Source of the DNA: Thermoanaerobaculia bacterium | Lineage (GTDB): Bacteria > Acidobacteriota > Thermoanaerobaculia > Multivoradales > UBA5704 | Assembly: GCA_035633875.1 (NCBI GenBank) | Contig: DASQEB010000642.1 | Span: forward strand, 1-49,587 | Length of the DNA: 49,587 nt | Direction of reading: 5' to 3' | Part shown: positions 1 to 49,587 of the stretch, piece by piece | How the letters are laid out: each line of letters starts with the position of its first letter | How positions within the stretch are numbered: position 1 is the first letter of the stretch | Program-made: the position numbers and the translations under genes | Notes under the pieces: generated by a model | What the model was told of the DNA's origin: nothing | The model's database searches: none | Seen by the model: only the letters and a program-made list of their open reading frames with translations

Positions 1-1271
1 CCGAGCTCCCGGCAGAGCGTCGAGGCCGCGTCCCGGGTCCCCGCCCCCGAGTAGCGGGTGGGCATGTAGAAGGTCTGCACCCTACCTCCCGCCTTGCGCC
101 GGATCTCACCTTCGGAGAGCTTGCCCTCCGGGTCTTCGTCCTGGACCAGGAGCCGCGCCGCCCGCCAGGCGAGGAGGAGGGTGAGCATCGAGTCCCGCCC
201 TCCGGAGAGGGCCACGCCCAGGCCGCCCTTGAAGCCGCCGGACTTGGCGAAGTAGTCCTTCACCCCCAGCGACAGCGCCTCGATCAGCTCGTCCAGCACC
301 TCCTCCCGGGCCGTCCGGGCGGGGGCTCCGGCCGGCGGCAGGAAGAGGTCCTCCCAGGAGGGGACCGGGTAGCGCAGTTCCGAGCGATCCGCCGTGGCGC
401 CCTCGACCCGGATCACGGGGACAGGCACGTCCTCGCGCTGGAAGACCTCGCAGTCCCAGCGCCAGGTCGAGGCCTCGCGCCGGGCGCGCACGGTGCGGTC
501 GAGATCCACGACGCACGCCGTCCACCCTTCGCGGAACCGCGGCGCCTCCAGCATCGGGCGGCCGTTCTGGAAGACGTAGCCGCCGCCGTCGAACACCAGG
601 CCGTCCTGGGCGCCCACCCAGTTGGCGTAGGCCAGGGTGACCTGGTTGTCCGCCGAGCGCGTCGCCAGCATCTCCCGGCGGGTGGAGGCGACGCCGACCC
701 GGTAGGGCGAGGAGGAGACGTTGACCACCACCTCCGCTCCCGAGTAGCACCGCCGGCGCATGGGGCCGTCCGGCGACCAGACGTCCTCGCAGACCTCGAC
801 GGCCAGGAGGCCGAAGTCGAACTGGAACAGGAAGTCCCCGAGGGGGACGCCGTCCGCGTCCAGGGCGAGCCCCGGCGCGCCGCGGGAGAAGACCCGGGCC
901 TCATAGAAGACGTTGTAGGTGGGGAGCTTCTCCTTGGGCACGAAGCCGTGGATCTTCCCGCCGTGGACCACGGCCGCGCAGTTGAAGATCTGTCCGCCCA
1001 CCCCCACGGCGAGGCCGAGAACGAACACCGTCCGCATCCCCGCCGTCGCCGTGGCGAACCGCTCGAGCTCCGTCCGCTGGCTCGCCACGAACGCCCGCCA
1101 CTGGATGAGGTCCTCCGGCGGATACCCCCCGACCCCCTGCTCGGAGAAACACCCGACCGTCACCCCGTCGGCCGCCATGGCCCGGGCCTGGGCCAGCATC
1201 CTGTCCACGTTCGAGCGGACCGCCCCGACCGTGGGGTCCACGTTCCCGATCCCGATCTTGATCAGCCTCAT
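1..1271 (-). CDS. nadE: Glutamine-dependent NAD+ synthetase, N-terminal ~423 codons. The gene continues past the window edge and is absent from the supplied ORF track because no stop lies inside the window.
   Basis: My own minus-strand translation from the ATG (revcomp of 1269-1271) reads MRLIKIGIGNVDPTVGAVRSNVDRMLAQA...GCFSEQGVGGYPPEDL...LLAVEVCEDVWSP, a carbon-nitrogen hydrolase/glutaminase domain. It continues into ...GGLGVALSGGRDSML, the SGGxDS PP-loop motif of NAD synthetase. Confidence 0.85.
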   Translation of the reverse strand, partial: MRLIKIGIGNVDPTVGAVRSNVDRMLAQARAMAADGVTVGCFSEQGVGGYPPEDLIQWRAFVASQRTELERFATATAGMRTVFVLGLAVGVGGQIFNCAAVVHGGKIHGFVPKEKLPTYNVFYEARVFSRGAPGLALDADGVPLGDFLFQFDFGLLAVEVCEDVWSPDGPMRRRCYSGAEVVVNVSSSPYRVGVASTRREMLATRSADNQVTLAYANWVGAQDGLVFDGGGYVFQNGRPMLEAPRFREGWTACVVDLDRTVRARREASTWRWDCEVFQREDVPVPVIRVEGATADRSELRYPVPSWEDLFLPPAGAPARTAREEVLDELIEALSLGVKDYFAKSGGFKGGLGVALSGGRDSMLTLLLAWRAARLLVQDEDPEGKLSEGEIRRKAGGRVQTFYMPTRYSGAGTRDAASTLCREL

Positions 1272-1389
1272 GCGCGCTCCCTCGTTCGCGGGAAATCCTG
1301 TCACGGATCGGCCGGGGGGTGGCAGTTTCCTCTTGACAATCTAGGGAAGAGGCCCCACCATTCCTCCAGACGATCTAGGGGAATGATCG

Positions 1390-1734
1390 ATGACCAACAA
1401 CAAGAACAAAGGCGATCTGCTCCAGGGAACCCTGGACATGCTCGTGCTCAAGGCGCTGGATCTCGAGCCCATGCACGGCTGGGGCATCACCGAGCGCATC
1501 GAGCAGTGGTCCCAGCAGGTGCTGCAGGTGAACCAGGGCTCGCTCTATCCCGCGCTCTACCGGCTGCAGCGCCAGGGCTGGATCACCTCGTTCTGGAAGA
1601 CGACGGAGAACAACCGGCGGGCCCGCTACTACGAGCTCACTCCGGCCGGACGCCGGCAGCTCGCCGCCGAGCAAGAGAGCTGGGAGCGGCTCTCCGGGGC
1701 CGTGAACCTCGTGATGCGGATGTCGACGAGCTAG
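1390..1734 (+). CDS. PadR-family transcriptional regulator
   Basis: 114 aa with the winged-helix PadR signature (GTLDMLVLKALDLEPMHGWGITERIEQ...GSLYPALYRLQRQGWI...RARYYELTPAGRRQL). It sits 12 nt upstream of an FtsX-type permease, the typical acidobacterial PadR/ADOP pairing. Confidence 0.9.
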   Translation: MTNNKNKGDLLQGTLDMLVLKALDLEPMHGWGITERIEQWSQQVLQVNQGSLYPALYRLQRQGWITSFWKTTENNRRARYYELTPAGRRQLAAEQESWERLSGAVNLVMRMSTS

Positions 1735-1746
1735 GAGCATGGCGCC

Positions 1747-4398
1747 ATGGGAGTCCTGAGCGAGGCGATGAAGAGGCTGTCCGGCACGCTGCGGAGGCGG
1801 ACGGCGGAGCCGGAGCTGGACGAGGAGATCCAGTTCCACATCGACATGCAGACCGAGAAGAACGTGCGTCTCGGGATGAGCCCGGACGCGGCACGCCGCG
1901 CGGCTCTCCTGCGCTTCGGCGGGCGCGAGCGCATCAAGGAAGAGGCGCGCGACGAGTACCGCAGCCGCCCGCTCGAGGACTTCGTCCAGGACTTCCGGTA
2001 CGGCGTGCGGTCCGCCGTCCGCACCCCGCTGTTCTCGCTTCTCGCCGTGCTCACGCTCGCCCTCGGCATCGGCGCCAACGCCGCGGTCTTCGGCGTGGTG
2101 AAGTCGGTGCTGCTCGACGCGCTGCCCTACGCGGACGCGGACCGCCTCGTCCGGATCTACGCGCGCGCCGAGGACGGCTCGTCCGACCGCTTTTCGCTGA
2201 GCGCCGGCGCCGCGGTGGACTTCGCGGCACGGCAGCGGTCGTGCTCCCGCCTCGCCGCCTTCTATCAGTCCACGTTCGACGTCACCCACGCCGGAGAGGC
2301 CGGGCCGCGGGTCCTGACCGGTGCGCTGGTGGGGGCCGGCTTCTTCCAGACGCTCGGCGTGCCCGCCCTGGTCGGGCGGGCGCTGACCGACGCCGATGCG
2401 GCGACCGACGCACGGGTGGTGGTGCTGAGCTACACCGCCTGGCAGCGCGAGCTCGGCGGCGATCCACGGGTGCTCGGCAGGTCGCTTCGCCTCGACGGGG
2501 GCTCCCACAGGGTGGTGGGCGTGCTGCCGCGCGGCTTCGTCGGACCGATGGGCGACGCCGACCTCTTCCTCCCGCTCGACCTCGGCCCGGTGCTGCGCGA
2601 CCCGGTCCGCGCGCGGCGCACCCATTGGCTCGGCCTCATCGGCCGCCTGGCTCCGGGCGTCACCGTCGACGCGGCGCAGCGCGAATTCGCCGCCCTCGCC
2701 GCCGGCATGGCGCGCGAGCACCCGGACTCCGACGCCGGCCGCACCGCCACGACGATGTCGTTGCGCGATGCCATGGTCGGCGACACGCGCACCCCGCTGC
2801 TCGTGCTGATGGCGAGCGCCGGGCTCGTGCTGCTCATCACCTGCGCGAACCTCGCCGGCGCCCTGCTGTCGCGGACCCTCTCCCGCCGCAAGGAGCTCGC
2901 CGCGCGGGTGGCGCTCGGCGCCGGCCGCGGCCGGCTGGTCCGGCAACTGCTCACCGAAAGCGCGGTGCTGGCCCTCGCCGGCGGCGCGGCCGGGCTCCTG
3001 CTCGCGGCGCTCGGGCTCTCCGTGCTGCGGGAGCTCGCGTTGCCGACCCTGCCGGCGTACGCGGAGCTGTCGCTGGATCGCGGCGCGGTGCTCGTCACGT
3101 CGGTGCTCGCCCTGTGCACCGGCCTCGCCTTCGGCGTGGCGCCGGCGCTGTCGGTCAGCCGCTCGGACCCTCAGGGCGTGCTCCGCGACGAGGCGCGCGG
3201 CACCAGCGAGACCCGCCGGTCGCGGCGCCTGCGCGGCGCGCTCGTGGCGGGGCAGATCGCGCTCTCCGTCAGTCTCCTCGCGGGCGCGGGGCTGCTCGCC
3301 CGCAGCCTGTGGGCGATGACCGTCGCGCCGCTCGGCTTCGACCCGGACGGCGTGCTGACGGTGGGAGTCAGCCTGCCGTCGAGCCAGGAGTACGCGACGG
3401 CGGAGGCCCGCGTCCGCCTCTACGAGCAGCTCGAGGAGCGCCTGCGCGCCCTCCCCGGCGTGATCCGCGTGGCGAGCGCGAGCGAGCTCCCCGGCCCCGT
3501 GATGGAACGCAACGGGCTCGCGATCGAGGGCGTGACCTGGCCGGAGGGCGACGGACAGCCGTTCGTGCTCTATGCCAGCGTCTCGGACGACTACTTCCGC
3601 ACCCTGGGCATTCCGCTGCAGCGCGGGCGCACCTTCGGGGCGGCCGACCGGGCGGACGCGCCGCCGACCTTCGTGATCAGCGAGAGCATGGCGCGGCGCT
3701 ACTGGCCGGACGGGCGGGCGCTCGGCGCGCGCATCCGGCTGGGCCCGGACGTGAACGCGCCGTGGGCCGAGGTGATCGGCATCGTCGGCGACGTGCGCAC
3801 CGATCCGGCGCGGCCGGAGCCGGAGCCGATGGCGTACCAGTCGGTCCGGCAGTATCCCTGGGGCAACCGGGCCTTCGTGCTCCGGACGCAGACCGATCCG
3901 CTCTCCTTCGTCCGCCCCTTCCAGCGCGAGTTGGCGGCGCTCGATCCGGGGATCCCGATCCGGCGCGCGACCACCCTGCGCGCGTTCCTCGCCGACGGGC
4001 TCGCGGGCCGCCGGCTCCCGGTGGTGCTGATGGCCGCCTTCGGCGCCCTGGCGCTGCTCCTCGCGTCGGTGGGCGTCTACGCGATGTTCGCCAACATGGT
4101 GGCCGCGCGGGAGCGGGAGTTCGGCCTCCGCGTCGCCCTCGGCTCGCCCCGGCGCGCCATCGCCGGCCTGGTGCTGTGGGGGGGCGCCGCCTGGATGGCG
4201 GCCGGGCTGGCCGGGGGCGCGATCGGCGTCGTGGCGGTCGCACGCCTCCTCCGCAACCTGCTCTACGGCGTGCCGCCGTCCGACCCGATCGCGCTGGGGG
4301 CCTCCGTCCTGACGCTGCTCGCCTGCGGCACGGCCGCGCTGCTCGTCCCGGTCCGCCGCGCGACCCGCGTCGACCCGGTCGCGGCGATCCGGGAGTGA
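1747..4398 (+). CDS. ADOP-type duplicated FtsX/MacB-like ABC transporter permease
   Basis: 883 aa. The N-terminus has the characteristic leader ...EIQFHIDMQTEKNVRLGMSPDAARRAALLRFGGRERIKEE. This is followed by a TM helix, a MacB-like periplasmic domain, an FtsX TM bundle, then a second copy of that arrangement. No ATPase gene is adjacent. Confidence 0.9.
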   Translation: MGVLSEAMKRLSGTLRRRTAEPELDEEIQFHIDMQTEKNVRLGMSPDAARRAALLRFGGRERIKEEARDEYRSRPLEDFVQDFRYGVRSAVRTPLFSLLAVLTLALGIGANAAVFGVVKSVLLDALPYADADRLVRIYARAEDGSSDRFSLSAGAAVDFAARQRSCSRLAAFYQSTFDVTHAGEAGPRVLTGALVGAGFFQTLGVPALVGRALTDADAATDARVVVLSYTAWQRELGGDPRVLGRSLRLDGGSHRVVGVLPRGFVGPMGDADLFLPLDLGPVLRDPVRARRTHWLGLIGRLAPGVTVDAAQREFAALAAGMAREHPDSDAGRTATTMSLRDAMVGDTRTPLLVLMASAGLVLLITCANLAGALLSRTLSRRKELAARVALGAGRGRLVRQLLTESAVLALAGGAAGLLLAALGLSVLRELALPTLPAYAELSLDRGAVLVTSVLALCTGLAFGVAPALSVSRSDPQGVLRDEARGTSETRRSRRLRGALVAGQIALSVSLLAGAGLLARSLWAMTVAPLGFDPDGVLTVGVSLPSSQEYATAEARVRLYEQLEERLRALPGVIRVASASELPGPVMERNGLAIEGVTWPEGDGQPFVLYASVSDDYFRTLGIPLQRGRTFGAADRADAPPTFVISESMARRYWPDGRALGARIRLGPDVNAPWAEVIGIVGDVRTDPARPEPEPMAYQSVRQYPWGNRAFVLRTQTDPLSFVRPFQRELAALDPGIPIRRATTLRAFLADGLAGRRLPVVLMAAFGALALLLASVGVYAMFANMVAAREREFGLRVALGSPRRAIAGLVLWGGAAWMAAGLAGGAIGVVAVARLLRNLLYGVPPSDPIALGASVLTLLACGTAALLVPVRRATRVDPVAAIRE

Positions 4399-4406
4399 GG
4401 AGCCTG

Positions 4407-4847
4407 CTACGAGCGCCGTTTCGACTCCTGGCCCTCCCTGAACTTGCGCTCGGCTTCGAAGACTTCGGGCACCTTTTCCACCAGGTCGCCGAAGTCCTCC
4501 TCCTCGAAGATCTGGCGGATCTCGATCTCGCTCTCGGTGCCCGGCATCGGGTTGGGGGCGCGCTTGACCCACTCGATCGCCTCTTCCTTCGACTTCACGT
4601 TGAAGATCCAGAACCCGGCGACGAGCTCCTTGGTCTCGGGAAAAGGCCCGTCGATCACCGTCCGCTTGTCGCCCGAGAAGCGGACGCGCGCGCCCCTGGA
4701 GCTCGGGTGAAGCCCCTCGCCCGCCAGCATCACGCCTGCCTTGATCAGCTCTTCGTTGTACTTGCCCATCGCCACGAGGAGCTCCTCGCTCGGAAGAACG
4801 CCCGCCTCGGAATCCTTGTCGGCCTTGACCAGAATCATGAATCGCAT
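4407..4847 (-). CDS. YciI-like / DGPF-domain protein
   Basis: 146 aa, MRFMILVKAD...VIDGPFPETKELVAGFWIFNVKSKEEAIEWVKR, which carries the DGPFxETKE signature of the YCII-related family. Confidence 0.85.
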   Translation of the reverse strand: MRFMILVKADKDSEAGVLPSEELLVAMGKYNEELIKAGVMLAGEGLHPSSRGARVRFSGDKRTVIDGPFPETKELVAGFWIFNVKSKEEAIEWVKRAPNPMPGTESEIEIRQIFEEEDFGDLVEKVPEVFEAERKFREGQESKRRS

Positions 4848-4897
4848 GTCGTCTCTCCTTCCTGGTGGGTGGAGAGCGGGAAACCCGCGCTCTACCT

Positions 4898-5353
4898 CTA
4901 TGACGAACGAGGGACGGCGAGATCGACACGGCGGCGGCCGAAGAGCACCCGATCGAGGGAAAACCGCCCCGGACCCGTGGCGAGCAGCAGGAAAGCAACA
5001 CAGAAGAAGAGCGCTGCCAGCTCATAAGAGGGACCACCCCCGGTCGCCACGAACGGGTCGCCGCGCTGGAAGGCATGGAATGAAAACGCCACGGCCATCG
5101 TGATCGCGATGCCCAGAGAGGCCAGGGGTGTCAGGAGACCCAGGATCCAGGCCAGCCCGCCGCCGAACTCGGAGAGGGCCGCGAGCCCCTGGAAGGCGCC
5201 CGGAATCGTCGCTTCAGGCCCCATCCAGCCGAACGGGCTCTGGATCTTTCCCCACCCGTGAAACATGAAGGCGAGACCGGCCACGAAGCGGATCAACAGC
5301 AGGGCAACGTCGGCGAACGGCGCGTGTTCTGGTACCGAGAAGAATCTCTTCAT
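4898..5353 (-). CDS. DoxX-family membrane protein
   Basis: MKRFF...ADVALLLIRFVAGLAFMFHGWGKI...LSEFGGGLAWILGLLTPLASLGIAITM, with four predicted TM helices typical of DoxX. I chose the ATG at 5353 (6 nt after AAAGGA) over the track start at 5434, which would overlap the upstream gene. Confidence 0.85.
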   Translation of the reverse strand: MKRFFSVPEHAPFADVALLLIRFVAGLAFMFHGWGKIQSPFGWMGPEATIPGAFQGLAALSEFGGGLAWILGLLTPLASLGIAITMAVAFSFHAFQRGDPFVATGGGPSYELAALFFCVAFLLLATGPGRFSLDRVLFGRRRVDLAVPRSS

Positions 5354-5387
5354 GTCCATTCCTTTCGTGAAGGAGCTCAGATGGCCA

Positions 5388-5846
5388 TCATTCCAGAGGA
5401 AGCGGCTGGGATCGCTCGCCGAGCGCCTGGGCAAGGCCGTCGAGCATCGTGCTCCAGCCCTCCTCGGCGCGGCTCGCGTACTCCGCCCAGACCGGGTGCA
5501 GCTCGTGGGTCAAGGTGAGCTCGCAGCCTGTCTCCAGCGGAACGATGTCGATGCTCACCCGGTCGGCCTCGGAGGAGTCCACGGAGAAGGTGAACACGAG
5601 GCGCCGGGGCCGGTCGATCTCCAGATACTCGCCGGTGTGCTCGACGTCCTCGCCGTCCCGCCGGTCCACGAAGCAGAACGTACCCCCGACGCGCGCATCG
5701 ATCTCCGCGCGCACCATCTCGCCCGTCGGCGTGGCGAACATCCATGAGGCCGCCTGCTGCGCATCGAGCCAGGCATCGAAGACGCGCTCCGGCGAGGCGC
5801 TGAAGCGGCGGGTGACACGGACCTCGACATACGGTTTCGTGGTCAT
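5388..5846 (-). CDS. SRPBCC / AHSA1-like (START-fold) protein
   Basis: 152 aa, VRVTRRFSASPERVFDAWLDAQQAASWMF...VGGTFCFV...GEYLEIDRPRRLVFTF. This is the typical Aha1/BPI-like SRPBCC pattern. Confidence 0.85.
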   Translation of the reverse strand: MTTKPYVEVRVTRRFSASPERVFDAWLDAQQAASWMFATPTGEMVRAEIDARVGGTFCFVDRRDGEDVEHTGEYLEIDRPRRLVFTFSVDSSEADRVSIDIVPLETGCELTLTHELHPVWAEYASRAEEGWSTMLDGLAQALGERSQPLPLE

Positions 5847-5976
5847 CGGGATCGTTCTCCTCTCTCCTCAGGGAATTTTGAGGGCCTCGCGGTCGTGGGC
5901 TTTCAGCAGGGGCGTCCAGGGCATCCAGTCGCGCGGTCTAGAGGGCACGTTGGGCCTCGATCCAGCTCGCGGGAGC

Positions 5977-8900
5977 CTAGCGCGCCTTCCAGGGGATGTC
6001 GAGGACAGCCCGCTCGGGGATCCGGTCTCCCGCCTGGCTGAAGGGGTGGACCTGCCCGGGCCTCTCCCGGTGGTAGGTGAATTCCAGACGGTACTGCCCC
6101 TCCACCAGGGGCGAGCCGCCGAAGGGGAGGAGGACGAACCCGGTCCCGTCCGCCCGGCGCACCACCCGGGGACCGGGGCTGATCAGGGGGACGTGCTCCT
6201 GGGGCGGCACGAAGGTCCGCGCGTGGCCCGCCCCATCCGGGCCCACGACGCGCAGCTCCACTCCTCCGGCCGGGAAGCGGAGACGGCCCGCCTCGCCCAG
6301 GGGGGCGGCGAAGCGGTGCTCCAGATTCCCTTCCGCGGACGACGCTCCGGCCCCTGGGCCGGCGTGGAGGCGGACGCGGGTCCCCGCCGGCCGCCGGTCC
6401 TCGCCGCTGAAGCCGTACCAGGTCGACCACTCCGGCTCGGACGTGCGCACCCCGGTGAAGCGCGTGTCCGGGCTGCCCGCCACGAAGAACCCCAACCGTC
6501 CCGCGGGCAGATCGGCGTCGTCCACCCGGAACAGCTCCATCCCATCCAGCCACCCGGCGAGGCGCTCGCCCACGGCATCGAAGGTGAGGCCGATCTCCCG
6601 GCCCGGCGTCACCGCCACGGTCCCCTGCCAGAGGACGGTCTCCTGTCCCGCGACCCGCTTGGCCATCCGGTGGGACCCGGTCCCGGGGTCGAGGAGGAAG
6701 ACGAAGCAATGGTTGACGTCGAGGAAACGGAACACCGCCCCGGTGAGGCCCGCCACCCCGGGGCGGAGGCGCACCGCCAGCCGGTAGTCGGCCGCGGCGG
6801 GATCTCCCGTCACGGCGATGCGGAGTCCGGAAGGATCGTCCCCCGCCGGGCGCAGCTCTCCATTTTCGGCCGCCCAGCCGTCCGGAAGGGGCTGAGCCGC
6901 ATCCTGGAAATGCCAGCGGCCCGGAACCAGGGCCTGGAACGATTCGTCCAGCCGCCAGCCGGCGAACGCCCGGTCGGCCGGGAACACCCGCACCTCGGAG
7001 AAGAAGGCCGGCTCGTTGCTCCTGGCGTAGAGAGCCAGGAGGCCCGAGGGGATGTCGCCGTCCTCCACCACGAACAAGGGGACACCGTCGAGATACCCTC
7101 GCAGCGAGCTCCCCACGGCCGCCACCGTCAGCTCGTGCGAACGGTCCGTCGCGTAGGAGCCGCCGTCCTGCCACAGCACGGTGACCTCGCCGTTCACCCG
7201 CTTGATGAGCTGCCGGTAGGGCACCTGGGCGTTCATCGAGAACCGGTAATGGTTCCTCAGATCCCGGCCGCGGAAAAGCATGCCGATGGCACCTCCGGCC
7301 GGGCACCGCAGGCGTGCGCGGTAGACCACGTCGGTCCACCCCGGATCTCCGGTGTAGGCGTAGGTGCCGGTGAAGGCGGGGCCGCCCCCCTCCTGGACGA
7401 AGCTCGAAAGACGCAGCTCGCCGCCGACGGTCTCCCAGCTCGAGGGCTGCGTCCCCACGGCCTCGTCGACCCGGCCCCAGCCGGTGAGGTCGCCCGCCGC
7501 GAACCGGTCCTGGACCAGCGCAGAGGCGTCCAGCGACGGCCGGCGCACCTCGACCCCTTCGAACCGCGCGTCCGGATTGGCGCAGGCATAGAGGCCCACC
7601 TGCCCGGCGGCGTGGGTGCCGTCCCGCATCTCGAAAAGCCGGTCGTTTCCCAGGAACCCGGTCAGCCGGGAGCCCACGGCCTCGACCGTGAAACGGAGAG
7701 GCTCGCCCGCCGCGTAACCCTTGTCCTCCTCCCAGAGGATCGAGATCTGCCCCTTCTCGCTCTTGACGAGCCGCCGGTACCGGAGGCCGGCGTCGAGCGA
7801 CAGGCGGTAGTGGTTGTCGCCGTCCACCCAGCGGAAGACCACGCCCACGGTGCTCCCCGCGTCCGAGCGCAGGTCCACGGTGAGCCGGTAGTCCGTCCAG
7901 CCCGGATCGCCGGCCAGCGCCACGGTGCCCGGCAGCTCGGGCTCGGCGCCGCCGCGGATCTCGGAGATCTGGATCAGCGCTCCGCCCTCCACCCGCCAGT
8001 CGGAGGGGCCGCCGACCGTCCCCTGATCCACGACCGTGAAGCGGGCACGGGTGGCGGCCGGATCGCCCTCGAACCGTTCCAGGAGCATTACCGGATCGCC
8101 CGCCGGCTCGGCCAGCACGCCCGGCAGGGCGCGCAGCTCGACGCGATGACGGGAGAGATCCGCAGCCTCGCGCAGGAGCAGGGTGACGGATTCGTCCGCG
8201 GGCAGGGCGGCGCCAAAGGTGGCGTCCGTGAGCTTCACCGCGCCGGGCGGCTGCGGCGCCGGGAGGCGGCGCGCAGTCCCCGAGAGGGCGAGCTCGATGC
8301 GGTCCCAGGCGAAGGGCTCGGGGCTCCGCACCAGGAAGCCGAACGGCGCGCCGTCCCGCTCCAGACGGGTGGCCTCCACCCGCGCCGGGTGCTGCCGCGC
8401 CGCCGCCGGCCCCACCGCCAACTCTGCCAGAGCCTCGTAGGCCCGGGCCTCCTTCTCCTCGGGAGGCGAGAACGAGGGCAGAACCGCCTCGGCCAGCAAC
8501 TCGTCCACGGCCGTGCCCGTGCCCAGGTCGGCCCTCCAGGTCTCGTCCTGGAAGCTGTGAAGATGATGGAAGAAGTTGGCGTAGAGCGACGTGGTGAGCT
8601 GGAAGCGGTAGACCACCGGCGCCGTGACGCGGAAATCGTCCACCCGGACGTCGGTGAAGCGCGCCCCCGGGCTCTGGCAGGTATAGAGGCCGATCCGGCC
8701 GCTCTGGAATGCGTCGTCCTTCACGTCGAAGACCGGCGCGCCGTCCACGGAGACCCGCAGCGACGACCCGAGGCCCTCGAACGACACCAGATAGTCGCGG
8801 TTCTTTCGGTACGCGAAGTGGTCCTCGGCCAGGAGGGTCGCGCCCGGTGGTTCCAGCTTGACGAGCCGCCGCACCCGGCCGTCCAGCGAAAAGCGGTAGC

Positions 8901-11900
8901 CGGTCGCGGGTCCCTGCTGGCGGATCACGACGCCCACGGCCCCGCCGCCGGCCGAGCGGAGGTAGACGCTCACCCGGTAGTCCGTCCACCCGGAAGACCC
9001 CGAAAAGAGCAACAGGGTGCCCGGCCGCTCCGGCGCAGTGATCCCGCCGATCGCCGAGGCCTGTTCCAGGAACCGGGAAGGCGGCTCCCCGATTTCTCCC
9101 ACCTGCCAGCTCGAAGGACCGCCAGGCCCTGCGTCCTCCACGAACCAGCCGGAAGGGGCTTCCCCGAGGGGGCCCGCCGTGAAGCTCTCATGGAGCAGGA
9201 GAGGGACCAGGCGCGGCTCGTAGAGCGTATCCGGGGCGAGCACCCGGCCGGCTCCCGACGACACCAGCGTGCTGTCGCGCGGGAAGGTCTCGGGATCGAG
9301 CTTCTCCGGCAGGCAGGTGGCGCCGTTGATCAGGGTGACCCAGCGCGTGTCCCGCTCGGCAAGGGTGAGCGTTTCCGCCCTCCCCCACCGATTGCCGAGA
9401 ACCAGGAGCCGCCCGTCCGCATCCCGGGCCGGCTGGTTGTTGTTGTCATAGAGATAAAGCCCCAGGTCCCGGCCGTCCATGCGATACATGGTCTCGACAT
9501 AATTTTCGTTGAGCTCCACCCCGACATCGTAGGCGCGGTAGAAAGGACGATAAAGAATGGGTTTCTCCCCCGGCCGCGGCACCGTGGGCGGCGTCGTCTG
9601 CCGCACGTAACGTGTGAGATCGTCGAGCCCGCTGTCGAACGTCTCTTCCGCAGCTCCAACCGGCACGGACAGCGCCGCCAGTCCGGGAGGCCCCTCGGTG
9701 CGGAAGTAGGCGTACTCACGGAGTCCGTTTTTGATCAGCGATCCCGTGGGCATCTGCAGCTCCGCCAGGGTTTCGATCTCGAGCCGGTACTCCGTGTCCG
9801 GCTCCAGAACGGGGGCCTCCTGGCTCCAGCGGGCGAGCTCCTCCCGGATGTGCTGGATCTTCTCCTCGCGCCGCACGGGCCTGTCCGCCTCCGGGTCCGG
9901 CGTGATGCAGATCTGCTCCAGGCAGAGGACCCCGTCGCTCGTCACCAACACCGTATCCACCGGGATGTCCACAGGGATGAAGGTCCCCACCGGGACGAAC
10001 GGGCCTGCCAGGCTGCCGTCCCCCCGAAGGCCGGTCGCGGAGGGACCCGCGGGCTTCGGAGAGACGAAGCAGAGCCGGTGCAGGAGCTTCTCGTTGCCCG
10101 CCGCATGGACCTCCAGCCGGGACATGCCCTCGCCCGTCAGCACGATGGTCTCCGGCCCACCACCTCCCGAGCCTTCCGGTGCGTGGGTGGCGACGAGCGC
10201 ACCTCCCGCATTGAAGGCGAGAACTCGGAACGGTGGCCGGTGCGACACGATCAGCTCCACCCAGGAGACGGAACCGGGCAGGATCACGTCCAGCCTGGAA
10301 CCCGCATTCAACCCGACGGTCTCTTCCGGGCGCCACCGCTCGATCCGCCCCTGGGGCAGCAGCTTGCCATCCGCGCCCCGCACTTCGAAGCGCACCCCCT
10401 GATCGGTCCATGGATTCTCGGCAGTGCCGGCCGGCCGCTGCCGGAAATCCACACACACGCGGGCCACGTCGTCGATCGTGCCGATCACCTTGACATTCGG
10501 GACGGCCGCGGCGGCTGGCGCCGGAAGCGGGGCCTCCTCCCGGGCGAAGACGATGTTGAAAGATCGCGCCGGCTCGGCCGGCTCGATTCGAATGCCCTTC
10601 CGGGAAGCCCGCTCCGGGAAGCAGAGAAGATTCACCGTCCGGGGGGCTCCCCCGACCGGCCGGCTCACCGTCCGCACCGTCGCCGGCCCGAAGCCCCAGG
10701 AAAGGGAGAAACCAGGAGGGCCGGGATGGGTCCAGGGCGACGTCACCTGAGTCCCCGGCGCGAGCGACTCGAAGCCGAAGCAGACCTCCGCGGCAGAGAG
10801 CTGGGGAACGCAGGGATATCCCGGGAATTCCTCCGCGAACCACTCCTCCCACGACGAGCCGCTGCGCCGTAGGAAGGCGAAGGGGTTGAGATTCCAGAGC
10901 CAGAGCTTCGTCTGGGGCACCTTTTCCGGATCGCTCCCCGATGGAAGAGCCGCCCAGGTTCCGAAAAGCGCAGGATGCTTTTCCGAAGGCGGGGCGCTCG
11001 CCACCACCGACCAGGCTGTTCCTGCCTTCTTTGCGAGCTGCACGCGCACCAGGCTGTAGCGAGCCCGAGCCTGACTCCCGCCGCCTCCCGGAAATCCGAT
11101 CGTCTCCCAACCCTCTGGCTCGTGACCGCTGGTTCCGGCCTTGGCCACATCCGAGACCGGCCGCCCGAACGTCAGATGCGGCCGGGCATCGAGCGGAACC
11201 ACGGGGATCGGTTCCAGGGGCGCGTGATCGTGGTCCTTCGCCCCGATAAACCCGCCCCCATCGTCGTAGTTGGGCAGCAACAGCCTCTTCCTGGGAAGCG
11301 GCCAGGCTACCGTGGTCTTGAGGTGCTCGATGGAAACATCCTGGAGCGGCAGGGGGATGGGCAACAGGTCTGGCCGGATGCCCCATTCCAGCCTCACCCT
11401 GGCACCGACCTTCTTCAAAGGCCTGGGCAGCCGCAGCTCGACGCTGAATTCGCCGAGCAGATGGAAGGGAGTGAACACATCCGCCGCAATCCGTGCATCC
11501 ACCGTAAGGCCGAGGCCGAACTTGAAAACCTTGAGGTCGACGAGGCCGTGAAGCCAAAAGGCGCCATGGAAGTGGGTGGGCTTGAAGCTCACCAGGACGT
11601 TGCCCTCGGCCCAGGCCTGGAGAGCGATGCTTAGCGGACCGACCTTCCATGTCCGGTCGTAGCCATACCAGGCGCCCAGGGCGAGCCGCTGCGAGTTCAG
11701 CATGAAGTACGCGTTGGCCTCGACGAAGCGGCCAAACAGAGCGCGGACCCGCAGGTTGCGCGGCTCGTCCCTGCCGATGTTCAGATACCACTTGTCCGGA
11801 TCATCGAAGTCGTAGAACGCCTCCGTGCCGGCCGCGATCTCGATCAACTGTCCCTTCTTGCCCGTCTTGTACTCCGCATCGATGCCGATCGTGAGGCTGG

Positions 11901-13854
11901 ACTCCTGCCCATCGAAGACGGCGAGCGAGCGGAAGAGCCCCTCCTCGGTGCTGTCCGTGCGCTTCTTGAGGATGTTGGCGCTCCCCTGGAGCATGAGGAT
12001 CGGCCCTGGAAAGATCAGGACCAGCAGGAACTTGCCGTTGAAGGCATAGCCGTTGTCGGCGACCGTGGCGAGCGTGAGCCCCGCGCCCAGCGCAAGGCTG
12101 CCCTTGTGAGGCTTCCATTTGTTGGTGATGTCGGTAACGCCAGGCTCTTTGCCGCTGTGGTACCAACTCTGATTGTGGTCGAGACTGAACCACAGATGCT
12201 CCGGCTCCTTGTCCGGCTCCATTTGCAGGGCGAACAGGCCGGCCATGCCGTAAATCGCCAATCCCGTGTTTGCCAGTGGAATGCCGCTGGGGAGATCGGC
12301 GTCGAGATAGATCGCAAAGTAGTTGAACTTGCCTTCCGGTCTCGTGGCCCTGCCGATCACGAGCTTGCCGTCGATGGTCAGCTCGGGCTTTTCCAGCTTG
12401 AGCTTGATGTCGCCGGTGAAGCGCTGGTTCTGTTCCTCGTAGGAGACGGAGCCTTTGGAGGAGAGGACGCCTGGAATCCTGTACTCAATTCCAGCACCTT
12501 TCAGCGTCAGAGATTTTCGGCCATCTGGATACCAGACGATCCGCAACCCTTCGACCGAGGCCCCGGCCTGCAAGCCGTCCACCAGCTTGAGCCCACCCGA
12601 GAAGCCAATGTACTGGCCGCCGTCGTCGGTCTTGCCGAAGCCGAGCTTGGCGATCTCGATCTTGAAGCCGTGGAAATCGAGGGTTCGTTGCTCTGTTACA
12701 TCCAGCCATCCGCCATCGAGGTGGACGTTGCCCTTGGAGTCAATCGAGAGTTCCTTGACGGTGAAGCTGGGCCAATCGAGATCCCCGAAAAGGGGCTTGA
12801 GTTCGCCACTTATCCTGGTGGTGAACACACCGTTTTCGATTTCGAACTCCATCCTGTCGAGCTCAAGACTGAAGAGTCCGGGCTTCTCCAGATTGCGGGC
12901 GCTTCCCTCGCTGCTCAACGCCACCCACAGATCGCCGCCACTCCCGATCCCAACTTCGACCCCGACCTCGCCTTCGAAAAAGGGCAGAGTCAACCGCCCG
13001 GTGAGGTTCGATCGAACCACCGAGTTCTGTCGAAAACCAATTGCCACTTCCTCTAGGACGAACTTGGCACCGAACAGTTCGCCGGCGGGAGGATCGTCCT
13101 GCCAGGTCAAAGCCACCTCTCCAGTGAAGCCGCCGCTGCCGATATAACAGCCCTCCATTACCAAATCCGGAAGTGGGAGATCGAACCCTTCGGGTAGGTG
13201 AACCGTGGCCCGGGCGATGAACACTCCTTGCCATCCCGGACCTACCTCCGAGGGCCGATCCGGAGGCATTTCCGCCTTGGTCGAAAGGATCGGGAGCACC
13301 TCGTGCGCCTCGAGGACCACTCCCGTGTCTGCGATCATCACCGGTGGAAGCTCGAAGCCCCTTTCAACTGCGAACGAGACGTCCCCGTCGCCATCGATCT
13401 CGATCATGCCCCCGATGCCTATCTCCGCGAATTCTTCGGGGATGACCTCCCAGGCGCCCAAAACCTGTCGTACCGGCTTGAGGAGGCTGGGCGCGAAGCG
13501 CAATCCCAGCTTTCCACCAAGCCGAACCGCAAACCTCTCCGGCCCGAGATCGAACTCGCCCACGAGTTCCACCCCATCATGGGAGTTCCCGATAACCAGG
13601 GACACACCCTGCAACCCGACCAGCGGCAAGCTCAGGTCCTGCGCCATTACGAGTGTCACCCGCGCCGTCGCATACCCGGCGGCCCCCTTTGTGGACAGCT
13701 TCTTGATCCCGACAGTCTTGAGAAATTCTACTTCGGGCAAGCTGATCCGATCCAAAGGCAAGAAGGCGAGATCGGAGAGAGACTCGACGACATCGGCAAG
13801 AACCGCTGCACGATGCTTCTTGAAGAACGCTCGAAGTGGTTGGGTAATGGGCAT
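5977..13854 (-). CDS. Giant multidomain protein (2625 aa), function unknown. It has an N-terminal beta-rich region, a shared module and four LamG/DUF1080-like jelly-roll modules.
   Basis: One uninterrupted 7878-nt frame with protein-like composition throughout. It stays open through a low-GC stretch where random frames close quickly. Residues 1-~830 are beta-rich with hydrophobic stretches (LANTGLAIYGMAGLFAL, LLVLIFPGPILMLQG). Residues ~1130-1265 form a module shared with the 1441-aa neighbour. Residues ~1558-2465 hold four ~180-aa modules anchored by GWTDYR-type motifs at nt ~8965, ~7885, ~7336 and ~6781. The N-terminus (MPITQPLRAFFKKHRAAVLADV) has no signal peptide. Confidence 0.85.
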   Translation of the reverse strand: MPITQPLRAFFKKHRAAVLADVVESLSDLAFLPLDRISLPEVEFLKTVGIKKLSTKGAAGYATARVTLVMAQDLSLPLVGLQGVSLVIGNSHDGVELVGEFDLGPERFAVRLGGKLGLRFAPSLLKPVRQVLGAWEVIPEEFAEIGIGGMIEIDGDGDVSFAVERGFELPPVMIADTGVVLEAHEVLPILSTKAEMPPDRPSEVGPGWQGVFIARATVHLPEGFDLPLPDLVMEGCYIGSGGFTGEVALTWQDDPPAGELFGAKFVLEEVAIGFRQNSVVRSNLTGRLTLPFFEGEVGVEVGIGSGGDLWVALSSEGSARNLEKPGLFSLELDRMEFEIENGVFTTRISGELKPLFGDLDWPSFTVKELSIDSKGNVHLDGGWLDVTEQRTLDFHGFKIEIAKLGFGKTDDGGQYIGFSGGLKLVDGLQAGASVEGLRIVWYPDGRKSLTLKGAGIEYRIPGVLSSKGSVSYEEQNQRFTGDIKLKLEKPELTIDGKLVIGRATRPEGKFNYFAIYLDADLPSGIPLANTGLAIYGMAGLFALQMEPDKEPEHLWFSLDHNQSWYHSGKEPGVTDITNKWKPHKGSLALGAGLTLATVADNGYAFNGKFLLVLIFPGPILMLQGSANILKKRTDSTEEGLFRSLAVFDGQESSLTIGIDAEYKTGKKGQLIEIAAGTEAFYDFDDPDKWYLNIGRDEPRNLRVRALFGRFVEANAYFMLNSQRLALGAWYGYDRTWKVGPLSIALQAWAEGNVLVSFKPTHFHGAFWLHGLVDLKVFKFGLGLTVDARIAADVFTPFHLLGEFSVELRLPRPLKKVGARVRLEWGIRPDLLPIPLPLQDVSIEHLKTTVAWPLPRKRLLLPNYDDGGGFIGAKDHDHAPLEPIPVVPLDARPHLTFGRPVSDVAKAGTSGHEPEGWETIGFPGGGGSQARARYSLVRVQLAKKAGTAWSVVASAPPSEKHPALFGTWAALPSGSDPEKVPQTKLWLWNLNPFAFLRRSGSSWEEWFAEEFPGYPCVPQLSAAEVCFGFESLAPGTQVTSPWTHPGPPGFSLSWGFGPATVRTVSRPVGGAPRTVNLLCFPERASRKGIRIEPAEPARSFNIVFAREEAPLPAPAAAAVPNVKVIGTIDDVARVCVDFRQRPAGTAENPWTDQGVRFEVRGADGKLLPQGRIERWRPEETVGLNAGSRLDVILPGSVSWVELIVSHRPPFRVLAFNAGGALVATHAPEGSGGGGPETIVLTGEGMSRLEVHAAGNEKLLHRLCFVSPKPAGPSATGLRGDGSLAGPFVPVGTFIPVDIPVDTVLVTSDGVLCLEQICITPDPEADRPVRREEKIQHIREELARWSQEAPVLEPDTEYRLEIETLAELQMPTGSLIKNGLREYAYFRTEGPPGLAALSVPVGAAEETFDSGLDDLTRYVRQTTPPTVPRPGEKPILYRPFYRAYDVGVELNENYVETMYRMDGRDLGLYLYDNNNQPARDADGRLLVLGNRWGRAETLTLAERDTRWVTLINGATCLPEKLDPETFPRDSTLVSSGAGRVLAPDTLYEPRLVPLLLHESFTAGPLGEAPSGWFVEDAGPGGPSSWQVGEIGEPPSRFLEQASAIGGITAPERPGTLLLFSGSSGWTDYRVSVYLRSAGGGAVGVVIRQQGPATGYRFSLDGRVRRLVKLEPPGATLLAEDHFAYRKNRDYLVSFEGLGSSLRVSVDGAPVFDVKDDAFQSGRIGLYTCQSPGARFTDVRVDDFRVTAPVVYRFQLTTSLYANFFHHLHSFQDETWRADLGTGTAVDELLAEAVLPSFSPPEEKEARAYEALAELAVGPAAARQHPARVEATRLERDGAPFGFLVRSPEPFAWDRIELALSGTARRLPAPQPPGAVKLTDATFGAALPADESVTLLLREAADLSRHRVELRALPGVLAEPAGDPVMLLERFEGDPAATRARFTVVDQGTVGGPSDWRVEGGALIQISEIRGGAEPELPGTVALAGDPGWTDYRLTVDLRSDAGSTVGVVFRWVDGDNHYRLSLDAGLRYRRLVKSEKGQISILWEEDKGYAAGEPLRFTVEAVGSRLTGFLGNDRLFEMRDGTHAAGQVGLYACANPDARFEGVEVRRPSLDASALVQDRFAAGDLTGWGRVDEAVGTQPSSWETVGGELRLSSFVQEGGGPAFTGTYAYTGDPGWTDVVYRARLRCPAGGAIGMLFRGRDLRNHYRFSMNAQVPYRQLIKRVNGEVTVLWQDGGSYATDRSHELTVAAVGSSLRGYLDGVPLFVVEDGDIPSGLLALYARSNEPAFFSEVRVFPADRAFAGWRLDESFQALVPGRWHFQDAAQPLPDGWAAENGELRPAGDDPSGLRIAVTGDPAAADYRLAVRLRPGVAGLTGAVFRFLDVNHCFVFLLDPGTGSHRMAKRVAGQETVLWQGTVAVTPGREIGLTFDAVGERLAGWLDGMELFRVDDADLPAGRLGFFVAGSPDTRFTGVRTSEPEWSTWYGFSGEDRRPAGTRVRLHAGPGAGASSAEGNLEHRFAAPLGEAGRLRFPAGGVELRVVGPDGAGHARTFVPPQEHVPLISPGPRVVRRADGTGFVLLPFGGSPLVEGQYRLEFTYHRERPGQVHPFSQAGDRIPERAVLDIPWKAR

Positions 13855-13871
13855 GGCGTGCTAAGGGACAT

Positions 13872-15419
13872 TCAGAACGAGCGCGGACGGTAAGGGGGAG
13901 GCGGAATCGATTTCTTGTCTCTGCATAGTCCCTGTGGATCTATGATCTTGTTATAGAACGGAATCGGCAGATTGGAGAGCATAGTCGTCAAGGTGGAGAG
14001 CTCAAATGGGTCGTCGAGCTCGACAAAGTGCCGCTTTGCCCGGACGCCGGCAAGCTGTGATCGCTCCTTCCATTGTTCAAACCCGGCGACAGGATCCACT
14101 GCTATCTCAGAGGGATCTAGGCCCAGGTGCTCGGCCCAGAGTCTCAGCCTGAGTTCACGCGCGAAACGACAATGGTTTCCGTCCGGGGTCAGAATCGCAT
14201 CGATCATGGAAAGAGAAATCTCCTGGTCGTGAGTCATGCTTCTCCGGTTCATGTTCATGGAACCGATCTCTACCCAAACATCATCGACAATCACCGTCTT
14301 GGAGTGGACATAGATAGACGCGTCCTGAAGTGCTGGATTCCGGAGTTGGAAAATAGCAAACCTTCCTTCGGCCGCCCTCAGGATCTGTTCTATCAAAAGC
14401 CCCTGGTGCGGCTTCATATATATAGCGGCAATAGCGTTGTCGGGCTCTGGAGGGACTACTACGATGATACGCAACTCCGGGTGCAATGCGAGCGACAGGA
14501 GAAGCGCATCGGCCACTTCGTTAGAGACGAAATATTGGTCTTCGATGTAAATGTATTCCCGGGCCAGGTTGATCGCCTTCAGCACAGCATTTCTTGCGGT
14601 GAACTCGCCGAACGGTGCGAACGGATAGCGATTCTGTGGATTCGATCTGCACGCGTAGGTTCTCAGCACTTGAACGTGCAGCGCTCCACCACCGACTGCC
14701 AGAGCATCACACTGCCTTTCGATTTTCTCCGGAGGATTATCGAGGGAGCTCGGATCGTGAGGATCGTTCCACCTCTCAAGGAAGGTGGCCTCCAAATCGC
14801 AGCATACCGGGCCGAGGAGACGGCAGTGCACATCATGCCATCCACCTTTGTAGGCATCCTTGGTGGGTTGGCGATCCTCCTCGGCAGCAGGATGGCCGGA
14901 CTCGTCATACCGGTTCAGCGCCAAATCAATACCTCCGCAGAACCCATGCAACGTCTTGCTGCCACCATCGTGGTTGATGAGGATCAAAAGAATTTTCTGG
15001 TGAGGCGTTCCAGCTAACGGTTGGCGCCGGTCGATGATACAGGTGATTCCAAGCGTGTCCAGGTATTCGCAGACCTCCTCGTTGTCGGTGGCCAGGTCTC
15101 CCGAGAGGAGGATTCGTACGTATACACCCCTACTATGTGCAGCCTCCAATAGCTTGCCAATTTGGCTGTCTTTCTTCTGCTGCTCCGTGAATTCGCTTCC
15201 TCCCAGAAGACGCAGGTCCAGCGACAGCTCCAGTCCGGCCAGATAGATGTAATCTCCGACCCTCGTCGCACGGATCAGGTCATGGACGTCTTTCATGTAC
15301 TCCTTGGCATCGACGTAAGGGATCACGACATTGTTCGAGGTAAAAGCTGGAAGACCACGAGAGCCGATCTCGTCAGGGCTCAAGAACCAGTCTTGCGGCT
15401 CTGTGCTGAAGGGTGGCAT
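13872..15419 (-). CDS. Phospholipase D superfamily protein with two HKD motifs (eukaryotic-type PLD signature)
   Basis: 515 aa. HKD-1 is TPHQKILLI...GFCGGIDLALNRYD. HKD-2 is IYVHSKTVIVDDVWVEIGSMNMNRRS, a canonical HxKxxxxD...GSxN. A strong AGGAGG lies 6 nt before the ATG. The gaps to the flanking giant ORFs are 12 nt and 17 nt. No signal peptide. Confidence 0.9.
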   Translation of the reverse strand: MPPFSTEPQDWFLSPDEIGSRGLPAFTSNNVVIPYVDAKEYMKDVHDLIRATRVGDYIYLAGLELSLDLRLLGGSEFTEQQKKDSQIGKLLEAAHSRGVYVRILLSGDLATDNEEVCEYLDTLGITCIIDRRQPLAGTPHQKILLILINHDGGSKTLHGFCGGIDLALNRYDESGHPAAEEDRQPTKDAYKGGWHDVHCRLLGPVCCDLEATFLERWNDPHDPSSLDNPPEKIERQCDALAVGGGALHVQVLRTYACRSNPQNRYPFAPFGEFTARNAVLKAINLAREYIYIEDQYFVSNEVADALLLSLALHPELRIIVVVPPEPDNAIAAIYMKPHQGLLIEQILRAAEGRFAIFQLRNPALQDASIYVHSKTVIVDDVWVEIGSMNMNRRSMTHDQEISLSMIDAILTPDGNHCRFARELRLRLWAEHLGLDPSEIAVDPVAGFEQWKERSQLAGVRAKRHFVELDDPFELSTLTTMLSNLPIPFYNKIIDPQGLCRDKKSIPPPPYRPRSF

Positions 15420-15431
15420 TCCAGTCCTCCT

Positions 15432-18400
15432 CTAGAGCTCGAATGAAGCGACGCCGATTTCCTCGTAAAGAACATTCACGAGGCCCTGAGCGTTTCGAAC
15501 CTTCAAGCGATAGCGATTCTCAATCTCGTTGATTGCAGTCTCATCCATATGCTGCATGACGGTGGCCGGCAACCAGGTCGAAACCGGTCTCCAGCCGCCC
15601 GCCATCCGCCGCAGAACCATAACTTCAAGCGGCTCGGCGGGTGACGACCAAGCCATCTGGACGGACTTCCCGTCGGAGGTCCATTCGGCCGAGATCCAGC
15701 TCAGAGGCATAGGAGGCCTTTGGTCGTAAGCTTGTGCCGAGGCAACTCGGGAGGGAGGAGAGGCGTTCACCTCTGCGTCTATCACTACCACTCGGTAGCA
15801 GTAGAGCTGAAGTGGCTCGACCGACGTATCGGTCCAGTGGTCTGCCAGAGGTTCCCCCGCTTCGCTGGACGTCATCAAATGCACCAAAGCCATCCGACGC
15901 ACGTCCTCAGCATCTCTTCGGGTATGTGCACGGTAAACGTGGAGCTCTCGAAGGGCCGGTCCTCTGTCCAAGGCCCATCGGATCGTGATTGTCCTCTCAC
16001 CTCCGAAAATCCCTGTAATCACCGGCGCCGGCGGCTCCACCTTCGGCAGATAAACCGGCGGCGTCGAGGGGCTCAAACCGCTCCGATTGTGGGCGCCGTC
16101 CACGAAGGCGGCACGGTAGAAGTAGCGATTGGTGGCCCTGCCTGGCAGGGTGTCCATGTAGGCGCGGACGGTTGGTTTCGGCGTGTAGTCGGCAGCATCG
16201 TCGGGTAGACGCCGATCCTGGACCTCGGGGTCGGTGTCGTCCAAGGGCTGAAGAGTGATCTGGGTGAATGCATCTTCGTTTCCCGGCAGACCGGCCAGGA
16301 TTCGGAGCGCGGAGTCCGAGAGGGTGCGGTAATCGTCCGGTGATTTGACGTCCACCAAACCGGAATTGCGTGTCTGGCGGATCTCCCAGTCGCGCTCCTT
16401 CAGAGCTTTCCGATCCCCAGCGCCTTCGTTGCCCGACAGGAGGGCCAGGACCTTCCAGGTGTTCTCCGAAAGGGAGTCGTAACCCGCTGGCGAGGTGATC
16501 TTATTCAACTCGGTCACCGCGGCCTGCCGCGTGGCCAAATCCCAACCATCGGGAAAGAGGTCCTGGTGCTTCTCGGGGTCCAGCGCCTCCCGCGTCTCCC
16601 GGATCAGCCAGTCCCGCTGGAACAGGCTGTCGTCCAACGCCCGCAAGACGTGCGTCTTGAGGTGCGGCCGCGGTTTCCACCGGAAGGAGAAGAACGAGCG
16701 GCTGTGGTAGTCCGCCCGGGTTGCCCACAGCCTGCCGCCGGGATAGTCCGCGAGCTCGGGCGGCTCCGGCGGGGTCTGGAGGACGCGGTAGATCGCGGCC
16801 GGCGGGCTCACCCTTCCCTCATTTCCGAAACGGTTCCCCAGAGGCGGGGCGCCCCACTTCGGGTCGTCCCCGGTGTGGATCTTGTCGTCCGCGGCGCTGA
16901 CGCCGATCTGGGCGAAGACGGTGGGACGTTCGAGGGTGGGACGGAATGGCTCGCCTTCTTTCAGGTCCGGCGCGGGGAGGAAGGTTTCGTAGATCCGCAC
17001 GGGCCGGCCGATCGTCCAGGGTGACGAGTTTCCGCCCAGGTCAGGCTCGCCGTCCAGGGTGACGGTGTGGAACTTGGGATCCACCTCTTCGATCCGGTAG
17101 GTCTTGCCGGGACGGGCAGTGTCGCTTGCCAGATACAGGTGGTCGAGCCAGGGCTGGAGGCCCGAGAGATCCACGTCCGGAGGGAAATGGGCAATCCCGC
17201 CGGCGACCGTGACCCCGGCGTTTTTGAAGGTCTCGGCGTCCAGGGGCCGATTCTCGGGGTCCCGGGAGGGCTCGATTCCCTCCTCCACCGCGTCGGCGTA
17301 GAGGACCACGGCGAGGCGCTTCGCCCAGTTGGCCGGCTGCCGGAGGTGGTCAAGGCCGATCTCGCCGGGAAGCTCGTTCAGGCGGCCAGGAATGTAATAG
17401 ATCCGGAACTCCCGGGTGTCCGGCGCCTGATTCATCTGGGACAGAGTCCATTTCCAGCGGACGCGCAGGCCGACGACATCCGGGTTCCTGTCCCGCCACT
17501 TCTCGTAGGGACTGTCCCGTAAAACCCAGCGGTCGAGTGGATCGAGGGCGGCAGCCTCGAGTCCGGTTGGATTCGGTGGAGGGATCTTGTCGAGCAGGGC
17601 CACCGCAAAGGAGTGAATCGGACGGTGGCCCGGGGCATCCTTCCTGTAGTACCACGGGAGTTCTTGGCCTGCCGGCGGATCCCACTGGTACCACTCGGCC
17701 GGCGGCCCCAGCGGGCTGCGGCGGCCGAAGAGGTCCTGACCCAGAACGCGATAGCTGTACCAGCCCTCGGCCAGGCCGGTGTCGATGACGCGGAGGGGAA
17801 CGGATGCGGGGGGCCACTCCGGGGAGCGGCGCGTCTCGCCGGGCGTGAGCGGCGGGGGCGGAGCCGCCGGCTCAGCGAGGACGACCGCCGAGGAGTCCGA
17901 GCCGTCCTCAGGGTCCGGCCGGAGGGGTTTGTACGCGTCGTCCGGAGGTACCTCCGCTGGCTCCTCTCCCGGCTCCTTGATCCCCAGGAAGGCCCGCCGC
18001 GGATAGTAGAGCACGGGGATGTTCGTCTCTTCCGTGGCTCCGGCCGACGGATCGGGAGGCGCTTCCCACCAAAGACCCACGTTGATCTGGGCGTCGTTCA
18101 ACTTGCCGTCCTGGGCACGGGTAGTGGCGCCGGGAAGGGCATAGACGCGGGCTTTTCCGGGCGGCGGCAGGGGAGGCGCGGGCGCGACGGTCTTGCCGAG
18201 GACGAGCCAGGCGTCCACGGCGTTCGCGTCCGGCTGGAAGGCGAGCCAGTCCAGAGCCGTGGAGGCGCTGCCGCCGAGGACGCCGGTGGGGTCGGCCAGG
18301 AGGAGGTAGTCATAGGGGATCCCAGGCTCGGCCGAGGAGTCCAGGAAGTAGAGGCCGAGCATCTGGGCGATGGCCGGGTGGAGGCTCGCCAGCAGGAGGA

Positions 18401-19757
18401 GGTCGAGGCAACGCTGATTCTCCAACCGGAAGGGCTCGGAGTCCGGCGCCGGCCCGAGGGGATCTCCCAGCAGCGTGGGGATGACGCGATTCGCCATGGG
18501 ACCGCCGCCGGGACCTCCCTTCACCAGGATCTCCAGCTGGCCATGGAGATCAGGGAAGGCATCCTCCCATCTCGCGGGCTCGCCGTAGATGATGCGCGAC
18601 AGGGCCAACTCCCGCGCTGCCGCGAAAGTCGCGGGTTTGCCCAGGCAGGGATAGTCCTTCTGCTCGACCGGTAGGCAGAGGGGGTACCGGAAGCCGGGGA
18701 CCTCGCCCCAGCCCCAGGTCTCACCCTGGCGGGTCGGCCAGACGCAGAGATCCAGGAGAGCCCCCTTGCCGGGACCGATCTCCACGGCGGTGAGCTCGTT
18801 GCCCTGCAGCGTGACCGCGACCGCCTCTCCGGCGTTCCCCCGGGCCAGGGCACGGCTCGCGACCGAGGTCCCGGCCAGGACGCGGATCTCGATCTCCGCC
18901 CCTTCCTCCGCCGTTCCGCCTGCCGGGCATTCCCAGCAGATCTCGTGGAGCAGGGCGGGATCAACGGTGGAGCTCGCCAGGACGACCCGGGCGAGAGCCT
19001 TGCCGGTCAGCGTCACGGTGCCGGTTTGGAGGGCCAGGGGCTGGAATTGCCGGATGTCGGCTCTCGCGCCGTCCCCCTCGAAGGCCGCGATCGTCAGCTC
19101 TCCCCGATTGGTGAGGAGCAGATCGATGCGGGTGGCCGGGCAGGGGAGATCAATTTCGAGCTGGCGGCTGGTCTGGAGCCCTGGGGGCGTGCCGTTCCAC
19201 TGCTCGATGAGCGTGTGGATCAGCGGCGGGCTCACCGGAGGGATTTCTGTCTGGAAGACGGCCCCCTTTGTCTCCCGGCCCCCCATGGTCGCGCCGAGCG
19301 GCTCGCGACGGAAATCGGCACATGTCCGGACGGTCCGGGGTCCTTCGGAGCGGAGGCCCACTCGGACGTCCACCCGCCGGACCTGAACGCCCGGCGTGAG
19401 ATCGAAACGCAGGGGCGCACCCTGATCAAGATCGACCCCGACCGTGCCAGACGGCGAAAATTCGTCCGTAAAGATCAGGCGCCGGGTGCTGCTCAGGAGG
19501 CCGAGGCGCGTCTCCAGCCCGGTACCGCGGGACGATCCGGGACGCAAGCCGCCGAGAAACGGGCTCAGGCAAAGCGGACGCCGCGGCTGGCTCTCCCGCC
19601 GGAAGAGATAGAACCCGTGCCAGGGGAACCCCCGCTCTGGGGCGAAGATCCACCGGCAGTGGAGGCCGTTGCGCAGGCGCGGGTGATCCTCGTCCGGCGG
19701 CTTGTCGTCCAGGATGCCCAGGACGAGCATCGCCAGATCGTCGGTCTGGAAACTCAT
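15432..19757 (-). CDS. Large multidomain protein (1441 aa), function unknown, with C-terminal FN3-like modules
   Basis: 4326-nt open frame. The N-terminus MSFQTDDLAMLVLGILDD has no signal peptide. Residues ~140-275 form a module homologous to residues ~1130-1265 of the 2625-aa protein. There are internal FN3-like endings (EGWYSYRVLGQDLFGRRSP). Two C-terminal FN3-like modules are visible (ITIRWALDRG...LYCYRVVVIDAEVNASPPS and SVQMAWSSPAEPLEVMVLRR...YRLKVRNAQG). Confidence 0.85.
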   Translation of the reverse strand: MSFQTDDLAMLVLGILDDKPPDEDHPRLRNGLHCRWIFAPERGFPWHGFYLFRRESQPRRPLCLSPFLGGLRPGSSRGTGLETRLGLLSSTRRLIFTDEFSPSGTVGVDLDQGAPLRFDLTPGVQVRRVDVRVGLRSEGPRTVRTCADFRREPLGATMGGRETKGAVFQTEIPPVSPPLIHTLIEQWNGTPPGLQTSRQLEIDLPCPATRIDLLLTNRGELTIAAFEGDGARADIRQFQPLALQTGTVTLTGKALARVVLASSTVDPALLHEICWECPAGGTAEEGAEIEIRVLAGTSVASRALARGNAGEAVAVTLQGNELTAVEIGPGKGALLDLCVWPTRQGETWGWGEVPGFRYPLCLPVEQKDYPCLGKPATFAAARELALSRIIYGEPARWEDAFPDLHGQLEILVKGGPGGGPMANRVIPTLLGDPLGPAPDSEPFRLENQRCLDLLLLASLHPAIAQMLGLYFLDSSAEPGIPYDYLLLADPTGVLGGSASTALDWLAFQPDANAVDAWLVLGKTVAPAPPLPPPGKARVYALPGATTRAQDGKLNDAQINVGLWWEAPPDPSAGATEETNIPVLYYPRRAFLGIKEPGEEPAEVPPDDAYKPLRPDPEDGSDSSAVVLAEPAAPPPPLTPGETRRSPEWPPASVPLRVIDTGLAEGWYSYRVLGQDLFGRRSPLGPPAEWYQWDPPAGQELPWYYRKDAPGHRPIHSFAVALLDKIPPPNPTGLEAAALDPLDRWVLRDSPYEKWRDRNPDVVGLRVRWKWTLSQMNQAPDTREFRIYYIPGRLNELPGEIGLDHLRQPANWAKRLAVVLYADAVEEGIEPSRDPENRPLDAETFKNAGVTVAGGIAHFPPDVDLSGLQPWLDHLYLASDTARPGKTYRIEEVDPKFHTVTLDGEPDLGGNSSPWTIGRPVRIYETFLPAPDLKEGEPFRPTLERPTVFAQIGVSAADDKIHTGDDPKWGAPPLGNRFGNEGRVSPPAAIYRVLQTPPEPPELADYPGGRLWATRADYHSRSFFSFRWKPRPHLKTHVLRALDDSLFQRDWLIRETREALDPEKHQDLFPDGWDLATRQAAVTELNKITSPAGYDSLSENTWKVLALLSGNEGAGDRKALKERDWEIRQTRNSGLVDVKSPDDYRTLSDSALRILAGLPGNEDAFTQITLQPLDDTDPEVQDRRLPDDAADYTPKPTVRAYMDTLPGRATNRYFYRAAFVDGAHNRSGLSPSTPPVYLPKVEPPAPVITGIFGGERTITIRWALDRGPALRELHVYRAHTRRDAEDVRRMALVHLMTSSEAGEPLADHWTDTSVEPLQLYCYRVVVIDAEVNASPPSRVASAQAYDQRPPMPLSWISAEWTSDGKSVQMAWSSPAEPLEVMVLRRMAGGWRPVSTWLPATVMQHMDETAINEIENRYRLKVRNAQGLVNVLYEEIGVASFEL

Positions 19758-19887
19758 GGCCCCCCTTGCGCCGGAGAGGAACCCTCCACTCCGGCCCTGA
19801 TCGGGTCGCGCTAACGGCTTTTGGCCAGGGTACGCTGGATGGGGCCGTTGATCAACCTTATCTATTCAACCGAATATTGAGCAGTGC

Positions 19888-20982
19888 TCATCCCTCCGCG
19901 AACGGCTCGAAGGCGGCGCTGGCCTCCGCGGCCAGGGCTGCGACGAGATCGGCGGCGGACCGGGGGGAGGCCAGGGGCGCCGACTGGCCGCCGTAGAACG
20001 GCAGGAGATCGTCGCGGCCGGCGCGGGTCGCCGCATAGCGAAGCTCCCGAGTGAGCTCGTTCTGGTGCGGGTAGGGGAGGATTTCGAAGGGAGGACGGGC
20101 CATCTCGTCCGCGACGCGGTTGGCGAGCATCCGCGCCAGACGCCCGGTGTAGGCCCGGGTGAGGGCCGTGCGCCGCGCGCGGGCACGGTCGGCGAGGGCC
20201 GCGCGGTGGAGCTCGCTCGCTCCGGACTCCCGGCACATCAGGAAGGCCGTGCCGATCTGCGCCGCCGCGGCGCCCAGGACCAACGCAGCCGCGACGCCGC
20301 GGCCGTCAGCGATGCCGCCCGCAGCCAGGACCGGGACCCGCACGGCGCTCACGACCTGGGGGACGAGCGACAGCGTCCCGGTGAGCGACTGCTCCGCGGG
20401 ACGGAGGAAGCTCCCGCGGTGCCCCCCGGCCTCGAACCCGGACGCGCACACGAAGTCGACGCCGCTCTCCTCCAGGGCCTCCGCCTCCTCGACCGTCGTC
20501 GCGGTGCCGATCAGCGCGATCCCCCGCCGGCGCGCCTCCTCCACCAGCGGCGCGGGCAGCAATCCGAAGATGAAGCTGAAGACCGCCGGTCGCGCCTCGA
20601 GCACGGCCTCGAACTGCCGCTCGAAATTCTGCACGGTGGGCGCCGGGGGCTGGGCGAGCGGCGGCAGCCCGAGCTCGTCCCGGTACGGCTGGAGACGCGC
20701 CAAAGCCCGGCCGGCCTCGGATGGATCCAGGTTCACGCCGTCCTCCCGCTCGCGGGGGATCCAGAGGTTGAGGGCGAACGGCTCGGCCGTCAGGCGCCGG
20801 ATGTCGGCCGCGGTCTGCAGGATCGCCTCGGGCTCCAGGTGATAGCAACCGAACGATCCCAGCCCGCCCGCGTTCGAGACGGCCGCCACCAGCTCGGGAG
20901 TCGATGCGCCGCCCCCCATCGGCCCCTGCACGATCGGATAGCGGCGGCCGAACCGCTCCGTGAACCGGGTGTTTGTCCACAT
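19888..20982 (-). CDS. Nitronate monooxygenase (NMO / 2-nitropropane dioxygenase family, FMN-dependent)
   Basis: MWTNTRFTERFGRRYPIVQGPMGGGASTPELVAAVSNAGGLGSFG...IAAGGIADGRG. I chose the start at 20982 because GAAAGGAG lies 7 nt upstream. The track start at 21000 is inside that RBS. Confidence 0.9.
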   Translation of the reverse strand: MWTNTRFTERFGRRYPIVQGPMGGGASTPELVAAVSNAGGLGSFGCYHLEPEAILQTAADIRRLTAEPFALNLWIPREREDGVNLDPSEAGRALARLQPYRDELGLPPLAQPPAPTVQNFERQFEAVLEARPAVFSFIFGLLPAPLVEEARRRGIALIGTATTVEEAEALEESGVDFVCASGFEAGGHRGSFLRPAEQSLTGTLSLVPQVVSAVRVPVLAAGGIADGRGVAAALVLGAAAAQIGTAFLMCRESGASELHRAALADRARARRTALTRAYTGRLARMLANRVADEMARPPFEILPYPHQNELTRELRYAATRAGRDDLLPFYGGQSAPLASPRSAADLVAALAAEASAAFEPFAEG

Positions 20983-21027
20983 CGGAAAGCTCCTTTCCAT
21001 CGGGGGCGGGCCCCGCCCTGGGGAACC

Positions 21028-22560
21028 TTACAACTCTTTGGCGGCTGGCCGCAGCCGAGGGCGGGGTGTGTCTTCCCAGGCAAAAACGCTCGCTCCGCTC
21101 ATCGCACTCGCCAGAGCGTCCCGCTTCGCCGGCCAATCGTTGATCGGCCGGGGCAGGCGTTCGGCAGCGATCACGAGCTCCAGGGCTTCGCGCAATCCTT
21201 CCGAGAGCTCGGCGGCTGGGAAGAGGGCGCGGCGGGCGGCCTCCTCCTCCACCCGCTCGGGCTCGCAGCCCCAGAGCCGGGCGGCCAGGGCACGGAGGTC
21301 GTCCCACGCGACACGGGCGCCGTCCGCCCAGCGGCGGAAACAGCGGTGAACCTCCTCGGCGGCGGCCGCTGCTTCAGCCGCCGCTGGGAAGACGGGATTG
21401 AAGCAGAAGGTTCGGACGAAGCGCCAGGCGGGCAGGGAGTCGAGCTGCTCGGCGAGGAGGCGGAGCAGGGCTTCCTCATCGTCCTTGCCGTCCAACTCAA
21501 GGGTTTGAGCCAAGGTCCGGAGGGCGCCCTTCACCCCGCCCAGGACGCGGCAGGCCTCGGCGGCGAGGGCTTCAAAGCGGGCTTCTTCGCGATACTCGGG
21601 CTCCGGGAGGAAGGCGCGGCCGAAGCGCTCCTCGTGGCAGCGCCGGAGGCTCGCGGCGATCTCCTCCTCGCGGCCGGGGGGCGGGGCGAGCCCCCGATGG
21701 GCAGCGGCCGAGACGAGGAGCGAGCGGATCCGGACCTGCCGCGCGAAGGCGGGGGCCTCCGGGTGGAAGAGCTGGGCCATGCGCCAGGCGCTCAGGAGGC
21801 GGGCGCTTTCCGGGCCGGCCGGGGGGCACCGCAGGGAGACCTCCTTGTAGAAGCTGACGTAGTCGCTCACCACGCGCTCCCGGGGACACGGGGCAGGCCC
21901 CCCGTCCAGGGCCAGCTCCAGGGCCTGGCGCGCGTCCTCCTGCTTGACGCTCTCCGTGGCCAGGATGCGGGCGAGCTCTCCGGTTGCAGGCTTCCCCAAG
22001 TGGAGACGGGCCAACTCGACGACGCGGGCAGGGTGGCGGTCGAGGAAGGAGAGGGCCTTCAAATCCGCGATCAGGCGCCTGGCCGCCTCCGGCTCCGCGG
22101 CTCCCGAAGCCTGGAGGCGCGCAAGTGCGTGCCGCACCTCGACGAGGGCCAGGGTGACGGGCCGGTAGCCGTGCTCGGCTGGCGCATGGAGGAGGGCGAC
22201 TTCGTCGTCGCCGTCGAGGGCGCCCGTCCGGTACCAATCGAAGACGGTCCCCACGCCGATCATGCCGAAGGGCGCGAGCTCCACGGCCCGCAGGGCTCCG
22301 AGGCTCGCCGCTCCGATCACCCGGACGCCGGCGTCCAGAGCGTAGAGAAGCTCTTTGTGGGGCACGGACGGGACGGTGAAGTAGTAGCCGTCCAGAAGGA
22401 TCATGGTCCTTGGATGATGGGCGAGGGCGGCGAGGACGTCCCCGCGCTGGACGGGCGGACGCACATCGCAGGCGGCGAGGAGGGAGCGCCACGCGGGGTC
22501 CGGATCCCGGGGCAGGGTCGGCCCGGCGAAGACCACGACTTGCGAGGGACTTTCACCCAT
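21028..22560 (-). CDS. tfuA: TfuA-like protein with an unusual ~300-aa C-terminal extension
   Basis: From the internal Met the sequence reads MGESPSQVVVFAGPTLPRD...VRPPVQRGDVLAAL...ILLDGYYFTVPSVPHKELLYALDAGVRVIGAASLGALRAVEL..GMIGVGTVFDWY, which is the TfuA signature. The ATG overlaps the YcaO stop (ATGGGTGA). The first 60 codons of the track ORF are an Arg/Ser/Pro-rich artefact. Confidence 0.85.
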   Translation of the reverse strand: MGESPSQVVVFAGPTLPRDPDPAWRSLLAACDVRPPVQRGDVLAALAHHPRTMILLDGYYFTVPSVPHKELLYALDAGVRVIGAASLGALRAVELAPFGMIGVGTVFDWYRTGALDGDDEVALLHAPAEHGYRPVTLALVEVRHALARLQASGAAEPEAARRLIADLKALSFLDRHPARVVELARLHLGKPATGELARILATESVKQEDARQALELALDGGPAPCPRERVVSDYVSFYKEVSLRCPPAGPESARLLSAWRMAQLFHPEAPAFARQVRIRSLLVSAAAHRGLAPPPGREEEIAASLRRCHEERFGRAFLPEPEYREEARFEALAAEACRVLGGVKGALRTLAQTLELDGKDDEEALLRLLAEQLDSLPAWRFVRTFCFNPVFPAAAEAAAAAEEVHRCFRRWADGARVAWDDLRALAARLWGCEPERVEEEAARRALFPAAELSEGLREALELVIAAERLPRPINDWPAKRDALASAMSGASVFAWEDTPRPRLRPAAKEL

Positions 22561-23692
22561 GGGACTTCTCCTTGAAGCCGGGGACGAAGACCCGCGCCAC
22601 CGGCACCCCGACTTCCGGGCGGCTGAGGTCGACCCACCAGGTCTCCAGCCCGTGTCCCGCCAGGATCTCGACGACCCGGTCGAGATCGGAGGCGACGCTC
22701 GCGGTCGAGAGGTCCGGCAGGTCGGCGAAGCAGCGGACACCTTCGGGCTCCTGGAGCTCTTCGAAGAGCCGGTGCGCCGCCTCCCCGGCTCCGAGGAGGG
22801 GCAGGTCGTCCCGGGCTCCCGAGATGTAGGTCAGGCGGGACTGGGCTGCCTCGGTGAGCGCCCGCGACAGGGCCACGGCCGGCTCCGGGTGACAGCCCGA
22901 GCCCCACCAGACGTTGGCGATGTCCGGAGCGGCGATCTCCGCCTGGAGGACGGGGATGCCGGCCTCCCATGTGACGTCATAGAGGGCGAGCTTGAAGCCC
23001 GCGGCATGGATCTTTTCGAGGGACTCGCGGAGCCAGGGAGCCTCCACCGAGTCTTCCCGCAAAGGCACCTTCCGCCAGGGCTCTCGCGCGGCGAGGCGGA
23101 CGCCGTGGCGCTCGACGAGCTCGCACACGCCGTGGAGGACCGCCTCCTCCAGGCAATTGCCCGAGGCGAGGCCGTTCGACGTCCGGCTGAACAGCCGCAG
23201 CGGCAGGGCCGGGGGCTCGGTGAAGTCCAGCTCCAGCATCCAGCGCGGCAGCCAGCCGTCCCGGCCTCCCCGCCAGCAGCGGGCGCGGACCCACGGCATG
23301 GGCAGGGCGAAGGCTTCGGGAGGGAGGAAGACCCAGCGCAGGGAGGTGAGCGGCACGGGGTTGTCGTACCGCATCTCCTGCGGGGAGAGCGTCACCTGGG
23401 GAAGGTGGCCGAGGTCCTCGGCGTGCCAGAGCTCCAGCGCCTCCATGACGGCGCTCGCCCGGGCGGCAGCCGGCGTGGCCCCCTTGCCCTGGGAGACGGA
23501 GAGGTTCCGGCTGGCGGGCCGCACCGCCTGCCAGACCGGGATGCCGATCCGATCGAGCCCGGTCACGTCGGCCACCCGGGTGACCCCGGCCCGGGGCAGG
23601 ACGTCCCGGACGCCGTCCAGCGTCTCCTCGGGACGTCGGATGCGGTGGGTACCGATCCGGAACCTCTTGGGGGAGGTCTCAGAAGGAATCAG
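22553..23692 (-). CDS. ycaO: YcaO-domain protein (TfuA-associated type). Start codon uncertain.
   Basis: ...KRFRIGTHRIRRPEETLDGVRDVLPRAGVTRVADVTGLDRIGIPVWQAVRPASRNLSVSQGKGATPAAARASAVMEALELWHAE...NGLASGNCLEEAVLHGVCELVERH. There is no in-frame ATG, GTG or TTG near the expected N-terminus. The nearest options are CTG (23692) and ATT (23689), which overlap the upstream stop. Confidence 0.8.
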   Translation of the reverse strand: MIPSETSPKRFRIGTHRIRRPEETLDGVRDVLPRAGVTRVADVTGLDRIGIPVWQAVRPASRNLSVSQGKGATPAAARASAVMEALELWHAEDLGHLPQVTLSPQEMRYDNPVPLTSLRWVFLPPEAFALPMPWVRARCWRGGRDGWLPRWMLELDFTEPPALPLRLFSRTSNGLASGNCLEEAVLHGVCELVERHGVRLAAREPWRKVPLREDSVEAPWLRESLEKIHAAGFKLALYDVTWEAGIPVLQAEIAAPDIANVWWGSGCHPEPAVALSRALTEAAQSRLTYISGARDDLPLLGAGEAAHRLFEELQEPEGVRCFADLPDLSTASVASDLDRVVEILAGHGLETWWVDLSRPEVGVPVARVFVPGFKEKSHG

Positions 23693-24294
23693 GCGTTCCC
23701 CCGGGGCTCCGACCGGCCGCCCTTGGTCATCACCAGGATGCGCCAGCCGATCTGCTTGAGCTTGCCCAGGATGACGGTCATGTTGCCGGCCAGCACCTTG
23801 CCGTTGGTGAAGTGCTCGACCACGCGATAGGTGGCGCCGGCGCGGCTGCCGCCAACGTGGACGATCTGGAGTTGGCTGACCTCCACCTGGCGCGGAGAGA
23901 ACGGCGGGAACTCCCGCAGGATCTCCTGGAACTGTGGGCTCGACATCCATTTGTCCACAATGGCCTGATCGATCATCACCAGTCCCTCGGAGGTGACCGA
24001 CAGGTGGGGGTCCGCGGCAAACTCCCGCCACCGTTGCTGCATCTGGTCCCAGGGCAGGGACTCCAGGCCGAGGATCAGGGTTTCGATCTCCTGGTCGTCC
24101 TGCGGATGAGTGGGGAGACCGTCGTTGACGAGGTCGTGCTCGGCGATGGGAATGCAGACCGCCGCGACGCCCACGGTGCGCGTCAGCCCACCGGCGGGCT
24201 CCAGGTGAAGGCCGAGCTCCCCGGCGGCCTCGTCGAAGGCCCGCTGGAGCGATTTTTCGCGGTCCTGCACTGACTCGTGCTTTTCATTGTTCAC
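23689..24294 (-). CDS. Hypothetical protein (201 aa). The C-terminal half may have an NTF2/SnoaL-like fold.
   Basis: Balanced, protein-like composition (MNNEKHESVQDREKSLQRAFDEAAGELGLHLEP...QVEVSQLQIVHVGGSRAGATYRVVEHFTNGKVLAGNMTVILGKLKQIGWRILVM). It is the first gene of the co-directional YcaO/TfuA run. The fold guess is by eye only. Confidence 0.6.
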   Translation of the reverse strand: MNNEKHESVQDREKSLQRAFDEAAGELGLHLEPAGGLTRTVGVAAVCIPIAEHDLVNDGLPTHPQDDQEIETLILGLESLPWDQMQQRWREFAADPHLSVTSEGLVMIDQAIVDKWMSSPQFQEILREFPPFSPRQVEVSQLQIVHVGGSRAGATYRVVEHFTNGKVLAGNMTVILGKLKQIGWRILVMTKGGRSEPRGNA

Positions 24295-24445
24295 AGAAAA
24301 GCCCTCCCATTCAGAAGAAGATAGATTGTGGAAGCCGCGGGAGCATATCTGCGCCGCACCGGGTTTGTCGAGCCACGGCTGCTGGTTGCGCGCTGGAAAG
24401 GCCCCCGGTAAGATCCCTTCGTCCTCCCCGGACCTCAGTCCAGGT

Positions 24446-27004
24446 ATGCTCGGTACGACGCTCAGCCATTACCACATCCTTCGGGAGGTCGGACGCGGCG
24501 CCATGGGCCAAATCTACCTGGCCCGCGATACGCGCCTGAACCGCAACGTCGCGCTCAAGATGCTGCCGCCGGCCCTCGTCTCCGACGAGCGGCGCCGCCG
24601 GCGCTTCGACCGGGAATCCAAGGCTCTCGCCGCGCTCAACCACCCGAACGTGGTCACCATCCATTCCGTCGAGGAGGTGGACGGCCAGCCGTTCCTGGTC
24701 ATGGAATGGATCCAGGGCCGGTCCCTGGAGGAGCTGATCTCTCCGGGAGGGCTGCCCCTCGAACGCTACCTGGAGCTCGCGATCCCCCTGATCGAGGCGG
24801 TGTCCCAGGCGCACCAGGCGGGCATCATCCACCGCGACCTGAAGCCGGCCAACATCATGGTCCGGGACGACGGAGTGCTGAAGGTGCTCGACTTCGGCAT
24901 CTCGCGGATCGAGCAGGAGACCATGATCGACGGCCACGCGGGCACTGAGAGCCTGACCGCCGAAGGACTCGTCGTCGGCACCCTCCCCTACATGGCGCCG
25001 GAGCAGTTGGAAGGCCGGCCGGTGGACCCCCGGTCGGACATCTTCTCCCTGGGGATCATCCTCTATGAGATGGCGGCGGGCGTCCGCCCGTTCTACGGCG
25101 GCAGCTCGGCTTCTCTGGTCTCCTCGATCCTTCGGGACGACCCTCTCCCGCTCTCAGGTGTGCGGGAGGCCCTGCCTTCGGCCCTCGAAGCGATCGTGGC
25201 GCGCTGCCTGGCCAAGCGGCCCCAGGACCGTTTCCAGACCGCTGCCGAGCTGCGCCAGGCCCTCCGCGCCCTCCAGCGGGAGTTGGAGCTGGGGACCGCC
25301 GCCACGGCCGCGCCGGCCCCGTGGTCGTCCTCGGCCTCGGCCCTTTCCGCGGCGACCGCCCCCACGCTGACCTCGGCGACATCGATCACCCTCCCCTCCG
25401 TGCCGACTCTTCCCACCCTGCAGGCCCCGGTGACGTCTGTGGCTCCGGGACGCTTGCGGCGCAGGCTCCCGCTCCTGGCGGCCCTGGCGGTCGTCGTGAT
25501 CGGGATGGTCGTGGCGGCCGGGCTGTTCTGGCGCGGGAGGGAGCACGAGGGCACAGCGGCCCCGTCCCGCCCGCCCAACGTGGGCACGGTCCTGCCCGCC
25601 GCGGCGCGCCCGGCCGTCTCGTCCATCGCCGTCCTCCCCCTGCGCAACCTCTCGGGGGACCCGGGGCAGGAGTTCTTCTCGGATGGGACGACCGAGGCCG
25701 TGATCGCCAATCTCGCCAAGATCGGGGGCCTCCGGGTGACCTCGCGCAACGCTGTGATGCGCTACAAGAGCCAGCAGACCGAGCTTCCCCAGATCGCCCG
25801 CGAGCTGGGCGTGGACTACCTTCTGGAAGGGTCGCTGCTGCGGTCGGGGGATGAGTTGATGATCATCGTCCAGCTCGTCGATCCCAAGACGGACAGCACG
25901 GTCGTCTGGGGAGACTCCTACAGAGGCAGCCTGGGGGACGTCTTCGCCTTCCAGCAGCAGGTCGCGGAGGCGGTGGCCCGGCAGACCAAGGGAGAGCTGA
26001 CGGCAGCCGACCTCTCCCGGCTGGGGCATGTCCAGCAGGTCGCGCCCGAGGTCTACGAGACCTACCTCAAGGCGCGCTACCTCCTGCACCAGCGGACCCC
26101 CGATGCTCTCCAGCAGGCCCTCGCCCTGGTCGACCGGGCGCTCGAACGGGACCCGACCTATGCCCTGGGCTGGGCGACCCAGGCGGAGTGCTACCTCTAC
26201 CTGACGATCGGCGGGATCTCCGCCCTGCCGCCCCAGGAAGGGTTGCCCAAGGCCCGCGAGGCGGCGCTCCGGGCCCTCGATCTGGACGAGAGCCTCTCGG
26301 AGGCCCACGCGGCCCTCGCCTTCGCCCACCTGCAGAATTGGGAGTGGAACAAGGTCGAGCGCGGGTTCCGCCGCGCTCTGGAGCTGAACCCGAGCAACGC
26401 GGACGCCTACCTCAAGTTCTCGCTCTTCCTCACCGCCCGCAAACGCCACGACGAGGCGATCGCCGCCGTCGAGACGGCCCGCCGGCTCGATCCGCACTCC
26501 GTGCACATCCGGATCACGTACACCGGCATGAGCTTCCTCGCGCGCCGATACGAGGCAGCGGCCGAGAGTGCGCGAGCGGCGATCGCCCTGCAGCCGGACC
26601 ACTGGCTCCCCCACTACCACCTCGGCACCATCCTGTCCTTCCAGGGCAAGCCCCGGGAGGCTGAGGCCGAGTTGCGGGAGGCCCTTCGCCTCAGCCAGGG
26701 CGACCCGCTCGCCCTGGCGGCCCTGGCCCGCCAGGACGCCCTCGCCGGCAGAACCGCATCGGCCCGCCGGATCGTGGCCGAGCTCGAGGCGGCCTCGCAG
26801 CGCGACTGGATCCCTCCGTCCACCCTGGCCTCCCCCCTCTTCGCCCTGGGCGAGGTCGACCGCGCTTTCGAATGGCTCGAGAAGGGCGTGGACGTCCGCG
26901 ATCAGCAGCTCGTGCTCCTGGACGTCCATCCGTTCTACGACCCTTACCGCTCCGACCTGAGATTTCAGCGCCTCCTCGCCGAGGTCGGGCTCAAGCGCGG
27001 GTGA
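24446..27004 (+). CDS. Membrane-anchored Ser/Thr protein kinase with a periplasmic-type sensor and a TPR C-terminal region
   Basis: From the ATG at 24446: LSHYHILREVGRGAMGQIYLARD..VALKML...HRDLKPANIMV...DFGISR...YMAPEQ. One TM helix (LPLLAALAVVVIGMVVAAGLFW) follows. Next is a TolB-N-like segment (IAVLPLRNLSGDPGQEFFSDGTTEAVIANL), then TPR repeats. Confidence 0.9.
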   Translation: MLGTTLSHYHILREVGRGAMGQIYLARDTRLNRNVALKMLPPALVSDERRRRRFDRESKALAALNHPNVVTIHSVEEVDGQPFLVMEWIQGRSLEELISPGGLPLERYLELAIPLIEAVSQAHQAGIIHRDLKPANIMVRDDGVLKVLDFGISRIEQETMIDGHAGTESLTAEGLVVGTLPYMAPEQLEGRPVDPRSDIFSLGIILYEMAAGVRPFYGGSSASLVSSILRDDPLPLSGVREALPSALEAIVARCLAKRPQDRFQTAAELRQALRALQRELELGTAATAAPAPWSSSASALSAATAPTLTSATSITLPSVPTLPTLQAPVTSVAPGRLRRRLPLLAALAVVVIGMVVAAGLFWRGREHEGTAAPSRPPNVGTVLPAAARPAVSSIAVLPLRNLSGDPGQEFFSDGTTEAVIANLAKIGGLRVTSRNAVMRYKSQQTELPQIARELGVDYLLEGSLLRSGDELMIIVQLVDPKTDSTVVWGDSYRGSLGDVFAFQQQVAEAVARQTKGELTAADLSRLGHVQQVAPEVYETYLKARYLLHQRTPDALQQALALVDRALERDPTYALGWATQAECYLYLTIGGISALPPQEGLPKAREAALRALDLDESLSEAHAALAFAHLQNWEWNKVERGFRRALELNPSNADAYLKFSLFLTARKRHDEAIAAVETARRLDPHSVHIRITYTGMSFLARRYEAAAESARAAIALQPDHWLPHYHLGTILSFQGKPREAEAELREALRLSQGDPLALAALARQDALAGRTASARRIVAELEAASQRDWIPPSTLASPLFALGEVDRAFEWLEKGVDVRDQQLVLLDVHPFYDPYRSDLRFQRLLAEVGLKRG

Positions 27005-27045
27005 TCGTGTAGACTCTCCGCGGGCGTGGAACGTAAGAAACTGCG

Positions 27046-28341
27046 ATGAGCGAGCTCGGCTGGAAGTACCTGACCCCGGACGACAAGGCCGCGATTCTGC
27101 GGGGGATCGAGGACGGTGTCGCCTATGGCGGCCCGTATCACGTGGAGTTCCACCCCGCGGACCGCTGCAACATCGACTGCTTCTTTTGCTCGACCGCATC
27201 CCTCCGTGGCACGGACGAGATCCCCATGCCCCGCTTCGAGGAGCTCCTGGGCGAGCTCAAGGAGGCCGGCACCCGGGCCATCCGCCTCTCCGGCGGCGGC
27301 GAGCCCCTGTTCCACCGGAACATCAAGCCCTTCCTCCAGGCCATCGGGACGAGCGGCATCCCCATCGAGAACCTCACCACGAACGCCGTCCTCCTGCGGC
27401 CGGAGATCGTGGAGCTCCTGCTGCCCGTCTGCGATCAGGTCACCATCAGCCTGAACACCGGGGACGAAGAGACCTATGGCTCGATGATGAAGACCAACCC
27501 TCGCAACTTCCAGCGGGTGATCGACAACGTCAAACACCTGGTCTCCGAGAAGCGCAAGCGCCGGCAGAAGAACCCCCTGGTGAATCTCCAGTTCCTCGTC
27601 TGGAAGGAGAATTACAAGGGAATCCCCGAGATGTACCGCCTTGCCCGGGAGATCGGCGTCGACACGATCCTGTTCAACGGCCTCTCCTTCCTCACCCCCG
27701 ACCAGCAGATGACGCCGGCCGAGACCGAGGAGATGATGGGACTTTACGAGGAGATCGTCCTCGTCGACGGCTACCGCAAGATCTCCTGCATCAACAGCTT
27801 CGAGCAGGACCTCTCGGAACACCTGGAAGCCATGCACAAGCGGGTCGGCGCCCGCTACGGCCGGATGTCCCTTCCCCGGCGGGCCGCGAGGCTCCTCCTG
27901 CGCGACGATTTCACCCTCGCCGAGAAGGTGGATCACATCAAGCGGCGCCTGGAGAGGCGGAAGATGGGCAGGGCCAACGAGGGTCTCGACAGCTACTGCC
28001 TGATCGGCTGGCACTCGATGCTCGTCCGCACCACCGGCATGGTGGCGCCCTGCTGCATCCTGCAGGGCAAGGAACTGGGCAACGTCTACAAGCAATCCGT
28101 CCGGGACGTCTGGCACGGCGAAGCCTTTCAGCAGTTCCGGCGCGAGCTCTCCCGCATCCTGCGCGAGAAGGAGTCCTGGCAGCACGATCCCGCGACCGAC
28201 CGCACCGTCGACGGCATGTGCGGCGCCAAGGGCGCCTGCCCCATCGCCACCTTCTACTACTGGCCGGACAGCCGCTTCCTGCGCTCGTTCAACGAGAGCG
28301 TGCGGCGGCTGGACGAGTTGGAACGCGGCGCGGCGGCGTAA
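27046..28341 (+). CDS. Radical SAM protein with a SPASM-type C-terminal Cys cluster
   Basis: CNIDCFFC (CxxxCxxC) at residues ~41-48, GGGEPL, and C-terminal ...CLIGWHSMLVRTTGMVAPCCILQGKELGNVYKQSVRDVWHGEAFQQFR...MCGAKGACP. It starts 41 nt downstream of the kinase stop. Confidence 0.9.
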   Translation: MSELGWKYLTPDDKAAILRGIEDGVAYGGPYHVEFHPADRCNIDCFFCSTASLRGTDEIPMPRFEELLGELKEAGTRAIRLSGGGEPLFHRNIKPFLQAIGTSGIPIENLTTNAVLLRPEIVELLLPVCDQVTISLNTGDEETYGSMMKTNPRNFQRVIDNVKHLVSEKRKRRQKNPLVNLQFLVWKENYKGIPEMYRLAREIGVDTILFNGLSFLTPDQQMTPAETEEMMGLYEEIVLVDGYRKISCINSFEQDLSEHLEAMHKRVGARYGRMSLPRRAARLLLRDDFTLAEKVDHIKRRLERRKMGRANEGLDSYCLIGWHSMLVRTTGMVAPCCILQGKELGNVYKQSVRDVWHGEAFQQFRRELSRILREKESWQHDPATDRTVDGMCGAKGACPIATFYYWPDSRFLRSFNESVRRLDELERGAAA

Positions 28342-28353
28342 CCTCACCACGCC

Positions 28354-28369
28354 CAGGGTGGAAACCCTG
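28354..28369. terminator. Small hairpin between convergent genes (CAGGGT-GGAA-ACCCTG)
   Basis: Perfect 6-bp stem with a GGAA tetraloop, 13 nt after the radical-SAM stop and 22 nt from the SDR stop. There is no clear U-tract. Confidence 0.3.
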
Positions 28370-28390
28370 CGCGATCGGAGGCTCTACCCC

Positions 28391-29173
28391 CTACCCCTGC
28401 AGCAGCGACTGCCCCCCGTCGATCCAGACCGGCGTGCCGGTGATGTGACTGGATTCGTCCGAAGCGAGAAAGAGGACGAGGCGGGCCACCTGGTCGGCGG
28501 AGCCGGGCTTGCCGTCGGTGAGCGGGATCTCCCCTTCCGGGTACTCCACCGGCTCCTTGGCCTTCTCTTCATCCCGGTGCTCGGTGTTCTCTTCGATGTC
28601 GGTCTCGATCGCCCCGGGGCAGATGACGTTGACACGGATCCTGTGCTTGGCGAGCTCCAAGGCCAGCATCTTGGTCAGGGCGACCTGTCCCGCTTTGGTG
28701 GTGGCGTAGGCCGAGGCGCCGCTGTTGCTGAACATCCGCGTGCCGTTGACGGAGGAAGTGACGACGATCGAGCCACCCTGTTTCTTGAGATGGGGCACCG
28801 CGGCCTTGATGGCGTAGAAGGTGCCGGAGAGATTGATGGCGAGCGTCTTTTCCCACTCCTCCGGCGCCAGCTCGTCGATCGGCGCCCAGACGCCGTTCAC
28901 CCCGGCGTTGGCGAAGACGACGTCGAGCCGTCCCCAGCGGTCCACGATCTCCCGGACCGCCCGCTCCATGTCCTCGTACTTGGAAACGTCTCCTTGCACG
29001 GCCATCGCCTCACCGCCTCCCTCTCGGATCCGCTCCAGCGTCTCCTCCAGCTTCTCCTTCGTCCGGCCCAGGACCGCGACCTTCGCCCCTTCAGCCGTGA
29101 AGAGCTCCGCCGTCGCCTCTCCGATCCCCGAGCCTCCCCCCGTGATGAACGCCACTTTGTCTTCGAGTCTCAT
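28391..29173 (-). CDS. Short-chain dehydrogenase/reductase (SDR) family oxidoreductase
   Basis: 260 aa with TGGGSGIG (NAD(P)-binding), NAG, S..YATTK (catalytic YxxxK) and the PGAIET motif. Confidence 0.9.
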   Translation of the reverse strand: MRLEDKVAFITGGGSGIGEATAELFTAEGAKVAVLGRTKEKLEETLERIREGGGEAMAVQGDVSKYEDMERAVREIVDRWGRLDVVFANAGVNGVWAPIDELAPEEWEKTLAINLSGTFYAIKAAVPHLKKQGGSIVVTSSVNGTRMFSNSGASAYATTKAGQVALTKMLALELAKHRIRVNVICPGAIETDIEENTEHRDEEKAKEPVEYPEGEIPLTDGKPGSADQVARLVLFLASDESSHITGTPVWIDGGQSLLQG

Positions 29174-29294
29174 ACACCGTTACCTCCGGGCGGGGAGAGA
29201 CCGCAAAGCCCGTGCCGGGAGGACCGGCTGCAACCCCGTCCCTCCCAGGGCGTACAATCCGCCCCGGAGAGGACAACCAGGAGGACCGATCGTG

Positions 29295-30536
29295 ATGGCT
29301 CGCAGATTCACAACCTTCGCCGCGGCGGCGCTCGCCGCGGTTTCGATGGGAAACATGGCCCTGGCGGCGGACTGGCCGCAGTGGCGGGGCCCCGCCCGCG
29401 ACGGAGTCGCGGCCTCGTTCAAGGCGCCGAAGACCTGGCCCGAGAAGCTCGGGAAGGTCTGGAGCGTGGAGGTGGGCGGCGGGCACTCCTCGCCAGTGGT
29501 CGCGGGCGGGAGAATCTTTCTCCACTCGCGGCAGGGGGACGACGAGGTGGTCTCCGCCCTGGACCTCGCGAGTGGCAAGGTCCTGTGGCGGGACTCCTAC
29601 CCCGCCTCCTTCAAGCCCGCCCCCGAGGCGCAGCGCCACGGCCAGGGCCCCTTCTCCACTCCGACCTTCCACGACGGACGGCTCTACGCCTTCGGCGTCA
29701 ACGGCATCCTCTCGGCCTACGACGCCGCGAGCGGCAAGCTCGCATGGCGGCGTGACTTCGGCAAGGACTTCCCCACGCCCCGGCCGTACTACGGCACCTC
29801 GCTGTCGCCGCTCCTGACCGACGGCCTCTGCATCGTCTACGCGGGCGGTCCCGGCAAGGGAGCGCTGTTCGCTCTGGACGCGAAGACCGGGGGGGTGAAG
29901 TGGCGGCTGGACGGTGACGGCTCCGGGTACGGCTCGCCGGTCGTGGCCACCTTCGGCGGCGTCCGCCAGGTGATCGTCCCCACCCAGCAGGCGATCCTGG
30001 GAGCCTCGCTCGCGGACGGCAAGCTCCTCTGGCAGATGCCCTTCAAGATCCCCTACGACCAGAACATCCTCACGCCCGTGGTGTTCGAGGACACCCTGAT
30101 CGTCTCGGGGGAGGACACGGACGCTCAGGCGATCCGGGTCGCGAAACGGGATGGGAAGTGGGCGACCGAGAAGGTCTGGTCCAACCGGCCGTCCATGATG
30201 TACATGAGCTCCCCCGTGCTCTCGGGCGGTCTTCTCTACGGGTTCGCCACCACCCGGAAAGGGCACCTCTTCTCCCTGAACCCGAAGACCGGCGAGGTGC
30301 GCTGGGCGACCCAGGGAGGCGAGGGGGATCATGCCTCCCTCGTCGCCGCCGGGGACGTCCTCTTCGTCCTCGGCAGCAATGCCGAGCTCGACGTGGTCCA
30401 GAGGACGGGGGAGGGCTACAAGCGCCTCGCCCGCTACACCGTGGCGGACAGCCCCACCTGGGCCTACCCGGTGGTCCTCGACGGCCGTCTCCTGGTCAAG
30501 GATGCAAACCGCCTCACCCTCTGGAGCCTGTCCTGA
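29295..30536 (+). CDS. Secreted PQQ-like/BamB-like beta-propeller repeat protein
   Basis: Signal peptide MARRFTTFAAAALAAVSMGNMALA|ADWPQWRGPARDG, then repeated ...G.VLW... blades. AGGAGGA lies upstream of the ATG at 29295. The upstream part of the 571-aa track ORF is antisense to the SDR gene and is an artefact. Confidence 0.85.
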   Translation: MARRFTTFAAAALAAVSMGNMALAADWPQWRGPARDGVAASFKAPKTWPEKLGKVWSVEVGGGHSSPVVAGGRIFLHSRQGDDEVVSALDLASGKVLWRDSYPASFKPAPEAQRHGQGPFSTPTFHDGRLYAFGVNGILSAYDAASGKLAWRRDFGKDFPTPRPYYGTSLSPLLTDGLCIVYAGGPGKGALFALDAKTGGVKWRLDGDGSGYGSPVVATFGGVRQVIVPTQQAILGASLADGKLLWQMPFKIPYDQNILTPVVFEDTLIVSGEDTDAQAIRVAKRDGKWATEKVWSNRPSMMYMSSPVLSGGLLYGFATTRKGHLFSLNPKTGEVRWATQGGEGDHASLVAAGDVLFVLGSNAELDVVQRTGEGYKRLARYTVADSPTWAYPVVLDGRLLVKDANRLTLWSLS

Positions 30537-30545
30537 GGTTGTAGG

Positions 30546-31463
30546 ATGGGCTCCATGTCGTACGACAGGTTCCGGCCCGCCCTCGCCCTCGGCCTCCTGC
30601 TCGCCGCCGGCTGCGGAGACCGCAAGGGCGCGGCGGTGGATCCCGGAGCGGAAACCGCGCCCGCTCCGCTCCCGCCAGCCGCCCCTCCCGCGGTCACGGC
30701 GCCCGTCGCCTCCCGGCCGGCCCGGAAGGGGTGGATCGGCGTCGTGGTCGCCCGCGAGATGGTGGACGTGACGGCCGATTCGAACGGGCGTCTGCTGTCG
30801 GTTGCGGTCGAGATCGGCGACCGGGTCCGCCGTGGCGACCGGATCGCCTCCCTCGACACGAGCCTGATTGCCCAGGACCTGGAGATGGCCCGCTCGTCGC
30901 TGCGGGCGGCCGAGGCGGACCAGAAGCGGGCAGCCGACGAACTCGCCGAGGCCCGGGCGCGCAACGAGCGGCGGCAGGCCAATCCCGACTTTTTCTCCAA
31001 GGAGGACCTCGTCGAGGTGGCGCTCCAGGCCAAGACCGCCGCCTCCGCCTATGAGGTGGCCCAGGCCCGCGTGGCCGAGCAACGCGCCCGGGTCCGCCAG
31101 CTCGAGGCGGGCCTGGCGCAGAACGTCATCCGTGCCCCCTTCGACGGCCGGGTCGCCGAGCGCTTCGCCGACCCCGGAGCCCTGGTCGGCCCCGGAACTC
31201 CGGTCGTGCGCCTGATCAGCGCCGGCGAGCTCCTCGTCCGCGCCGCCGTCCCTCCCGAGGAGGCCCGGATCCTGACCGTGGGCACGCCAGTGACCGCCAC
31301 CGTCCGCACGATGAATCTCCGCATCCCCGGCACCATCGCCCGCGTCGCCCCCGAGGTGGACGCCGCCTCGCAGATGGTCCTCATCGAGGTCCGGCTCTCC
31401 CCCACCCCCGAGGCGGACAATCGCCTCCAAACGGGACTGGTGGTGGACGTTTCCCGCGCTTGA
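30546..31463 (+). CDS. Efflux-type periplasmic adaptor (HlyD/MFP family) lipoprotein
   Basis: Lipobox LLLAAGC, then a biotinyl-lipoyl-like segment (VDVTADSNGRLLSVAVEIGDRVRRGDRIASLD), a coiled-coil hairpin and IRAPFDGRVAERF. It lies 9 nt after the beta-propeller gene. No inner-membrane pump gene follows. Confidence 0.8.
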   Translation: MGSMSYDRFRPALALGLLLAAGCGDRKGAAVDPGAETAPAPLPPAAPPAVTAPVASRPARKGWIGVVVAREMVDVTADSNGRLLSVAVEIGDRVRRGDRIASLDTSLIAQDLEMARSSLRAAEADQKRAADELAEARARNERRQANPDFFSKEDLVEVALQAKTAASAYEVAQARVAEQRARVRQLEAGLAQNVIRAPFDGRVAERFADPGALVGPGTPVVRLISAGELLVRAAVPPEEARILTVGTPVTATVRTMNLRIPGTIARVAPEVDAASQMVLIEVRLSPTPEADNRLQTGLVVDVSRA

Positions 31464-31471
31464 AGACAAGA

Positions 31472-31505
31472 AGCGCGCACGCCCTCGGGGGAGGGAGTGC
31501 GCGCT
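31472..31505. terminator. Bidirectional terminator-like hairpin between convergent genes
   Basis: AGCGCGCAC-G-CCCTC-GGGG-GAGGG-A-GTGCGCGCT. A 9-bp outer stem and a 5-bp inner stem sit between the adaptor stop (31463) and the flavoprotein stop (31530). Confidence 0.5.
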
Positions 31506-31529
31506 CGTGAAGGGCCACAGAGGCCGGTC

Positions 31530-33173
31530 CTACATCGCGACCCGGGCGAAGCCGCCTGGGATGTCCACGTCGACGGGGTCATACCGCATCTGCTGCTCGA
31601 GGTCGGCTGTCGCCAGGAGGTGCTCCATGAAGAAGTAGCGGAGGGGGGCGACGTGGGCTTCCTCCTTCTTCCACTCTCCGAAGAGGTCTTCGAGGAGGTG
31701 CTTCTCGGAGATGAGCTGCCGACCGCACCATCGGCGGATCACGGGGTGCAGGAACACGCTTTCCTCCGCCTTGCCCGGCTCGGGATTGCGGACGATGGCG
31801 AACGGATCGCCCTTCACCTTCCCGAACTCCAAGCTGATCGTGTAGTAGTGGCTGTTCTCGCCCACCTCGCTGTCCTGGACGTAGGCGAGGGGCATCTCCT
31901 CGTAATAGACGGCGTGGTCCCAGTCGTCGCGGACGACGATCACGTCGTGGAGGAAACCGTACTGCTGCCAGAGGGCGGAGCTCCGGTTGATTCGGGAGAT
32001 CACCGCCTCGACCAGGTTCTCGGGCGTGGGCTCGATCTTCCGGGAGGCCTCCCACTCGCAGTGGTGGTACTTCTTCTCCAGCATTCGGAAGAGGGAGCGC
32101 ACATTGTAGCGGAAGCCGTGAATGAAGCCGGAAGTGGACTTCTTGAAATCGTTGGCCTGGGATAACGTGCCGGTGAAGAAAAGTCCGGGCACGTTGACCG
32201 ACTCCCACTCGCTGGTCTGCGCCGGGAAGCGGTCGTTGATCGTCAGCTCGGGCCGGCACTCCTCGGCGAAAATCGAGGCGTCGAACCGGAAGCCGGTGCA
32301 GAAGATCACGCGGTCGTAGTGGAGCTCCTCGGTCTCGCCGTGGGCGTGGGAGTAGCGTACAGAGACCACGAATTCTCCATCCCGGCGCTCGATGCGCTCG
32401 ATCGTACAGTCGAGAACGGCGTTCTGGCTCTTGAGCTGATAGGTGTCGAGGAAGTTGTTGTTGACGGCCCGCAGGTGGCCGACGTAGTGGGTGGCCCAGG
32501 CGAGCTTGACCGGGTTGGGGCTCGCCACGTGGATGCAGGCCGCCGTGGGGATCAGGTTGTCGGCCGTCTCGAAGGCGGAGTTGCCCTTGCCGAGGATCAG
32601 CACGCGCTGGTTGATGAAGTCTTCCGGATCGACCGAGACGTCGACGTAGTTCTCGGCCAGCTCCGCGCCCGGGATCTGCGGCACGTAGGGCTTGCTGACC
32701 CCCGTCGCCACGATCAGCCGCTTGCACGAGAAGACGTTGCCTTCGGCGTCAAAGAGCCGGAAGCAGCCCGCCTTCTCCACTCGGATCACCCGGGTGTTGC
32801 AGCGGATGGAGAGCGCGTGGTGGTCGGCGTACTCGGAAAGGTAGCGAACGAACTCGTCGGCGGGCGGGAAGTAGCGGCGGCTGAAGTCCTTGAACAGGGG
32901 CGTACCCTCCTCCTCGCTGAGAATCGAGTTCCAGTCGTGACGCAAGTTCAACTCGGGGTCTTCAAACCCCGTGTAGACCTTGTTGACCGAGATGAGGGTG
33001 CGGTGACGGGGAAACTGCTTGAAGAAATGACCGGGAGTGTCGCCCGCCTCGAGGATCAGGTAACTGTGGCCCGCGCGGGACAGGTGGTGCCCCATCTGCA
33101 GACCGGCCGGCCCGGCGCCAAGGATGATGTACTCGTAGACAAGGTTGCCCCCCAAACCAGAATGATGGTCCAT
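31530..33173 (-). CDS. FAD/NAD(P)-binding oxidoreductase (flavin monooxygenase / Pyr_redox_3-like) with a ~150-aa C-terminal extension
   Basis: From the internal Met: MDHHSGLGGNLVYEYIILGAGPAGLQMG (GxGxxG), a second dinucleotide motif VLILGKGNSAFETA, and CTGFRFD. The ATG at 33173 is preceded by GGGGGAGA. The gene is visibly lower in GC than its neighbours. Confidence 0.8.
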   Translation of the reverse strand: MDHHSGLGGNLVYEYIILGAGPAGLQMGHHLSRAGHSYLILEAGDTPGHFFKQFPRHRTLISVNKVYTGFEDPELNLRHDWNSILSEEEGTPLFKDFSRRYFPPADEFVRYLSEYADHHALSIRCNTRVIRVEKAGCFRLFDAEGNVFSCKRLIVATGVSKPYVPQIPGAELAENYVDVSVDPEDFINQRVLILGKGNSAFETADNLIPTAACIHVASPNPVKLAWATHYVGHLRAVNNNFLDTYQLKSQNAVLDCTIERIERRDGEFVVSVRYSHAHGETEELHYDRVIFCTGFRFDASIFAEECRPELTINDRFPAQTSEWESVNVPGLFFTGTLSQANDFKKSTSGFIHGFRYNVRSLFRMLEKKYHHCEWEASRKIEPTPENLVEAVISRINRSSALWQQYGFLHDVIVVRDDWDHAVYYEEMPLAYVQDSEVGENSHYYTISLEFGKVKGDPFAIVRNPEPGKAEESVFLHPVIRRWCGRQLISEKHLLEDLFGEWKKEEAHVAPLRYFFMEHLLATADLEQQMRYDPVDVDIPGGFARVAM

Positions 33174-33345
33174 CTGTCTCCCCCCATAAGAGATCGCCGT
33201 GTCAACCGAGCGGAATGCCTGCCACCTGGCTGGGGCTTCCGGTGCTGCGACCGCCACGACGGATAAGAACTGCAACCTGTTCGCACATAGAGTGGCGTTC
33301 GAGAGTGAGAACGGGACACTTTTCGTGACACCTGCCTGCAGGTTG

Positions 33346-34557
33346 TCACACATCTGTCACATCTCGGACCATGTCCGCGATCCGGCGGCCGATGGCCATC
33401 GAGGCGGTGGCGCCGGGCGACGGGGCATTGAGCACGTGGATGGCCCGCTCGGAGGTGACGATGCGGAAGTCGTCCACCAGCCCGCCCCGGCGGTCAACGG
33501 CCTGGGCCCGGACGCCGCTTGCCGCGGGCTGGACGTCCTCGGGCTGGAGCGCCGGAAGAAGGCGCCGCAGGTCGCGGACGAACACCGCCTTGCTGAACGA
33601 CCGCCGGACCTCGTAGGCGCCGGTCCTCCAAAAGCGCGCGGCGAGGCGCCAGAACCCGGGCCAGGAAACGATGCCGGCGGCGTCCCGGGCCCTGAAGCTC
33701 CCCTTCCGGTACCCCTCGCGCCGCCAGGCGAGGACCGCGTTCGGGCCGGCCTCCACCGTGCCGTCCACGCGGCGCGTCAGGTGGACCCCTAGGAACGGAA
33801 AGCGCGGGTCGGGGACCGGGTAGATCAGTCCGCGCACCAGCCCCCGGCTCCCCGGTGCGAGATCGTAGTACTCCCCCCGGAAGGGGATGATCCGCAGGTC
33901 CGGCTCCGCCCCACAGAGGCGAGCCACCCGGTCCGACTGGAGCCCGGCGCAGTTGACGAGGAACCCACAGGAGATCGCGCCGCAGACCGTTTCAACCACG
34001 AGGCCGGTCCCGTTTCTCTGCACCGCCGTCACCCGGGCCCCGGTCAGGACCGTCCCGCCTCCGGCCTCGATCCGGCGGGCGTAGGCCCGGGCCACCCCGG
34101 CGTAGTCCACGATACCGGTCTCCGGGATGAAGAGAGCGGCGATGCCGGCGGCGTGGGGCTCGACTTCGGAGATCTCACCGGTCGCCATGCGGCGCAGGCC
34201 CGCGAGCCCGTTGGCCCGGCCACGCCGTTCCAGCTCCTCCAGCCGGGGAAGCTCGTCCTCCCGCGTCGCCACCACCAGCTTTCCGCAGCGCTCATGGGCG
34301 ATGCCCTCCTCCTCGCAAAGGCGATAGAGCGCCCGGGCTCCCTCGACGCAGAGGGAAGCCTTGAGAGAGCCCGGCTTGTAGTAGAGGCCGGAATGGATGA
34401 CCCCGCTGTTGTGCCCGCTCTGGTGGAACGCGAGCCGGTCCTCCGCCTCCAGCACGGCCACGTTGAGATCCCCTCGGGACCCGAGGGCCAGGGCCGTCGC
34501 GAGACCGACCAGCCCACCGCCTACGACGGCGACATCGCACCGGAAATCGAGAGTCAT
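33346..34557 (-). CDS. lhgO: L-2-hydroxyglutarate oxidase/dehydrogenase (LhgO/YgaF-like FAD enzyme)
   Basis: MTLDFRCDVAVVGGGLVGLATALAL...LEAEDRLAFHQSGHNSGVIHSGLYYKPGSLKA...IIPFRGEYY...VHVLNAPSPGATASMAIG. The 178 codons upstream in the same frame in the 581-aa track ORF are an artefact that overlaps the PEBP gene. Confidence 0.85.
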   Translation of the reverse strand: MTLDFRCDVAVVGGGLVGLATALALGSRGDLNVAVLEAEDRLAFHQSGHNSGVIHSGLYYKPGSLKASLCVEGARALYRLCEEEGIAHERCGKLVVATREDELPRLEELERRGRANGLAGLRRMATGEISEVEPHAAGIAALFIPETGIVDYAGVARAYARRIEAGGGTVLTGARVTAVQRNGTGLVVETVCGAISCGFLVNCAGLQSDRVARLCGAEPDLRIIPFRGEYYDLAPGSRGLVRGLIYPVPDPRFPFLGVHLTRRVDGTVEAGPNAVLAWRREGYRKGSFRARDAAGIVSWPGFWRLAARFWRTGAYEVRRSFSKAVFVRDLRRLLPALQPEDVQPAASGVRAQAVDRRGGLVDDFRIVTSERAIHVLNAPSPGATASMAIGRRIADMVRDVTDV

Positions 34558-34571
34558 GGCCGCGGGATTTC

Positions 34572-35078
34572 TCAGCGGCCGAAGAGGGAGCCCAGGAGCC
34601 CCCTCCTGCCTTTCTCGTAGGTGCCCACCAGCTCGGCCCGGGCGAGGACATGCCCTTCCATGGCCTCCTCCAGCCGCGCCTTGGTGGGACGCTCGAGGTC
34701 GGGCAGCTCGGTGCCGAGGGCGTACAGCTTGAAGAAGTAGCGGTGGCGTCCCACGGGCGGGCAGGGTCCGCCGTAGCCGGTGCGCTTCCAATCGTTCGTC
34801 CCCTCCCGCGTGCCTTCCGGAAGGTCGCGGGAAGACACGCCTTCGGGGAGGCCGGTCGCCGTGACCGGCAGGTTGTAGAGCACCCAATGGACCCAGGTCA
34901 TCCGCGGGGCCTTGGGATCGGGCGCGTCCGGATCGTCGACGAGGAGCGCCAGGCTCCGCGCCTCCCGGGGCACGCCGCTCCAGGAGAGGGCGGGGGACAC
35001 GTCCTCTCCCTCGCAGGTGAAGCGGGAGGGGATCTCCCCCTGATGCTGGAAGGCGGAACTTGTCAGGCTCAGGCTCAT
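34572..35078 (-). CDS. YbhB/YbcL-family PEBP (Raf kinase inhibitor-like) protein
   Basis: 168 aa, LTSSAFQHQGEIPSRFTCEGEDVSPALSWSGVP...LLVDDPDAP...WVHWVLYNLP...YGGPCPP.GRHRYFFKLYAL. Confidence 0.9.
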   Translation of the reverse strand: MSLSLTSSAFQHQGEIPSRFTCEGEDVSPALSWSGVPREARSLALLVDDPDAPDPKAPRMTWVHWVLYNLPVTATGLPEGVSSRDLPEGTREGTNDWKRTGYGGPCPPVGRHRYFFKLYALGTELPDLERPTKARLEEAMEGHVLARAELVGTYEKGRRGLLGSLFGR

Positions 35079-35134
35079 ACTCCACCTCCACCGGACATTC
35101 TACCCACGCAGGCCCCCGGCGGGAAAGTACCGGT

Positions 35135-35154
35135 CCGCAATATTAAAATTGCGG
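35135..35154. promoter_or_regulatory. Perfect inverted repeat CCGCAAT-ATTAAA-ATTGCGG in the AT-rich divergent intergenic region (candidate operator)
   Basis: 7-bp arms with a 6-bp AT spacer, between the PEBP start (35078) and the imuA start (35307). The region is strikingly AT-rich for this genome. Confidence 0.35.
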
Positions 35155-35269
35155 TGAGCGAAGACGCGACCGTACCCTCCCGAGAATACGACTTAAATAG
35201 CGCCCGTAAGTGCGCTACACACTTGGGTTTACTGCCCGATGTAAAGAATAAATATTGTGATCACTCGGA

Positions 35270-35299
35270 TTGACTTACGCCAAATTTACGCTTTATATT
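35270..35299 (+). promoter_or_regulatory. Candidate sigma70-type promoter for imuA-imuB (TTGACT-N18-TATATT)
   Basis: TTGACT at 35270-35275 and TATATT at 35294-35299. The spacer and flanks carry three direct TTACG repeats (35275, 35286, 35299). The predicted TSS lies within a few nt of the first ATG (35307), so the mRNA could be leaderless, or the real start could be the ATG at 35322 (MARLS). Confidence 0.35.
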
Positions 35300-35306
35300 T
35301 ACGTCC

Positions 35307-36203
35307 ATGCGAGGCGGGACGATGGCGCGGCTCTCCACTGTACACCACGAGGACCTGGCGGCGGATTCCGGCCTCACGCCCGACGCCGGCTCCGCTCTCC
35401 ACCGGCTTCGCGCCTCCCTCCCCGAGTCCTTCCGCTCGCGCATCCGGAGCGCCCGCGAGCTGGTGCGGGAGGTCCGGGAGGTGCAAGAGGAGGAGGAGCC
35501 TCTCGCCACTGCGGTTCCCGCACTGGACCGCCTGCTCGAAGGAGGGCTCCCCCGCGGACAGCTCGTGGAGCTGATCGGCGCCCGGTCGAGCGGGCGCTTC
35601 TCCGCACTGCTCGCGGTGCTCGCCGCGGCGACCGGCGTGGGCGAGGCCGCGGCCCTCGTGGATCTCGGGGACGGGCTCGATCCGGAGACCGCCGCCACGA
35701 TGGGCGTGGATCTGGAGCGCCTGCTCTGGGTGCGGCCCGCCAAGCTCAAGGATGCGCTCGCCGCGACCGAGATGCTCCTCGCCAGCGGCTTCCCCCTGGT
35801 GGTCCTCGATCTCGGGCCGCCGCCCGTGCGCGGCGGGCGCGGAGCGGAAGCGGCTTGGCTGCGGCTGGCCCGCACCGCCCGGGCCCATGGCGCGGCCCTG
35901 CTGGTGGGGAGCCCCTACCGGGTGAGCGGCACCGCCTCCGCCGTGGTGCTGAAGGCGGGCCGCGCCCGGGCCGCCTGGCTCGGTGGAGACGAGGGCTCGC
36001 CCCGGCTCCTCGGCGGCGTCGCCTCCCGGATCACCCTGGAGAAATGCCGGCGCCGGCTTCCGGGGCAGACGGAGGAACTGGCTCTCGCCCCGAAGGAGGC
36101 CCCTCTGCCCGCGGCCCCGCCGCCGGCCCGCCCGCTTCGCCCTGCTCGGAGGGAAGAGGCTCCGGTCGTCCCCCTCGTCCTGCGCCGGGCCGCGGCGGGC
36201 TGA
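35307..36203 (+). CDS. imuA: ImuA-like RecA-fold inducible mutagenesis protein
   Basis: 298 aa, ...ATAVPALDRLLEGGLPRGQLVELIGARSSGRFSALLAVLAAATGVGEAAALVDLGDGLDPETAATMGVDLERLLWVRP..., a degenerate RecA/SulA-like core. It lies 3 nt upstream of imuB. Confidence 0.75.
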   Translation: MRGGTMARLSTVHHEDLAADSGLTPDAGSALHRLRASLPESFRSRIRSARELVREVREVQEEEEPLATAVPALDRLLEGGLPRGQLVELIGARSSGRFSALLAVLAAATGVGEAAALVDLGDGLDPETAATMGVDLERLLWVRPAKLKDALAATEMLLASGFPLVVLDLGPPPVRGGRGAEAAWLRLARTARAHGAALLVGSPYRVSGTASAVVLKAGRARAAWLGGDEGSPRLLGGVASRITLEKCRRRLPGQTEELALAPKEAPLPAAPPPARPLRPARREEAPVVPLVLRRAAAG

Positions 36204-36206
36204 TCC

Positions 36207-37760
36207 ATGGGCTCACCGCGCATCGCCTGCGTCAGCCTGCCGCTGTTCCCCCTGGCCGCCCGGCTGCGCAGCGAGCCGGAGCTCATCCGGGAAGCTCTCG
36301 TCATCGTCGAAGGCAATGGCAATGCCGCCCGGGTGGTCGCCGCCACCCGGCTGGCGCGCAACGCCGGGATCCGGCCGGGGGCCACCCTCCCCCAGGCGCG
36401 GGCCCTCTGCCCCAAGCTCGTCGCCCGTCCCCGGGACGAGGAGTGCGAACGGGCGGCCCAGGAGGCGCTCTTCGAGGTGGCCGAGACGTTCTCCCCCCGG
36501 GTGGAGGACGCCGGCGAAGGGACCGTCTTCCTGGACGTGGACGGCATCGAGCGCCACTTCCGCGGCCCCACCCCCGAGCTGGACCTGGGCCGCGCCCTCC
36601 TCGCCGCCGCCGAGGCCGCGGGCCTGCCGGCCCGGGCCGGGATTGCGTCGAGCAAGCTCGCGGCCCAGGTCGCCGCCGGGCTTCCGGACTCGCCGGTGAT
36701 CGTCCCCGTCGGGGAGGAGGCCGCCTTCCTGGCCCCGCTGCCCCTCGCTCGCCTCACTCCCGAGGTGGACCTCGCCTCCACCTTGGAGCGCTGGGGCGTA
36801 CGCTCCATCGGCGACTTCGCCCGCCTGCCCAAATCCCGGGTGGCGAGCCGGCTGGGAACCACCGGCCGGGAGTTGCATACGACGGCCCGGGGGATCGATC
36901 CCCGCCCTCTGATCCCCCGCGAGCCGCCCCCCGCCTTCCATGAGGGGATGAGCCTCGAATGGCCCCTGGTCTCGCTCGAGCCCTTCCTTTTCGTGGGACG
37001 CGCGGCCCTGGACCGGCTCTGCCAGCGCCTGGAGTCCCGGGGGCTCGCCTGCGTCCGGCTCGGCCTGGAGCTCCGCCTGGAGCCGGACGGCCACCAGACG
37101 CGGTCCATCGACCTGCCGGCTCCCACCCGGGATGTGAAAACCCTCCTCACCCTGGTCCGCCTGGATCTGGAAGCCCGCCCCCCGGGCGCGCCCGTCGCCG
37201 GCTTCACCTTCGTGGCCCATCCCGACCGCCCGCGGCAGGCCCAGCTCTCCCTCTACGGCCCGCCGGCCCTTTCGCCGGACAAGCTGGCCACCACCCTCGC
37301 CCGCCTCTTCGCCCTCCTCGGCCCCGACCGGGTCGGCTCCCCCCGTCCCGTGGACGGCCACAGCCCGGAGCGCTTCGCCCTGGTCGAGTACGCGCCCCCT
37401 CCTCCGCCGGAGGTCCGCCGCGAGCCCCGCACCGGCCGCGGCCTCCTCGCCGTCCGCGTCCTCCGGCCGCCGCTGGAGCTGGAGGTGATCACCGAAGAAG
37501 CCAGAGCGGAGGATCAGGATTCCGCCGCGCTCCTGCCCATCGAGGTCCGCACTTTGGTCAGCGGGACGAGCGATAAACGCCTCCGCATCGAAGGGGCGGT
37601 CAAGGTCGCTTCAGGGCCCTGGGGGCTCGAAGAGGAGTGGTGGACCGAGGACCCGGCAGGTCGCGACTACTGGGACGTGGAGATCGCCGGGGCCGGCATC
37701 TACCGGATCTACCGCGACCGGGCCAGCGGGGGGTGGTACGCGGACGGGATCTACGACTGA
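36207..37760 (+). CDS. imuB: ImuB, Y-family DNA polymerase-like mutagenesis protein
   Basis: [36 protein letters not shown]...[24 protein letters not shown]...[12 protein letters not shown], the classic ImuB N-terminus that lacks the catalytic acidic triad context. 517 aa. Confidence 0.85.
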
Positions 37761-38683
37761 GCCGCCCGCCCGCCGCGCGTCGCCCGCGGCGGCACCACCA
37801 GCACGCTGCATGGCGCATGGCGCACCACGTCGGCCGCGACGCTCCCGATCACCATGCGGTCGAAGCCTCCCAGGCCGTGCGTGCCGAGGACCACGAGGTC
37901 CGCCCCCGCCTCCGCCAGCTCGGCTTCGATCTCCTCCCGGGTGTTGCCCGTGCGCACCTTGCGGCGCACGCTCCCGGCGAGCTCGCCCGCGGTCAGCTCG
38001 ACGAAGCGGCCCAGCTCTTCCAGGGCGAAGCGGTCGATCTGCTCGGGCGTGAACTGAGGGGCCACCTGACGCTGGAGAACGCTCAGCACGAAGAGGGCTT
38101 CGATCTCGGGAAGGGAACCCTTCCCCATTGCGCGGAGGACTTGGATCCCTTGCTGGAAGGCCTCTCCCGACAGAGGCGAGAGGTCGACCGGGGCCACCAC
38201 CCGCTGCGGGGGGATCGTCAGCCCACCGCGCACCACCAGCACCGGGCAATGCGCCTTGCGGACGACGCGCTCCGCCGTGGAGCCGAGGAGATGGGTCATG
38301 CGGCCGTCCGCCCGGTGGCCGACCACCAGGAGGTCCGCGTCCATCCGCTCGGCCAGATCGGAGAGGGCACGGTGGGAAGGGCCGTTCTCGAGGCTCCACT
38401 CGCCGTCGAGCCCCGCCCGCTTCGCCTGCTCTTCCAGGGCGGCCCGCAGCCGGTCCTCCTCGCCTCGCAGATACTCGTCGCTCCCGAGCATGGGCCAGAG
38501 ACTGCTGCCGACGCCGATGGGCGGACCGAACGCATGGGCCAGGCAAGCCTTCGCCCCGGTCGCGCGCGCCACCTCAACGCCCGCTCTCACCACCTCTCCG
38601 CTGCTCTCGTCCAGCGCGGTTCCGATCAGGACGGTACGGATCTCGGACACGGGGCTCCCCTCCTTGGCGGGGAGTATAGACAC
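37751..38683 (-). CDS. Tandem universal stress protein (two UspA domains)
   Basis: 310 aa. Each half ends with ...[19 protein letters not shown] / [19 protein letters not shown]. The 3' end overlaps the convergent imuB stop by 10 nt. Confidence 0.9.
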
Positions 38684-38701
38684 CTCCGCTGTCCTTGGAT
38701 C

Positions 38702-39241
38702 TCAGAAGCGCCAGACCAGCCCAGCGTTGATGCCGAAGCCGCCGAGTTGGATGTCCACGTCGTCGTCCACGTCAGGGTCGTCGTCCAGGTCCCCGCGCAC
38801 CGAAGCCTCCATGTTGCGGTAGATCCCCTCGACCATGAAGCCAAGACCGCCAGGGCCGGTGAAATCGGTCCCCAGGACCGCGTAGTAGCCGACCTCGTCG
38901 TCGATGTCCCCTTCGGTCGTGTCGAGCAGGTAATAGCCGGCGCCGCCGCCGAGGTAGGGGCTGAAGCGAGGGGTGTCCGCGAACCGGAAGGCGAGGCCCG
39001 CCTCCAGCGGGATCGCGCTCACCTCGAAGTCGAGGCTCTCGGGCTCGGTATCCGCCGTCACATCGCTGAAATAGGTGCCCCGCAGCTCGACGATCCCGAA
39101 CCGCAGCTTGGCCCCGACCCCCAGAGCCTGGTCCGCATCCTCGGTGTCCCAGAACGCGCCGTATGCGCCGATGTCGGCCGCCATGGCCGGGCTCGCCAGG
39201 AGCGCCAGGACCGCCATCGTCGACAGAATTATCTTCTTCAT
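38702..39241 (-). CDS. Small outer-membrane beta-barrel protein (OmpW/OmpA-like porin family)
   Basis: [21 protein letters not shown]|AD signal peptide, alternating beta-strand pattern and a C-terminal ...NAGLVWRF (terminal Phe). GGAGG lies 7 nt before the ATG at 39241. Confidence 0.8.
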
Positions 39242-39379
39242 GGTGTACCTCCGTTCCATGTCTCGCAACCGATCCTTGACGGAGTTGCGACGTCAGCGGG
39301 CGAAAAGGGCTCCGCGACGCATCGGAGACGGAGCTGCAAGGCCCATTCCACACATTTTCTGGGAGAATCGTGGACTTGG

Positions 39380-39856
39380 ATGCTGAAGATCGTTCAAGCC
39401 GCCACAGACGAGGACCTCCAAAGCGCCCGCCTCCTCTTCGAGGAGTACGCCGCCTCCCTCGGCTTCGACCTTGGATTCCAGGGCTTCGCAGGTGAGCTCG
39501 CGGGCCTCCCGGGCGACTACGCCCCGCCTGAGGGGAGGCTCCTCCTCGCCGTCCAGGACGGCCGTCTTGCCGGCTGTGTGGCGCTACGGAGGCTGGAGGA
39601 AGGGATCTGCGAGATGAAGAGGCTCTACGTTCGCCCGGACTTCCGCGGCCTGGGGCTGGGCCGCTCCCTGGCGGAGACCGTGATCCGGGAAGCCCGGTCC
39701 CTCGGGTACGCCCGTATGCGGCTGGACACCGTCCCCTCCATGGCGACGGCGCGGGCTCTCTACGCCGCTCTGGGATTCCGCGAGATCCCGCCGTACCGCT
39801 ACAACCCGATCCCCGGGACCGAGTTCCTGGAGCTGGCCCTCGAGCCCTCCTCTTAG
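39380..39856 (+). CDS. GNAT-family N-acetyltransferase
   Basis: [23 protein letters not shown]...[53 protein letters not shown]...ALYAALGF. Only the last 158 codons of the 739-aa track ORF look real. Confidence 0.9.
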
Positions 39857-40218
39857 CTCGGCCGGAGGCCGCTCACCGGGCCGTCCGTCTTGCGCTTTGC
39901 CACGAACGTCTCCAGGAAGGCGCGGTCCGCCGGGCTGATCCGCAGGAACTCCACTCCGACCTGGTGCTCGGTCGGGCTCTTGGAGATCTCGTAGACGACG
40001 CGGCTGTCCGTCTTGAGCACCCGCCCCTGGAGCGCGATCGAAAGCTCCATCAGCGACCCGAAGCCGAGGGATTCCTCGCTGACGAACATGCAGCCGCCCG
40101 GGCCGATGACGCGGGTGCGGGCGAACTCCTCGAAGGGCAGGGTCCCCAGCAGGCGGACCATCACGGCGTGCTCAGCCTGGATGCGGGGGAAACGGCGAGC
40201 TTTGGCGGACTGCGTCAT
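39853..40218 (-). CDS. PilZ-domain protein (putative c-di-GMP receptor)
   Basis: [23 protein letters not shown]...[23 protein letters not shown]...RVVYE...VGVEF, i.e. the RxxxR and D/NxSxxG-type PilZ motifs. GGAG lies upstream of the ATG at 40218. Confidence 0.85.
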
Positions 40219-40439
40219 CGGATCTCCTTCCGTACGTCTGGGACGATCGACTCTGATTCTAGCCCAACGAATAGCCAATCATCAATAAGCACCTCCCGCC
40301 ATCGTACGCCGGAAGGCGGCGAGATCCGGTGCTCAGGACTGTCGGAGACGACCTTGATGACCAGATCGGGCGGGTGGCCCTCCGGGAGGGCGTCGCAGCT
40401 CGGCGGGGCTTCTTCCGTTCCAGTTGCCTGGGATCCAGC

Positions 40440-40985
40440 CGATCTTGAAAACGCCCCGTGAAGCAGACGAGGGGACGCTTCCACCCCGCAGGCCCGCCAT
40501 CGAGTGGGCAAGCCCGCGTTTCAAGCTCTCCGACGCGGCCCCAGTCTTTACGGCCGAGATTCAAGCCCGCATCGCACCCGGCCAGGCTTCCATGCACCGG
40601 GGCAAGCTCGAACCGCAGCTTTTCAAGCCGGCTCCGCGTCCCTTCAAGCTTGAATGCAGCCGTTCAAGTGGGAAACGGCTCCACGCAAGCTTGAATCCAG
40701 CCCGTCAAGCGAGTAACGCCGCCCTTCAACCTTGCGGGCTCCGCATGCAAGCTTGAAGACGCGCGCGCAAGCTTGCGCCTGTGCATTCAAGCCTGAGTGC
40801 CAGCCCTCCAACTTTGCTCCACGCCGTTTCAAACTTGAATGGCGCCCGTCGAGCTTGTGCCGGCTCCCTTCAAGCTTGCGGCCGCCCCTTCAAGATTGAA
40901 GCGGCGGGTTCAAGCCTGAAGGGAGGTCGTTTGACTTTGGACGGCTGGATTCAAGCTTGAACGCGGACGTTTCAAGCCGGACGAG
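40440..40985. repeat. Non-coding tandem array of ~21-26 degenerate 20-21-bp units with the palindromic core TTCAAGCTTGAA
   Basis: Perfect 12-mers occur at 40643-40654 and 40950-40961. There are six AAGCTT sites within ~310 bp (40646, 40687, 40749, 40769, 40872, 40953). Successive units begin at about 40603, 40624, 40645, 40665, 40686, 40706, 40727, 40748, 40768, 40788, 40809, 40830, 40851, 40871, 40891, 40911, 40933, 40952 and 40973. Unit length alternates between 19 and 22 bp, and TGA/TAA-type stops occur in all frames, so this is not a coding repeat. Confidence 0.8.
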
Positions 40986-41069
40986 ATGATCGCGGACGGC
41001 TTGGTAGAGATCGGACGGGACACGATCGAGGTCACGCCCGCCGGCCGGCTCCTGGTGGGAACGGTCTGA
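40986..41069 (+). pseudogene. Possible relic of a HemN/HemW-type coproporphyrinogen oxidase C-terminal tail
   Basis: The frame reads (FKLERGRFKPDE)MIADGLVEIGRDTIEVTPAGRLLVGTV*. This resembles the ...L..L..DGL.E.....I.LT..GR.L.. tail of the HemN_C domain. It lies immediately upstream of hemY. No radical-SAM body is present upstream. Confidence 0.3.
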
Positions 41070-41102
41070 GGACAGCGCCTCACGCCGCGGTATCCTTCAG
41101 CC

Positions 41103-42449
41103 ATGGATTCAGGCAGCAGGCTGGACGTCGCGGTGGTGGGCGGGGGGATCTCCGGCTTGACCACGGCGTTCCATCTCGCCCGGGGGGGGATGCGGGTTGC
41201 CGTCCTCGAAGCCTCCGAGCGCGTGGGCGGGGCCATCGAGACCTTCACGGATGGCCCCTGGCGCTTCGAGATGGGACCGAACACGGTCCTCGAGAACAAC
41301 CCCGCGGTGGGCCGGCTGATCGGCGCCTCGGGGCTCGACGGCGAGAAGATCACCGCGGCTCCGAGTGCCAGACGGCGGTATCTCTATAAGAGTGGGGAGT
41401 TGATCGCGCTGCCCCGCGGACCAGGCGGCTTCCTCACCACCCCTCTCGTTCCCGCGAGCGCCAAGCTCCGCCTCCTCCGCGAGCCCTGGATCGGCCGGCC
41501 GGACAACGGTATGGAAGAGAGCATCGCCCAGTTCGTCCGCCGCCGCCTGGGTCAGGCGTTCCTGGATTACGCCGTGGGCCCGTTCGTCTCCGGGGTCTAT
41601 GCGGGCGACCCCGAGCGGCTCTCCGTGGAGTGGGCCGTCCCCAAGATCTACGCCCTGGAGAAAGAGCATGGCAGCCTCTTCCGGGGCGCTCTCGCCCGCC
41701 GCAAGGGGCCGGCCCCGGGTGGCGCCATGATCTCCTTCCGGGAGGGTCTCCAAGAGCTGCCCCGTAGGTTGGCGAAGGAGATCGGGAATGTACGGACCGG
41801 CGTCTCCGCCTCGAAGGTCGTGCGCTCCGGGGACGGCTTCCGCGTCGAGACGAGCGCCGGCCCGATCCAGGCGCAGCAGGTCGTCCTCGCCGTCCCGGCC
41901 GACGTGGCGGCCCGGCTGCTGGACGAGGCCACGGCCGGCGCGAGCCGCCTCTTCGAGGAGATCCCCTACGCGCCCGTGGCCATCGTCTCCCTGGGCTGGC
42001 GCCGGTCGGCCGTGAAGCACCCCCTCGCCGGCTTCGGCTTCCTCTCTCCCCGCAAGGAGGGGCTGCACACCCTGGGCTGCCTCTTCCCCTCGGAGATTTT
42101 CCCCGGCCGCGCCCCGGAAGGCCACGTTGCCCTCGCGGCCTTCGTCGGCGGCCGGACCGATCCAGCAATCGTCGGCTGGACCGACGACCGGCTCCTCTCC
42201 ACGGTTCTCTCCGAGCTCCACGGTCCTCTGGGCCTGTCCGGCGAGCCCACCTTCGGCAAGGTGCGCCGCTGGAGCCGGGCCATCCCCCAGTACGAGGTCG
42301 GCCACGGCCGCTTCGTCGAGAGGGTGAGGGAGATCGAGGGTGCCCTCCCCGGCCTGCGGATCGGCGGGAACTTCGTGGGCGGGGTCTCCGTCCCGGACTG
42401 CATCAGGAACGGGACGGCCTTGGCGGAGGAGGTGCTGGGGGTTTCCTGA
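41103..42449 (+). CDS. hemY: Protoporphyrinogen/coproporphyrinogen III oxidase (HemY/CgoX family, FAD-dependent)
   Basis: MDSGSRLDVAVVGGGISGLTTAFHLARGGMRVAVLEASERVGGAI...GPN...YAGDPERLS...IPQYEVGH...LRIGGNFVGGVSVPDCIRNG. Confidence 0.9.
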   Translation: MDSGSRLDVAVVGGGISGLTTAFHLARGGMRVAVLEASERVGGAIETFTDGPWRFEMGPNTVLENNPAVGRLIGASGLDGEKITAAPSARRRYLYKSGELIALPRGPGGFLTTPLVPASAKLRLLREPWIGRPDNGMEESIAQFVRRRLGQAFLDYAVGPFVSGVYAGDPERLSVEWAVPKIYALEKEHGSLFRGALARRKGPAPGGAMISFREGLQELPRRLAKEIGNVRTGVSASKVVRSGDGFRVETSAGPIQAQQVVLAVPADVAARLLDEATAGASRLFEEIPYAPVAIVSLGWRRSAVKHPLAGFGFLSPRKEGLHTLGCLFPSEIFPGRAPEGHVALAAFVGGRTDPAIVGWTDDRLLSTVLSELHGPLGLSGEPTFGKVRRWSRAIPQYEVGHGRFVERVREIEGALPGLRIGGNFVGGVSVPDCIRNGTALAEEVLGVS

Positions 42450-42488
42450 TGGCACACCCCTGGCACGGGATTTTGCATACACCCCGAT

Positions 42489-43754
42489 GTGACCGACATC
42501 GCGCCCCTTCCGATCCCTCCCGCCCTCCGCCCCGCAGCCAAGCGGACACTTCCGCCCGAGCTTCGCGGACGCAAGGTGATGCGGTTTGCGGAGAGGTTGC
42601 CCGAGGGCGTCCGGGACCCCGGGTTCGAGGATCTGCTCCAGCGCATCGACGGCTCGCCTGTCCTCGGTGGGAATCGCGTCGACATCTTCTTTGACGGCAA
42701 GAGTGCCTTCCCTGCCATGCTGGAGGCGATCCGGACTGCCGAACGGGAGGTCCTCTTCGAGTTTTTCATCGTCCGCAACGACGAGACCGGCCGGCTCTTC
42801 CAGGAGGAGCTGGTAGCGGCGGTGAAGCGGGGCGTCACCGTCCGCGTCCTCGCCGACGGGATGGGGTCGCCGATGACGCCGGGCAGCTTCTGGAAGGAGA
42901 TGAAGGACCAGGGGATCGACGTCTCCCTCTTCCATCCCCTCTTCATCCTGCCGTGGCGCCATCTGCACCGGGACCATCGGAAGATCCTGGTGATCGACCG
43001 GGAGGTGGCGTTCATCGGCGGGATGAACATCGGCGAGGAGTACGGCTCGCCGGACCCGGAGAAGCGCTCCTGGCGGGACACCCACGCGCGGATCACAGGG
43101 CCCGCCGCCTGGGATCTCGCGGTCGTCTTCACCGAGGAGTGGTGCTACTCGGGCGGCTCACCGTGCGAGATCGGGCCGCTCCCGGCGGAGGCGGCCGGAG
43201 CCCCGGGGGCTCGCGTCGTGATCCTGGATTCCCGACCGGGCCGGGGGCACCGGGAGTGGGCTTCGACCTTCGCGGCCCTCGCGGGCGCGGCGCGGCGGAC
43301 GCTCTGGATCACCAACGCCTATTTCGCCCCGTCGCTCCCGCTCGTGCGCCAGCTCCGGCGCGCCGCCCGGCGAGGGGTGGATGTCCGCCTCCTGCTCTCC
43401 GGCAACACGGACCAGCCCGTGGTCCGCTCGGCAGGCCGGAGCTACTACGAGACTCTCCTGGAAAGCGGGGTCCGCATCTTCGAATACCAGCCCACCGTGC
43501 TCCACGCCAAGACCATCGTGGCGGACGGCTTCGTCTCGGTCATCGGCTCGAGCAACCTGGACTCCCGCTCCTTCCGCCACAACTCGGAGTGCAACGCGGT
43601 GATCCTGGATCCGGCCACGGCGGCGGTGATGGAGAAGGGATTTCGCAACGACCTGGCGCAGGCCGAGGAGATCCAGGTCCAGAGTTGGCGACGGCGGCCC
43701 TTCGGCGCCAGGTTGGCAGACGGAATGGCGCGAATGCTCACGCCGGTGCTCTAG
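42489..43754 (+). CDS. Cardiolipin synthase-type phospholipase D family protein (ClsB-like, no TM helices)
   Basis: Two HKD motifs, HRDHRKILVIDREVAFIGGMNIGEEY and LHAKTIVADGFVSVIGSSNLDSRSF. The start could alternatively be the internal Met (MRFAERL) at ~42579. Confidence 0.85.
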   Translation: MTDIAPLPIPPALRPAAKRTLPPELRGRKVMRFAERLPEGVRDPGFEDLLQRIDGSPVLGGNRVDIFFDGKSAFPAMLEAIRTAEREVLFEFFIVRNDETGRLFQEELVAAVKRGVTVRVLADGMGSPMTPGSFWKEMKDQGIDVSLFHPLFILPWRHLHRDHRKILVIDREVAFIGGMNIGEEYGSPDPEKRSWRDTHARITGPAAWDLAVVFTEEWCYSGGSPCEIGPLPAEAAGAPGARVVILDSRPGRGHREWASTFAALAGAARRTLWITNAYFAPSLPLVRQLRRAARRGVDVRLLLSGNTDQPVVRSAGRSYYETLLESGVRIFEYQPTVLHAKTIVADGFVSVIGSSNLDSRSFRHNSECNAVILDPATAAVMEKGFRNDLAQAEEIQVQSWRRRPFGARLADGMARMLTPVL

Positions 43755-43762
43755 AGCCGCCC

Positions 43763-43965
43763 TCAGCTCCGCGCTCGCGAAGCCAGCCCCTCCAGGAGCC
43801 GAATCAGGATTCCAGGATCGACAGGTTTGGTGAGGTGCTCGTCGAAGCCCGCTTCGCGGGCCCGCCGCTTCCTGTCGCAGGGTTCCATACCCAGACGGCC
43901 TGACTGCTCGCCTCCGCCAAGGCCCGGTACCTTGCCTCGCTGTTGGCCAGGCGGGAGCCCTCCAT
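43763..43965 (-). pseudogene. Collapsed remnant of a PAS sensor kinase / receiver gene
   Basis: One frame gives MEGSRLANSEARYRALAEASSQAVWVWNPATG, a typical start of a PAS domain. About 30 codons later the +1 frame gives ...DRKRRAREAGFDEHLTKPVDPGILIRLLEGLASRARS*, a typical receiver-domain C-terminus. No kinase core lies between them. Confidence 0.45.
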
Positions 43966-43982
43966 CGGGTTGTTGCGGAATT

Positions 43983-44324
43983 CTAGGCCAACTCCAGCAG
44001 GCTCTCGGGCGGTCTTCCGAGGACGGCCCGGTCTCCCAGCACGCCGATCGGCCTCTGGAGGAGCGTGGGGTGACGAACCATGGCGGCGACCAGGTCCGCG
44101 TCCGGCTCGTCCCCCGTCAGTCCCAGGCTCTGGAAGGCCGGGTCCTTCGTCCGGAGGACGTCGCGGGCCGGCAGACCGAGGCGGGCGAGGATGTCCCGGA
44201 TCTCGGCTTCGCTGAGCGGCTCCCGAACGTAGTCGCGGTAGTGGTAGGCGATGCCCTTCTCGTCCAGCAAGGCGACCGCCTTGCGGCAGGTGCCTCAGGT
44301 TTTCGTGCAGATCAGCTCGATCAA
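43983..44324 (-). CDS. ArsC/Spx/YffB-family thioredoxin-fold reductase with an in-frame TGA at the redox-Cys position (candidate selenoprotein)
   Basis: The TTG start at 44324 lies 7 nt after AAAGGAG. The translation is (M)IELICTKT-[TGA 44297-44295]-GTCRKAVALLDEKGIAYHYRDY...HPTLLQRPI. This aligns with the YffB-type motif ...YGIKNCDTCKKA..L....I.Y.F.DY, with TGA at the first Cys. The track ORF (43983-44270) begins only after the stop and lacks the motif. Confidence 0.65.
44264..44286 (-). promoter_or_regulatory. SECIS-like mRNA hairpin starting 9 nt downstream of the in-frame UGA
   Basis: The mRNA reads UGA GGCACCUG CCGCAAGGC-GGUC-GCCUUGCUGG. It has 7 contiguous base pairs (CGCAAGGC/GCCUUGC core) plus one more pair after a C.U mismatch. 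The apical loop GGUC contains the G-U dinucleotide seen in enterobacterial SECIS loops. Confidence 0.45.
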
Positions 44325-44395
44325 GGAGCTCTCCTTTCCGTCGCCTCTGCAAGCTTGCCACACCTGGGCAGATACAATGCATCCCCGGACCTGGA

Positions 44396-46288
44396 ATGAT
44401 GGCTTCCTCGATTTTTGCCGATCCCGCACTGACGGTCGCCCTCGCCCTGGCGGCAGGGATGATCGCCCAGGTGATCGCCCGGCATCTGAAGATTCCCGGC
44501 ATCGTGCTGCTCCTGGCGTCCGGTGTCACCTTGGGGCCGGACGTCCTCGGAATCATCCGCCCCGGGACGCTCGGCGGCTCGCTCCATGCCCTCGTGGGCT
44601 TTGCCGTGGCCGTCATCCTCTTCGACGGCGGAATGAACCTGAACCTCGGCCGGCTGCGGCGAGAGGCCCGGAGCATCCAGCAGCTCGTGACGGTCGGCGC
44701 CCTCGTCACGGCCGCGGGCGGGGCCCTGGCGGCGCGGCTGATCATGGATTGGGATTGGGTCCTCGCCATTCTTTTCGGGACCCTCGTCATGGTCACGGGA
44801 CCGACGGTGATCACTCCCCTGCTGCGCCGCATCAAGGTGCAGCCCCGGGTCGCCACCGTCCTCGAAGCGGAGGGCGTGCTGGTGGACGCGATCGGCGCGA
44901 TCTTCGCTGTGGTGGCGCTGGAGGTGGTGATCAGCCCCGCGGGCTCCCTCGGCGGAGGGGCCTGGCACTTCCTTTCGCGCCTCGGGTTCGGCGCCCTGGC
45001 CGGGACCGCCGGAGGTCTCCTCCTGGCCTTCCTGCTTCGCCAGCAGAAGGTCCTGCCGGAGGGGCTGGAGAGCGTGTTCACCCTCGCCTTCGTCGTGGCC
45101 CTCTTCCAGGCCAGCAACGCCGTGATGCCGGAGAGCGGCATCCTCAGCGTGATCATGGCCGGGATCGTGGTCGGCAACGCGCGGGCCCACGTGGTCGCGG
45201 AGCTTCGCGAGTTCAAAGAGCAGCTCACGGTGATGCTGATCGGGCTGCTCTTCGTGCTCCTCGCCGCGGACGTGCGGATCGCCCAGGTCCGGTCGCTCGG
45301 ATGGGCCGGGCTCGGAACGGTGCTCGCGCTGATGCTCGTGGTCCGCCCCCTGAACGTCTGGATCGGCACCCTCGGCTCGGAGCTGACGCTGCGGGAGAAG
45401 ACGTTCCTCTCCTGGCTCGCGCCCCGGGGCATCGTGGCCGCCGCGGTTTCTTCCCTCTTCGCCCAGACGCTGGAGGCCGAGGGGATGCCAGGGGGCGAGG
45501 AGCTGCGGGCCATGGTGTTCCTGGTGATCGCCGTGACGGTTGTGGTCCAGGGCCTCACCGGAGGGAGAGTGGCGGGCTGGCTCGGAGTCCGGCGGCCGTC
45601 GGACACCGGTTTCGTCATCCTCGGCGCCAACGAGCTCGGCCGTGCCCTGGGCAAGGCCCTGCGGGACGGCGGCGAGGAGGTGCTCTTCATCGACTCGAAC
45701 CCGGATGCCTGCCAGGCCGCCGAAGAGGACGGCTTCCGCTGTCTCCACGGCAGCGGTCTCGACGAACAGATCCAGGTCCGGGCGGAGCTCGACATCCGCG
45801 CCGGCTGCCTGGGGGTGACCTCCAACGAAGAGGTGAACCTGCTCTTCGCACGGCGTGTCCGCAAGGACTACAAGGTGCCCCGGGTCTGGGTGGCCCTGCG
45901 GCGGGAACATGTGGGGATCAGCGAGGAAACGGTGGCGCGGCTGGGCGGCCACGTCCTCTTCGGGGAGCCGCAGGACATCGGCGGTTGGATGCAGGACCTC
46001 GGCCGCGGACTGGCCACCGTCGAGCGCTGGAAACGCTCCGGCCGGGAGATCCCTCCGCCAGCCGACAGGGTCCGCAGGGACCTCCACGACGTCCTGCTCC
46101 CCCTGGCGGTCCTCCGCGGCAGGAAGGTCTTCCCCGTGGACGGGACAGTGACTTTCCGGCGGAGCGACCACCTCTACGTGGTCATCCGGGAAGGCGCCCG
46201 GACCGAGGCCCTGGCCTGGCTGCGCAACGAGAGTTGGGAGCCGGTGGACGAGTTGCCCGCCTTGCCACCCGCGCCCGTGGCCGTCTGA
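44396..46288 (+). CDS. CPA1-family Na+(K+)/H+ antiporter (NhaP-type) with C-terminal RCK/TrkA domains
   Basis: 630 aa with about 12 TM helices (..LLLASGVTLGPDVLG...ILFDGGMNL...TGPTVITPLL..EAEGVLVDAIG..). A TrkA-N Rossmann segment (GFVILGANELGRALGKALRDGGEEVLFIDSN) and a TrkA-C-like end follow. Confidence 0.9.
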   Translation: MMASSIFADPALTVALALAAGMIAQVIARHLKIPGIVLLLASGVTLGPDVLGIIRPGTLGGSLHALVGFAVAVILFDGGMNLNLGRLRREARSIQQLVTVGALVTAAGGALAARLIMDWDWVLAILFGTLVMVTGPTVITPLLRRIKVQPRVATVLEAEGVLVDAIGAIFAVVALEVVISPAGSLGGGAWHFLSRLGFGALAGTAGGLLLAFLLRQQKVLPEGLESVFTLAFVVALFQASNAVMPESGILSVIMAGIVVGNARAHVVAELREFKEQLTVMLIGLLFVLLAADVRIAQVRSLGWAGLGTVLALMLVVRPLNVWIGTLGSELTLREKTFLSWLAPRGIVAAAVSSLFAQTLEAEGMPGGEELRAMVFLVIAVTVVVQGLTGGRVAGWLGVRRPSDTGFVILGANELGRALGKALRDGGEEVLFIDSNPDACQAAEEDGFRCLHGSGLDEQIQVRAELDIRAGCLGVTSNEEVNLLFARRVRKDYKVPRVWVALRREHVGISEETVARLGGHVLFGEPQDIGGWMQDLGRGLATVERWKRSGREIPPPADRVRRDLHDVLLPLAVLRGRKVFPVDGTVTFRRSDHLYVVIREGARTEALAWLRNESWEPVDELPALPPAPVAV

Positions 46289-46397
46289 GCGGAGCCGTGC
46301 CCTGCTCTGAGACGGTGCAGTCAGCGGTCGCCGACGAGCGGAAAGTCACCCTCTGACGTCGGCTTTGCTCCTTGTAAAAAGGGGAAAGACAACGAAA

Positions 46398-46417
46398 GCC
46401 GCCGGTGGGTCGGCGGC
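46398..46417 (-). terminator. Rho-independent terminator candidate for the GlsB/YeaQ-like gene
   Basis: GCCGCCG-GTGGGT-CGGCGGC hairpin. On the minus strand it is followed by TTTCGTTGTCTTTCCCCTTTTT. It lies ~95 nt after the stop at 46513. Confidence 0.45.
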
Positions 46418-46512
46418 CGGACAACGCAGAGCTCGAGACCGAAGGGGGAGGGTACCCGGGGTCGCGGGGGCCGGGAAGGCCCAGAACCCCCGCGTTTCGG
46501 GTTCCGGTGAGG

Positions 46513-46782
46513 TCAGCGGACCGTGCCGCGACGGAAGAGGTTGACGATCGCCAGCAGGACGACCGCGCCGAGCAAGGAGACGAGCAGAGACGGCAGACTC
46601 AAGTCGCCGCCGGTGAGGGTGCCCGTTCCGAAGAGCGGAGCCAGCAAAAGGCCCGCGAGCAGAGCGCCGACGATGCCGACGACGATGTTCAAAATCACGC
46701 CCTGCTGGGCGTTGGTCCGCATGATCATGCTGGCGATCCAGCCGATGAGGCCACCGACGATCAACATGATGATGATGTTCAT
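46513..46782 (-). CDS. GlsB/YeaQ/YmgE-family (transglycosylase-associated) small membrane stress protein
   Basis: 89 aa, MNIIIMLIVGGLIGWIASMIM....GVILNIVVGIVGALLAG.L. GGAGGA precedes the ATG. Confidence 0.9.
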   Translation of the reverse strand: MNIIIMLIVGGLIGWIASMIMRTNAQQGVILNIVVGIVGALLAGLLLAPLFGTGTLTGGDLSLPSLLVSLLGAVVLLAIVNLFRRGTVR

Positions 46783-46883
46783 AAGTCCTCCTGTCTCTTA
46801 GGTCGGTTTTGTCTCTCTGTTGACCGATCTTGGTTTGTGTCTCTTGGGTCTTTCTCCCCCGCACGGAGTAAATAGCAACTGTC

Positions 46884-47960
46884 GTGCCACAAGCGCCGGA
46901 TCTTAGAATGGGCCCCGGACAGCGGAGTCCGACGAACGGAGGTCTCTTGCACGATCACCCACCCACTTTTCAGACCTCGCCGGGCACCGGCACGCCGGCC
47001 CCCTTCTTGGAGGAAGAAATCCCTCGAGCGCCGGCAGCTCGCCCGCGGCTGCACCCTCTGCTGCGCGCGGGTCTTTTTCTGATCGTTTACGTTGCCGTCC
47101 ACCTGCTCGTCCTCATGCTCCTGGGAATCCTCGCCCAAGGGTTCAGCGGACGATTTTTTCAGGAGGGGGGATTTGGCAGGTCGAGCGAATTCCTCCTGGT
47201 GACCGTCGCCCTGACGGCACCGCCCATGGTGGCCGTGACCGTTTTCTTCGTCCGCAGTCTCGACCGGCGGCCGATCGTGAGCCTCGGCGTCCGCTGGCCA
47301 GTGGGGGGGCCACCTGTGGCGCTGCGGCAGTTGGTCACCCTGCCCCTGGCCACCCTTGCCCTGCTCGGGGCGTGGCTCGCGGCGGTCCTCGCCCTGCCCC
47401 CCTCCCTCGCCAAGGTGGGCTTCGGCGGCACGAGCGAGGTCTTCGCGTCCGGCCCTTCATGGTGGCCTCTCCCGCCGGTCCTCCTCCTGCCACTCCTGCT
47501 GCTCGGCTTCCTGGTCCAGGGAGGTCTCGAAGAGTGGATCGTCCGCGGCTACGTCTATCGGGCGCTCAAGGACCTCTGGCAGCCCTGGGCGGCGGCGCTC
47601 GCCTCCTCGATCCTCTTTTCCTTCCTTCACGCGACCAATCCCAACATCTCGGCGGTGGCCCTGGTCAACATCGTCCTCGCCGGCATGATCCTGGCCGCCC
47701 TGGTGGAGCGCAGCGGCAGTCTCTGGGGGGCGACCCTCGCCCACGGCGTCTGGAACTTCTCCGTCGCTTGCCTGCTTTCGGCCCCGGTGAGCGGCTTCGA
47801 AGCCTTCCACCTCTTCGACGTGTCCTTCCGAGGGGACGACCTGCTGACCGGCGGCGAGTTTGGACCGGAAGGGAGCCTGGTGCTGACGGCATTCGGTATC
47901 CTCCTCACGGCGGCCCTCTGGGGGCGGAGACAATCCCGGGAGCGGCCGACCGCCCCCTGA
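46884..47960 (+). CDS. CPBP-family intramembrane glutamic endopeptidase (CAAX protease/Abi-like)
   Basis: Motifs GGLEEWIVRGYVYR (EExxxR), FSFLHATN (FxxxH) and LAHGVWNF (HxxxN) in a multi-TM protein. The exact start is uncertain (46884 or 46908). Confidence 0.85.
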   Translation: MPQAPDLRMGPGQRSPTNGGLLHDHPPTFQTSPGTGTPAPFLEEEIPRAPAARPRLHPLLRAGLFLIVYVAVHLLVLMLLGILAQGFSGRFFQEGGFGRSSEFLLVTVALTAPPMVAVTVFFVRSLDRRPIVSLGVRWPVGGPPVALRQLVTLPLATLALLGAWLAAVLALPPSLAKVGFGGTSEVFASGPSWWPLPPVLLLPLLLLGFLVQGGLEEWIVRGYVYRALKDLWQPWAAALASSILFSFLHATNPNISAVALVNIVLAGMILAALVERSGSLWGATLAHGVWNFSVACLLSAPVSGFEAFHLFDVSFRGDDLLTGGEFGPEGSLVLTAFGILLTAALWGRRQSRERPTAP

Positions 47961-48011
47961 GGGAGATCGCGCTGTCAGCTCCGGAGGACAAAAGACACTT
48001 CATCTCCCTCA
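47958..48011. repeat. 10-bp perfect inverted repeat TGAGGGAGAT ... ATCTCCCTCA with a 34-nt loop
   Basis: The arms are at 47958-47967 (including the CPBP stop codon) and 48002-48011. There is no U-tract, so function is unclear. Confidence 0.3.
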
Positions 48012-48089
48012 GAAAAGGCATGGTCCGCCCCTTGCAAGATTCATTTTTTCAAAGATCGAGCCCACGGCTCTGCAGGAGGGTCTGGTCGT

Positions 48090-49587
48090 ATGACATCCCG
48101 TTTCGCTTGCCGCATCCTGATCGCGCTGGGGCTCGTCGGGCCGGCGCTCGCCGCCCAGCAGACCTCGCCGCCGCCCGAGTTCGGCGAGGTCATCGAGGTC
48201 AACGTCGTGAACGTCGAGGTCTACGTCACCGACAAGGCCGGCAACCCGGTCAAGGGCCTCAAGAGGGGAGATTTCGAGCTCTTCGAGGACGGCCGCAAGG
48301 TCGAGGTCACCAATTTCGAAGCCATCGACCGCGAGCTGGTCCAGATCGCCGCCGCCCCGAATGCCCCCCAGATGCCGGCTTCGGCGGCCCCGGCCGCTCC
48401 CCAGACGCCCCAAACCGCTCCGGAAGAGCGCCTCAACCTTATTGTCTACGTCGACAACTTCAACATCCGGCCCACCAACCGCGCCAAGGTCCTGCAGAGC
48501 CTCCAAGACTTCCTCCAGGGACAGCTCGCGCCCGGCGACCGGGTGATGCTGGTCACCAACGACCTCGGCCGGCCGAGGGTCCGGGTTCCGTTCACGGCCG
48601 ACCCAGCCGTCCTGACGGCGGGGTTGGACGAGATCGGCCGGCTCTCCGCCAACGGCGGAGAGATCGACCGCTCGCGGCGGACGACCTTCGAAGCCATCAT
48701 GAACCTGCACCGGATGGCCTACGAGACCCCCATCGACCTCGTCCCCTGCGACCGCGAGCTCGCCCGCCTGGCTCACGGCTTTGCGGCCTCGGTCCGCAGC
48801 GAGGTCCTACGCACGCTCGGCGCCATGAAGCTGATGGTGAACTCTCTCGCCGGAATTCCGGGGCGCAAGGCGCTCCTCCACGTCAGCGACGGCATCCCGC
48901 TCACTCCGGGCGAGGAGATGTTCCAGCTCCTCATCGAGCTGTGTGGCGGAGCGGGCGCGACCTCCGGGTTCGGTGACAGCGGCTCGATCGACGCCCTGCC
49001 GACGTTCGATGCCCGGGAGATCGGGCCCCAGGCCTACCAGGCCGCCTCGGAGGGGCCGGCCGACGCACAGTCCTACAGCACCGCCAATGAGCTCACGGCC
49101 CTCACTGCCCATGCCAACGCCCACCAGGTGACGTTGTACACGCTCCAGGCGAGCGGCCTCATCGCAGGCGGAGACGCGGACAGCCCCCTGGGCGACGCCC
49201 GGTACCTGCAATTCCCCACCATCCGGAGCACGATCCAGGACAACCTGCAGGGTTCCCTCTTCACGCTCGCCAACGAGACCGGCGGCCGGCCCATCTTCAA
49301 CACCAACGACTTTTCCCAAGCGCTCACCCGGATGCGGGAGGACTTCTCCTCCTACTACTCCCTCGGCTACAGCTCCCCGCGCCAGGGCGACGGCCGGCAG
49401 CACCGGATCGAGGTCAAGGTGAGGAAGCCGGGCCTCAAGGTCCGCCACCGCACGGGCTACCGGGACAAATCCTCCCTGGAACGCACCGCGGACCGGACGC
49501 TGGCGGCCGTCCTCCACGGCGTGGAGGACAACCCTCTGGACGTCACCGTCCAGATCGGCGAGCAGACCCTGGCGGAGAAGGGGCAGT
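48090..49587 (+). CDS. VWA-domain protein of the VWFA-related acidobacterial type. The 3' end lies beyond the window, and the gene is not in the supplied track.
   Basis: My own translation from the ATG at 48090: MTSRFACRILIALGLVGPALAAQQ (signal peptide) ...FGEVIEVNVVNVEVYVTDKAGNPVKGLKRGDFELFEDGRKVEVTNFE...LIVYVDN...LLHVSDG...VTLYTLQASGL...TGGRPIFNTNDF...YYSLGYSSP...HRIEVKVRKPGLKVRHRTGY. Confidence 0.85.
   Translation, partial: MTSRFACRILIALGLVGPALAAQQTSPPPEFGEVIEVNVVNVEVYVTDKAGNPVKGLKRGDFELFEDGRKVEVTNFEAIDRELVQIAAAPNAPQMPASAAPAAPQTPQTAPEERLNLIVYVDNFNIRPTNRAKVLQSLQDFLQGQLAPGDRVMLVTNDLGRPRVRVPFTADPAVLTAGLDEIGRLSANGGEIDRSRRTTFEAIMNLHRMAYETPIDLVPCDRELARLAHGFAASVRSEVLRTLGAMKLMVNSLAGIPGRKALLHVSDGIPLTPGEEMFQLLIELCGGAGATSGFGDSGSIDALPTFDAREIGPQAYQAASEGPADAQSYSTANELTALTAHANAHQVTLYTLQASGLIAGGDADSPLGDARYLQFPTIRSTIQDNLQGSLFTLANETGGRPIFNTNDFSQALTRMREDFSSYYSLGYSSPRQGDGRQHRIEVKVRKPGLKVRHRTGYRDKSSLERTADRTLAAVLHGVEDNPLDVTVQIGEQTLAEKGQ

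Follow-up and report, generated by a model that had tools for sequence, protein, structure and literature searches.

A phospholipase D gene between two giant non-enzymatic proteins: one copy of a widespread cassette with an exchangeable middle gene

What might two giant proteins do with the phospholipase D (PLD) whose gene lies between theirs? The question is posed by a 49,587-nucleotide stretch of Thermoanaerobaculia DNA (the window), in which three minus-strand genes, here called A, PLD and B, are tightly packed (Table 1). Their ORF coordinates confirm the gaps of 12 and 17 nt described in the first-pass annotation. The three ORFs are genes rather than chance reading frames; their GC content at third codon positions is 0.81-0.84 (vs ~0.50 at position 2), and the ATG of the PLD is preceded 7 nt upstream by an AGGAGG Shine-Dalgarno sequence. 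GC content dips to 0.56-0.62 across 11-17 kb, exactly spanning the 3' end of A, the PLD gene and the 5' end of B, and is ~0.70 in the flanks. The intergenic stretch upstream of A is likely the promoter region of the three-gene unit; since a simple σ70 scan of it gave no convincing match, this role is one that we infer. The cassette is flanked by metabolic genes, and a MacB-type ABC permease (1747-4398), separated from it by unrelated genes, is not conserved beside the cassettes of relatives. A scan of the 20 other large ORFs of the window detected no sheath, tube, baseplate, VgrG, Rhs or Tc domains, in keeping with what had been read from the sequence at the outset.

Table 1. Features of the three-gene locus, in window coordinates (aa, residues of the respective protein)
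Feature	Position	Strand	Basis
Intergenic stretch upstream of A, 130 nt, partly AT-rich; likely promoter region	19758..19887	-	sequence read
Gene A, first giant, 1441 aa, ATG start; conserved family without a Pfam model	15432..19757	-	ORF; homologue clusters, AF2
A, N-terminal conserved domain, aa 1-135	19353..19757	-	alignment of homologues
A, beta-sandwich module common to A and B, aa 142-278	18924..19334	-	BLASTP
A, helical domain, aa 1042-1155	16293..16634	-	AF2 secondary structure
A, C-terminal FN3 pair, aa about 1225-1441	15435..16085	-	profile vs PDB
Cargo gene, dual-HKD eukaryote-type PLD, 515 aa, ATG start, NCBI HYO16920.1	13872..15419	-	ORF; Pfam, PDB
PLD, N-terminal peptide, aa 1-25, D-W-F-L-S-P motif	15345..15419	-	motif recurrence in cargos
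PLD, catalytic motif 1, H140-x-K142 ... GGID165	14925..15002	-	alignment of 24 cargo PLDs
PLD, catalytic motif 2, H372-S-K374-xxxx-D379 ... GSxN389	14238..14306	-	regex match, 24-PLD alignment
Gene B, second giant, 2625 aa, ATG start; DUF6603-family protein	5977..13854	-	ORF; Pfam, synteny
B, variable N-terminal region, aa 1-200, tracks cargo class	13255..13854	-	identity comparison
B, all-beta region, aa 48-843 (includes DUF6603 match, aa 446-628)	11326..13713	-	AF2
B, hydrophobic beta-hairpin, aa 604-628, GKFLLVLIFPGPILMLQGSANIL	11971..12045	-	Kyte-Doolittle, alignment, model
B, shared beta-sandwich module, aa 1130-1266	10057..10467	-	BLASTP vs A
B, most conserved core, aa 1290-1560	9175..9987	-	identity, alignment
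B, DUF1080/LamG-like repeat 1, aa 1555-1760	8575..9192	-	PDB match, repeat comparison
B, DUF1080/LamG-like repeats 2-4, aa 1925-2480	6415..8082	-	Pfam, pairwise comparison
B, C-terminal domain, aa 2481-2625	5980..6414	-	identity comparison

The middle gene had been read as a dual-HKD PLD of eukaryotic type, and its Pfam matches (PLDc_2, 9e-16; PLDc, 3e-5) and best PDB relatives (plant PLDalpha1, PldA (7V53), a T6SS effector of P. aeruginosa, and human PLD1/2) bear this out. Among 24 aligned cargo PLDs, His and Asp (D165) of motif 1 are present in all and its Lys in 23; His and Asp of motif 2 are likewise found in 24/24, Lys and Asn in 23/24. (The motif 1 block of the window's enzyme, HQKILLIL, is without the canonical Asp position.) Both His/Lys catalytic pairs are intact, and on this comparison the window's cargo is a catalytically intact, eukaryote/Tle5-type PLD. 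Because it is a dual-HKD enzyme of that type, it is far more likely to act as a lipase than as a nuclease, where a "lipase/nuclease effector" had initially been envisaged.

PLD is not a fixed component of the system, which corrects the first-pass annotation. It fills the middle slot at about 40% of loci; at others the slot holds an SGNH/GDSL-like hydrolase (family U13 has the SGNH blocks GDSW/GGND/DEMH), a metzincin-like protease (HEFGHxxGLxD), a Nal1-like serine protease, a beta-helix/TIG protein, a NAGPA glycosidase or an unannotated protein. (Several cargo families are without annotation, and the SGNH, SLT-like and M78-like assignments are based on motifs or sub-threshold matches.) Clustering yields 23 PLD-domain cargo genes, and L071 contributes a PLD fragment; also in the BLAST cluster, which has 28 members, are the window's PLD itself and three L002-family proteins that are not PLDs. 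In all, at least nine classes of cargo are interchangeable, PLD being one. At least four of these occur inside a single Thermoanaerobaculia backbone clade, in which A proteins are 47-59% identical, and gene comparison shows the gene between A and B replaced among otherwise closely related cassettes.

A and B, on the other hand, are always encoded together. At all 63 of the 63 related loci with sufficient sequence (more than ~3 kb) downstream of A, the homologue of A has one of B after it. Synteny is conserved, and the two stay together despite altered gene order: B-A-X in L089 and on Haloferax mediterranei pHM300, A-X-B in L088. One MAG has two cassettes of differing cargo (L043 and L086), and tandem PLD cargos are found in L058. 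The loci cover at least nine bacterial phyla (Acidobacteriota, Chloroflexota, Actinomycetota, Bacillota, Bacteroidota, Verrucomicrobiota, Pseudomonadota, Myxococcota and Gemmatimonadota), and conjugative Mycetohabitans plasmids also bear the cassette. We read the window's locus as one copy of an A-cargo-B cassette that is widespread and moves horizontally. Next to the cassettes of relatives there is neither an immunity-like gene nor any other conserved one.

Homologues of A form 84 clusters at 90% identity and 751 at 50% identity. In the N-terminal domain H33, P45, G48 and R53 are invariant, and its motif GFPWxGFYLFRR, used as a search pattern, recovered 100 relatives. The module common to both giants (25% identity, E 7e-8) cross-matches reciprocally in most relatives and is missing in some homologues, e.g. 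L037 and L050. The FN3 pair of A matches titin, myomesin and gp130 in profile searches of the PDB (E down to 5e-7). The AF2 model of residues 1-1200 (pLDDT 85) contains multiple beta-sandwich domains and the helical domain; Foldseek returned only generic CBM, jelly-roll and Vip3 C-terminal matches for A (TM <= 0.10), and Pfam none at all.

The all-beta region of B is modelled with about 45 long strands (pLDDT 81.5; pTM only 0.51) and includes the match to DUF6603 (PF20248; E 1.8e-8; 33.9 bits, cut-off 27). Its Foldseek matches, LptD, ushers, SlpA and the ApoB100 beta-belt, are all of low TM (0.10-0.14), and a search of BFVD gave no match. The hairpin within this region is strongly hydrophobic and almost invariant, with modelled strands at 605-615 and 619-628; P616 is invariant, and G617, P618, G624 and L629 are conserved at 90% or more. 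The core of B is 60-73% identical to close relatives, with F95, G99, Y127 and W201 among the invariant positions of its alignment, and its profile found no relative in the PDB. The four DUF1080/LamG-like repeats match one another with pairwise E of 1e-14 to 7e-38: repeat 1, which matches levanase CBM66 at residues 1614-1728 (PDB, E 1e-3), resembles the others at 1e-14 to 1e-30, and repeats 2-4, which share GDPGWTDY motifs and include a PF06439 match (residues 2122-2290, E 1.9e-8), resemble one another at E as low as 7e-38. The C-terminal domain is conserved among the closest relatives only (46-73% identity).

The first-pass annotation had described the giants as assemblies of FN3-like, LamG/DUF1080-like and shared modules that have neither enzymatic domain nor N-terminal signal peptide, and the arrangement as one that matches no nameable delivery or defence system; each part of this description holds. 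The modules are recovered by PDB profile, PF06439 and BLASTP, respectively. Pfam, NCBIfam, PADLOC and PHROGs contain no enzymatic domain matching A or B; the only Pfam matches, DUF6603 and DUF1080, are both in B, and the other three collections give zero matches. PDB profile searches with the giants found FN3 only, and Foldseek (TM <= 0.14) gave no fold link to any pore-former or translocator; none of these searches, nor one of PDB sequences, assigned A or B to a characterised system. Signal peptides were judged by mean Kyte-Doolittle hydropathy over 19-aa windows: no window exceeds 1.6 in A, and in B the hairpin is the sole stretch to do so, at the internal position 604-611. Translations and hydropathy windows reveal export signals in none of the three proteins, and no anchor or sortase/T9SS signal is found in them in monoderm or diderm carriers.

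Parts of the giants change along with the cargo. In comparisons of phylogenetically non-independent pairs, the C-terminus of A is 40.9% identical in same-cargo pairs vs 35.2% in different-cargo pairs, and residues 1-200 of B are 35.0% vs 25.1% identical (permutation p = 0.0005 for each), with 50.0% vs 46.9% for the B core; in the controls co-variation with cargo is weak or absent. These identities show that cargo class changes together with two parts of the giants, the C-terminal FN3 domains of A and the initial ~200 residues of B. On the cargo side, six families have in common a homologous N-terminal domain of ~200 aa (hhalign probability 83-98%), and an aromatic-x-x-Pro motif, a pattern defined post hoc, occurs in the N-termini of 7 of 9 families (26 of 52 N-termini vs 4.6% of interior windows). 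The first 25 residues of the window's PLD are a possible docking peptide.

The function of the cassette may be that of a toxin, a defence or a surface module. Tentatively, and at somewhat less than even confidence, we favour a complex of a new kind that delivers or presents polymorphic effectors against foreign cell envelopes. The two giants would cooperate with one interchangeable hydrolytic effector, whose N-terminus would dock on A and B at the ends matched to the cargo. Once assembled, the complex would keep the effector harmless inside the producer, which would account for the absence of an immunity gene, and would be released by a non-Sec route. (Since there is neither a signal peptide nor a secretion, lysis or injection gene linked to the cassette, export is entirely hypothetical.) A, B and their relatives contain modules that bind glycans or surfaces; in B, the four DUF1080 domains, which are lectin-like, would bind surface glycans of another cell, a role that BACON, LTD, beta-helix and CBM-like modules of relatives may share, and the DUF6603 beta-region, which includes the invariant hydrophobic hairpin, would engage the target membrane. 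The effector would then attack envelope components, which for the window's PLD would be phospholipids. A scaffold or delivery apparatus had been suggested from the start, and it gains support because the slot is swappable and the flanking ends of A and B follow cargo type.

It is unlikely that the cassette is instead an intracellular anti-phage abortive-infection system, with A and B as giant sensors or scaffolds and an exchangeable suicide effector (a PLD or GDSL lipase acting on the membrane, or a protease) released or activated upon infection. On this view neither signal peptide nor immunity gene would be required, and the missing export signals fit this, as do effector exchange with a shared adaptor domain and the accessory, mobile character of the cassette, which is found on plasmids and adjoining TA modules, integrases and IS elements. 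Mks/Wadjet-like genes adjoin it in L088, Hypoth_Ymh and caspase-like genes in L011, and DrmC/MkoC models give weak, HKD-only matches. However, PADLOC is empty for A and B, the window's flanks hold no defence island, and the PLD is of the lipid-type dual-HKD class, nearest to plant and human PLD and the T6SS toxin PldA and not Nuc-type. NAGPA, beta-helix/TIG and possibly SLT-like cargos, moreover, act on extracytoplasmic glycans, and the lectin, CBM, BACON, LTD and FN3 modules on A and B are typical of extracellular binding proteins.

Those same modules (DUF1080 x4, the CBM66-like match, BACON, LTD, beta-helix, FN3) could be displayed by a non-toxic extracellular or cell-surface scaffold that recruits one hydrolase for polymer degradation or adhesion, serving nutrient acquisition or attachment; the cargo is hydrolase-like in every case and carriers are chiefly soil heterotrophs. 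We consider this quite improbable: signal peptide, anchor and sortase/T9SS signals are lacking, the N-terminus of A is conserved yet not signal-like, and PLD, GDSL lipase and metzincin fit attack on membrane and protein better than polysaccharide foraging. The cassette is also sporadic, plasmid-borne and frequently pseudogenised, and some of its carriers are symbionts that live within the cells of fungi and amoebae. Very improbable is a degenerate or accessory module of a phage-tail or contractile-injection baseplate, with A and B as peripheral baseplate or fibre-like proteins of a particle encoded elsewhere: the B-like and A-like genes of Haloferax pHM300 are followed by one for a 1142-aa Baseplate_J protein (PF04865, E 2e-12), to which the third gene of L089, its N-terminus matching cargo family U3, is weakly similar (E 4e-6), and the exchangeable binding modules resemble those of receptor-binding proteins, but genes for sheath, tube, spike, gp25 or PAAR are missing from the window, from the neighbourhoods of over 60 relatives and from the surroundings of the Haloferax locus, 50,697 phage genomes give zero matches, and Foldseek of A and B against PDB and BFVD retrieved no baseplate proteins.

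Because the same cassette recurs in over ten bacterial phyla with its middle enzyme exchanged (lipases, proteases, glycan-active proteins), it looks like an undescribed mobile machine deploying interchangeable hydrolytic effectors. The triad was mentioned in passing in 2011; no experimental literature on it exists. Exchange of effectors around a shared adaptor is just as characteristic of intracellular anti-phage systems, and an extracellular scaffold would work in the manner of a cellulosome. The proposed delivery or presentation complex would be analogous, not homologous, to the Tc toxins and to the loading of T6SS effectors.

A and B, the two giant proteins that flank the PLD, are an obligate pair. 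A B homologue lies 0.9-4.6 kb after A in 63 of 63 loci with enough downstream DNA (a count that pools genomes of GTDB species with metagenomic neighbourhoods), and in each of the 18 loci in which A alone is seen the sequence ends within 2.7 kb. The window and all 63 informative loci share one plan, an A giant and a DUF6603 B giant with one or two variable genes between them (the cassette, A-cargo-B, the variable middle gene being the cargo), so that the conservation on which the first-pass annotation had made its reading depend is found. No other gene is conserved beside the cassette in the neighbourhoods of its relatives.

In the window, a 49.6-kb contig of a Thermoanaerobaculia (Acidobacteriota) MAG, the three minus-strand ORFs are located exactly as first placed. 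Gaps of only 12 nt (A/PLD) and 17 nt (PLD/B) leave no room for an immunity gene between them, and the PLD start is preceded by a strong AGGAGG. The GC3 of the A, PLD and B ORFs (codon-position GC, 0.81-0.84) and their abundant homologues indicate that these are real genes. GC content dips over the center of the cassette, and it looks as if this central stretch had come in as one unit. The flanks are unrelated to the cassette, with nitronate monooxygenase, TfuA and YcaO genes upstream and AHSA1/SRPBCC, DoxX and YCII genes downstream, and the remainder of the window encodes ordinary functions, as judged by a domain scan of large ORFs. (A YcaO-TfuA pair typically points to peptide modification by thioamide formation.) The Ser/Thr kinase-TPR and radical SAM/SPASM genes may be a peptide-maturation pair. 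The second, unrelated PLD-superfamily gene adjoins an amine oxidase and is presumably housekeeping. A promoter and terminator scan was uninformative, with counts at or below the shuffled expectation.

Positions of features in the window and in related loci (L handles: loci carrying A/B homologues in other genomes or metagenomes)
Feature	Sequence	Position	Strand	Remarks
A	window	15432-19757	-	1441 aa; NCBI HYO16921.1, 'hypothetical protein'
PLD	window	13872-15419	-	515 aa; NCBI HYO16920.1
PLD N-terminal peptide with cargo motif DWFLSP	window	15345-15419		
B	window	5977-13854	-	2625 aa
Low-GC stretch	window	11000-17000		GC 0.56-0.62 vs ~0.70 in flanks; 3' end of A, PLD, 5' end of B
Nitronate-monooxygenase-like gene	window	19888-21000	-	directly upstream of cassette
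TfuA-domain protein	window	21028-22740	-	570 aa; upstream of cassette
YcaO cyclodehydratase	window	22553-24031	-	start uncertain
ORF	window	23689-24294	-	201 aa; no Pfam match
Nitronate-monooxygenase/TfuA/YcaO cluster	window	19888-24294	-	not kept beside cassette relatives
Ser/Thr kinase-TPR protein, then radical SAM/SPASM enzyme	window	24287-28341	+	905 aa, then 431 aa
Second PLD-superfamily gene	window	42489-43754	+	421 aa; PLDc_2, 2e-43; cardiolipin-synthase-like
Enlarged A gene	L007	4077-10751		
Two divergent PLD cargo genes in tandem	L058	8372-11967		within one cassette
Motif-bearing cargo gene	L014	14647-17070		
Motif-bearing cargo gene	L035	7793-10435		
A-PLD-B	L090, NC_014723.1	131310-143854		Mycetohabitans rhizoxinica conjugative plasmid pBRH02
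B-A + third gene	L091, NC_017943.1	263347-276460		Haloferax mediterranei pHM300

An A-profile search of one genome per GTDB species finds 75 loci, in Acidobacteriota, Bacteroidota, Verrucomicrobiota, Gemmatimonadota, Chloroflexota (including Nitrolancea hollandica), Actinomycetota (Arthrobacter oryzae, Gordonia rhizosphera, Solirubrobacter), Bacillota (Paenibacillus ginsengarvi, P. mendelii), Alphaproteobacteria (including the amoeba symbiont Ca. Paracaedibacter symbiosus), Myxococcota (Sorangium) and others. Searched with the single A sequence as query, 1.84 billion representatives yield 751 clusters of A-family relatives at 50% identity. Several cassettes are broken up or have IS elements, integrases or TA modules as neighbours; in decaying copies (L012, L009/L010, L071, L084, L038, L077) A or B is split, or truncated beside DDE transposases. 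Phage records (50,697) contain zero tblastn matches, and a phage origin of the cassette is rejected.

Plasmids of endofungal M. rhizoxinica and M. endofungorum carry A-PLD-B. The pBRH02 cassette of the former (A, 1322 aa; PLD, 509 aa, RBRH_03371; B, 2337 aa) has the gene order of the window, with A 33% and B 38% identical to the window proteins, and has TA modules, IS21, group-II-intron-type RT genes and an integrase at its flanks. In strain HKI 454 its genes bear the locus tags RBRH_RS15915/15910/16630. This triad resides on a conjugative plasmid of an endofungal betaproteobacterium, the window copy on an acidobacterial chromosome-like contig. M. rhizoxinica is culturable and genetically tractable. 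A literature search on DUF6603/PF20248/IPR046538, locus tags and accessions returned only the 2011 Burkholderia rhizoxinica genome paper, which in one passing sentence mentions, as a possible T4SS substrate, three large hypothetical proteins of pBRH02, of which one has a PLD domain (Lackner et al. 2011, PMC3102044).

Protein A has zero matches in Pfam, NCBIfam, PADLOC and PHROGs. Its AF2 model (aa 1-1200; pLDDT 85, pTM 0.62) comprises serial beta-sandwich domains together with an alpha/beta region and one helical domain (aa 1042-1155), and two FN3 domains constitute the final ~200 residues of the protein. Conservation is high at the N-terminus (GFPWxGFYLFRR; H33 and R53 invariant), which does not resemble a signal peptide. 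Protein B begins with a variable segment of ~200 aa. Residues 48-843 are modeled as an all-beta region of ~45 long strands (AF2 model of aa 1-1100, pLDDT 81.5), of which the DUF6603 model (PF20248; aa 446-628, E 1.8e-8, 33.9 bits against a gathering cut-off of 27) spans only a fragment of the ~800 aa; homologues also carry PF20248, and B relatives are annotated as 'DUF6603 domain-containing protein'. Embedded in this region is a very hydrophobic, almost invariant hairpin (aa 604-628). A beta-sandwich module (B 1130-1266) common to A (142-278), the most conserved core of B (aa 1290-1560), four DUF1080/LamG-like lectin-type repeats and a C-terminal domain follow. DUF6603 is a Pfam family without functional annotation, and the literature search turned up no paper mentioning it.

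The earlier remark that the arrangement resembles no delivery or defence system that could be named survives these searches: Pfam, NCBIfam, PADLOC and PHROGs returned just DUF6603 and DUF1080 for A and B, and Pfam added only the accessory BACON, LTD and beta-helix domains across 30 family members. Sequence and profile searches of the PDB with A, the B N-terminus, the B core and U13 (a cargo family with SGNH/GDSL-like blocks) found only FN3 and a CBM66-like match, and no relative of B core residues 1290-1560. Foldseek comparison of the locally confident models (A 1-1200 and B 1-1100 against the PDB, B also against BFVD) gave TM <= 0.14 throughout; the matches (generic beta-meanders, beta-barrels such as LptD, ushers and SlpA, the ApoB100 belt, CBM/jelly-roll folds) are not accepted as homology. 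Accessory binding modules vary among A and B homologues and are shuffled: A has grown to 2224 aa in some relatives (L007/L008) through an inserted right-handed beta-helix (DUF1565/NosD/Beta_helix), and BACON or lamin-tail domains are present in others. A word-indexed protein search with B 1-1100 returned no homologue longer than ~1900 aa, although loci show B proteins of 2400-3100 aa, and the collection searched does not include the window's own B in exact form; its coverage of very long proteins may be thin, or such proteins may be called there with other starts.

The PLD of the window retains both catalytic His/Lys pairs (H140/K142 and H372/K374/D379) and the accessory motifs of the eukaryotic type (GGID165L..RYD and GSMN389). 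Two HxK(x)4D-type motifs, GG(I/L)DL..R(Y/W)D and GSxN, the signature of eukaryote-type dual-HKD PLDs, are thus present, the first motif (HQKILLIL) keeping its His and Lys without the canonical Asp position. The Pfam PLDc_2 score is 58 bits against a cut-off of 27, and the catalytic residues are kept in 23-24 of 24 cassette PLDs. As judged from these residues, the cargo of the window is an intact PLD of the lipid type. Among solved structures it is closest to plant PLDalpha1, to PldA, a T6SS effector of P. aeruginosa (7V53, the second-best in the PDB, E 8e-14; PMC9550806), and to human PLD1/2, by analogy with which it probably hydrolyzes or transphosphatidylates phospholipids. The notion of a cassette-only enzyme family is ruled out by stand-alone relatives (~35% identity) in Cryobacterium; cargo enzymes appear, rather, to be recruited from general pools.

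The middle slot is not reserved for PLDs. Clustering of the intervening proteins places 23 PLD-domain genes and a PLD fragment (in L071) in one class (to which the BLAST cluster of 28 adds the window's PLD and three non-PLD proteins of the L002 family). Next to it stand a 13-member family whose C-terminal domain has SGNH/GDSL blocks (GDSW...GGND...DEMH; weak Lipase_GDSL match), an 8-member family with a sub-threshold SLT match, a class of TIG/beta-helix proteins and an NAGPA phosphodiester glycosidase, ~310-aa proteins with a metzincin-type HEFGHxxGLxD motif, a Nal1-like serine protease and several families of no assigned identity. In the Thermoanaerobaculia clade nearest the window, whose A proteins are 47-59% identical, the slot is filled by four or more cargo classes. 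Two cassettes coexist in one Blastocatellaceae MAG (L043 and L086) and in one Herpetosiphonaceae MAG (L058 and L063); the two cassettes of one genome can differ in cargo (an uncharacterised 700-aa class and a long PLD). In six BLAST-distinct cargo families the N-terminal ~180-215 aa form one homologous domain (hhalign probability 83-98%), and a motif defined post hoc (aromatic, hydrophobic, x, Pro; residues 5-20) is found in 26 of 52 cargo N-termini versus 4.6% of interior windows, with FYLPV, FATPV, FFVPL and WFLP as examples from BLAST-unrelated families. On these comparisons cargo is evidently exchangeable and marked by a common N-terminal domain or peptide.

A and B vary with the cargo at the ends adjoining it. 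Pairs of loci (phylogenetically non-independent) are 35.0% identical over B aa 1-200 when their cargo class is the same and 25.1% when it differs, and 40.9% versus 35.2% identical over A aa 1241-1441 (permutation p = 0.0005 for each); the backbone reference, B core aa 201-1100, gives 50.0% versus 46.9%. The residual same-cargo effect, taken over all pairs after regression on backbone identity and assessed by permutation, is slight or nil in the control regions, at 0.015 (p = 0.009) in B aa 451-850 and -0.017 (p = 0.995) in A aa 1-135; in the cargo-flanking ends it reaches 0.090 (B aa 1-200) and 0.048 (A aa 1241-1441). Across the PLD loci, correlation of PLD identity with the identities of A and B regions did not separate the regions. 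The cargo-flanking ends of A and B evidently co-evolve, by this measure, with cargo class, and the GC dip of the window, centered on exactly that segment, fits.

These features can be assembled into a mechanism in which A, B and cargo would form a complex, with the cargo docked on the A C-terminus and the B N-terminus and kept harmless there. The lectin-like repeats of B, and in relatives the variable modules of BACON, LTD, beta-helix and CBM-like type, would attach to the surface of a foreign cell; the membrane would be engaged by the DUF6603 beta-region and its hydrophobic hairpin; and the hydrolase would then attack lipids, proteins or glycans of the envelope. Taken whole, this sequence of docking, surface binding, membrane engagement and envelope attack is plausible, a little short of probable. 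As to export, A, PLD and B have no signal peptides, and no secretion or lysis genes are linked. A more inclusive proposal is tentative and rather unlikely to hold in all its parts: that A, B and the middle gene constitute an unrecognised class of protein-toxin delivery system, separate by descent from Tc, CIS, Rhs/CDI and secretion effectors, in which folded hydrolases (PLD, GDSL lipase, proteases, glycan-active enzymes) would be loaded, via the common N-terminal adaptor, onto cargo-matched ends of both giants and directed at envelopes of rival microbes or eukaryotic hosts, and which would work in monoderm and diderm bacteria, with relatives in haloarchaea.

The cassette might, alternatively, kill its own cell on infection. 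Proteins without export signals, the lack of immunity genes, a mobile context and swappable effectors all suit an abortive-infection system; glycan-directed cargos and extracellular-type binding modules fit it poorly, and A and B match no known anti-phage system in PADLOC-DB v2. (The PLD matches DrmC of DISARM, at 26.6 bits, and MkoC of Mokosh, at 10 bits, across the HKD motif only, and no DrmA/B/E or MkoA/B partners are present.) Abortive infection is on this evidence improbable, and a non-toxic extracellular scaffold is somewhat less probable again. In remote variants A and B stay together in permuted order (A-1054 aa-B in L088, B-A-799 aa in L089). In another of these, L091, a B-like protein (1858 aa) and an A-like protein (1370 aa; family HMM E 7.5e-27) are followed by a 1142-aa protein with a Baseplate_J domain (PF04865, 2e-12), which hints at an evolutionary link between cassette and baseplate modules; the halocin H4 gene lies ~10 kb away. 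That the cassette is an accessory of a tail-like particle encoded elsewhere is very improbable, this Haloferax partner being the sole lead: Baseplate_J occurs only in this remote variant, no sheath or tube genes are near it, neither the window nor the neighbourhoods of relatives contain CIS (eCIS/T6SS/tailocin) genes for sheath, tube, gp25/gp6-like baseplate, spike or PAAR, and PHROGs yields just a non-significant tail-chaperone match (E 0.04).

If the cassette is a delivery or deployment machine, then a phylum-spanning family (hundreds of 50%-identity clusters) joins the short list of bacterial protein-toxin systems, homologous to none of them. It would be a modular, reprogrammable delivery scaffold should the tentative delivery-class proposal be correct, the common adaptor domain and matched A/B ends forming a natural plug-and-play cargo slot. 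Engineered protein delivery with PVCs and Tc toxins has made use of comparable interfaces. Were the cassette defensive, it would be an unusually large, previously unlisted defence system. DUF6603, the large unannotated A family and several uncharacterised effector families acquire a testable function, and, since cultured carriers exist, the question is directly testable. The answer may shed light on the interactions that soil bacteria, predators (Sorangium, Herpetosiphon relatives) and symbionts living inside fungi and amoebae (Mycetohabitans, Ca. Paracaedibacter) have with other cells.

Among known systems, Tc (ABC) toxins resemble the cassette in being multi-gene loci of giant proteins without signal peptides, with a large receptor-binding component bearing exchangeable beta-sandwich domains, a variable enzymatic payload, no immunity gene and a sporadic, mobile distribution; the proposed logic of both is a toxic enzyme sequestered in its producer. 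In contrast, sequence and fold are dissimilar, as are gene order and protein sizes: VRP1/TcA pore, TcdA/TcdB pore, neuraminidase-like, RHS, YD and SpvB domains have no Pfam or NCBIfam match, Foldseek returned no Tc structures, and the B beta-region is unmatched to RHS cocoons in the PDB. The Tc payload, moreover, is a C-terminal hypervariable region cleaved within the RHS cocoon, while that of the cassette is a separate, folded, full-length enzyme with an N-terminal adaptor. Tle5 effectors (P. aeruginosa PldA/PldB, with Tli5 immunity) share the enzyme class, eukaryote-like dual-HKD phospholipase D; the cassette PLD, however, is half the size of PldA and embedded between A and B, and Tle5/Tli5 linkage is lacking, with no T6SS, VgrG or PAAR domain and no Tli5-like immunity gene nearby (23 large window ORFs scanned). 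The Pfam scan of the same ORFs also confirms the earlier statement that the window lacks sheath, tube, baseplate, VgrG, Rhs and Tc genes.

Polymorphic toxins (Rhs, CDI, MuF, T7SS-LXG) and adaptor-marked T6SS effectors likewise combine a conserved delivery-associated part with a fast-exchanged toxic part, mark unrelated effector domains with a common N-terminal domain, and may be present as several loci with different payloads per genome. The cassette differs in having neither a known trafficking domain nor adjacent immunity genes, and in an exchange unit that includes the adjoining ends of two separate giant genes. Since the defining features of Tc, CIS/T6SS, Rhs and the listed defence systems are all missing, the cassette is rated a new kind of system, which bears out its first description as a candidate uncharacterised one. 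That it exists and is modular in logic has good support; its role in the cell is surmised. The closest functional analogies are with Tc toxins and adaptor-marked polymorphic effectors.

Follow-up and report, generated by a model that had tools for sequence, protein, structure and literature searches.

Gene organization of the YcaO-TfuA locus

The window, a stretch of 49,587 nucleotides from a Thermoanaerobaculia bacterium (assembly GCA_035633875.1, contig DASQEB010000642.1), contains a YcaO gene followed by a TfuA gene in an operon headed by a gene for a 201-aa protein, here called p201, with a kinase gene on the opposite strand. The features are, in order of transcription of the operon:

24446-27004, forward strand: divergent receptor-type Ser/Thr kinase (Pkinase, E 2e-48; TPR families)
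24342-24371, reverse strand: sigma-70-like promoter match (consensus match only), 5' of p201, between it and the divergently transcribed kinase gene
23689-24294, reverse strand: p201, 201 aa, first gene of the operon (fold model, family alignment, gene order)
23689-23692, reverse strand: CTGA junction of the p201 stop codon TGA with the CTG presumed to be a non-canonical YcaO start codon (sequence reading)
22553-23692, reverse strand: YcaO, 379 aa if the start is CTG 23692 (PF02624, TIGR00702)
22553-22560, reverse strand: overlap of the YcaO stop codon with the start of TfuA, ATGGGTGA (sequence reading)
21916-22560, reverse strand: TfuA core, residues 1-215 of a 510-aa protein (PF07812, NF033432, Foldseek)
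21028-21915, reverse strand: TfuA C-terminal extension, residues 216-510 and stop, a lineage-specific all-helical domain (AF2 model)

The ORF at 22553-24031 (reverse strand) encodes a full YcaO domain, matching PF02624 over profile positions 1-324 of 325 (E 3.8e-71, 240.5 bits against a cut-off of 25.7). Its best NCBIfam match is the generic domain model TIGR00702 (224 bits, cut-off 75.65) and its second best is TIGR03266, the YcaO of McrA-glycine thioamidation (216.1 bits, below the equivalog cut-off of 365), with a weak match (54 bits) to NF040716 of the E. coli type; on these scores the protein is related to the TIGR03266 equivalog, not an orthologue of it. There is no ATG, GTG or TTG at the expected start, the candidates being CTG 23692 and ATT 23689, which overlap the p201 stop codon, and the product is a bare 379-aa YcaO domain. 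Where the window reads CTGA, three homologous loci (L002, L003 and L014) read GTGA, with a GTG start overlapping the p201 stop, and the gene calls of relatives place the two genes at 4-nt overlaps or gaps of no more than 10 nt.

The original prediction of a YcaO-TfuA gene pair with an 8-nt overlap is borne out by the full-length YcaO, by the matches of the TfuA core, and by the overlap itself, ATGGGTGA, which can be read directly within ...CATGGGTGA...; TfuA immediately adjoins YcaO on the same strand in the window and in all relatives examined. In such pairs YcaO activates the backbone amide oxygen with ATP and the TfuA core hydrolyses a thiocarboxylated ThiS-type carrier to release sulfide, the product being a backbone thioamide. 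The YcaO of the window is, judged by sequence and gene order, of this TfuA-associated, thioamidation type, a putative backbone-amide activating enzyme. No ThiS-type carrier is encoded within the window. One sigma-70-like site was found (0.1 expected in shuffles), upstream of p201 only, and there are no terminator-like sites between 19700 and 24700.

TfuA and its C-terminal extension

The TfuA gene (21028-22560, reverse strand) encodes 510 aa, of which residues 57-175 match PF07812 (E 5e-40, 136.4 bits against a cut-off of 30) and residues 7-215 match model positions 1-206 of 211 of NF033432 (155.5 bits, below the equivalog cut-off of 235.2). The core resembles the Methanosarcina acetivorans TfuA structure 6XP8 (Foldseek E 2.7e-11, TM 0.84, 29% identity), and the PDB profile search gave E 6e-44. 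The protein had been described as oversized beside a usual length of 200-250 aa. Its extra domain is real and conserved, but its length is unexceptional: TfuA proteins of about 200-250 aa are archaeal (6XP8, 217 aa) or belong to about one third of the bacterial homologues sampled, and 98 of 144 other bacterial TfuA ORFs (those 98 being 343-633 aa long) have extensions of 100 aa or more that belong to other families. Since other long-TfuA families exist, a long TfuA alone says little, and the distinctive trait is the particular extension family. The other long proteins likewise consist of a TfuA core and a C-terminal region of 100-400 aa, but from different families, including one Lant_dehydr_C fusion and one weakly SurA_N_3-like region, and none of the 152 loci with other TfuA types has a match to the p201 profile. 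The extensions found in those families may have different functions.

Residues 216-510 are, as first described, an Ala/Arg/Glu-rich helical region of about 300 aa (19% Ala, 12.5% Arg, 11.5% Glu), modelled by AF2 as 13 helices, all-helical by DSSP (mean pLDDT 86.8 and pTM 0.80 for the whole TfuA; pLDDT 76-96 in most 10-residue blocks from about 250 to about 490). The extension has zero matches in Pfam even at E <= 10, no match in the PDB by Foldseek or profile search, and no detectable homology to the other TfuA extension families (hhalign probability at most 20%). A search of 1.84 billion representative proteins returned 73 matches, all TfuA-fused or short fragments, with every full-length match a TfuA fusion. 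An RRE-like extension was considered and rejected, since the all-helical model lacks the three-stranded sheet that an RRE would have and Pfam gives no match.

That a frameshift or an assembly error produced the long TfuA by fusing TfuA to a downstream ORF has a negligible probability and is refuted by more than 120 independent cluster representatives (about 410-565 aa, most with about 94% query coverage and 41-77% identity) that keep the same architecture with no internal stop, as well as by 16 invariant extension residues (H266, R277, R279, P319, E322, E326, A327, W379, R383, A401, A426, W430, R444, A466, E467 and N474; n=16), the confident model, and codon-level purifying selection on the extension (omega 0.35).

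The first gene of the operon

p201 has zero Pfam or NCBIfam matches in profile searches, and at E <= 0.01 none to NCBIfam models including the NHLP models TIGR03793 and TIGR03795; a homologue search gathered 42 clusters into its family. The AF2 model (pLDDT 82.7, falling below 50 at residues 35-47) shows a helix (9-26), a flexible segment (27-60) with the invariant G42 (codon 24169-24171) and the near-invariant A44, and an NTF2-like alpha+beta cone (64-193). Foldseek returned 186 PDB matches at E <= 1e-3, headed by CaMKII-hub and NTF2-like structures (E about 1e-5, probability 1.0, TM 0.6-0.77), so that residues 64-193 are predicted to have the fold of the NTF2-like superfamily, an assignment given by structure comparison, with no sequence-profile match. 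A short, disordered C-terminal tail follows a partly conserved KGG; its 6-15 residues show no conservation across clades.

Fifteen residues of p201 are invariant (Q17, F20, L29, G42, I70, E78, W89, P130, P134, R135, A152, E160, N164, N171 and W184). In the N-terminal part, Q17, F20, L29 and G42 are anchors across the family, and L16 does not vary among the closest relatives. Of the genes of the operon, p201 evolves fastest, with omega 0.73 overall and 0.93, almost neutral, in the flexible N-terminal part, compared with 0.22-0.35 for the enzymes. It is acidic (median pI 5.1), the TfuA extension is mildly basic (median pI 8.6) and the TfuA core is acidic, suggesting a weak charge complementarity between p201 and the extension. 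The invariant polar residues E78, R135, E160, N164 and N171 could fit an enzyme or a ligand-binding adaptor instead of a substrate.

A conserved three-gene cassette

The p201 profile matches the window and 16 distinct loci, all bearing the TfuA extension, and none of the 152 loci with other TfuA types, although these counts are not phylogenetically independent because most of the loci examined come from one bacterial class. Two extension-bearing loci are without a match: L004, which is cut off upstream, and L085, which has a divergent two-domain NTF2-like protein at the position of p201. Look-ups begun from p201 homologues found YcaO and a long TfuA downstream every time, and p201 remains attached to these genes while other surroundings change. 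By gene order and sequence, then, p201, YcaO and long TfuA form a conserved, translationally coupled three-gene cassette typical of Thermoanaerobaculia (Acidobacteriota), which usually adjoins a signalling kinase. The 201-aa protein, which had been set aside as a mere uncharacterised neighbour, very probably belongs to the YcaO/TfuA system, given its distribution (16 other extension loci against 0 of 152) and a stop codon that overlaps the YcaO start. The nitronate monooxygenase, listed originally as the other neighbour, is not kept beside the system beyond the closest relative.

The reported absence of a precursor gene was confirmed: neither the 150 bp upstream of p201 nor the sequence downstream of TfuA has a small ORF resembling a precursor, and the homologous loci examined share no conserved small gene. 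Nor was a protease or exporter found to be conserved with the cassette in these loci. Of the features of canonical thioamitide-type RiPP systems, neither a short precursor gene beside the enzymes (in the window or in homologous loci) nor an RRE in the enzyme or its partner is present, the extension being all-helical and the YcaO bare. The suggestion of a protein-sized substrate is, from these sequences, a reasonable idea.

p201 as a candidate protein substrate

Because it strictly co-occurs with the enzymes and is the translationally coupled first gene, p201 is the obvious candidate for a full-length protein substrate. It would be a dedicated partner of the YcaO/TfuA pair and most likely its substrate, in effect a precursor of protein size; the modified site would probably lie in a flexible part, either the N-terminal segment around the invariant Gly42 or the short C-terminal tail, and the helical C-terminal domain of TfuA, found only with p201, would most likely dock p201 onto the enzyme pair. 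The first position in the operon, the flexible, near-neutral N-terminal segment with few invariant anchors, and the lack of a conserved small precursor gene are substrate-like features, and McrA and uL16 are precedents for the thioamidation of proteins (PMC5589413, PMC13063428). We consider p201 as substrate, with the TfuA extension as its docking domain, to have about an even chance of being right.

An accessory role for p201 is unlikely, yet deserves to be weighed: its NTF2-like cone and the TfuA extension would together recruit or present a substrate encoded elsewhere in the genome. The genes of the known thioamidated proteins, McrA and uL16, are not beside their YcaO (PMC13063428, PMC5589413), the invariant polar residues of the NTF2-like domain would suit a binding pocket, and the tight translational coupling would be fitting for stoichiometric subunits of a complex. 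An omega of 0.73 (0.93 in the N-terminal part) would be unusual, however, for a subunit that has to bind an enzyme as well as a conserved housekeeping target; no remote substrate candidate emerged, and precursors typically occupy the first position in an operon. Possible substrates of such a complex would be the neighbouring kinase or, by analogy with McrA and uL16, a housekeeping protein.

p201 might instead be a long RiPP-type precursor, its NTF2-like domain serving as an oversized leader or follower of one short terminal segment, the only part to be thioamidated and then released as a small peptide. TOMM systems offer a parallel in their NHLP and NHLP-Burk precursors (PMC2887384), a sister-clade neighbour is a near full-length match to TIGR03903, the model of the TOMM kinase/cyclase fusion protein (600 bits against a cut-off of 705), and p201 does end in a short disordered tail after KGG; this fate is nevertheless improbable for a cassette with no conserved protease or exporter, a tail of only 6-15 residues that differs between clades, and a p201 that matches no NCBIfam model, those for NHLP included.

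Disfavoured, and very improbable, is a conventional small thioamidated RiPP made from an unannotated short ORF, with p201 and the kinase as unrelated neighbours kept by synteny. Gene callers often miss short precursor genes, and the loci examined are mostly from one bacterial class; but none of these loci has a conserved small ORF beside the cassette, the intergenic regions are too short, and p201 is translationally coupled to YcaO, stays attached as the surroundings change and is absent from all 152 other TfuA loci.

Comparison with known systems

The archaeal McrA thioglycine system resembles the window in having a stand-alone YcaO immediately followed by TfuA; its models TIGR03266 and NF033432 are the best family-specific NCBIfam matches of the two window proteins, and the archaeal TfuA 6XP8 has the fold of the window TfuA core. 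Its substrate is a protein and not a small peptide, a likeness that depends on the candidate p201. The window differs in being bacterial, in scoring below the equivalog cut-offs (216 versus 365 for YcaO, 155 versus 235 for TfuA), in lacking an MCR gene, and in its 510-aa TfuA, the archaeal protein having about 217 aa and no extension. McrA is encoded outside the YcaO operon, whereas the operon of the window includes a dedicated 201-aa protein.

YcaO-TfuA clusters for thioamitides and thiopeptides with a short precursor, for example thioviridamide, have been surveyed (PMC8120280, PMC6511847). They share with the window the adjacent YcaO and TfuA genes and an operon that opens with the candidate substrate gene, but the window has no short Cys/Ser/Gly-rich precursor, its cassette has no conserved tailoring enzymes, protease or exporter, and its candidate substrate contains a folded 130-aa NTF2-like domain. 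The E. coli YcaO thioamidates uL16, a folded substrate, as is proposed for p201, through an extended electrostatically complementary surface and not a leader and RRE (PMC13063428). It does so with no TfuA and an unlinked substrate gene, whereas the window has both a TfuA and a linked candidate.

NHLP-Burk precursors consist of an enzyme-derived leader of about 108 aa and an 11-aa suffix; their genes lie beside those of a YcaO enzyme and of a large Ser/Thr kinase, and a transporter is absent (Haft et al. 2010, PMC2887384). The window is similar in its YcaO cassette with no transporter and an adjoining large signalling kinase, the candidate p201 is similar to these precursors in being protein-sized with a folded domain, theirs deriving from a folded-protein ancestor, and the sister-clade loci of the cassette are similar in their near full-length TIGR03903-like protein. 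NHLP-Burk systems differ in their fused cyclodehydratase-docking YcaO, in making azolines from C-terminal Cys, and in having no TfuA; their precursors are nitrile-hydratase-like, whereas p201 is NTF2-like, and the window encodes a TPR-containing membrane receptor kinase that matches TIGR03903 over the kinase domain alone.

The substrates McrA and uL16 were both identified by indirect routes. They are the only two proteins in which backbone thioamides are known (PMC13063428). Here the candidate is indicated by the genome itself: p201 is small and soluble, and its gene shares an operon with those of the putative enzymes, which makes the substrate question directly testable. If the proposal is true, p201 would undergo a rare whole-protein swap of backbone oxygen for sulfur and would become the third protein known to be thioamidated, and the first to be encoded alongside its own enzymes. 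A function would also be assigned to an unnamed NTF2-like family and to one of many uncharacterised bacterial TfuA C-terminal domains, and the recognition of a folded substrate by TfuA and YcaO would have a tractable system.

The adjoining kinase and the divergence of the locus

Besides its kinase domain, the divergently transcribed kinase has a linker, a hydrophobic stretch that by eye looks like a single transmembrane segment, and a TPR region at the C terminus. An orthologue is adjacent to the cassette in eight loci (L002, L003, L014, L081, L086, L088, L167 and L168) and a more distant kinase in L084. The window kinase matches TIGR03903 with 153.8 bits over the kinase domain only (cut-off 705), and the neighbour in sister-clade loci L085 and L170 matches it nearly full length (600 bits). 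Compared with the closest relative, proteins of the flanks are 90-97% identical, whereas the kinase, p201, YcaO and TfuA are 52-76% identical; synonymous divergence in the block from kinase to TfuA is twice that of both flanks, with sharp edges, one of them at the 3' end of the kinase gene, a pattern that is clear in one closely related genome pair only. In a three-way phylogeny the block is star-like and the flanks are tree-like, and the C-terminal, presumed sensor half of the kinase diverges more than the kinase domain. The kinase shares the evolutionary unit of the cassette and is co-inherited with it.

These four genes might conceivably be a polymorphic signal-and-receptor cassette, a distinctly doubtful proposition in which thioamidated p201, or a fragment of it, would be sensed by or regulated through the receptor Ser/Thr kinase. 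The doubled divergence of the block, its star-like phylogeny, the fast evolution of p201 and the diverged sensor half of the kinase are in line with it; no exporter was found, p201 has no signal peptide, and the pattern is clear in the one genome pair. Its logic would be comparable to that of comQXP or agr pherotypes, four genes at one conserved site in the chromosome co-diversifying as specificity alleles, and in the sister clade the TIGR03903-type kinase/cyclase would act as the receptor. The link to a kinase and the divergence of the block hint at signalling or strain-specific recognition and not at antibiotic production.

The YcaO-TfuA gene pair

Because the G+C content of the window is ~70%, long spurious ORFs are plentiful, and the real genes were picked by a filter on G+C at the third codon position combined with domain searches, which singled out four minus-strand genes in a row:

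23689-24294, minus strand: 201-aa ORF, here called p201
within ORF 22553-24031, minus strand: gene with a complete YcaO domain
21028-22560, minus strand: TfuA, 510 aa
19888-21000, minus strand: nitronate monooxygenase, the fourth gene of the row

The YcaO-TfuA pair of the original prediction is real: in profile searches the YcaO ORF has a complete YcaO domain (PF02624, E 3.8e-71; TIGR00702, 224 bits), and the 510-aa protein matches PF07812 over residues 57-175 (136 bits) and NF033432 over residues 7-215. By these domain criteria the locus belongs to the YcaO and TfuA families, but unlike the archaeal McrA system, both of its proteins fall under the equivalog cut-offs; the closest specific NCBIfam model for YcaO is that of the archaeal YcaO for McrA-glycine thioamidation (TIGR03266, 216 bits against a cut-off of 365). 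The predicted gene overlap was also read at the expected place, the YcaO stop and the TfuA start overlapping in ATGGGTGA.

The start of YcaO is less conventional. In three related loci (L002, L003 and L014) it is a GTG that overlaps the p201 stop codon (GTGA), and across relatives the GTG is either here or shifted downstream by a few bases, but positions 23689-23692 of the window (minus strand) read CTGA. No ATG, GTG or TTG precedes the conserved 'KRFRxGTHR' N-terminus of YcaO in frame in the window, and so the start is most likely CTG at 23692 or ATT at 23689. The CTGA could mean that YcaO truly starts at CTG, by translational coupling, or could stem from a change of G to C or an error in sequencing. 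Since stop and start overlap at both junctions, the p201, YcaO and TfuA genes are all chained; the sole sigma-70-like site within 19700-24700, by consensus match, is just upstream of p201, and no terminator-like sites were found in that interval.

The C-terminal extension of TfuA

The 510-aa TfuA had been called oversized relative to a usual length of ~200-250 aa, a premise that suits archaeal TfuA and misfits bacteria generally, because 98 of the 144 TfuA ORFs measurable outside this extension family (each match being extended to its stop codon in loci from genome and metagenome collections) are 343-633 aa long, the other 46 being 218-291 aa. Approximately two thirds of the sampled bacterial homologues (L001-L166) have C-terminal extensions of 100-400 aa, which form at least three large unrelated families (50 loci, 29 mostly myxobacterial loci and 8 actinobacterial loci) and several small ones. 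In L016 the extension matches SurA_N_3 weakly, and in L046 TfuA is fused to the C-terminal domain of a lanthipeptide dehydratase; for the most part, such domains seem to be uncharacterised. Homology of the window extension (residues 216-510) to the three main other families was rejected, hhalign giving probabilities of 3%, 20% and 0.6%, although a faint helix motif, 'R.R.LL..A...GL', is shared with the myxobacterial group as a hint only. What sets the window TfuA apart is this particular extension, not its length.

The extra region behind the TfuA core is genuine. The 510-aa query matches >120 cluster representatives of ~410-565 aa at 41% to 77% identity, in most cases over ~94% of its length, and those with names are nearly all from metagenome-assembled genomes of Thermoanaerobaculia or Acidobacteriota; at least two long-TfuA loci are also among the matches listed in a metagenome scan with the TfuA alignment. 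In an alignment of 29 sequences, 16 residues of the extension are invariant (H266, R277, R279, P319, E322, E326, A327, W379, R383, A401, A426, W430, R444, A466, E467 and N474), and from that alignment AlphaFold2 gave a confident model (mean pLDDT 86.8, pTM 0.80). Compared with the closest relative, the window extension has an omega of 0.35, indicative of purifying selection. These four observations refute a frameshift or assembly artefact, which the original prediction had named as the result that would undo it.

In the model, residues 1-218 superpose on TfuA of Methanosarcina acetivorans (6XP8; Foldseek E 2.7e-11, TM 0.84, 29% identity), and 13 helices make up residues ~233-485, where beta-bridge residues are only isolated and form no sheet. 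Structure and profile searches of the PDB gave no significant match for the helical extension, the TfuA core alone being matched, and Pfam gave none even at E <= 10. The suggestion that the extension might be RRE-like was therefore rejected: a winged-helix RiPP recognition element requires a three-stranded sheet, which the all-helical model lacks. With the extension alone as query, phmmer found 73 matches among 1.84 billion representative proteins, of which the full-length ones all carry the region in one constant position, C-terminal to a TfuA core, and the remainder are short fragments. The extension is mildly basic (median pI 8.6) and the TfuA core acidic.

An NTF2-like protein encoded upstream of YcaO

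The 201-aa protein, first listed as an uncharacterised neighbour, is instead kept upstream of YcaO and tied to the extension. By tblastn with the window proteins, all related genome loci with enough sequence on that side have p201 immediately upstream of YcaO, and the monooxygenase is missing from those loci. Further homologue loci have a constant order of a ~186-211-aa protein without a Pfam match, YcaO and long TfuA, in varying surroundings; this order is recovered starting from long TfuA and equally from p201. A profile of 39 p201 sequences, compared with six-frame translations of the 171 fetched loci and the window, matched only the window and 16 distinct loci, every one of which also carries the extension, and had no match in the 152 loci with other TfuA types. 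Clustering of the ORFs that precede YcaO in the other TfuA families gave high-GC noise, with the p201 group alone recovered cleanly. Two extension-bearing loci have no p201 profile match: the sequence of L004 ends 215 nt upstream of YcaO, and L085 has at the p201 position a divergent 363-aa protein (5751-6842), both halves of which look NTF2-like, with a weak match to the p201 profile (E 0.015). Just upstream of the gene for this protein is a fragment of an IS240-family transposase. In another locus, L169, from a long-read assembly, the long TfuA gene (8933-10437) is broken across three reading frames, by pseudogene formation or indel errors. Both families are rare, the extension having 73 representative clusters and p201 having 42, and are so far confined to Thermoanaerobaculia, other Acidobacteriota and one genome of Krumholzibacteriia. 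It is very probable that p201 belongs to the YcaO-TfuA system.

No sequence match to p201 was found in Pfam, NCBIfam or the PDB. Its AlphaFold2 model (mean pLDDT 82.7) consists of a helix (residues 9-26), a low-confidence segment (27-60) and a well-defined alpha+beta cone (64-193) of the NTF2-like superfamily (Foldseek E ~1e-5, probability 1.0, TM up to 0.77), with hub domains of CaMKII and NTF2-like proteins from bacteria as the top matches. Invariant residues are found in or just after the helix (Q17, F20 and L29), in the disordered segment (G42) and in the cone (I70, E78, W89, P130, P134, R135, A152, E160, N164, N171 and W184). The family is acidic (median pI 5.1). With no invariant cysteine and no C-terminal Gly-Gly, p201 was rejected as a sulfur carrier.

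Divergence of the kinase-cassette block

A receptor-type Ser/Thr kinase is encoded divergently from p201, with a kinase domain and a C-terminal TPR region identified by domain search and, between them, a hydrophobic stretch that, read by eye, is a putative single membrane segment. A kinase orthologue adjoins the cassette of p201, YcaO and long TfuA in eight loci (L002, L003, L014, L081, L086, L088, L167 and L168), and in L084 a more distant kinase is upstream on the same strand. L167, the closest relative, is collinear with the window over 11 kb, and the protein identities of the two differ between the block (kinase and cassette) and its flanks.

Protein identity between the window and L167
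Protein, location, identity
HlyD, flank, 92%
PQQ-like, flank, 91-92% (two tblastn segments)
SDR, flank, 97%
radical SAM/SPASM, flank, 97%
monooxygenase, flank, 90%
kinase, block, 74%
p201, block, 52%
YcaO, block, 75%
long TfuA, block, 76%

DNA divergence from L167 is ~20% in the block (21028-27004) versus ~6% in the flanks (19888-21000 and 27046-31463); sliding identity is ~0.93-0.95 in the flanks, 0.74-0.85 in the block and 0.58-0.67 in p201, with sharp edges at the 3' ends of the two outer genes, the kinase (~27000) and TfuA (~21000). By the Nei-Gojobori method, which given the strong codon bias yields rough figures for dS and omega, dS is 0.20-0.29 in the flanks versus 0.49-0.54 in all four block genes, and omega is 0.73 for p201 (0.93 in its N-terminal 62 residues, 0.60 in the cone) against 0.31-0.35 for the other three. 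When L168 is added as a third genome, the flanks give a tree-like pattern, the window and L167 being 97% identical and each 74-87% identical to L168, whereas the block genes are star-like (0.75, 0.75 and 0.73 for YcaO; 0.52, 0.56 and 0.44 for p201). From the raised dS, the sharp edges and the star-like pattern, the kinase, p201, YcaO and TfuA share one history unlike that of their surroundings, which suggests that the block was exchanged as a unit or represents old divergent alleles. In other genome pairs, the contrast between flanks and cassette is weaker and mixed.

The nitronate monooxygenase, which had been noted as a neighbour, and the radical SAM/SPASM protein were rejected as parts of the system: conservation of each stops at the closest relative or the closest two, and both lie in slowly diverging flanks. 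The latter (431 aa, 27046-28341, plus strand) is directly 3' of the kinase on the same strand; it is beside the kinase in L167 and L168 only, and its best NCBIfam match is a maturase model for a tungsten-cofactor oxidoreductase (104 bits, far under the cut-off). A role in anti-phage defence was rejected, as PADLOC gave no match for p201, YcaO or TfuA and only generic kinase models for the kinase.

A sister clade with a TIGR03903-like neighbour

Four loci (L083, L085, L169 and L170) have no membrane kinase; convergent to their cassettes are genes for a SAM methyltransferase and a large signalling protein:

L085, 10548-15673: methyltransferase and large TIGR03903-like protein, convergent to the cassette
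L170, 4004-8202: the same pair, convergent
L169, 9907-14034: the same pair, convergent
L083, 9640-13000: the same pair, convergent

Almost the whole length of the large protein is covered by its match to TIGR03903 ('TOMM system kinase/cyclase fusion protein'), which scores 600 bits in both L085 and L170 and 474 bits in L169, short of the 705-bit cut-off. YcaO-based TOMM clusters of Burkholderia and relatives served to define that family; their NHLP-Burk precursors combine a leader of ~108 aa, which descends from an enzyme subunit, with a suffix of 11 aa (PMC2887384). Burkholderia-type TOMM clusters, with a YcaO cassette, a protein-sized precursor and a signalling kinase, are the closest architectural precedent, although the window locus has neither an NHLP precursor nor a fused cyclodehydratase.

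Possible substrate of the YcaO-TfuA system

YcaO phosphorylates or adenylates the backbone amide oxygen. The mechanism of TfuA was reportedly described by Liu et al. in 2021, with sulfide released from thiocarboxylated ThiS by hydrolysis. A later summary likewise has TfuA provide sulfide by this hydrolysis (PMC13063428), and the product of the two enzymes is a thioamide (PMC5589413). No ThiS-like gene was found within the window. In L084, a ThiS/MoaD-like gene ending in Gly-Gly (776-1051, minus strand) is 5 kb upstream of the cassette, which may be coincidence; its neighbours encode two small membrane proteins and a sedolisin/S8-type peptidase. Two small ORFs of L084 were rejected as precursors, as they encode small hydrophobic proteins.

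In contrast to canonical clusters for thioamidated RiPPs, the window locus has no short precursor and no RRE. The candidate for the missing substrate is probably the gene that the original prediction set aside: p201 may be a dedicated partner of YcaO and TfuA and, most likely, their substrate, modified either in the flexible N-terminal segment near invariant Gly42 or in the short C-terminal tail, with the TfuA extension as its docking domain. Judged from sequence and predicted structure, this combination of substrate and docking domain has an even chance of being correct. The main rival is that p201 serves as an adaptor for a substrate encoded elsewhere; this is rather unlikely. Still more doubtful is a RiPP-like variant in which a released fragment of p201 alone matters.

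As a prospective substrate, p201 offers a candidate third thioamidated protein that can be tested directly, only MCR and uL16 being known to contain thioamides according to a 2026 paper (PMC13063428). The locus has an undescribed arrangement of three or four genes with an unnamed partner family, for what would be ordinary chemistry; in full-text literature searches, neither such a TfuA, nor an NTF2-like partner, nor YcaO systems of Thermoanaerobaculia came up. The cassette also shows an intriguing tie to signalling kinases and block-wise hypervariability.

Other features of the window

Scans of the window for tRNA genes and Rfam families gave no match. On the minus strand at 5977-19757, two giant ORFs, one of 2625 aa with DUF6603 and 3-keto-disaccharide-hydrolase-like repeats and the second of 1441 aa without a Pfam match, are on either side of a 515-aa phospholipase-D-like ORF (13872-15419). 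Between 12 and 16 kb the G+C content drops from ~0.70 to 0.55-0.59, and so this region is a possible acquired island or toxin-like locus. On the plus strand at 35274-37760, a RecA-like gene is followed by a gene for a polymerase of the impB/mucB/samB family, a pair that looks like a mutagenesis cassette of the imuA-imuB type.

Follow-up and report, generated by a model that had tools for sequence, protein, structure and literature searches.

The window (the whole stretch of DNA that was analysed, 49,587 nt) contains a tandem array of short palindromes between the divergent genes pilZ and hemY. The pilZ gene (39853-40218, minus strand; Pfam PilZ) reads away from the array and encodes a single-domain protein. 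An identical PilZ protein is encoded in L326, an independent Logan assembly from another sample that spans positions 36856-41558 of the window at 99.45% identity, and the orthologue adjoins a similar array in L256. There is a promoter-like site, TTGATG-18-TAGAAT, at 40256-40285 (minus strand), which by its sequence is a candidate pilZ promoter. The pilZ-proximal ~110 bp, to about 40330, are kept in relatives where pilZ has other neighbours, which places the array outside this block; in alignments with L451, L450, L452 and L329 homology ends near 40330. Between the pilZ promoter block and the array lie ~100 bp of lineage-specific non-repeat DNA (40335-40433).

On the hemY side the array is abutted by the stub of a hemN pseudogene (40995-41071, plus strand), consisting of the last 24 conserved codons (DGLVEIGRDTIEVTPAGRLLVGTV) and a stop codon, and the last repeat unit is in frame with it. 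The stub is followed by CGCGGTATCCTTCAGCC (41086-41102, plus strand), the remnant of a FeoA-like ORF that is intact in L002, L327 and L328. These 17 nt before the hemY ATG are the only intergenic stretch conserved with L003 in local alignment; the array of that locus and the window array do not otherwise align. The hemY gene itself (41103-42449, plus strand) encodes a hemY-type protoporphyrinogen oxidase (Pfam Amino_oxidase, 8.9e-63; source names of homologues). The TATCCT within CGCGGTATCCTTCAGCC, 6 nt before the ATG, is a possible -10 element of a leaderless hemY. The genes of the neighbourhood encode PilZ, GNAT, OMP, Usp, HemY, Cls and ArsC-like proteins, and the context is that of a housekeeping chromosome, with synteny to many chromosomal contigs.

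The main array (40516-40987, strand not assigned) has 23 clear units, and about four decayed ones extend it leftwards to 40434, in agreement with the original prediction of ~21-26 palindrome-cored units between the PilZ gene and hemY. The core consensus is TTCAAGCTTGAA (TTCAAG|CTTGAA), a 12-bp palindrome. Units are 20-21 bp long (one is 19 bp) with spacers of 8-9 nt, and they form 41-nt direct families. Left of ~40516 the units are scarcely discernible: the decayed end (40434-40515, strand not assigned) holds about four in-register positions with weak cores, where a PWM chain still gives spacings of 20-21 bp at low scores (4-11 bits). A 12-mer scan finds perfect copies of TTCAAGCTTGAA at 40643-40654 (strand not assigned) and 40950-40961. 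With up to three mismatches there are 27 sites in the 49.6 kb, 14 of them within 40560-40971, where they stand 20-21 bp apart or at multiples of this. Sites with up to two mismatches number 11, nine in the array, against an expectation of 0.51 +/- 0.78 from 100 dinucleotide shuffles, none of which reaches 11.

The spacing is very regular. A PWM/dynamic-programming chain runs through 27 consecutive positions from 40434 to 40967, and all 26 spacings are 19, 20 or 21 bp (mean 20.5 bp; 20.56 bp in the strong part, 40597-40967), which narrows the 19-22 bp proposed originally. In a lag autocorrelation of the whole window the array region alone stands out above background (lag 41, z=6.5; lag 62, z=6.2; lag 20, z=5.0). 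Tandem Repeats Finder, which had been suggested as a check, detects a repeat at 40852-40898 with default-like scoring and misses the remainder of the array because the units are degenerate. The spacers are GC-rich as described, but they are nearly without consensus beyond a C at -2/-1 in 59-68% of units. Their orientation partly alternates (S, reverse-complement S), and long inverted repeats run across neighbouring units (e.g. 30-nt arms at 83% and 22-nt arms at 86%). As predicted, the region does not code for protein, there being 2-6 stops per frame in all six frames. The array is a real chromosomal non-coding tandem run of about 23-27 units, with cores every two helical turns or so.

Comparison with L326 gives a view of two strains at 0.55% divergence. 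The array has no indel between them and the copy number is equal, so it is not an assembly artefact. Divergence is 1.27% in the array and 0.52% at four-fold sites, a difference that is not significant (p=0.19). Five of the six changes in the array fall in cores, and the core changes always toggle between consensus and non-consensus. Several independent assemblies stop ~40-170 bp upstream of hemY.

Intact hemN is found directly upstream of hemY in L261, L264, L266 and L267, and beside pilZ in L255. In tblastn searches of the window the intact HemN of L264 matches only 40995-41066 (71% identity, E=2e-4) and there is no other hemN. The array therefore occupies the gap left by loss of hemN between pilZ and hemY. 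It had been allowed that the motifs might be decayed codons of a gene intact in relatives. There is such a gene, but the repeats have no similarity to hemN and so cannot be its decayed codons; only the 24-codon stub is hemN, stops occur in every frame, and we rejected this origin. Two matches made by eye, AACGGCTGC and CTCGAACGGCTGG (the latter in hemN), were not above chance and were dropped. The idea that arrays mark deletion scars was also abandoned, as a second scar 3 kb away (a kinase remnant) has no array. In L329, a close relative, pilZ and hemY are separated by 211 bp with no array; no array accompanies the closest PilZ relatives (95-96%), whose neighbours are different, or the HemY relatives at 85-90%. 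Its absence from close relatives such as L329 indicates that the array is dispensable.

The original prediction knew of no described element with this motif. This is true of the motif, but the architecture is not confined to the window, as about ten further arrays with other palindromic cores are found in Thermoanaerobaculia-like relatives. Arrays of this class have a period of 20.4-21 or 41 bp and 6-28 units with palindromic cores. Their sequences are largely locus-specific, with some loose groups. The core CAAGCTTG is common to the window array and the L303 array, which is at another locus (PWM cross-score z=5.8), and upstream of hemY L004 has a pair of CAAGCTTG sites at a distance of exactly 21 bp. 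Cores differ even between arrays of one contig (L286a from L286b; the L004 pair from L004b). The intergenic regions that hold arrays lie between divergent, tandem or convergent genes. In three or four cases the array is immediately upstream of hemY: arrays abut hemY in the window, L003 (which has the array without pilZ) and L256, and that of L290 is just upstream of a FeoA-like ORF preceding hemY. The order pilZ, 41-bp-period array, hemY is found in two separate HemY clades. This recurrence of one architecture with different cores weakens the case for a single dedicated repressor or centromere protein and strengthens that for a minisatellite.

Sites outside the arrays add little. We rejected the possibility of a CAAGCTTG regulon, because the 8-mer occurs 7 times in 641 kb outside arrays, which is about background; a single site upstream of an arsC-like gene is kept in only two of four relatives. 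In genome and viral contigs the matches listed for TTCAAG-N14/15-TTCAAG-N14/15-TTCAAG are mostly (TTCAAGN)n heptamer repeats in AT-richer genomes. For CAAGCTTG-N12/13-CAAGCTTG in viral contigs there are at least 120 single pairs, roughly the number expected by chance on a rough estimate, and no array like that of the window is among the matches listed. Other GC-rich bacteria yielded a few short 21-bp arrays of 3-7 units, found by construction of the search.

The pattern of conservation within the units bears on whether the array acts as DNA or RNA. The consensus frequency in the core is 0.64-0.93 at ten of the 12 positions and falls to 0.47 and 0.59 at the last two; the information content is 7.7 bits in one half-site and 4.9 in the other, and the best-kept positions are TCAAG|CTTGA. 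This AT-rich core persists although the genome is 68% GC, while the spacers are close to random at each position (0.30-0.68), also when read in the 41-nt register. Of the two half-sites, the left is the better conserved (115/138 versus 94/138, p=0.005). There is no sign that the arms of the core covary: standard pairs make up 65.9% versus 68.2% in column shuffles, double changes number 2 versus 4.1, and covariation is 0.109 versus 0.149. Arm covariation is likewise absent from six other arrays. Core mismatches are G:T in 10 cases and A:C in 12, so there is no RNA-strand signal. Conserved cores, random spacers and fixed spacing, together with the lack of covariation or G:U bias, favour a reading in which the array acts as double-stranded DNA. 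The proposed geometry of palindromes every two helical turns on one face holds up here, since spacing and constraint fit phased double-stranded sites.

We tentatively suggest, from the sequence, that the array may offer a cooperatively binding protein a series of phased sites upstream of the hemY and pilZ promoters. The array would have originated from a dyad-symmetric module of ~41 bp, made up of core, spacer, core and reverse-complement spacer, that was amplified in tandem, and it would act as double-stranded DNA. The cores would be in-phase dyad sites along one DNA face, and a dimeric protein could coat the row cooperatively to give a repressive or architectural nucleoprotein filament. Such a filament would directly precede the (probably leaderless) promoter of hemY and lie beyond that of pilZ. 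Cooperatively bound phased tandem sites are an established design, seen in sopC, parC, iterons and HspR operators (three dimers, 70 bp). Consistent with this, spacings stay within 19-21 bp even though the spacers are randomised, the CAAGCTTG core is found again in L303 and L004, and arrays repeatedly abut hemY, with the pilZ-array-hemY order in two HemY clades. Against it, there is no candidate binder, and no par, rep or small DNA-binding gene beside the array; PilZ was considered and rejected, being an ordinary single-domain protein and absent from the L003 locus. As different cores are found on one contig, it is implausible that arrays in general each have a protein dedicated to them. The genes flanking at least one array (L303) are convergent. 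Additionally, the location of five of six strain changes in cores is the opposite of what purifying selection predicts, the polarity of the half-sites is not expected of a symmetric dimer site, and the array is dispensable.

A neutral, self-homogenising minisatellite is nearly as likely as phased protein sites. The array would then be functionless and self-propagating, the product of a mutational process in this clade that amplifies short palindromes into arrays of ~21-bp units by hairpin-nucleated replication slippage and template switching, and its cores would be kept alike by core-seeded conversion or template switching instead of selection. In its favour, the non-coding tandem arrays detected in 358 kb of the clade all have a period of 9 or 20.4-21/41, whatever their sequence, a peak that is absent from 488 kb of other taxa. 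The arrays are largely locus-specific and undispersed, occur in all kinds of intergenic region, convergent ones included, and vary in presence among close relatives. That of the window is located at a deletion or rearrangement junction and is decayed at its left end, and it changes between strains at a rate not below neutral, with the changes concentrated in cores. Runs of identical adjacent units in L257 point to recent local duplication. However, cores and spacers should decay alike in a neutral array that is frozen, whereas here AT-rich cores persist among randomised spacers. Unit lengths are confined to 19-21 bp without larger indels, copy number is the same in both strains, and the excess of compensatory double changes predicted by quasi-palindrome correction is not found. 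Cores of 12 bp with diverged flanking spacers are also short for homologous conversion.

An array of RNA or single-stranded DNA hairpins, acting as a multi-hairpin small RNA or protein sponge, a UTR stabiliser or a terminator stack, we consider improbable. The predicted folding of the window array is indeed much stronger than that of dinucleotide shuffles on both strands (z=-8.1 and -7.2; -5 to -11 for other arrays), and the inverted repeats bridging neighbouring units would suit such structures. Spacer-spacer pairing around the cores slightly exceeds shuffles, though not significantly (44.9 versus 42.5%; covariation 0.248 versus 0.205, matched in 52 of 500 shuffles). But any palindrome-rich repeat automatically scores high in folding, and the whole-array MFE is dominated by arbitrary long-range pairing. 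The L303 array, with the same core, folds no better than shuffles (z=-2.0 and -0.5). The cores show neither covariation nor asymmetry between G:U and A:C, and the palindrome is loopless (AAG|CTT). There is no sigma-70-like promoter or intrinsic terminator consensus inside the array, and a search of the window against Rfam gave nothing at gathering score and only sub-threshold chance matches.

It is highly improbable that the array is a REP/BIME-like cluster, in which mobile palindromes spread by a RAYT-type transposase have become stacked in tandem in alternating orientation. The palindromic unit of 20-21 bp and the partly alternating spacers would fit this, and tandemly reiterated REP clusters are described. 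Dispersal is lacking, however: there is no copy of the TTCAAGCTTGAA core with up to one mismatch outside the array in the remaining 49 kb of the window, and across about 0.9 Mb of loci no array core has copies beyond the array to which it belongs. The GTAG/CGTC tag is absent from the unit consensus, no Y1 transposase (Y1_Tnp) is among the annotated genes of the window, and cores differ on one contig.

There is a very small probability that the array is an amplified operator of a known regulator type, the HspR operator HAIR. Its consensus is CTTGAGT-N7-ACTCAAG (equivalent to CTTGA-N11-TCAAG), and cooperative binding of several dimers is documented. Read as spacer-centred units the array becomes CTTGA-N10/11-TCAAG, with three exact matches, and the best-kept positions are precisely these arms. 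The outer 5 nt of each HAIR arm are thus matched. But the gap varies (N10 or N11) where HAIR has a constant N11, a poor fit to a fixed dimer, the GT/AC of the inner HAIR positions is unmatched, and no unit comes within three mismatches of the full 7-N7-7 pattern. Neither chaperone genes nor hspR are nearby, no HAIR-like site occurs elsewhere in the examined loci, and the cores of the other arrays are unrelated.

Equally remote are a plasmid or chromid centromere or iteron set and decayed coding sequence, whether from hemN or from a heptad-repeat gene: the geometry is like that of sopC, parC and iterons and the hemN stub abuts the array with the last unit in frame, but the plasmid link drawn originally fails on the housekeeping context with conserved synteny, on the lack of par or rep genes in the 49.6 kb and of any blastn match in plasmid or phage collections, and decayed coding sequence fails on stops in six frames, on 20/21-bp units that break any frame and on a HemN match confined to the stub.

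It is possible, though doubtful, that these arrays form an undescribed class of chromosomal two-turn arrays in Thermoanaerobaculia-like Acidobacteria, dozens per genome, that are either landing pads or the footprint of a repeat mechanism. The class would comprise 6-28 palindrome-cored units with a period of about 20.5-21 or 41 bp and largely locus-specific cores. As landing pads, they would be occupied by DNA-binding proteins, cooperative or architectural, through which local promoters or nucleoid structure are shaped. As a footprint, they would record a mechanism, new and specific to the clade, that generates repeats of a fixed ~21-bp unit size. If they are protein-loading platforms, they would be the chromosomal counterpart of plasmid centromere and operator arrays in a poorly studied, largely uncultured phylum, and would offer a handle on the rewiring of hemY (aerobic haem synthesis) after hemN loss. 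If they are mutational by-products, the unit size of ~21 bp and the second, 9-bp class would suggest that intergenic DNA at rearrangement junctions is reshaped by an unusual process of slippage or template switching. In practical terms, such arrays may contribute to contig breaks near the pilZ-hemY locus, and strict 21-bp arrays are open in several frames and can therefore mislead gene callers.

Among the known systems with which the array can be compared, CRISPR does not fit, as originally noted: its repeats of ~23-50 bp alternate with unique spacers of similar or greater length, whereas the array has a 12-bp core and an 8-9-nt spacer (20-21 bp in total), and there is no cas domain among the genes annotated across the window. 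The REP/BIME elements of Proteobacteria are likewise extragenic palindromic units of 20-40 bp, regularly spaced, often alternating and in tandem, but REPs are dispersed in high copy, tagged with GTAG/CGTC and accompanied by a RAYT gene, none of which was found here. Minisatellites and VNTRs (e.g. MIRU-type) are similarly intergenic, non-coding head-to-tail tandem repeats that are lineage-specific and present or absent among relatives. The array differs from them in its palindromic core, free spacers, clade-wide period of ~21 bp and lack of a copy-number difference between the two strains. The HspR operator resembles the array in its CTTGA...TCAAG arms, separated by 10-11 nt, in a length of ~21-23 bp for each dimer and in cooperative tiling; it has one nucleating site and two flanking dimers at heat-shock promoters, in contrast with at least 23 tiled sites at hemY, and the inner arm bases differ. 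Plasmid iterons (17-22-bp repeats phased at ~21-22 bp) have the same period of about two turns and numerous copies, with stronger conservation in the core than in the spacer and a polarity that can be detected, which in the array is the better conservation of the left half. Iterons are direct and non-palindromic, usually in 3-9 copies beside a rep gene and an origin, and the array has none of these properties.

Finally, sopC/parC (F plasmid; pSK41 and R1) are plasmid-borne beside a par operon and have one cognate protein, whereas the array is chromosomal, lies between pilZ and hemY and has relatives with different cores. They are bound cooperatively as double-stranded DNA, which for the array is a proposal. 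In both, a single locus carries short head-to-tail units phased in whole helical turns, with a short inverted repeat inside a longer repeat. The sopC repeat is 43 bp x 12, to which the array may be likened at about 41 bp (2 x 20.5) x 11-13.

There are two exact copies of the 12-mer TTCAAGCTTGAA in the array between pilZ and hemY, at 40643 and 40950. In a scan of the 49.6-kb window, 14 of the 27 sites with three or fewer mismatches to this 12-mer fall in 40560-40971, 20-21 bp apart or at multiples of this distance. At two or fewer mismatches there are 11 sites in the window, compared with 0.51 +/- 0.78 in dinucleotide shuffles, and nine of them are inside the array. A PWM chain links 27 successive positions (40434-40967), every spacing being 19, 20 or 21 bp (mean 20.5 bp; 20.56 bp in the strong part), and the units left of about 40516 are almost erased. 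Across the entire window, lag autocorrelation flagged this region alone (lag 41, z=6.5). With an identity of about 63% among the units, TRF recovers just 2.3 copies. There are two to six stops in each of the six frames. The region reads as the original prediction described it, including the palindromic motif every 19-22 bp, a periodicity above background and stops in every frame. Additionally, L326, an independent Logan assembly of a near-identical strain from a different sample, aligns to 36856-41558 at 99.45%, the array being free of indels, which excludes an assembly artefact.

Each unit consists of a 12-bp core and a GC-rich spacer of 8-9 nt. Consensus frequencies are 0.68-0.93 for T1, T2, C3, A4, A5 and G6 and 0.47-0.84 for C7 to A12; spacer columns are near background (0.30-0.68), even with the units set in a 41-nt register. 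Conservation lies in the core, and the left half-site is kept better than the right (115/138 vs 94/138 matches to consensus, p=0.005). A super-period of 41 nt runs through part of the array, and within it successive spacers are approximate reverse complements of each other (TGCAGCCG with ACGGCTCCA; GCCGCCCC with GCGGCGGG). This produces long inverted repeats centred on cores, with arms of, for example, 30 nt (83%) and 22 nt (86%).

The source names of its HemY and PilZ homologues point to a Thermoanaerobaculia-like acidobacterium as the window organism. The left neighbour of the array, on the minus strand, encodes a single-domain PilZ protein (39853-40218) and has a promoter-like site at 40256-40285. 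The right neighbour encodes a HemY-type protoporphyrinogen oxidase (41103-42449, plus strand) and is followed by a PLD-type cardiolipin synthase gene. Directly right of the array there is a hemN stub (40995-41066) encoding DGLVEIGRDTIEVTPAGRLLVGTV, a sequence with 71% identity to the C-terminal end of intact HemN in relatives. Intact hemN lies immediately upstream of hemY in the loci L261, L264, L266 and L267 and beside pilZ in L255. Therefore, hemN has been lost in the window and the array stands in its place. It had been foreseen that relatives might carry an intact gene here and that the repeats might be its decayed codons; the former is the case but the latter is ruled out, since tblastn with HemN gave no hemN trace other than the stub.

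The sole intergenic stretch that aligns between the window and the related locus L003 is the 17 nt preceding the hemY ATG (41086-41102). This is the remnant of a FeoA-like small ORF (..PGSEIRLLQRYPSFVVEVGETTLALDADVAGDIVV..), to which the ORF is reduced in both; it is intact directly upstream of hemY in L002 (1-142), L327 (2-157) and L328 (3-158). Three independent assemblies end inside this ORF, within about 20 nt of one another. TATCCT, 6 nt before the ATG, is a candidate -10 of a leaderless hemY. On the other side, the pilZ-proximal 110 bp or so are kept in relatives with quite different pilZ neighbours (peptidase M1, DUF6755), and homology ends near 40330. This places the array beyond the promoter block of pilZ and makes the site a rearrangement junction.

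Otherwise the window consists of ordinary chromosome, with genes for PadR, MacB/FtsX, NMO, TfuA, Ser/Thr kinase, rSAM-SPASM, SDR, PQQ, HlyD, Usp, OMP, GNAT, ArsC-like and Na/H exchanger proteins, imuA-like and imuB genes and two giant ORFs. There are no par, rep, cas or Y1-transposase genes among the genes of the 49.6 kb. The giant ORFs (5977-13860 and 15432-19865, minus strand) encode one protein of 2627 aa, with weak DUF6603 and 3-keto-disaccharide-hydrolase matches, and one of 1477 aa with no Pfam match. At 21028-22830 and 27037-28341, a few kb apart, are genes for a TfuA-like protein of 600 aa and for a radical-SAM/SPASM protein, possibly a peptide-modification locus. The RecA-like (imuA-type) and IMS-family (imuB-type) genes at 35274-37760 are part of an SOS mutagenesis cassette with no adjacent dnaE2. 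A deletion remnant at 43757-43980 (minus strand) derives from a PAS/HisKA/receiver hybrid kinase of 777 aa, present intact in L003 (5094-7427). All that survives of it, in two frames, is approximately residues 26-54 and 747-776, a loss of about 2.1 kb. This second gene-loss scar, less than 3 kb from the hemN stub, has no array. The palindrome GCAAGCTTGyCACAC occurs singly upstream of the arsC-like gene, at 44348-44362 in the window and at 3700 in L002, and is missing at the corresponding place in L003 and in the related locus L329.

Further arrays of like build and different sequence were found in relatives through HemY-anchored metagenome loci and exact-protein look-ups. An array abuts hemY in L003 (2028-2364; GGGCAGCGGCTGCCC, period 21, 16 units), and in L256 a 41-nt long palindrome is repeated between the PilZ orthologue and hemY (863-1190; period 41, eight units). 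Arrays of period 21 and 15 units lie downstream of hemY in L257 (12808-13123) and L259 (12707-13020). Contig L286 has one about 0.9 kb upstream of hemY (8847-9120; CGGATGAGGTCATCCG, period 21, 13 units) and another at about 19600-19880 (GCCGGC-type, period 21, about eight units). In L303 the array lies between convergent genes (6682-7252; GGCAAGCyTGCCGCGCC, period 20.4, 28 units), and in L004 the array is flanked by Zn-peptidase and ArsC genes (11171-11300; TCCCTyCGrGGGA, period 21, about six units). Upstream of hemY, L004 also carries a pair of CAAGCTTG sites at a spacing of exactly 21 bp. A partial array (period about 21-22) opens contig L290 (1-110), just upstream of the FeoA-like ORF preceding hemY. 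On both strands the strict 21-bp arrays have several open frames, and they could be mistaken for genes.

The palindromic cores are largely locus-specific, and no dispersal of cores outside their own arrays was found in the examined loci. Cross-PWM comparison links the window array to that of L303 (z=5.8) and loosely to L259, L256, L286a (on contig L286) and L003. At one threshold, a census of 358 kb of the clade gave nine arrays of period 21 or 41, four of period 9 and a few with multiple-of-3 periods, presumed coding; the same census of 488 kb from other taxa showed no peak at those periods. The HemY tree puts the window together with L003 and L002 in one clade, and L254-L256 in a second. In L329 (HemY 85%) the order is pilZ, 211 bp and hemY with no array, and L255 retains hemN. 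This indicates that arrays come and go at roughly genus-level depth and recur at this intergenic site.

The relatives' loci carry other elements. A second repeat class, (CAAGGACAn)x5-6, a short loop and (nTGTCCTTG)x5-6, forms long hairpins of 9-bp units in L002 (1510-1620), L327 (1520-1620), L303 (1800-1945), L286 (5430-5600) and L259 (about 9820-9930). The sequence is the same at several loci and in several genomes, the hairpins often follow directly on the hemY stop, and there is none in the window. An Acido-Lenti-1 RNA (52.6 bits; gathering score 37) lies at 12356-12401 (minus strand) in L259, about 300 bp from the 21-bp array. Upstream of hemY in L254 (about 90-330), a pair of inverted repeats (CCCCTCACCCCCGGCCCCTCTCCC...), each about 55 nt long and lying about 100 bp from the other, resembles a MITE or REPIN-type element. 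In L286 a MazF/PemK-like toxin ORF (9553-9930) separates the array from hemY, and PIN and RHH_1 genes follow hemY in L329 and L002; toxin-antitoxin modules thus cluster around hemY in relatives. Finally, the IMG/VR contig L399 has five 22-bp tandem units (256-370), each with an 18-bp palindrome, AGACACAAGCYTGTGTCT. This viral array resembles a set of operators or iterons; its context is unrelated to that of the window array, and its design is similar.

Taken together, the data show that the array is real, chromosomal, non-coding and phase-locked palindromic, at a hemN-loss junction, and one of a clade-wide class. If it acts at all, it probably does so as double-stranded DNA. A protein would bind the phased cores cooperatively, upstream of the hemY and pilZ promoters; we favour this tentatively, as somewhat short of an even chance. 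The persistence of AT-rich cores in a 68% GC genome, the randomised spacers (diverged at least 4-5 times as much as cores, by rough estimate) and the fixed 19-21 bp spacing count for constraint. Against it count the absence of the array from close relatives, the presence of different cores on one contig, the position of one array (L303) between convergent genes and the changes between the window and L326. These affect 6/472 array sites (1.27%) vs 4/775 four-fold sites (0.52%; Fisher p=0.19), and five of the six array changes are in cores, each a switch between a consensus and a non-consensus base. Conversion or template switching limited to cores could mimic conservation, and a self-homogenising neutral minisatellite is only slightly less probable than protein binding.

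RNA hairpins are improbable. Whichever strand is folded, the palindromic arrays do score far better than shuffles (z from -5 to -11), but the L303 array, with its core in common with the window, does not fold much better than shuffles. The core arms do not covary (paired cells 65.9% vs 68.2% in column shuffles; covariation score 0.109 vs 0.149), compensatory double changes are never enriched over seven arrays, and the window array has 10 G:T and 12 A:C mismatches. The palindrome is therefore a property of the unit consensus and not of arm-against-arm repair. This counts against selection for hairpins in RNA or single-stranded DNA as well as against quasi-palindrome correction. Spacers flanking a core pair just marginally above shuffles, and we found no Rfam family for the array and no promoter or terminator consensus inside it.

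Among known systems, REP/BIME elements are alike in unit size and partial alternating orientation, but their dispersal, tag and RAYT are absent here, and such an array is slightly less probable still. An amplified HspR-type operator, suggested by the resemblance of CTTGA-N10/11-TCAAG to the HAIR CTTGA-N11-TCAAG, would be very unlikely. Equally so, taken jointly, are decayed coding sequence and a true centromere or iteron set: the likeness to plasmid centromere and iteron arrays in the original prediction holds for geometry, which matches sopC, parC and iterons, but not for context, as the par or rep neighbourhood and the replicon context are missing and plasmid and phage collections held nothing similar. 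Full-text searches turned up neither an account of arrays of this kind in Thermoanaerobaculia nor a case of the motif serving as a binding site, in keeping with the earlier view that no element with this motif had been described. As the geometry is shared and the defining features of the named systems fail, we have filed the array as a phased tandem palindromic array or minisatellite outside every named family.

Follow-up and report, generated by a model that had tools for sequence, protein, structure and literature searches.

A TGA codon lies in frame near the 5' end of a small minus-strand gene in the window, which is the whole stretch of 49,587 nucleotides of Thermoanaerobaculia DNA analyzed here. 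The question is whether this codon terminates translation or is read as selenocysteine (Sec). Judged from sequence comparison, the gene almost certainly encodes an ArsC-like redox protein whose active-site Cys is replaced by Sec, with the UGA being read via a conserved hairpin. The full reading is a 113-residue glutaredoxin-fold reductase of the ArsC clade, in which codon 10, a UGA, would be decoded as Sec by the SelB/tRNA-Sec pathway via a SECIS element within the coding sequence. It is given a probability of about 0.85.

The locus reads as a single uninterrupted frame of 113 codons plus a stop (Table 1). From the TTG start codon, the frame runs through LIELICTKT to the TGA and then through GTCRKAVALLDEKG to a TAG at 43985-43983, with the residues G-T-C-R-K-A-V-A-L-L-D-E-K-G directly following the TGA. 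The 95-aa ORF at 43983..44270, which resulted from automatic ORF calling, is only the tail of this frame. The continuation from the TTG into that ORF, as claimed in the preliminary description of the locus, was confirmed by translation up to the TAG. The Shine-Dalgarno sequence and the start codon named there were also found, the spacing between them being 6 nt and not 7 nt. Many ordinary genes of the window terminate at TGA; the genetic code is therefore standard, and a recoding of the TGA would be local. Among the in-frame adjacent ORF pairs of the window that were checked, no second TGA-interrupted gene was found.

Table 1. Position of the gene and of its sequence features in the window.
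Feature	Position	Strand	Basis
Complete gene, 113-residue ArsC-type (glutaredoxin-fold) protein with predicted Sec at residue 10	43983..44324	-	Translation, profile matches, homologues, model
Shine-Dalgarno-like AAAGGAG, 6 nt 5' of the start codon	44331..44337	-	Direct sequence reading
TTG start codon	44322..44324	-	Coincides with the start position of the orthologues
Cys6 codon (TGC), conserved in the clade, giving C6-x3-U10-x2-C13	44307..44309	-	Present in 81/81 matched copies; nearly invariant in alignment A3
In-frame TGA, predicted to be read as Sec (residue 10), position of the catalytic nucleophile	44295..44297	-	Cys12 alignment, conservation, GOS relative
Cys13 codon (TGC), candidate resolving Cys of U-G-T-C	44286..44288	-	C13 invariant in alignment A3
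Putative SECIS core, 7-bp stem GCAAGGC/GCCUUGC with apical loop GGUC at 44277-44274	44267..44284	-	Comparative pairing, covariation
Arg58 codon, equivalent to Arg60 of R773 ArsC	44151..44153	-	BLASTP; invariant in alignments A1 and A3
Arg91 codon, equivalent to Arg94 of R773 ArsC	44052..44054	-	BLASTP; invariant in homologue alignments
Arg104 codon, equivalent to Arg107 of R773 ArsC, within the GRPPE motif	44013..44015	-	BLASTP; invariant in homologue alignments

For the family assignment, profile searches were run with a Cys substituted at the TGA codon of the 113-residue protein. The Pfam family PF03960 (ArsC) was matched with an E-value of 4e-15 and 56.2 bits (gathering threshold 24). The top NCBIfam model was TIGR00014 (arsC, glutaredoxin-type arsenate reductase equivalog) with 92.5 bits, which is below its cutoff of 106.05, and TIGR01617 (Spx/MgsR) reached 56.9 bits, also under its cutoff (75.05). 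Membership in NF041106 (ArsC_rel_Se_1) was ruled out, the score being 17.7 bits against a cutoff of 85. By sequence, the nearest solved structures were two ArsC-like entries, 3rdw and 3f0i, with an E-value of about 1e-14. Spx and R773 ArsC came next, the PDB entries of Spx being matched at an E-value of 1e-10.

A natural Cys homologue (P0006), which is 73% identical to the window protein, was used for the structural comparison. Its AlphaFold model (pLDDT 93) was superposed over the full length on 3rdw, 3f0i and 1i9d with TM scores of 0.89-0.91, the value for R773 ArsC (1i9d) being 0.91. The TM score against Spx was 0.77 with 103 aligned columns. The window protein is a member of the ArsC/Spx family with an ArsC fold. 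The preliminary description had assigned it to this family, which is supported by the Pfam score; as a minor correction to the comparison with YffB made there, the protein is closer to glutaredoxin-type ArsC than to YffB or Spx. In a BLASTP alignment with R773 ArsC, the glutaredoxin-coupled arsenate reductase of an E. coli plasmid, the TGA aligns with the catalytic Cys12. The three Arg residues listed in Table 1 align with Arg60, Arg94 and Arg107, so that all four catalytic positions are matched, and all three Arg residues are invariant among the homologues.

These ArsC-like catalytic residues hint at arsenate as a substrate, but the TIGR00014 score is below threshold and an ars context was not observed. 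No ars-operon genes (arsR/arsB/acr3) were found near the window gene or in five genomic contexts of Cys-form genes. Synteny clustering of ORFs of at least 100 aa revealed no conserved neighbour across 80 loci, and the large synteny clusters turned out to be artefacts, consisting of ORFs antisense to the gene. Both the missing context and the score below the cutoff would fit a selenoprotein that is no arsenate reductase and that acts as a general thiol/selenol-disulfide oxidoreductase or as an Spx-like redox sensor via its U-x-x-C motif. The active-site sequence T-U-G-T-C-R-K-A is close to S-C-T-S-C-R-K-A of Spx, with both Cys positions being the same, and the matches to the Spx structures in sequence and fold point in this direction as well. 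An Spx-like regulator is ranked below an ArsC-type enzyme because R104 of the GRPPE motif, the third catalytic Arg, is of the ArsC type and missing in Spx, and because the match to the ArsC structures covers the full length with a higher TM score than the 103 columns shared with Spx. Furthermore, the Spx/MgsR model gave the lower score, the window protein does not have the C-terminal extension of Spx, and Spx regulators are known from the Firmicutes. A function outside arsenate reduction is considered the less likely reading for this protein.

The ArsC-type reading makes the TGA the codon of the catalytic nucleophile, and its conservation was analyzed at the DNA level in 80 species-representative genomes from the Acidobacteriota (including Thermoanaerobaculia), Gemmatimonadota, Myxococcota and Calditrichota. 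Outside the window copy, the homologous codon was TGA in 75 of 80 copies and TGC in 5. With the window copy included, there are 76 TGA codons in a total of 81 copies; one genome (L020) contributed two copies, and one locus (L048) escaped the search pattern. The TGA carriers span at least four phyla and belong to the Thermoanaerobaculia and other Acidobacteriota, the Gemmatimonadota, the Myxococcota (Polyangiaceae, Nannocystaceae) and the Calditrichota. The closest relatives of the window copy are found in MAGs of Thermoanaerobaculia/Acidobacteriota with 77-81% identity.

At the protein level, the best 120 homologous clusters fall into two groups, 36 with full-length proteins of 109-125 aa and 84 with proteins of about 95 aa. 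The 36 full-length clusters contain the motif T-C-x-T-C-R-K-A with an invariant Cys (C10) at the position of the TGA. Together with the Cys12 alignment, this agrees with the preliminary description, which had placed the TGA on the nucleophilic Cys and suggested a comparison with Cys-containing orthologues. The 84 short clusters start at Leu20, just past the TGA position, as expected from a gene caller halting at the TGA.

The 8 codons upstream of the TGA showed a mean entropy of 0.55, 0.39 and 1.09 bits at codon positions 1, 2 and 3, respectively. Codon -9 is a start codon in 66 of the 76 TGA-form copies (ATG in 52, GTG in 11 and TTG in 3 cases). This codon-periodic conservation and the conserved start show that the upstream segment is translated and is not a leader. 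An untranslated N-terminal segment in the orthologues, which had been considered beforehand as an argument against a selenoprotein, is thus not what these sequences point to.

Downstream of the TGA, the hairpin CCGCAAGGC-GGUC-GCCUUGCUGG was found, the extended stem of which spans 44286-44264. The core stem starts 10 nt past the UGA and the extended stem, which includes a bulged U, starts 8 nt past it. The structure and its coordinates correspond to those described before, apart from the distance to the TGA, which had been given as 9 nt. Counted from the U of the UGA, the GGUC loop is located at +21..24. The bSECIS consensus of Zhang and Gladyshev from 2005 reportedly has a spacing of 16-37 nt and a G within the first two loop positions.

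Folding of a 66-nt segment (44235-44300), a check proposed in the preliminary description, resulted in a minimum free energy of -24.3 kcal/mol with a z-score of -1.17, which is not significant, and the minimum free energy structure was a competing fold. Thermodynamics alone can therefore not support a SECIS element, and the case for it rests on comparative evidence. A search of the whole window against Rfam at gathering thresholds gave no match.

In the 76 TGA forms, window copy included, the 7-bp stem was found to be paired in 99.6% of all cells. Two of the stem pairs show compensatory changes, namely AAG to AGG together with UUG to CUG (L030 and L041) and AAG to AAA together with GCC to GCU (L080). 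The observed covariation score was reached in none of 500 shuffles (0/500), and in controls with a slid stem the pairing fell to 29-57%. The same hairpin was obtained independently by RNAalifold.

The synonymous sites are frozen in this region as well. The entropy of the third codon positions is 0-0.24 bits inside the stem-loop compared to 1.0-1.8 bits on the flanks. Ala16 is encoded by GCG and Val17 by GUC in all TGA forms (76/76 each), and Leu19 is encoded by UUG in 73 of the 76. This GC-poor codon contrasts with the next Leu, for which CUG or CUC is used in the same GC-rich genomes.

For comparison, 10 Cys-form genes were analyzed, of which 5 belong to the 80-genome set and 5 were fetched additionally. 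The GGUC loop is present in 76/76 TGA forms but only in 5/10 Cys forms (Fisher p = 7e-6). All 7 stem pairs were kept in 3/10 Cys forms (p = 8e-7), and Leu19 is encoded by UUG in 4/10 (p = 3e-5). These results argue that the hairpin is a selected RNA element and no by-product of the peptide CRKAVALL. The SECIS claimed in the preliminary description is thereby supported by pairing, covariation, frozen synonymous sites, relaxation in the Cys forms and the agreement with RNAalifold.

The three Cys forms (TGC/TGT) with all seven stem pairs are L011, L082 and L086, the loop being GGUC in L011 and L082 and CGUC in L086. Their hairpins look like fossil SECIS elements, which would fit a recent conversion of Sec to Cys. 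As a separate observation, the Thermoanaerobaculaceae chromosome L020 (OY970330.1) carries its two paralogous copies at about 2200 and about 3250, i.e., approximately 1 kb apart, and both have the TGA and an intact hairpin.

The co-variation of these SECIS features with TGA, and not with TGC or TGT, also bears on a further explanation, in which the TGA stands in place of a Cys codon owing to an error in sequencing or assembly, or the UGA is translated as Cys or Trp independently of the Sec pathway. TGA is one base away from both TGC and TGT, and Cys forms do exist among the relatives. However, the identical TGA is present in an independent assembly (locus L081, Logan SRR6517654), so that the sequence error allowed for in the preliminary description was not seen where it was examined. 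In addition, TGA was found in 75 copies from unrelated assemblies, and the termination of ordinary window genes at TGA speaks against a general readthrough. Both variants of this explanation are therefore rated as highly improbable. Even slightly less probable is a genuine stop, with the locus being a pseudogene or yielding just the C-terminal 95 aa from a TTG at 44270: gene callers do annotate the 95-aa form and the window reveals no Sec machinery, but the TGA is shared by copies from several phyla, the nine upstream codons are codon-periodic with a conserved start, the hairpin is under selection and the 95-aa product lacks strand 1 and, as already pointed out in the preliminary description, the active site.

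A selenoprotein gene depends on the Sec machinery of its host. Within the 49.6-kb window, ARAGORN detected no tRNA at all and accordingly no tRNA-Sec, and SelA, SelB and SelD were not found among the 20 window proteins scanned with Pfam. Sec users and selenoproteins have been described for the Acidobacteria (PMC1794560, Table 2). Since the TGA and the SECIS are intact and identical to the consensus, the Sec machinery is expected to be encoded in the host genome, which is also consistent with these acidobacterial selenoproteins.

In the proposed mechanism, the SelB/tRNA-Sec pathway of bacteria would insert Sec at the UGA of codon 10. As the signal for this, the SECIS inside the coding sequence would act, with its 7-bp stem and GGUC loop, 10 nt past the UGA. 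Sec10, located at the N-terminus of helix 1, would stand in for the catalytic Cys12 of R773 ArsC, and Arg58, Arg91 and Arg104 would correspond to the oxyanion-binding Arg60, Arg94 and Arg107, with arsenate or a related oxyanion as the presumed substrate. Cys13 takes the position of a Ser in classical ArsC and is the probable resolving residue, turning the intermediate into a selenenylsulfide (U10-C13). The selenenylsulfide could then be reduced by thioredoxin or by glutaredoxin/thiol. No biochemically characterized member of the clade was found in the literature searched.

Compared to R773 ArsC, the window protein has Sec in place of Cys12 and Cys in place of Ser15, which changes the motif C-G-T-S to U-G-T-C. 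It is shorter (113 compared to 141 residues), shares about 29-34% identity and is encoded outside an ars operon. A further difference is Cys6, four residues before the Sec, which is a feature of the window clade and missing in classical ArsC and Spx. The corresponding position is a His in R773 ArsC and a Thr in Spx.

The hairpin resembles the experimentally defined SECIS of E. coli fdhF, which likewise follows closely on the UGA within the coding region and has the identical GGUC loop. The loop is found at +22..25 in fdhF, the sequence of which was confirmed, compared to +21..24 in the window gene. The stem sequences are unlike each other. In the upper stem of the fdhF SECIS, a U is bulged on the 5' side, whereas the core stem of the window hairpin consists of 7 perfect base pairs with an optional bulge on the 3' side.

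Selenoproteins of the ArsC family have been described before. In 2005, Zhang et al. reported 14 Sargasso Sea sequences with a UxxS motif (PMC1088965). A group named 'Arsenate reductase 2 (UxxC)' from the GOS data is listed in Dataset S1 of Zhang and Gladyshev (2008; PMC2398784) and includes JCVI_READ_1093018614276 and JCVI_READ_2161197. The sequence of JCVI_READ_1093018614276 starts with MLTLICKRTUTTCRKAVALLNEK and contains HPTLLQRPIGVLGDQAVLGRP (PMC2398784). Over 112 residues, it shows 63% identity to the window protein, the U occupying the same position. The GOS reads and the window protein have the motifs LIC-xxT-U-xxC-RKAVALL and HPTLLQRPIG..GRP in common, and judged from these similarities the two JCVI reads very probably belong to the family of the window protein. 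The published GOS members are marine reads, whereas the window gene originates from Thermoanaerobaculia-like Acidobacteriota.

The bulk of the GOS 'Arsenate reductase 2' group is a different protein (VDWYYFRGGUTSCTKA...), for which BLASTP gave no similarity to the window protein and whose motif corresponds to NF041106. Although the window clade had been seen before, it was never singled out or characterized, since most of the published group consists of this other protein. NF041106 ('ArsC family (seleno)protein') shares the ArsC superfamily and the UxxC motif with the window protein and represents a different subfamily.

The selenoprotein group 'Arsenate reductase (ArsC) 1' (UxxS; pfam03960/TIGR00014) has the same fold and Sec position as the window protein, with 44% identity to one of its members (PMC1088965; PMC2398784; PMC13188914). 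Both share the C-terminal motif RAVxGRPxE, and TIGR00014 is the top NCBIfam model for both. The window protein differs from this group in its U-G-T-C motif in place of U-x-x-S, in the additional conserved Cys6 and in a TIGR00014 score below threshold. Only two families of ArsC-type selenoproteins, TIGR00014 with UxxS and NF041106 with UxxC, are listed in a 2026 review (PMC13188914), and likewise in a review from 2022. The gene is a mis-annotated further member of a kind of selenoprotein that has been known for about 20 years, and its relatives were listed as predicted selenoproteins in 2008.

It is possible, at somewhat less than even odds, that the window clade constitutes a distinct Sec-dominant subfamily of ArsC-type proteins that has not been separated in the catalogues, with the signature LIC-xxT-U-xxC-RKAVALL ... 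HPTLLQRPIG ... GRPPE. Such a subfamily would be distinguished by Sec as the majority form, by its wide distribution in Acidobacteriota, Gemmatimonadota and Myxococcota of soil and sediment, and by the triad C6/U10/C13. The arrangement of this triad suggests an intramolecular selenenylsulfide cascade or a tri-coordinate binding of As(III) or another metalloid. This proposed chemistry would differ from that of classical ArsC, which relies on a single Cys and on glutathione. Unless the C/U/C site of three residues is mechanistically distinct, the knowledge of recoding or of ArsC chemistry is unchanged.

For genome annotation, the results imply that the 95-aa proteins annotated as "arsenate reductases" (84 of the best 120 clusters) are N-terminally truncated and without an active site. 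An annotation rule searching ArsC frames for a TGA with GCAAGGC-GGUC-GCCUUGC downstream of it would mend hundreds of gene models and would also mark the host genomes as Sec users. The clade would add a redox family in which Sec, and not Cys, is the common state, in phyla that are seldom discussed as selenium users (Thermoanaerobaculia, Gemmatimonadota). The Cys forms with an intact hairpin (L011, L082 and L086) could be useful for studying the exchange of Sec and Cys.

In the window, the gene is surrounded by genes for a PLD-like protein (42489-43754), a Na+/H+ exchanger with a TrkA-N domain (44396-46288) and an amine-oxidase-type flavoprotein. A Cys-form locus (L083, protein P0014) shares Rce1-like, Transgly_assoc, ArsC-like, PAS kinase and amine oxidase genes with the window region 41103-47960. 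Due to this common gene content, the Sec form and the Cys form are considered to occupy related genomic contexts.

Directly 3' of the gene, a remnant of a hybrid PAS sensor kinase/response regulator was identified at 43775-43950 on the minus strand. Residues 24-52 of the 647-aa homologue from L083 match 43950-43864 with 76% identity, and residues 616-647 match 43870-43775 in another frame with 72% identity. Compared to this homologue, about 560 codons are deleted.

Several other regions of the window were noted. The plus strand carries, at 35307-37760, a RecA-like gene that is probably imuA (PF00154) and, behind it in the same frame, an imuB-like gene of the impB/mucB/samB family; this gene pair is reminiscent of the beginning of an ImuA-ImuB-DnaE2 mutagenesis cassette. 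Two very large ORFs of 2626 and 1442 aa with a coding-like GC3 signature are located on the minus strand at 5977-13854 and 15432-19757, respectively. A 570-aa protein with a TfuA-like domain is encoded at 21028-22740 on the minus strand, with a radical SAM/SPASM protein nearby at 27046-28341 on the plus strand; this pair may represent a peptide-modification (RiPP-type) context.
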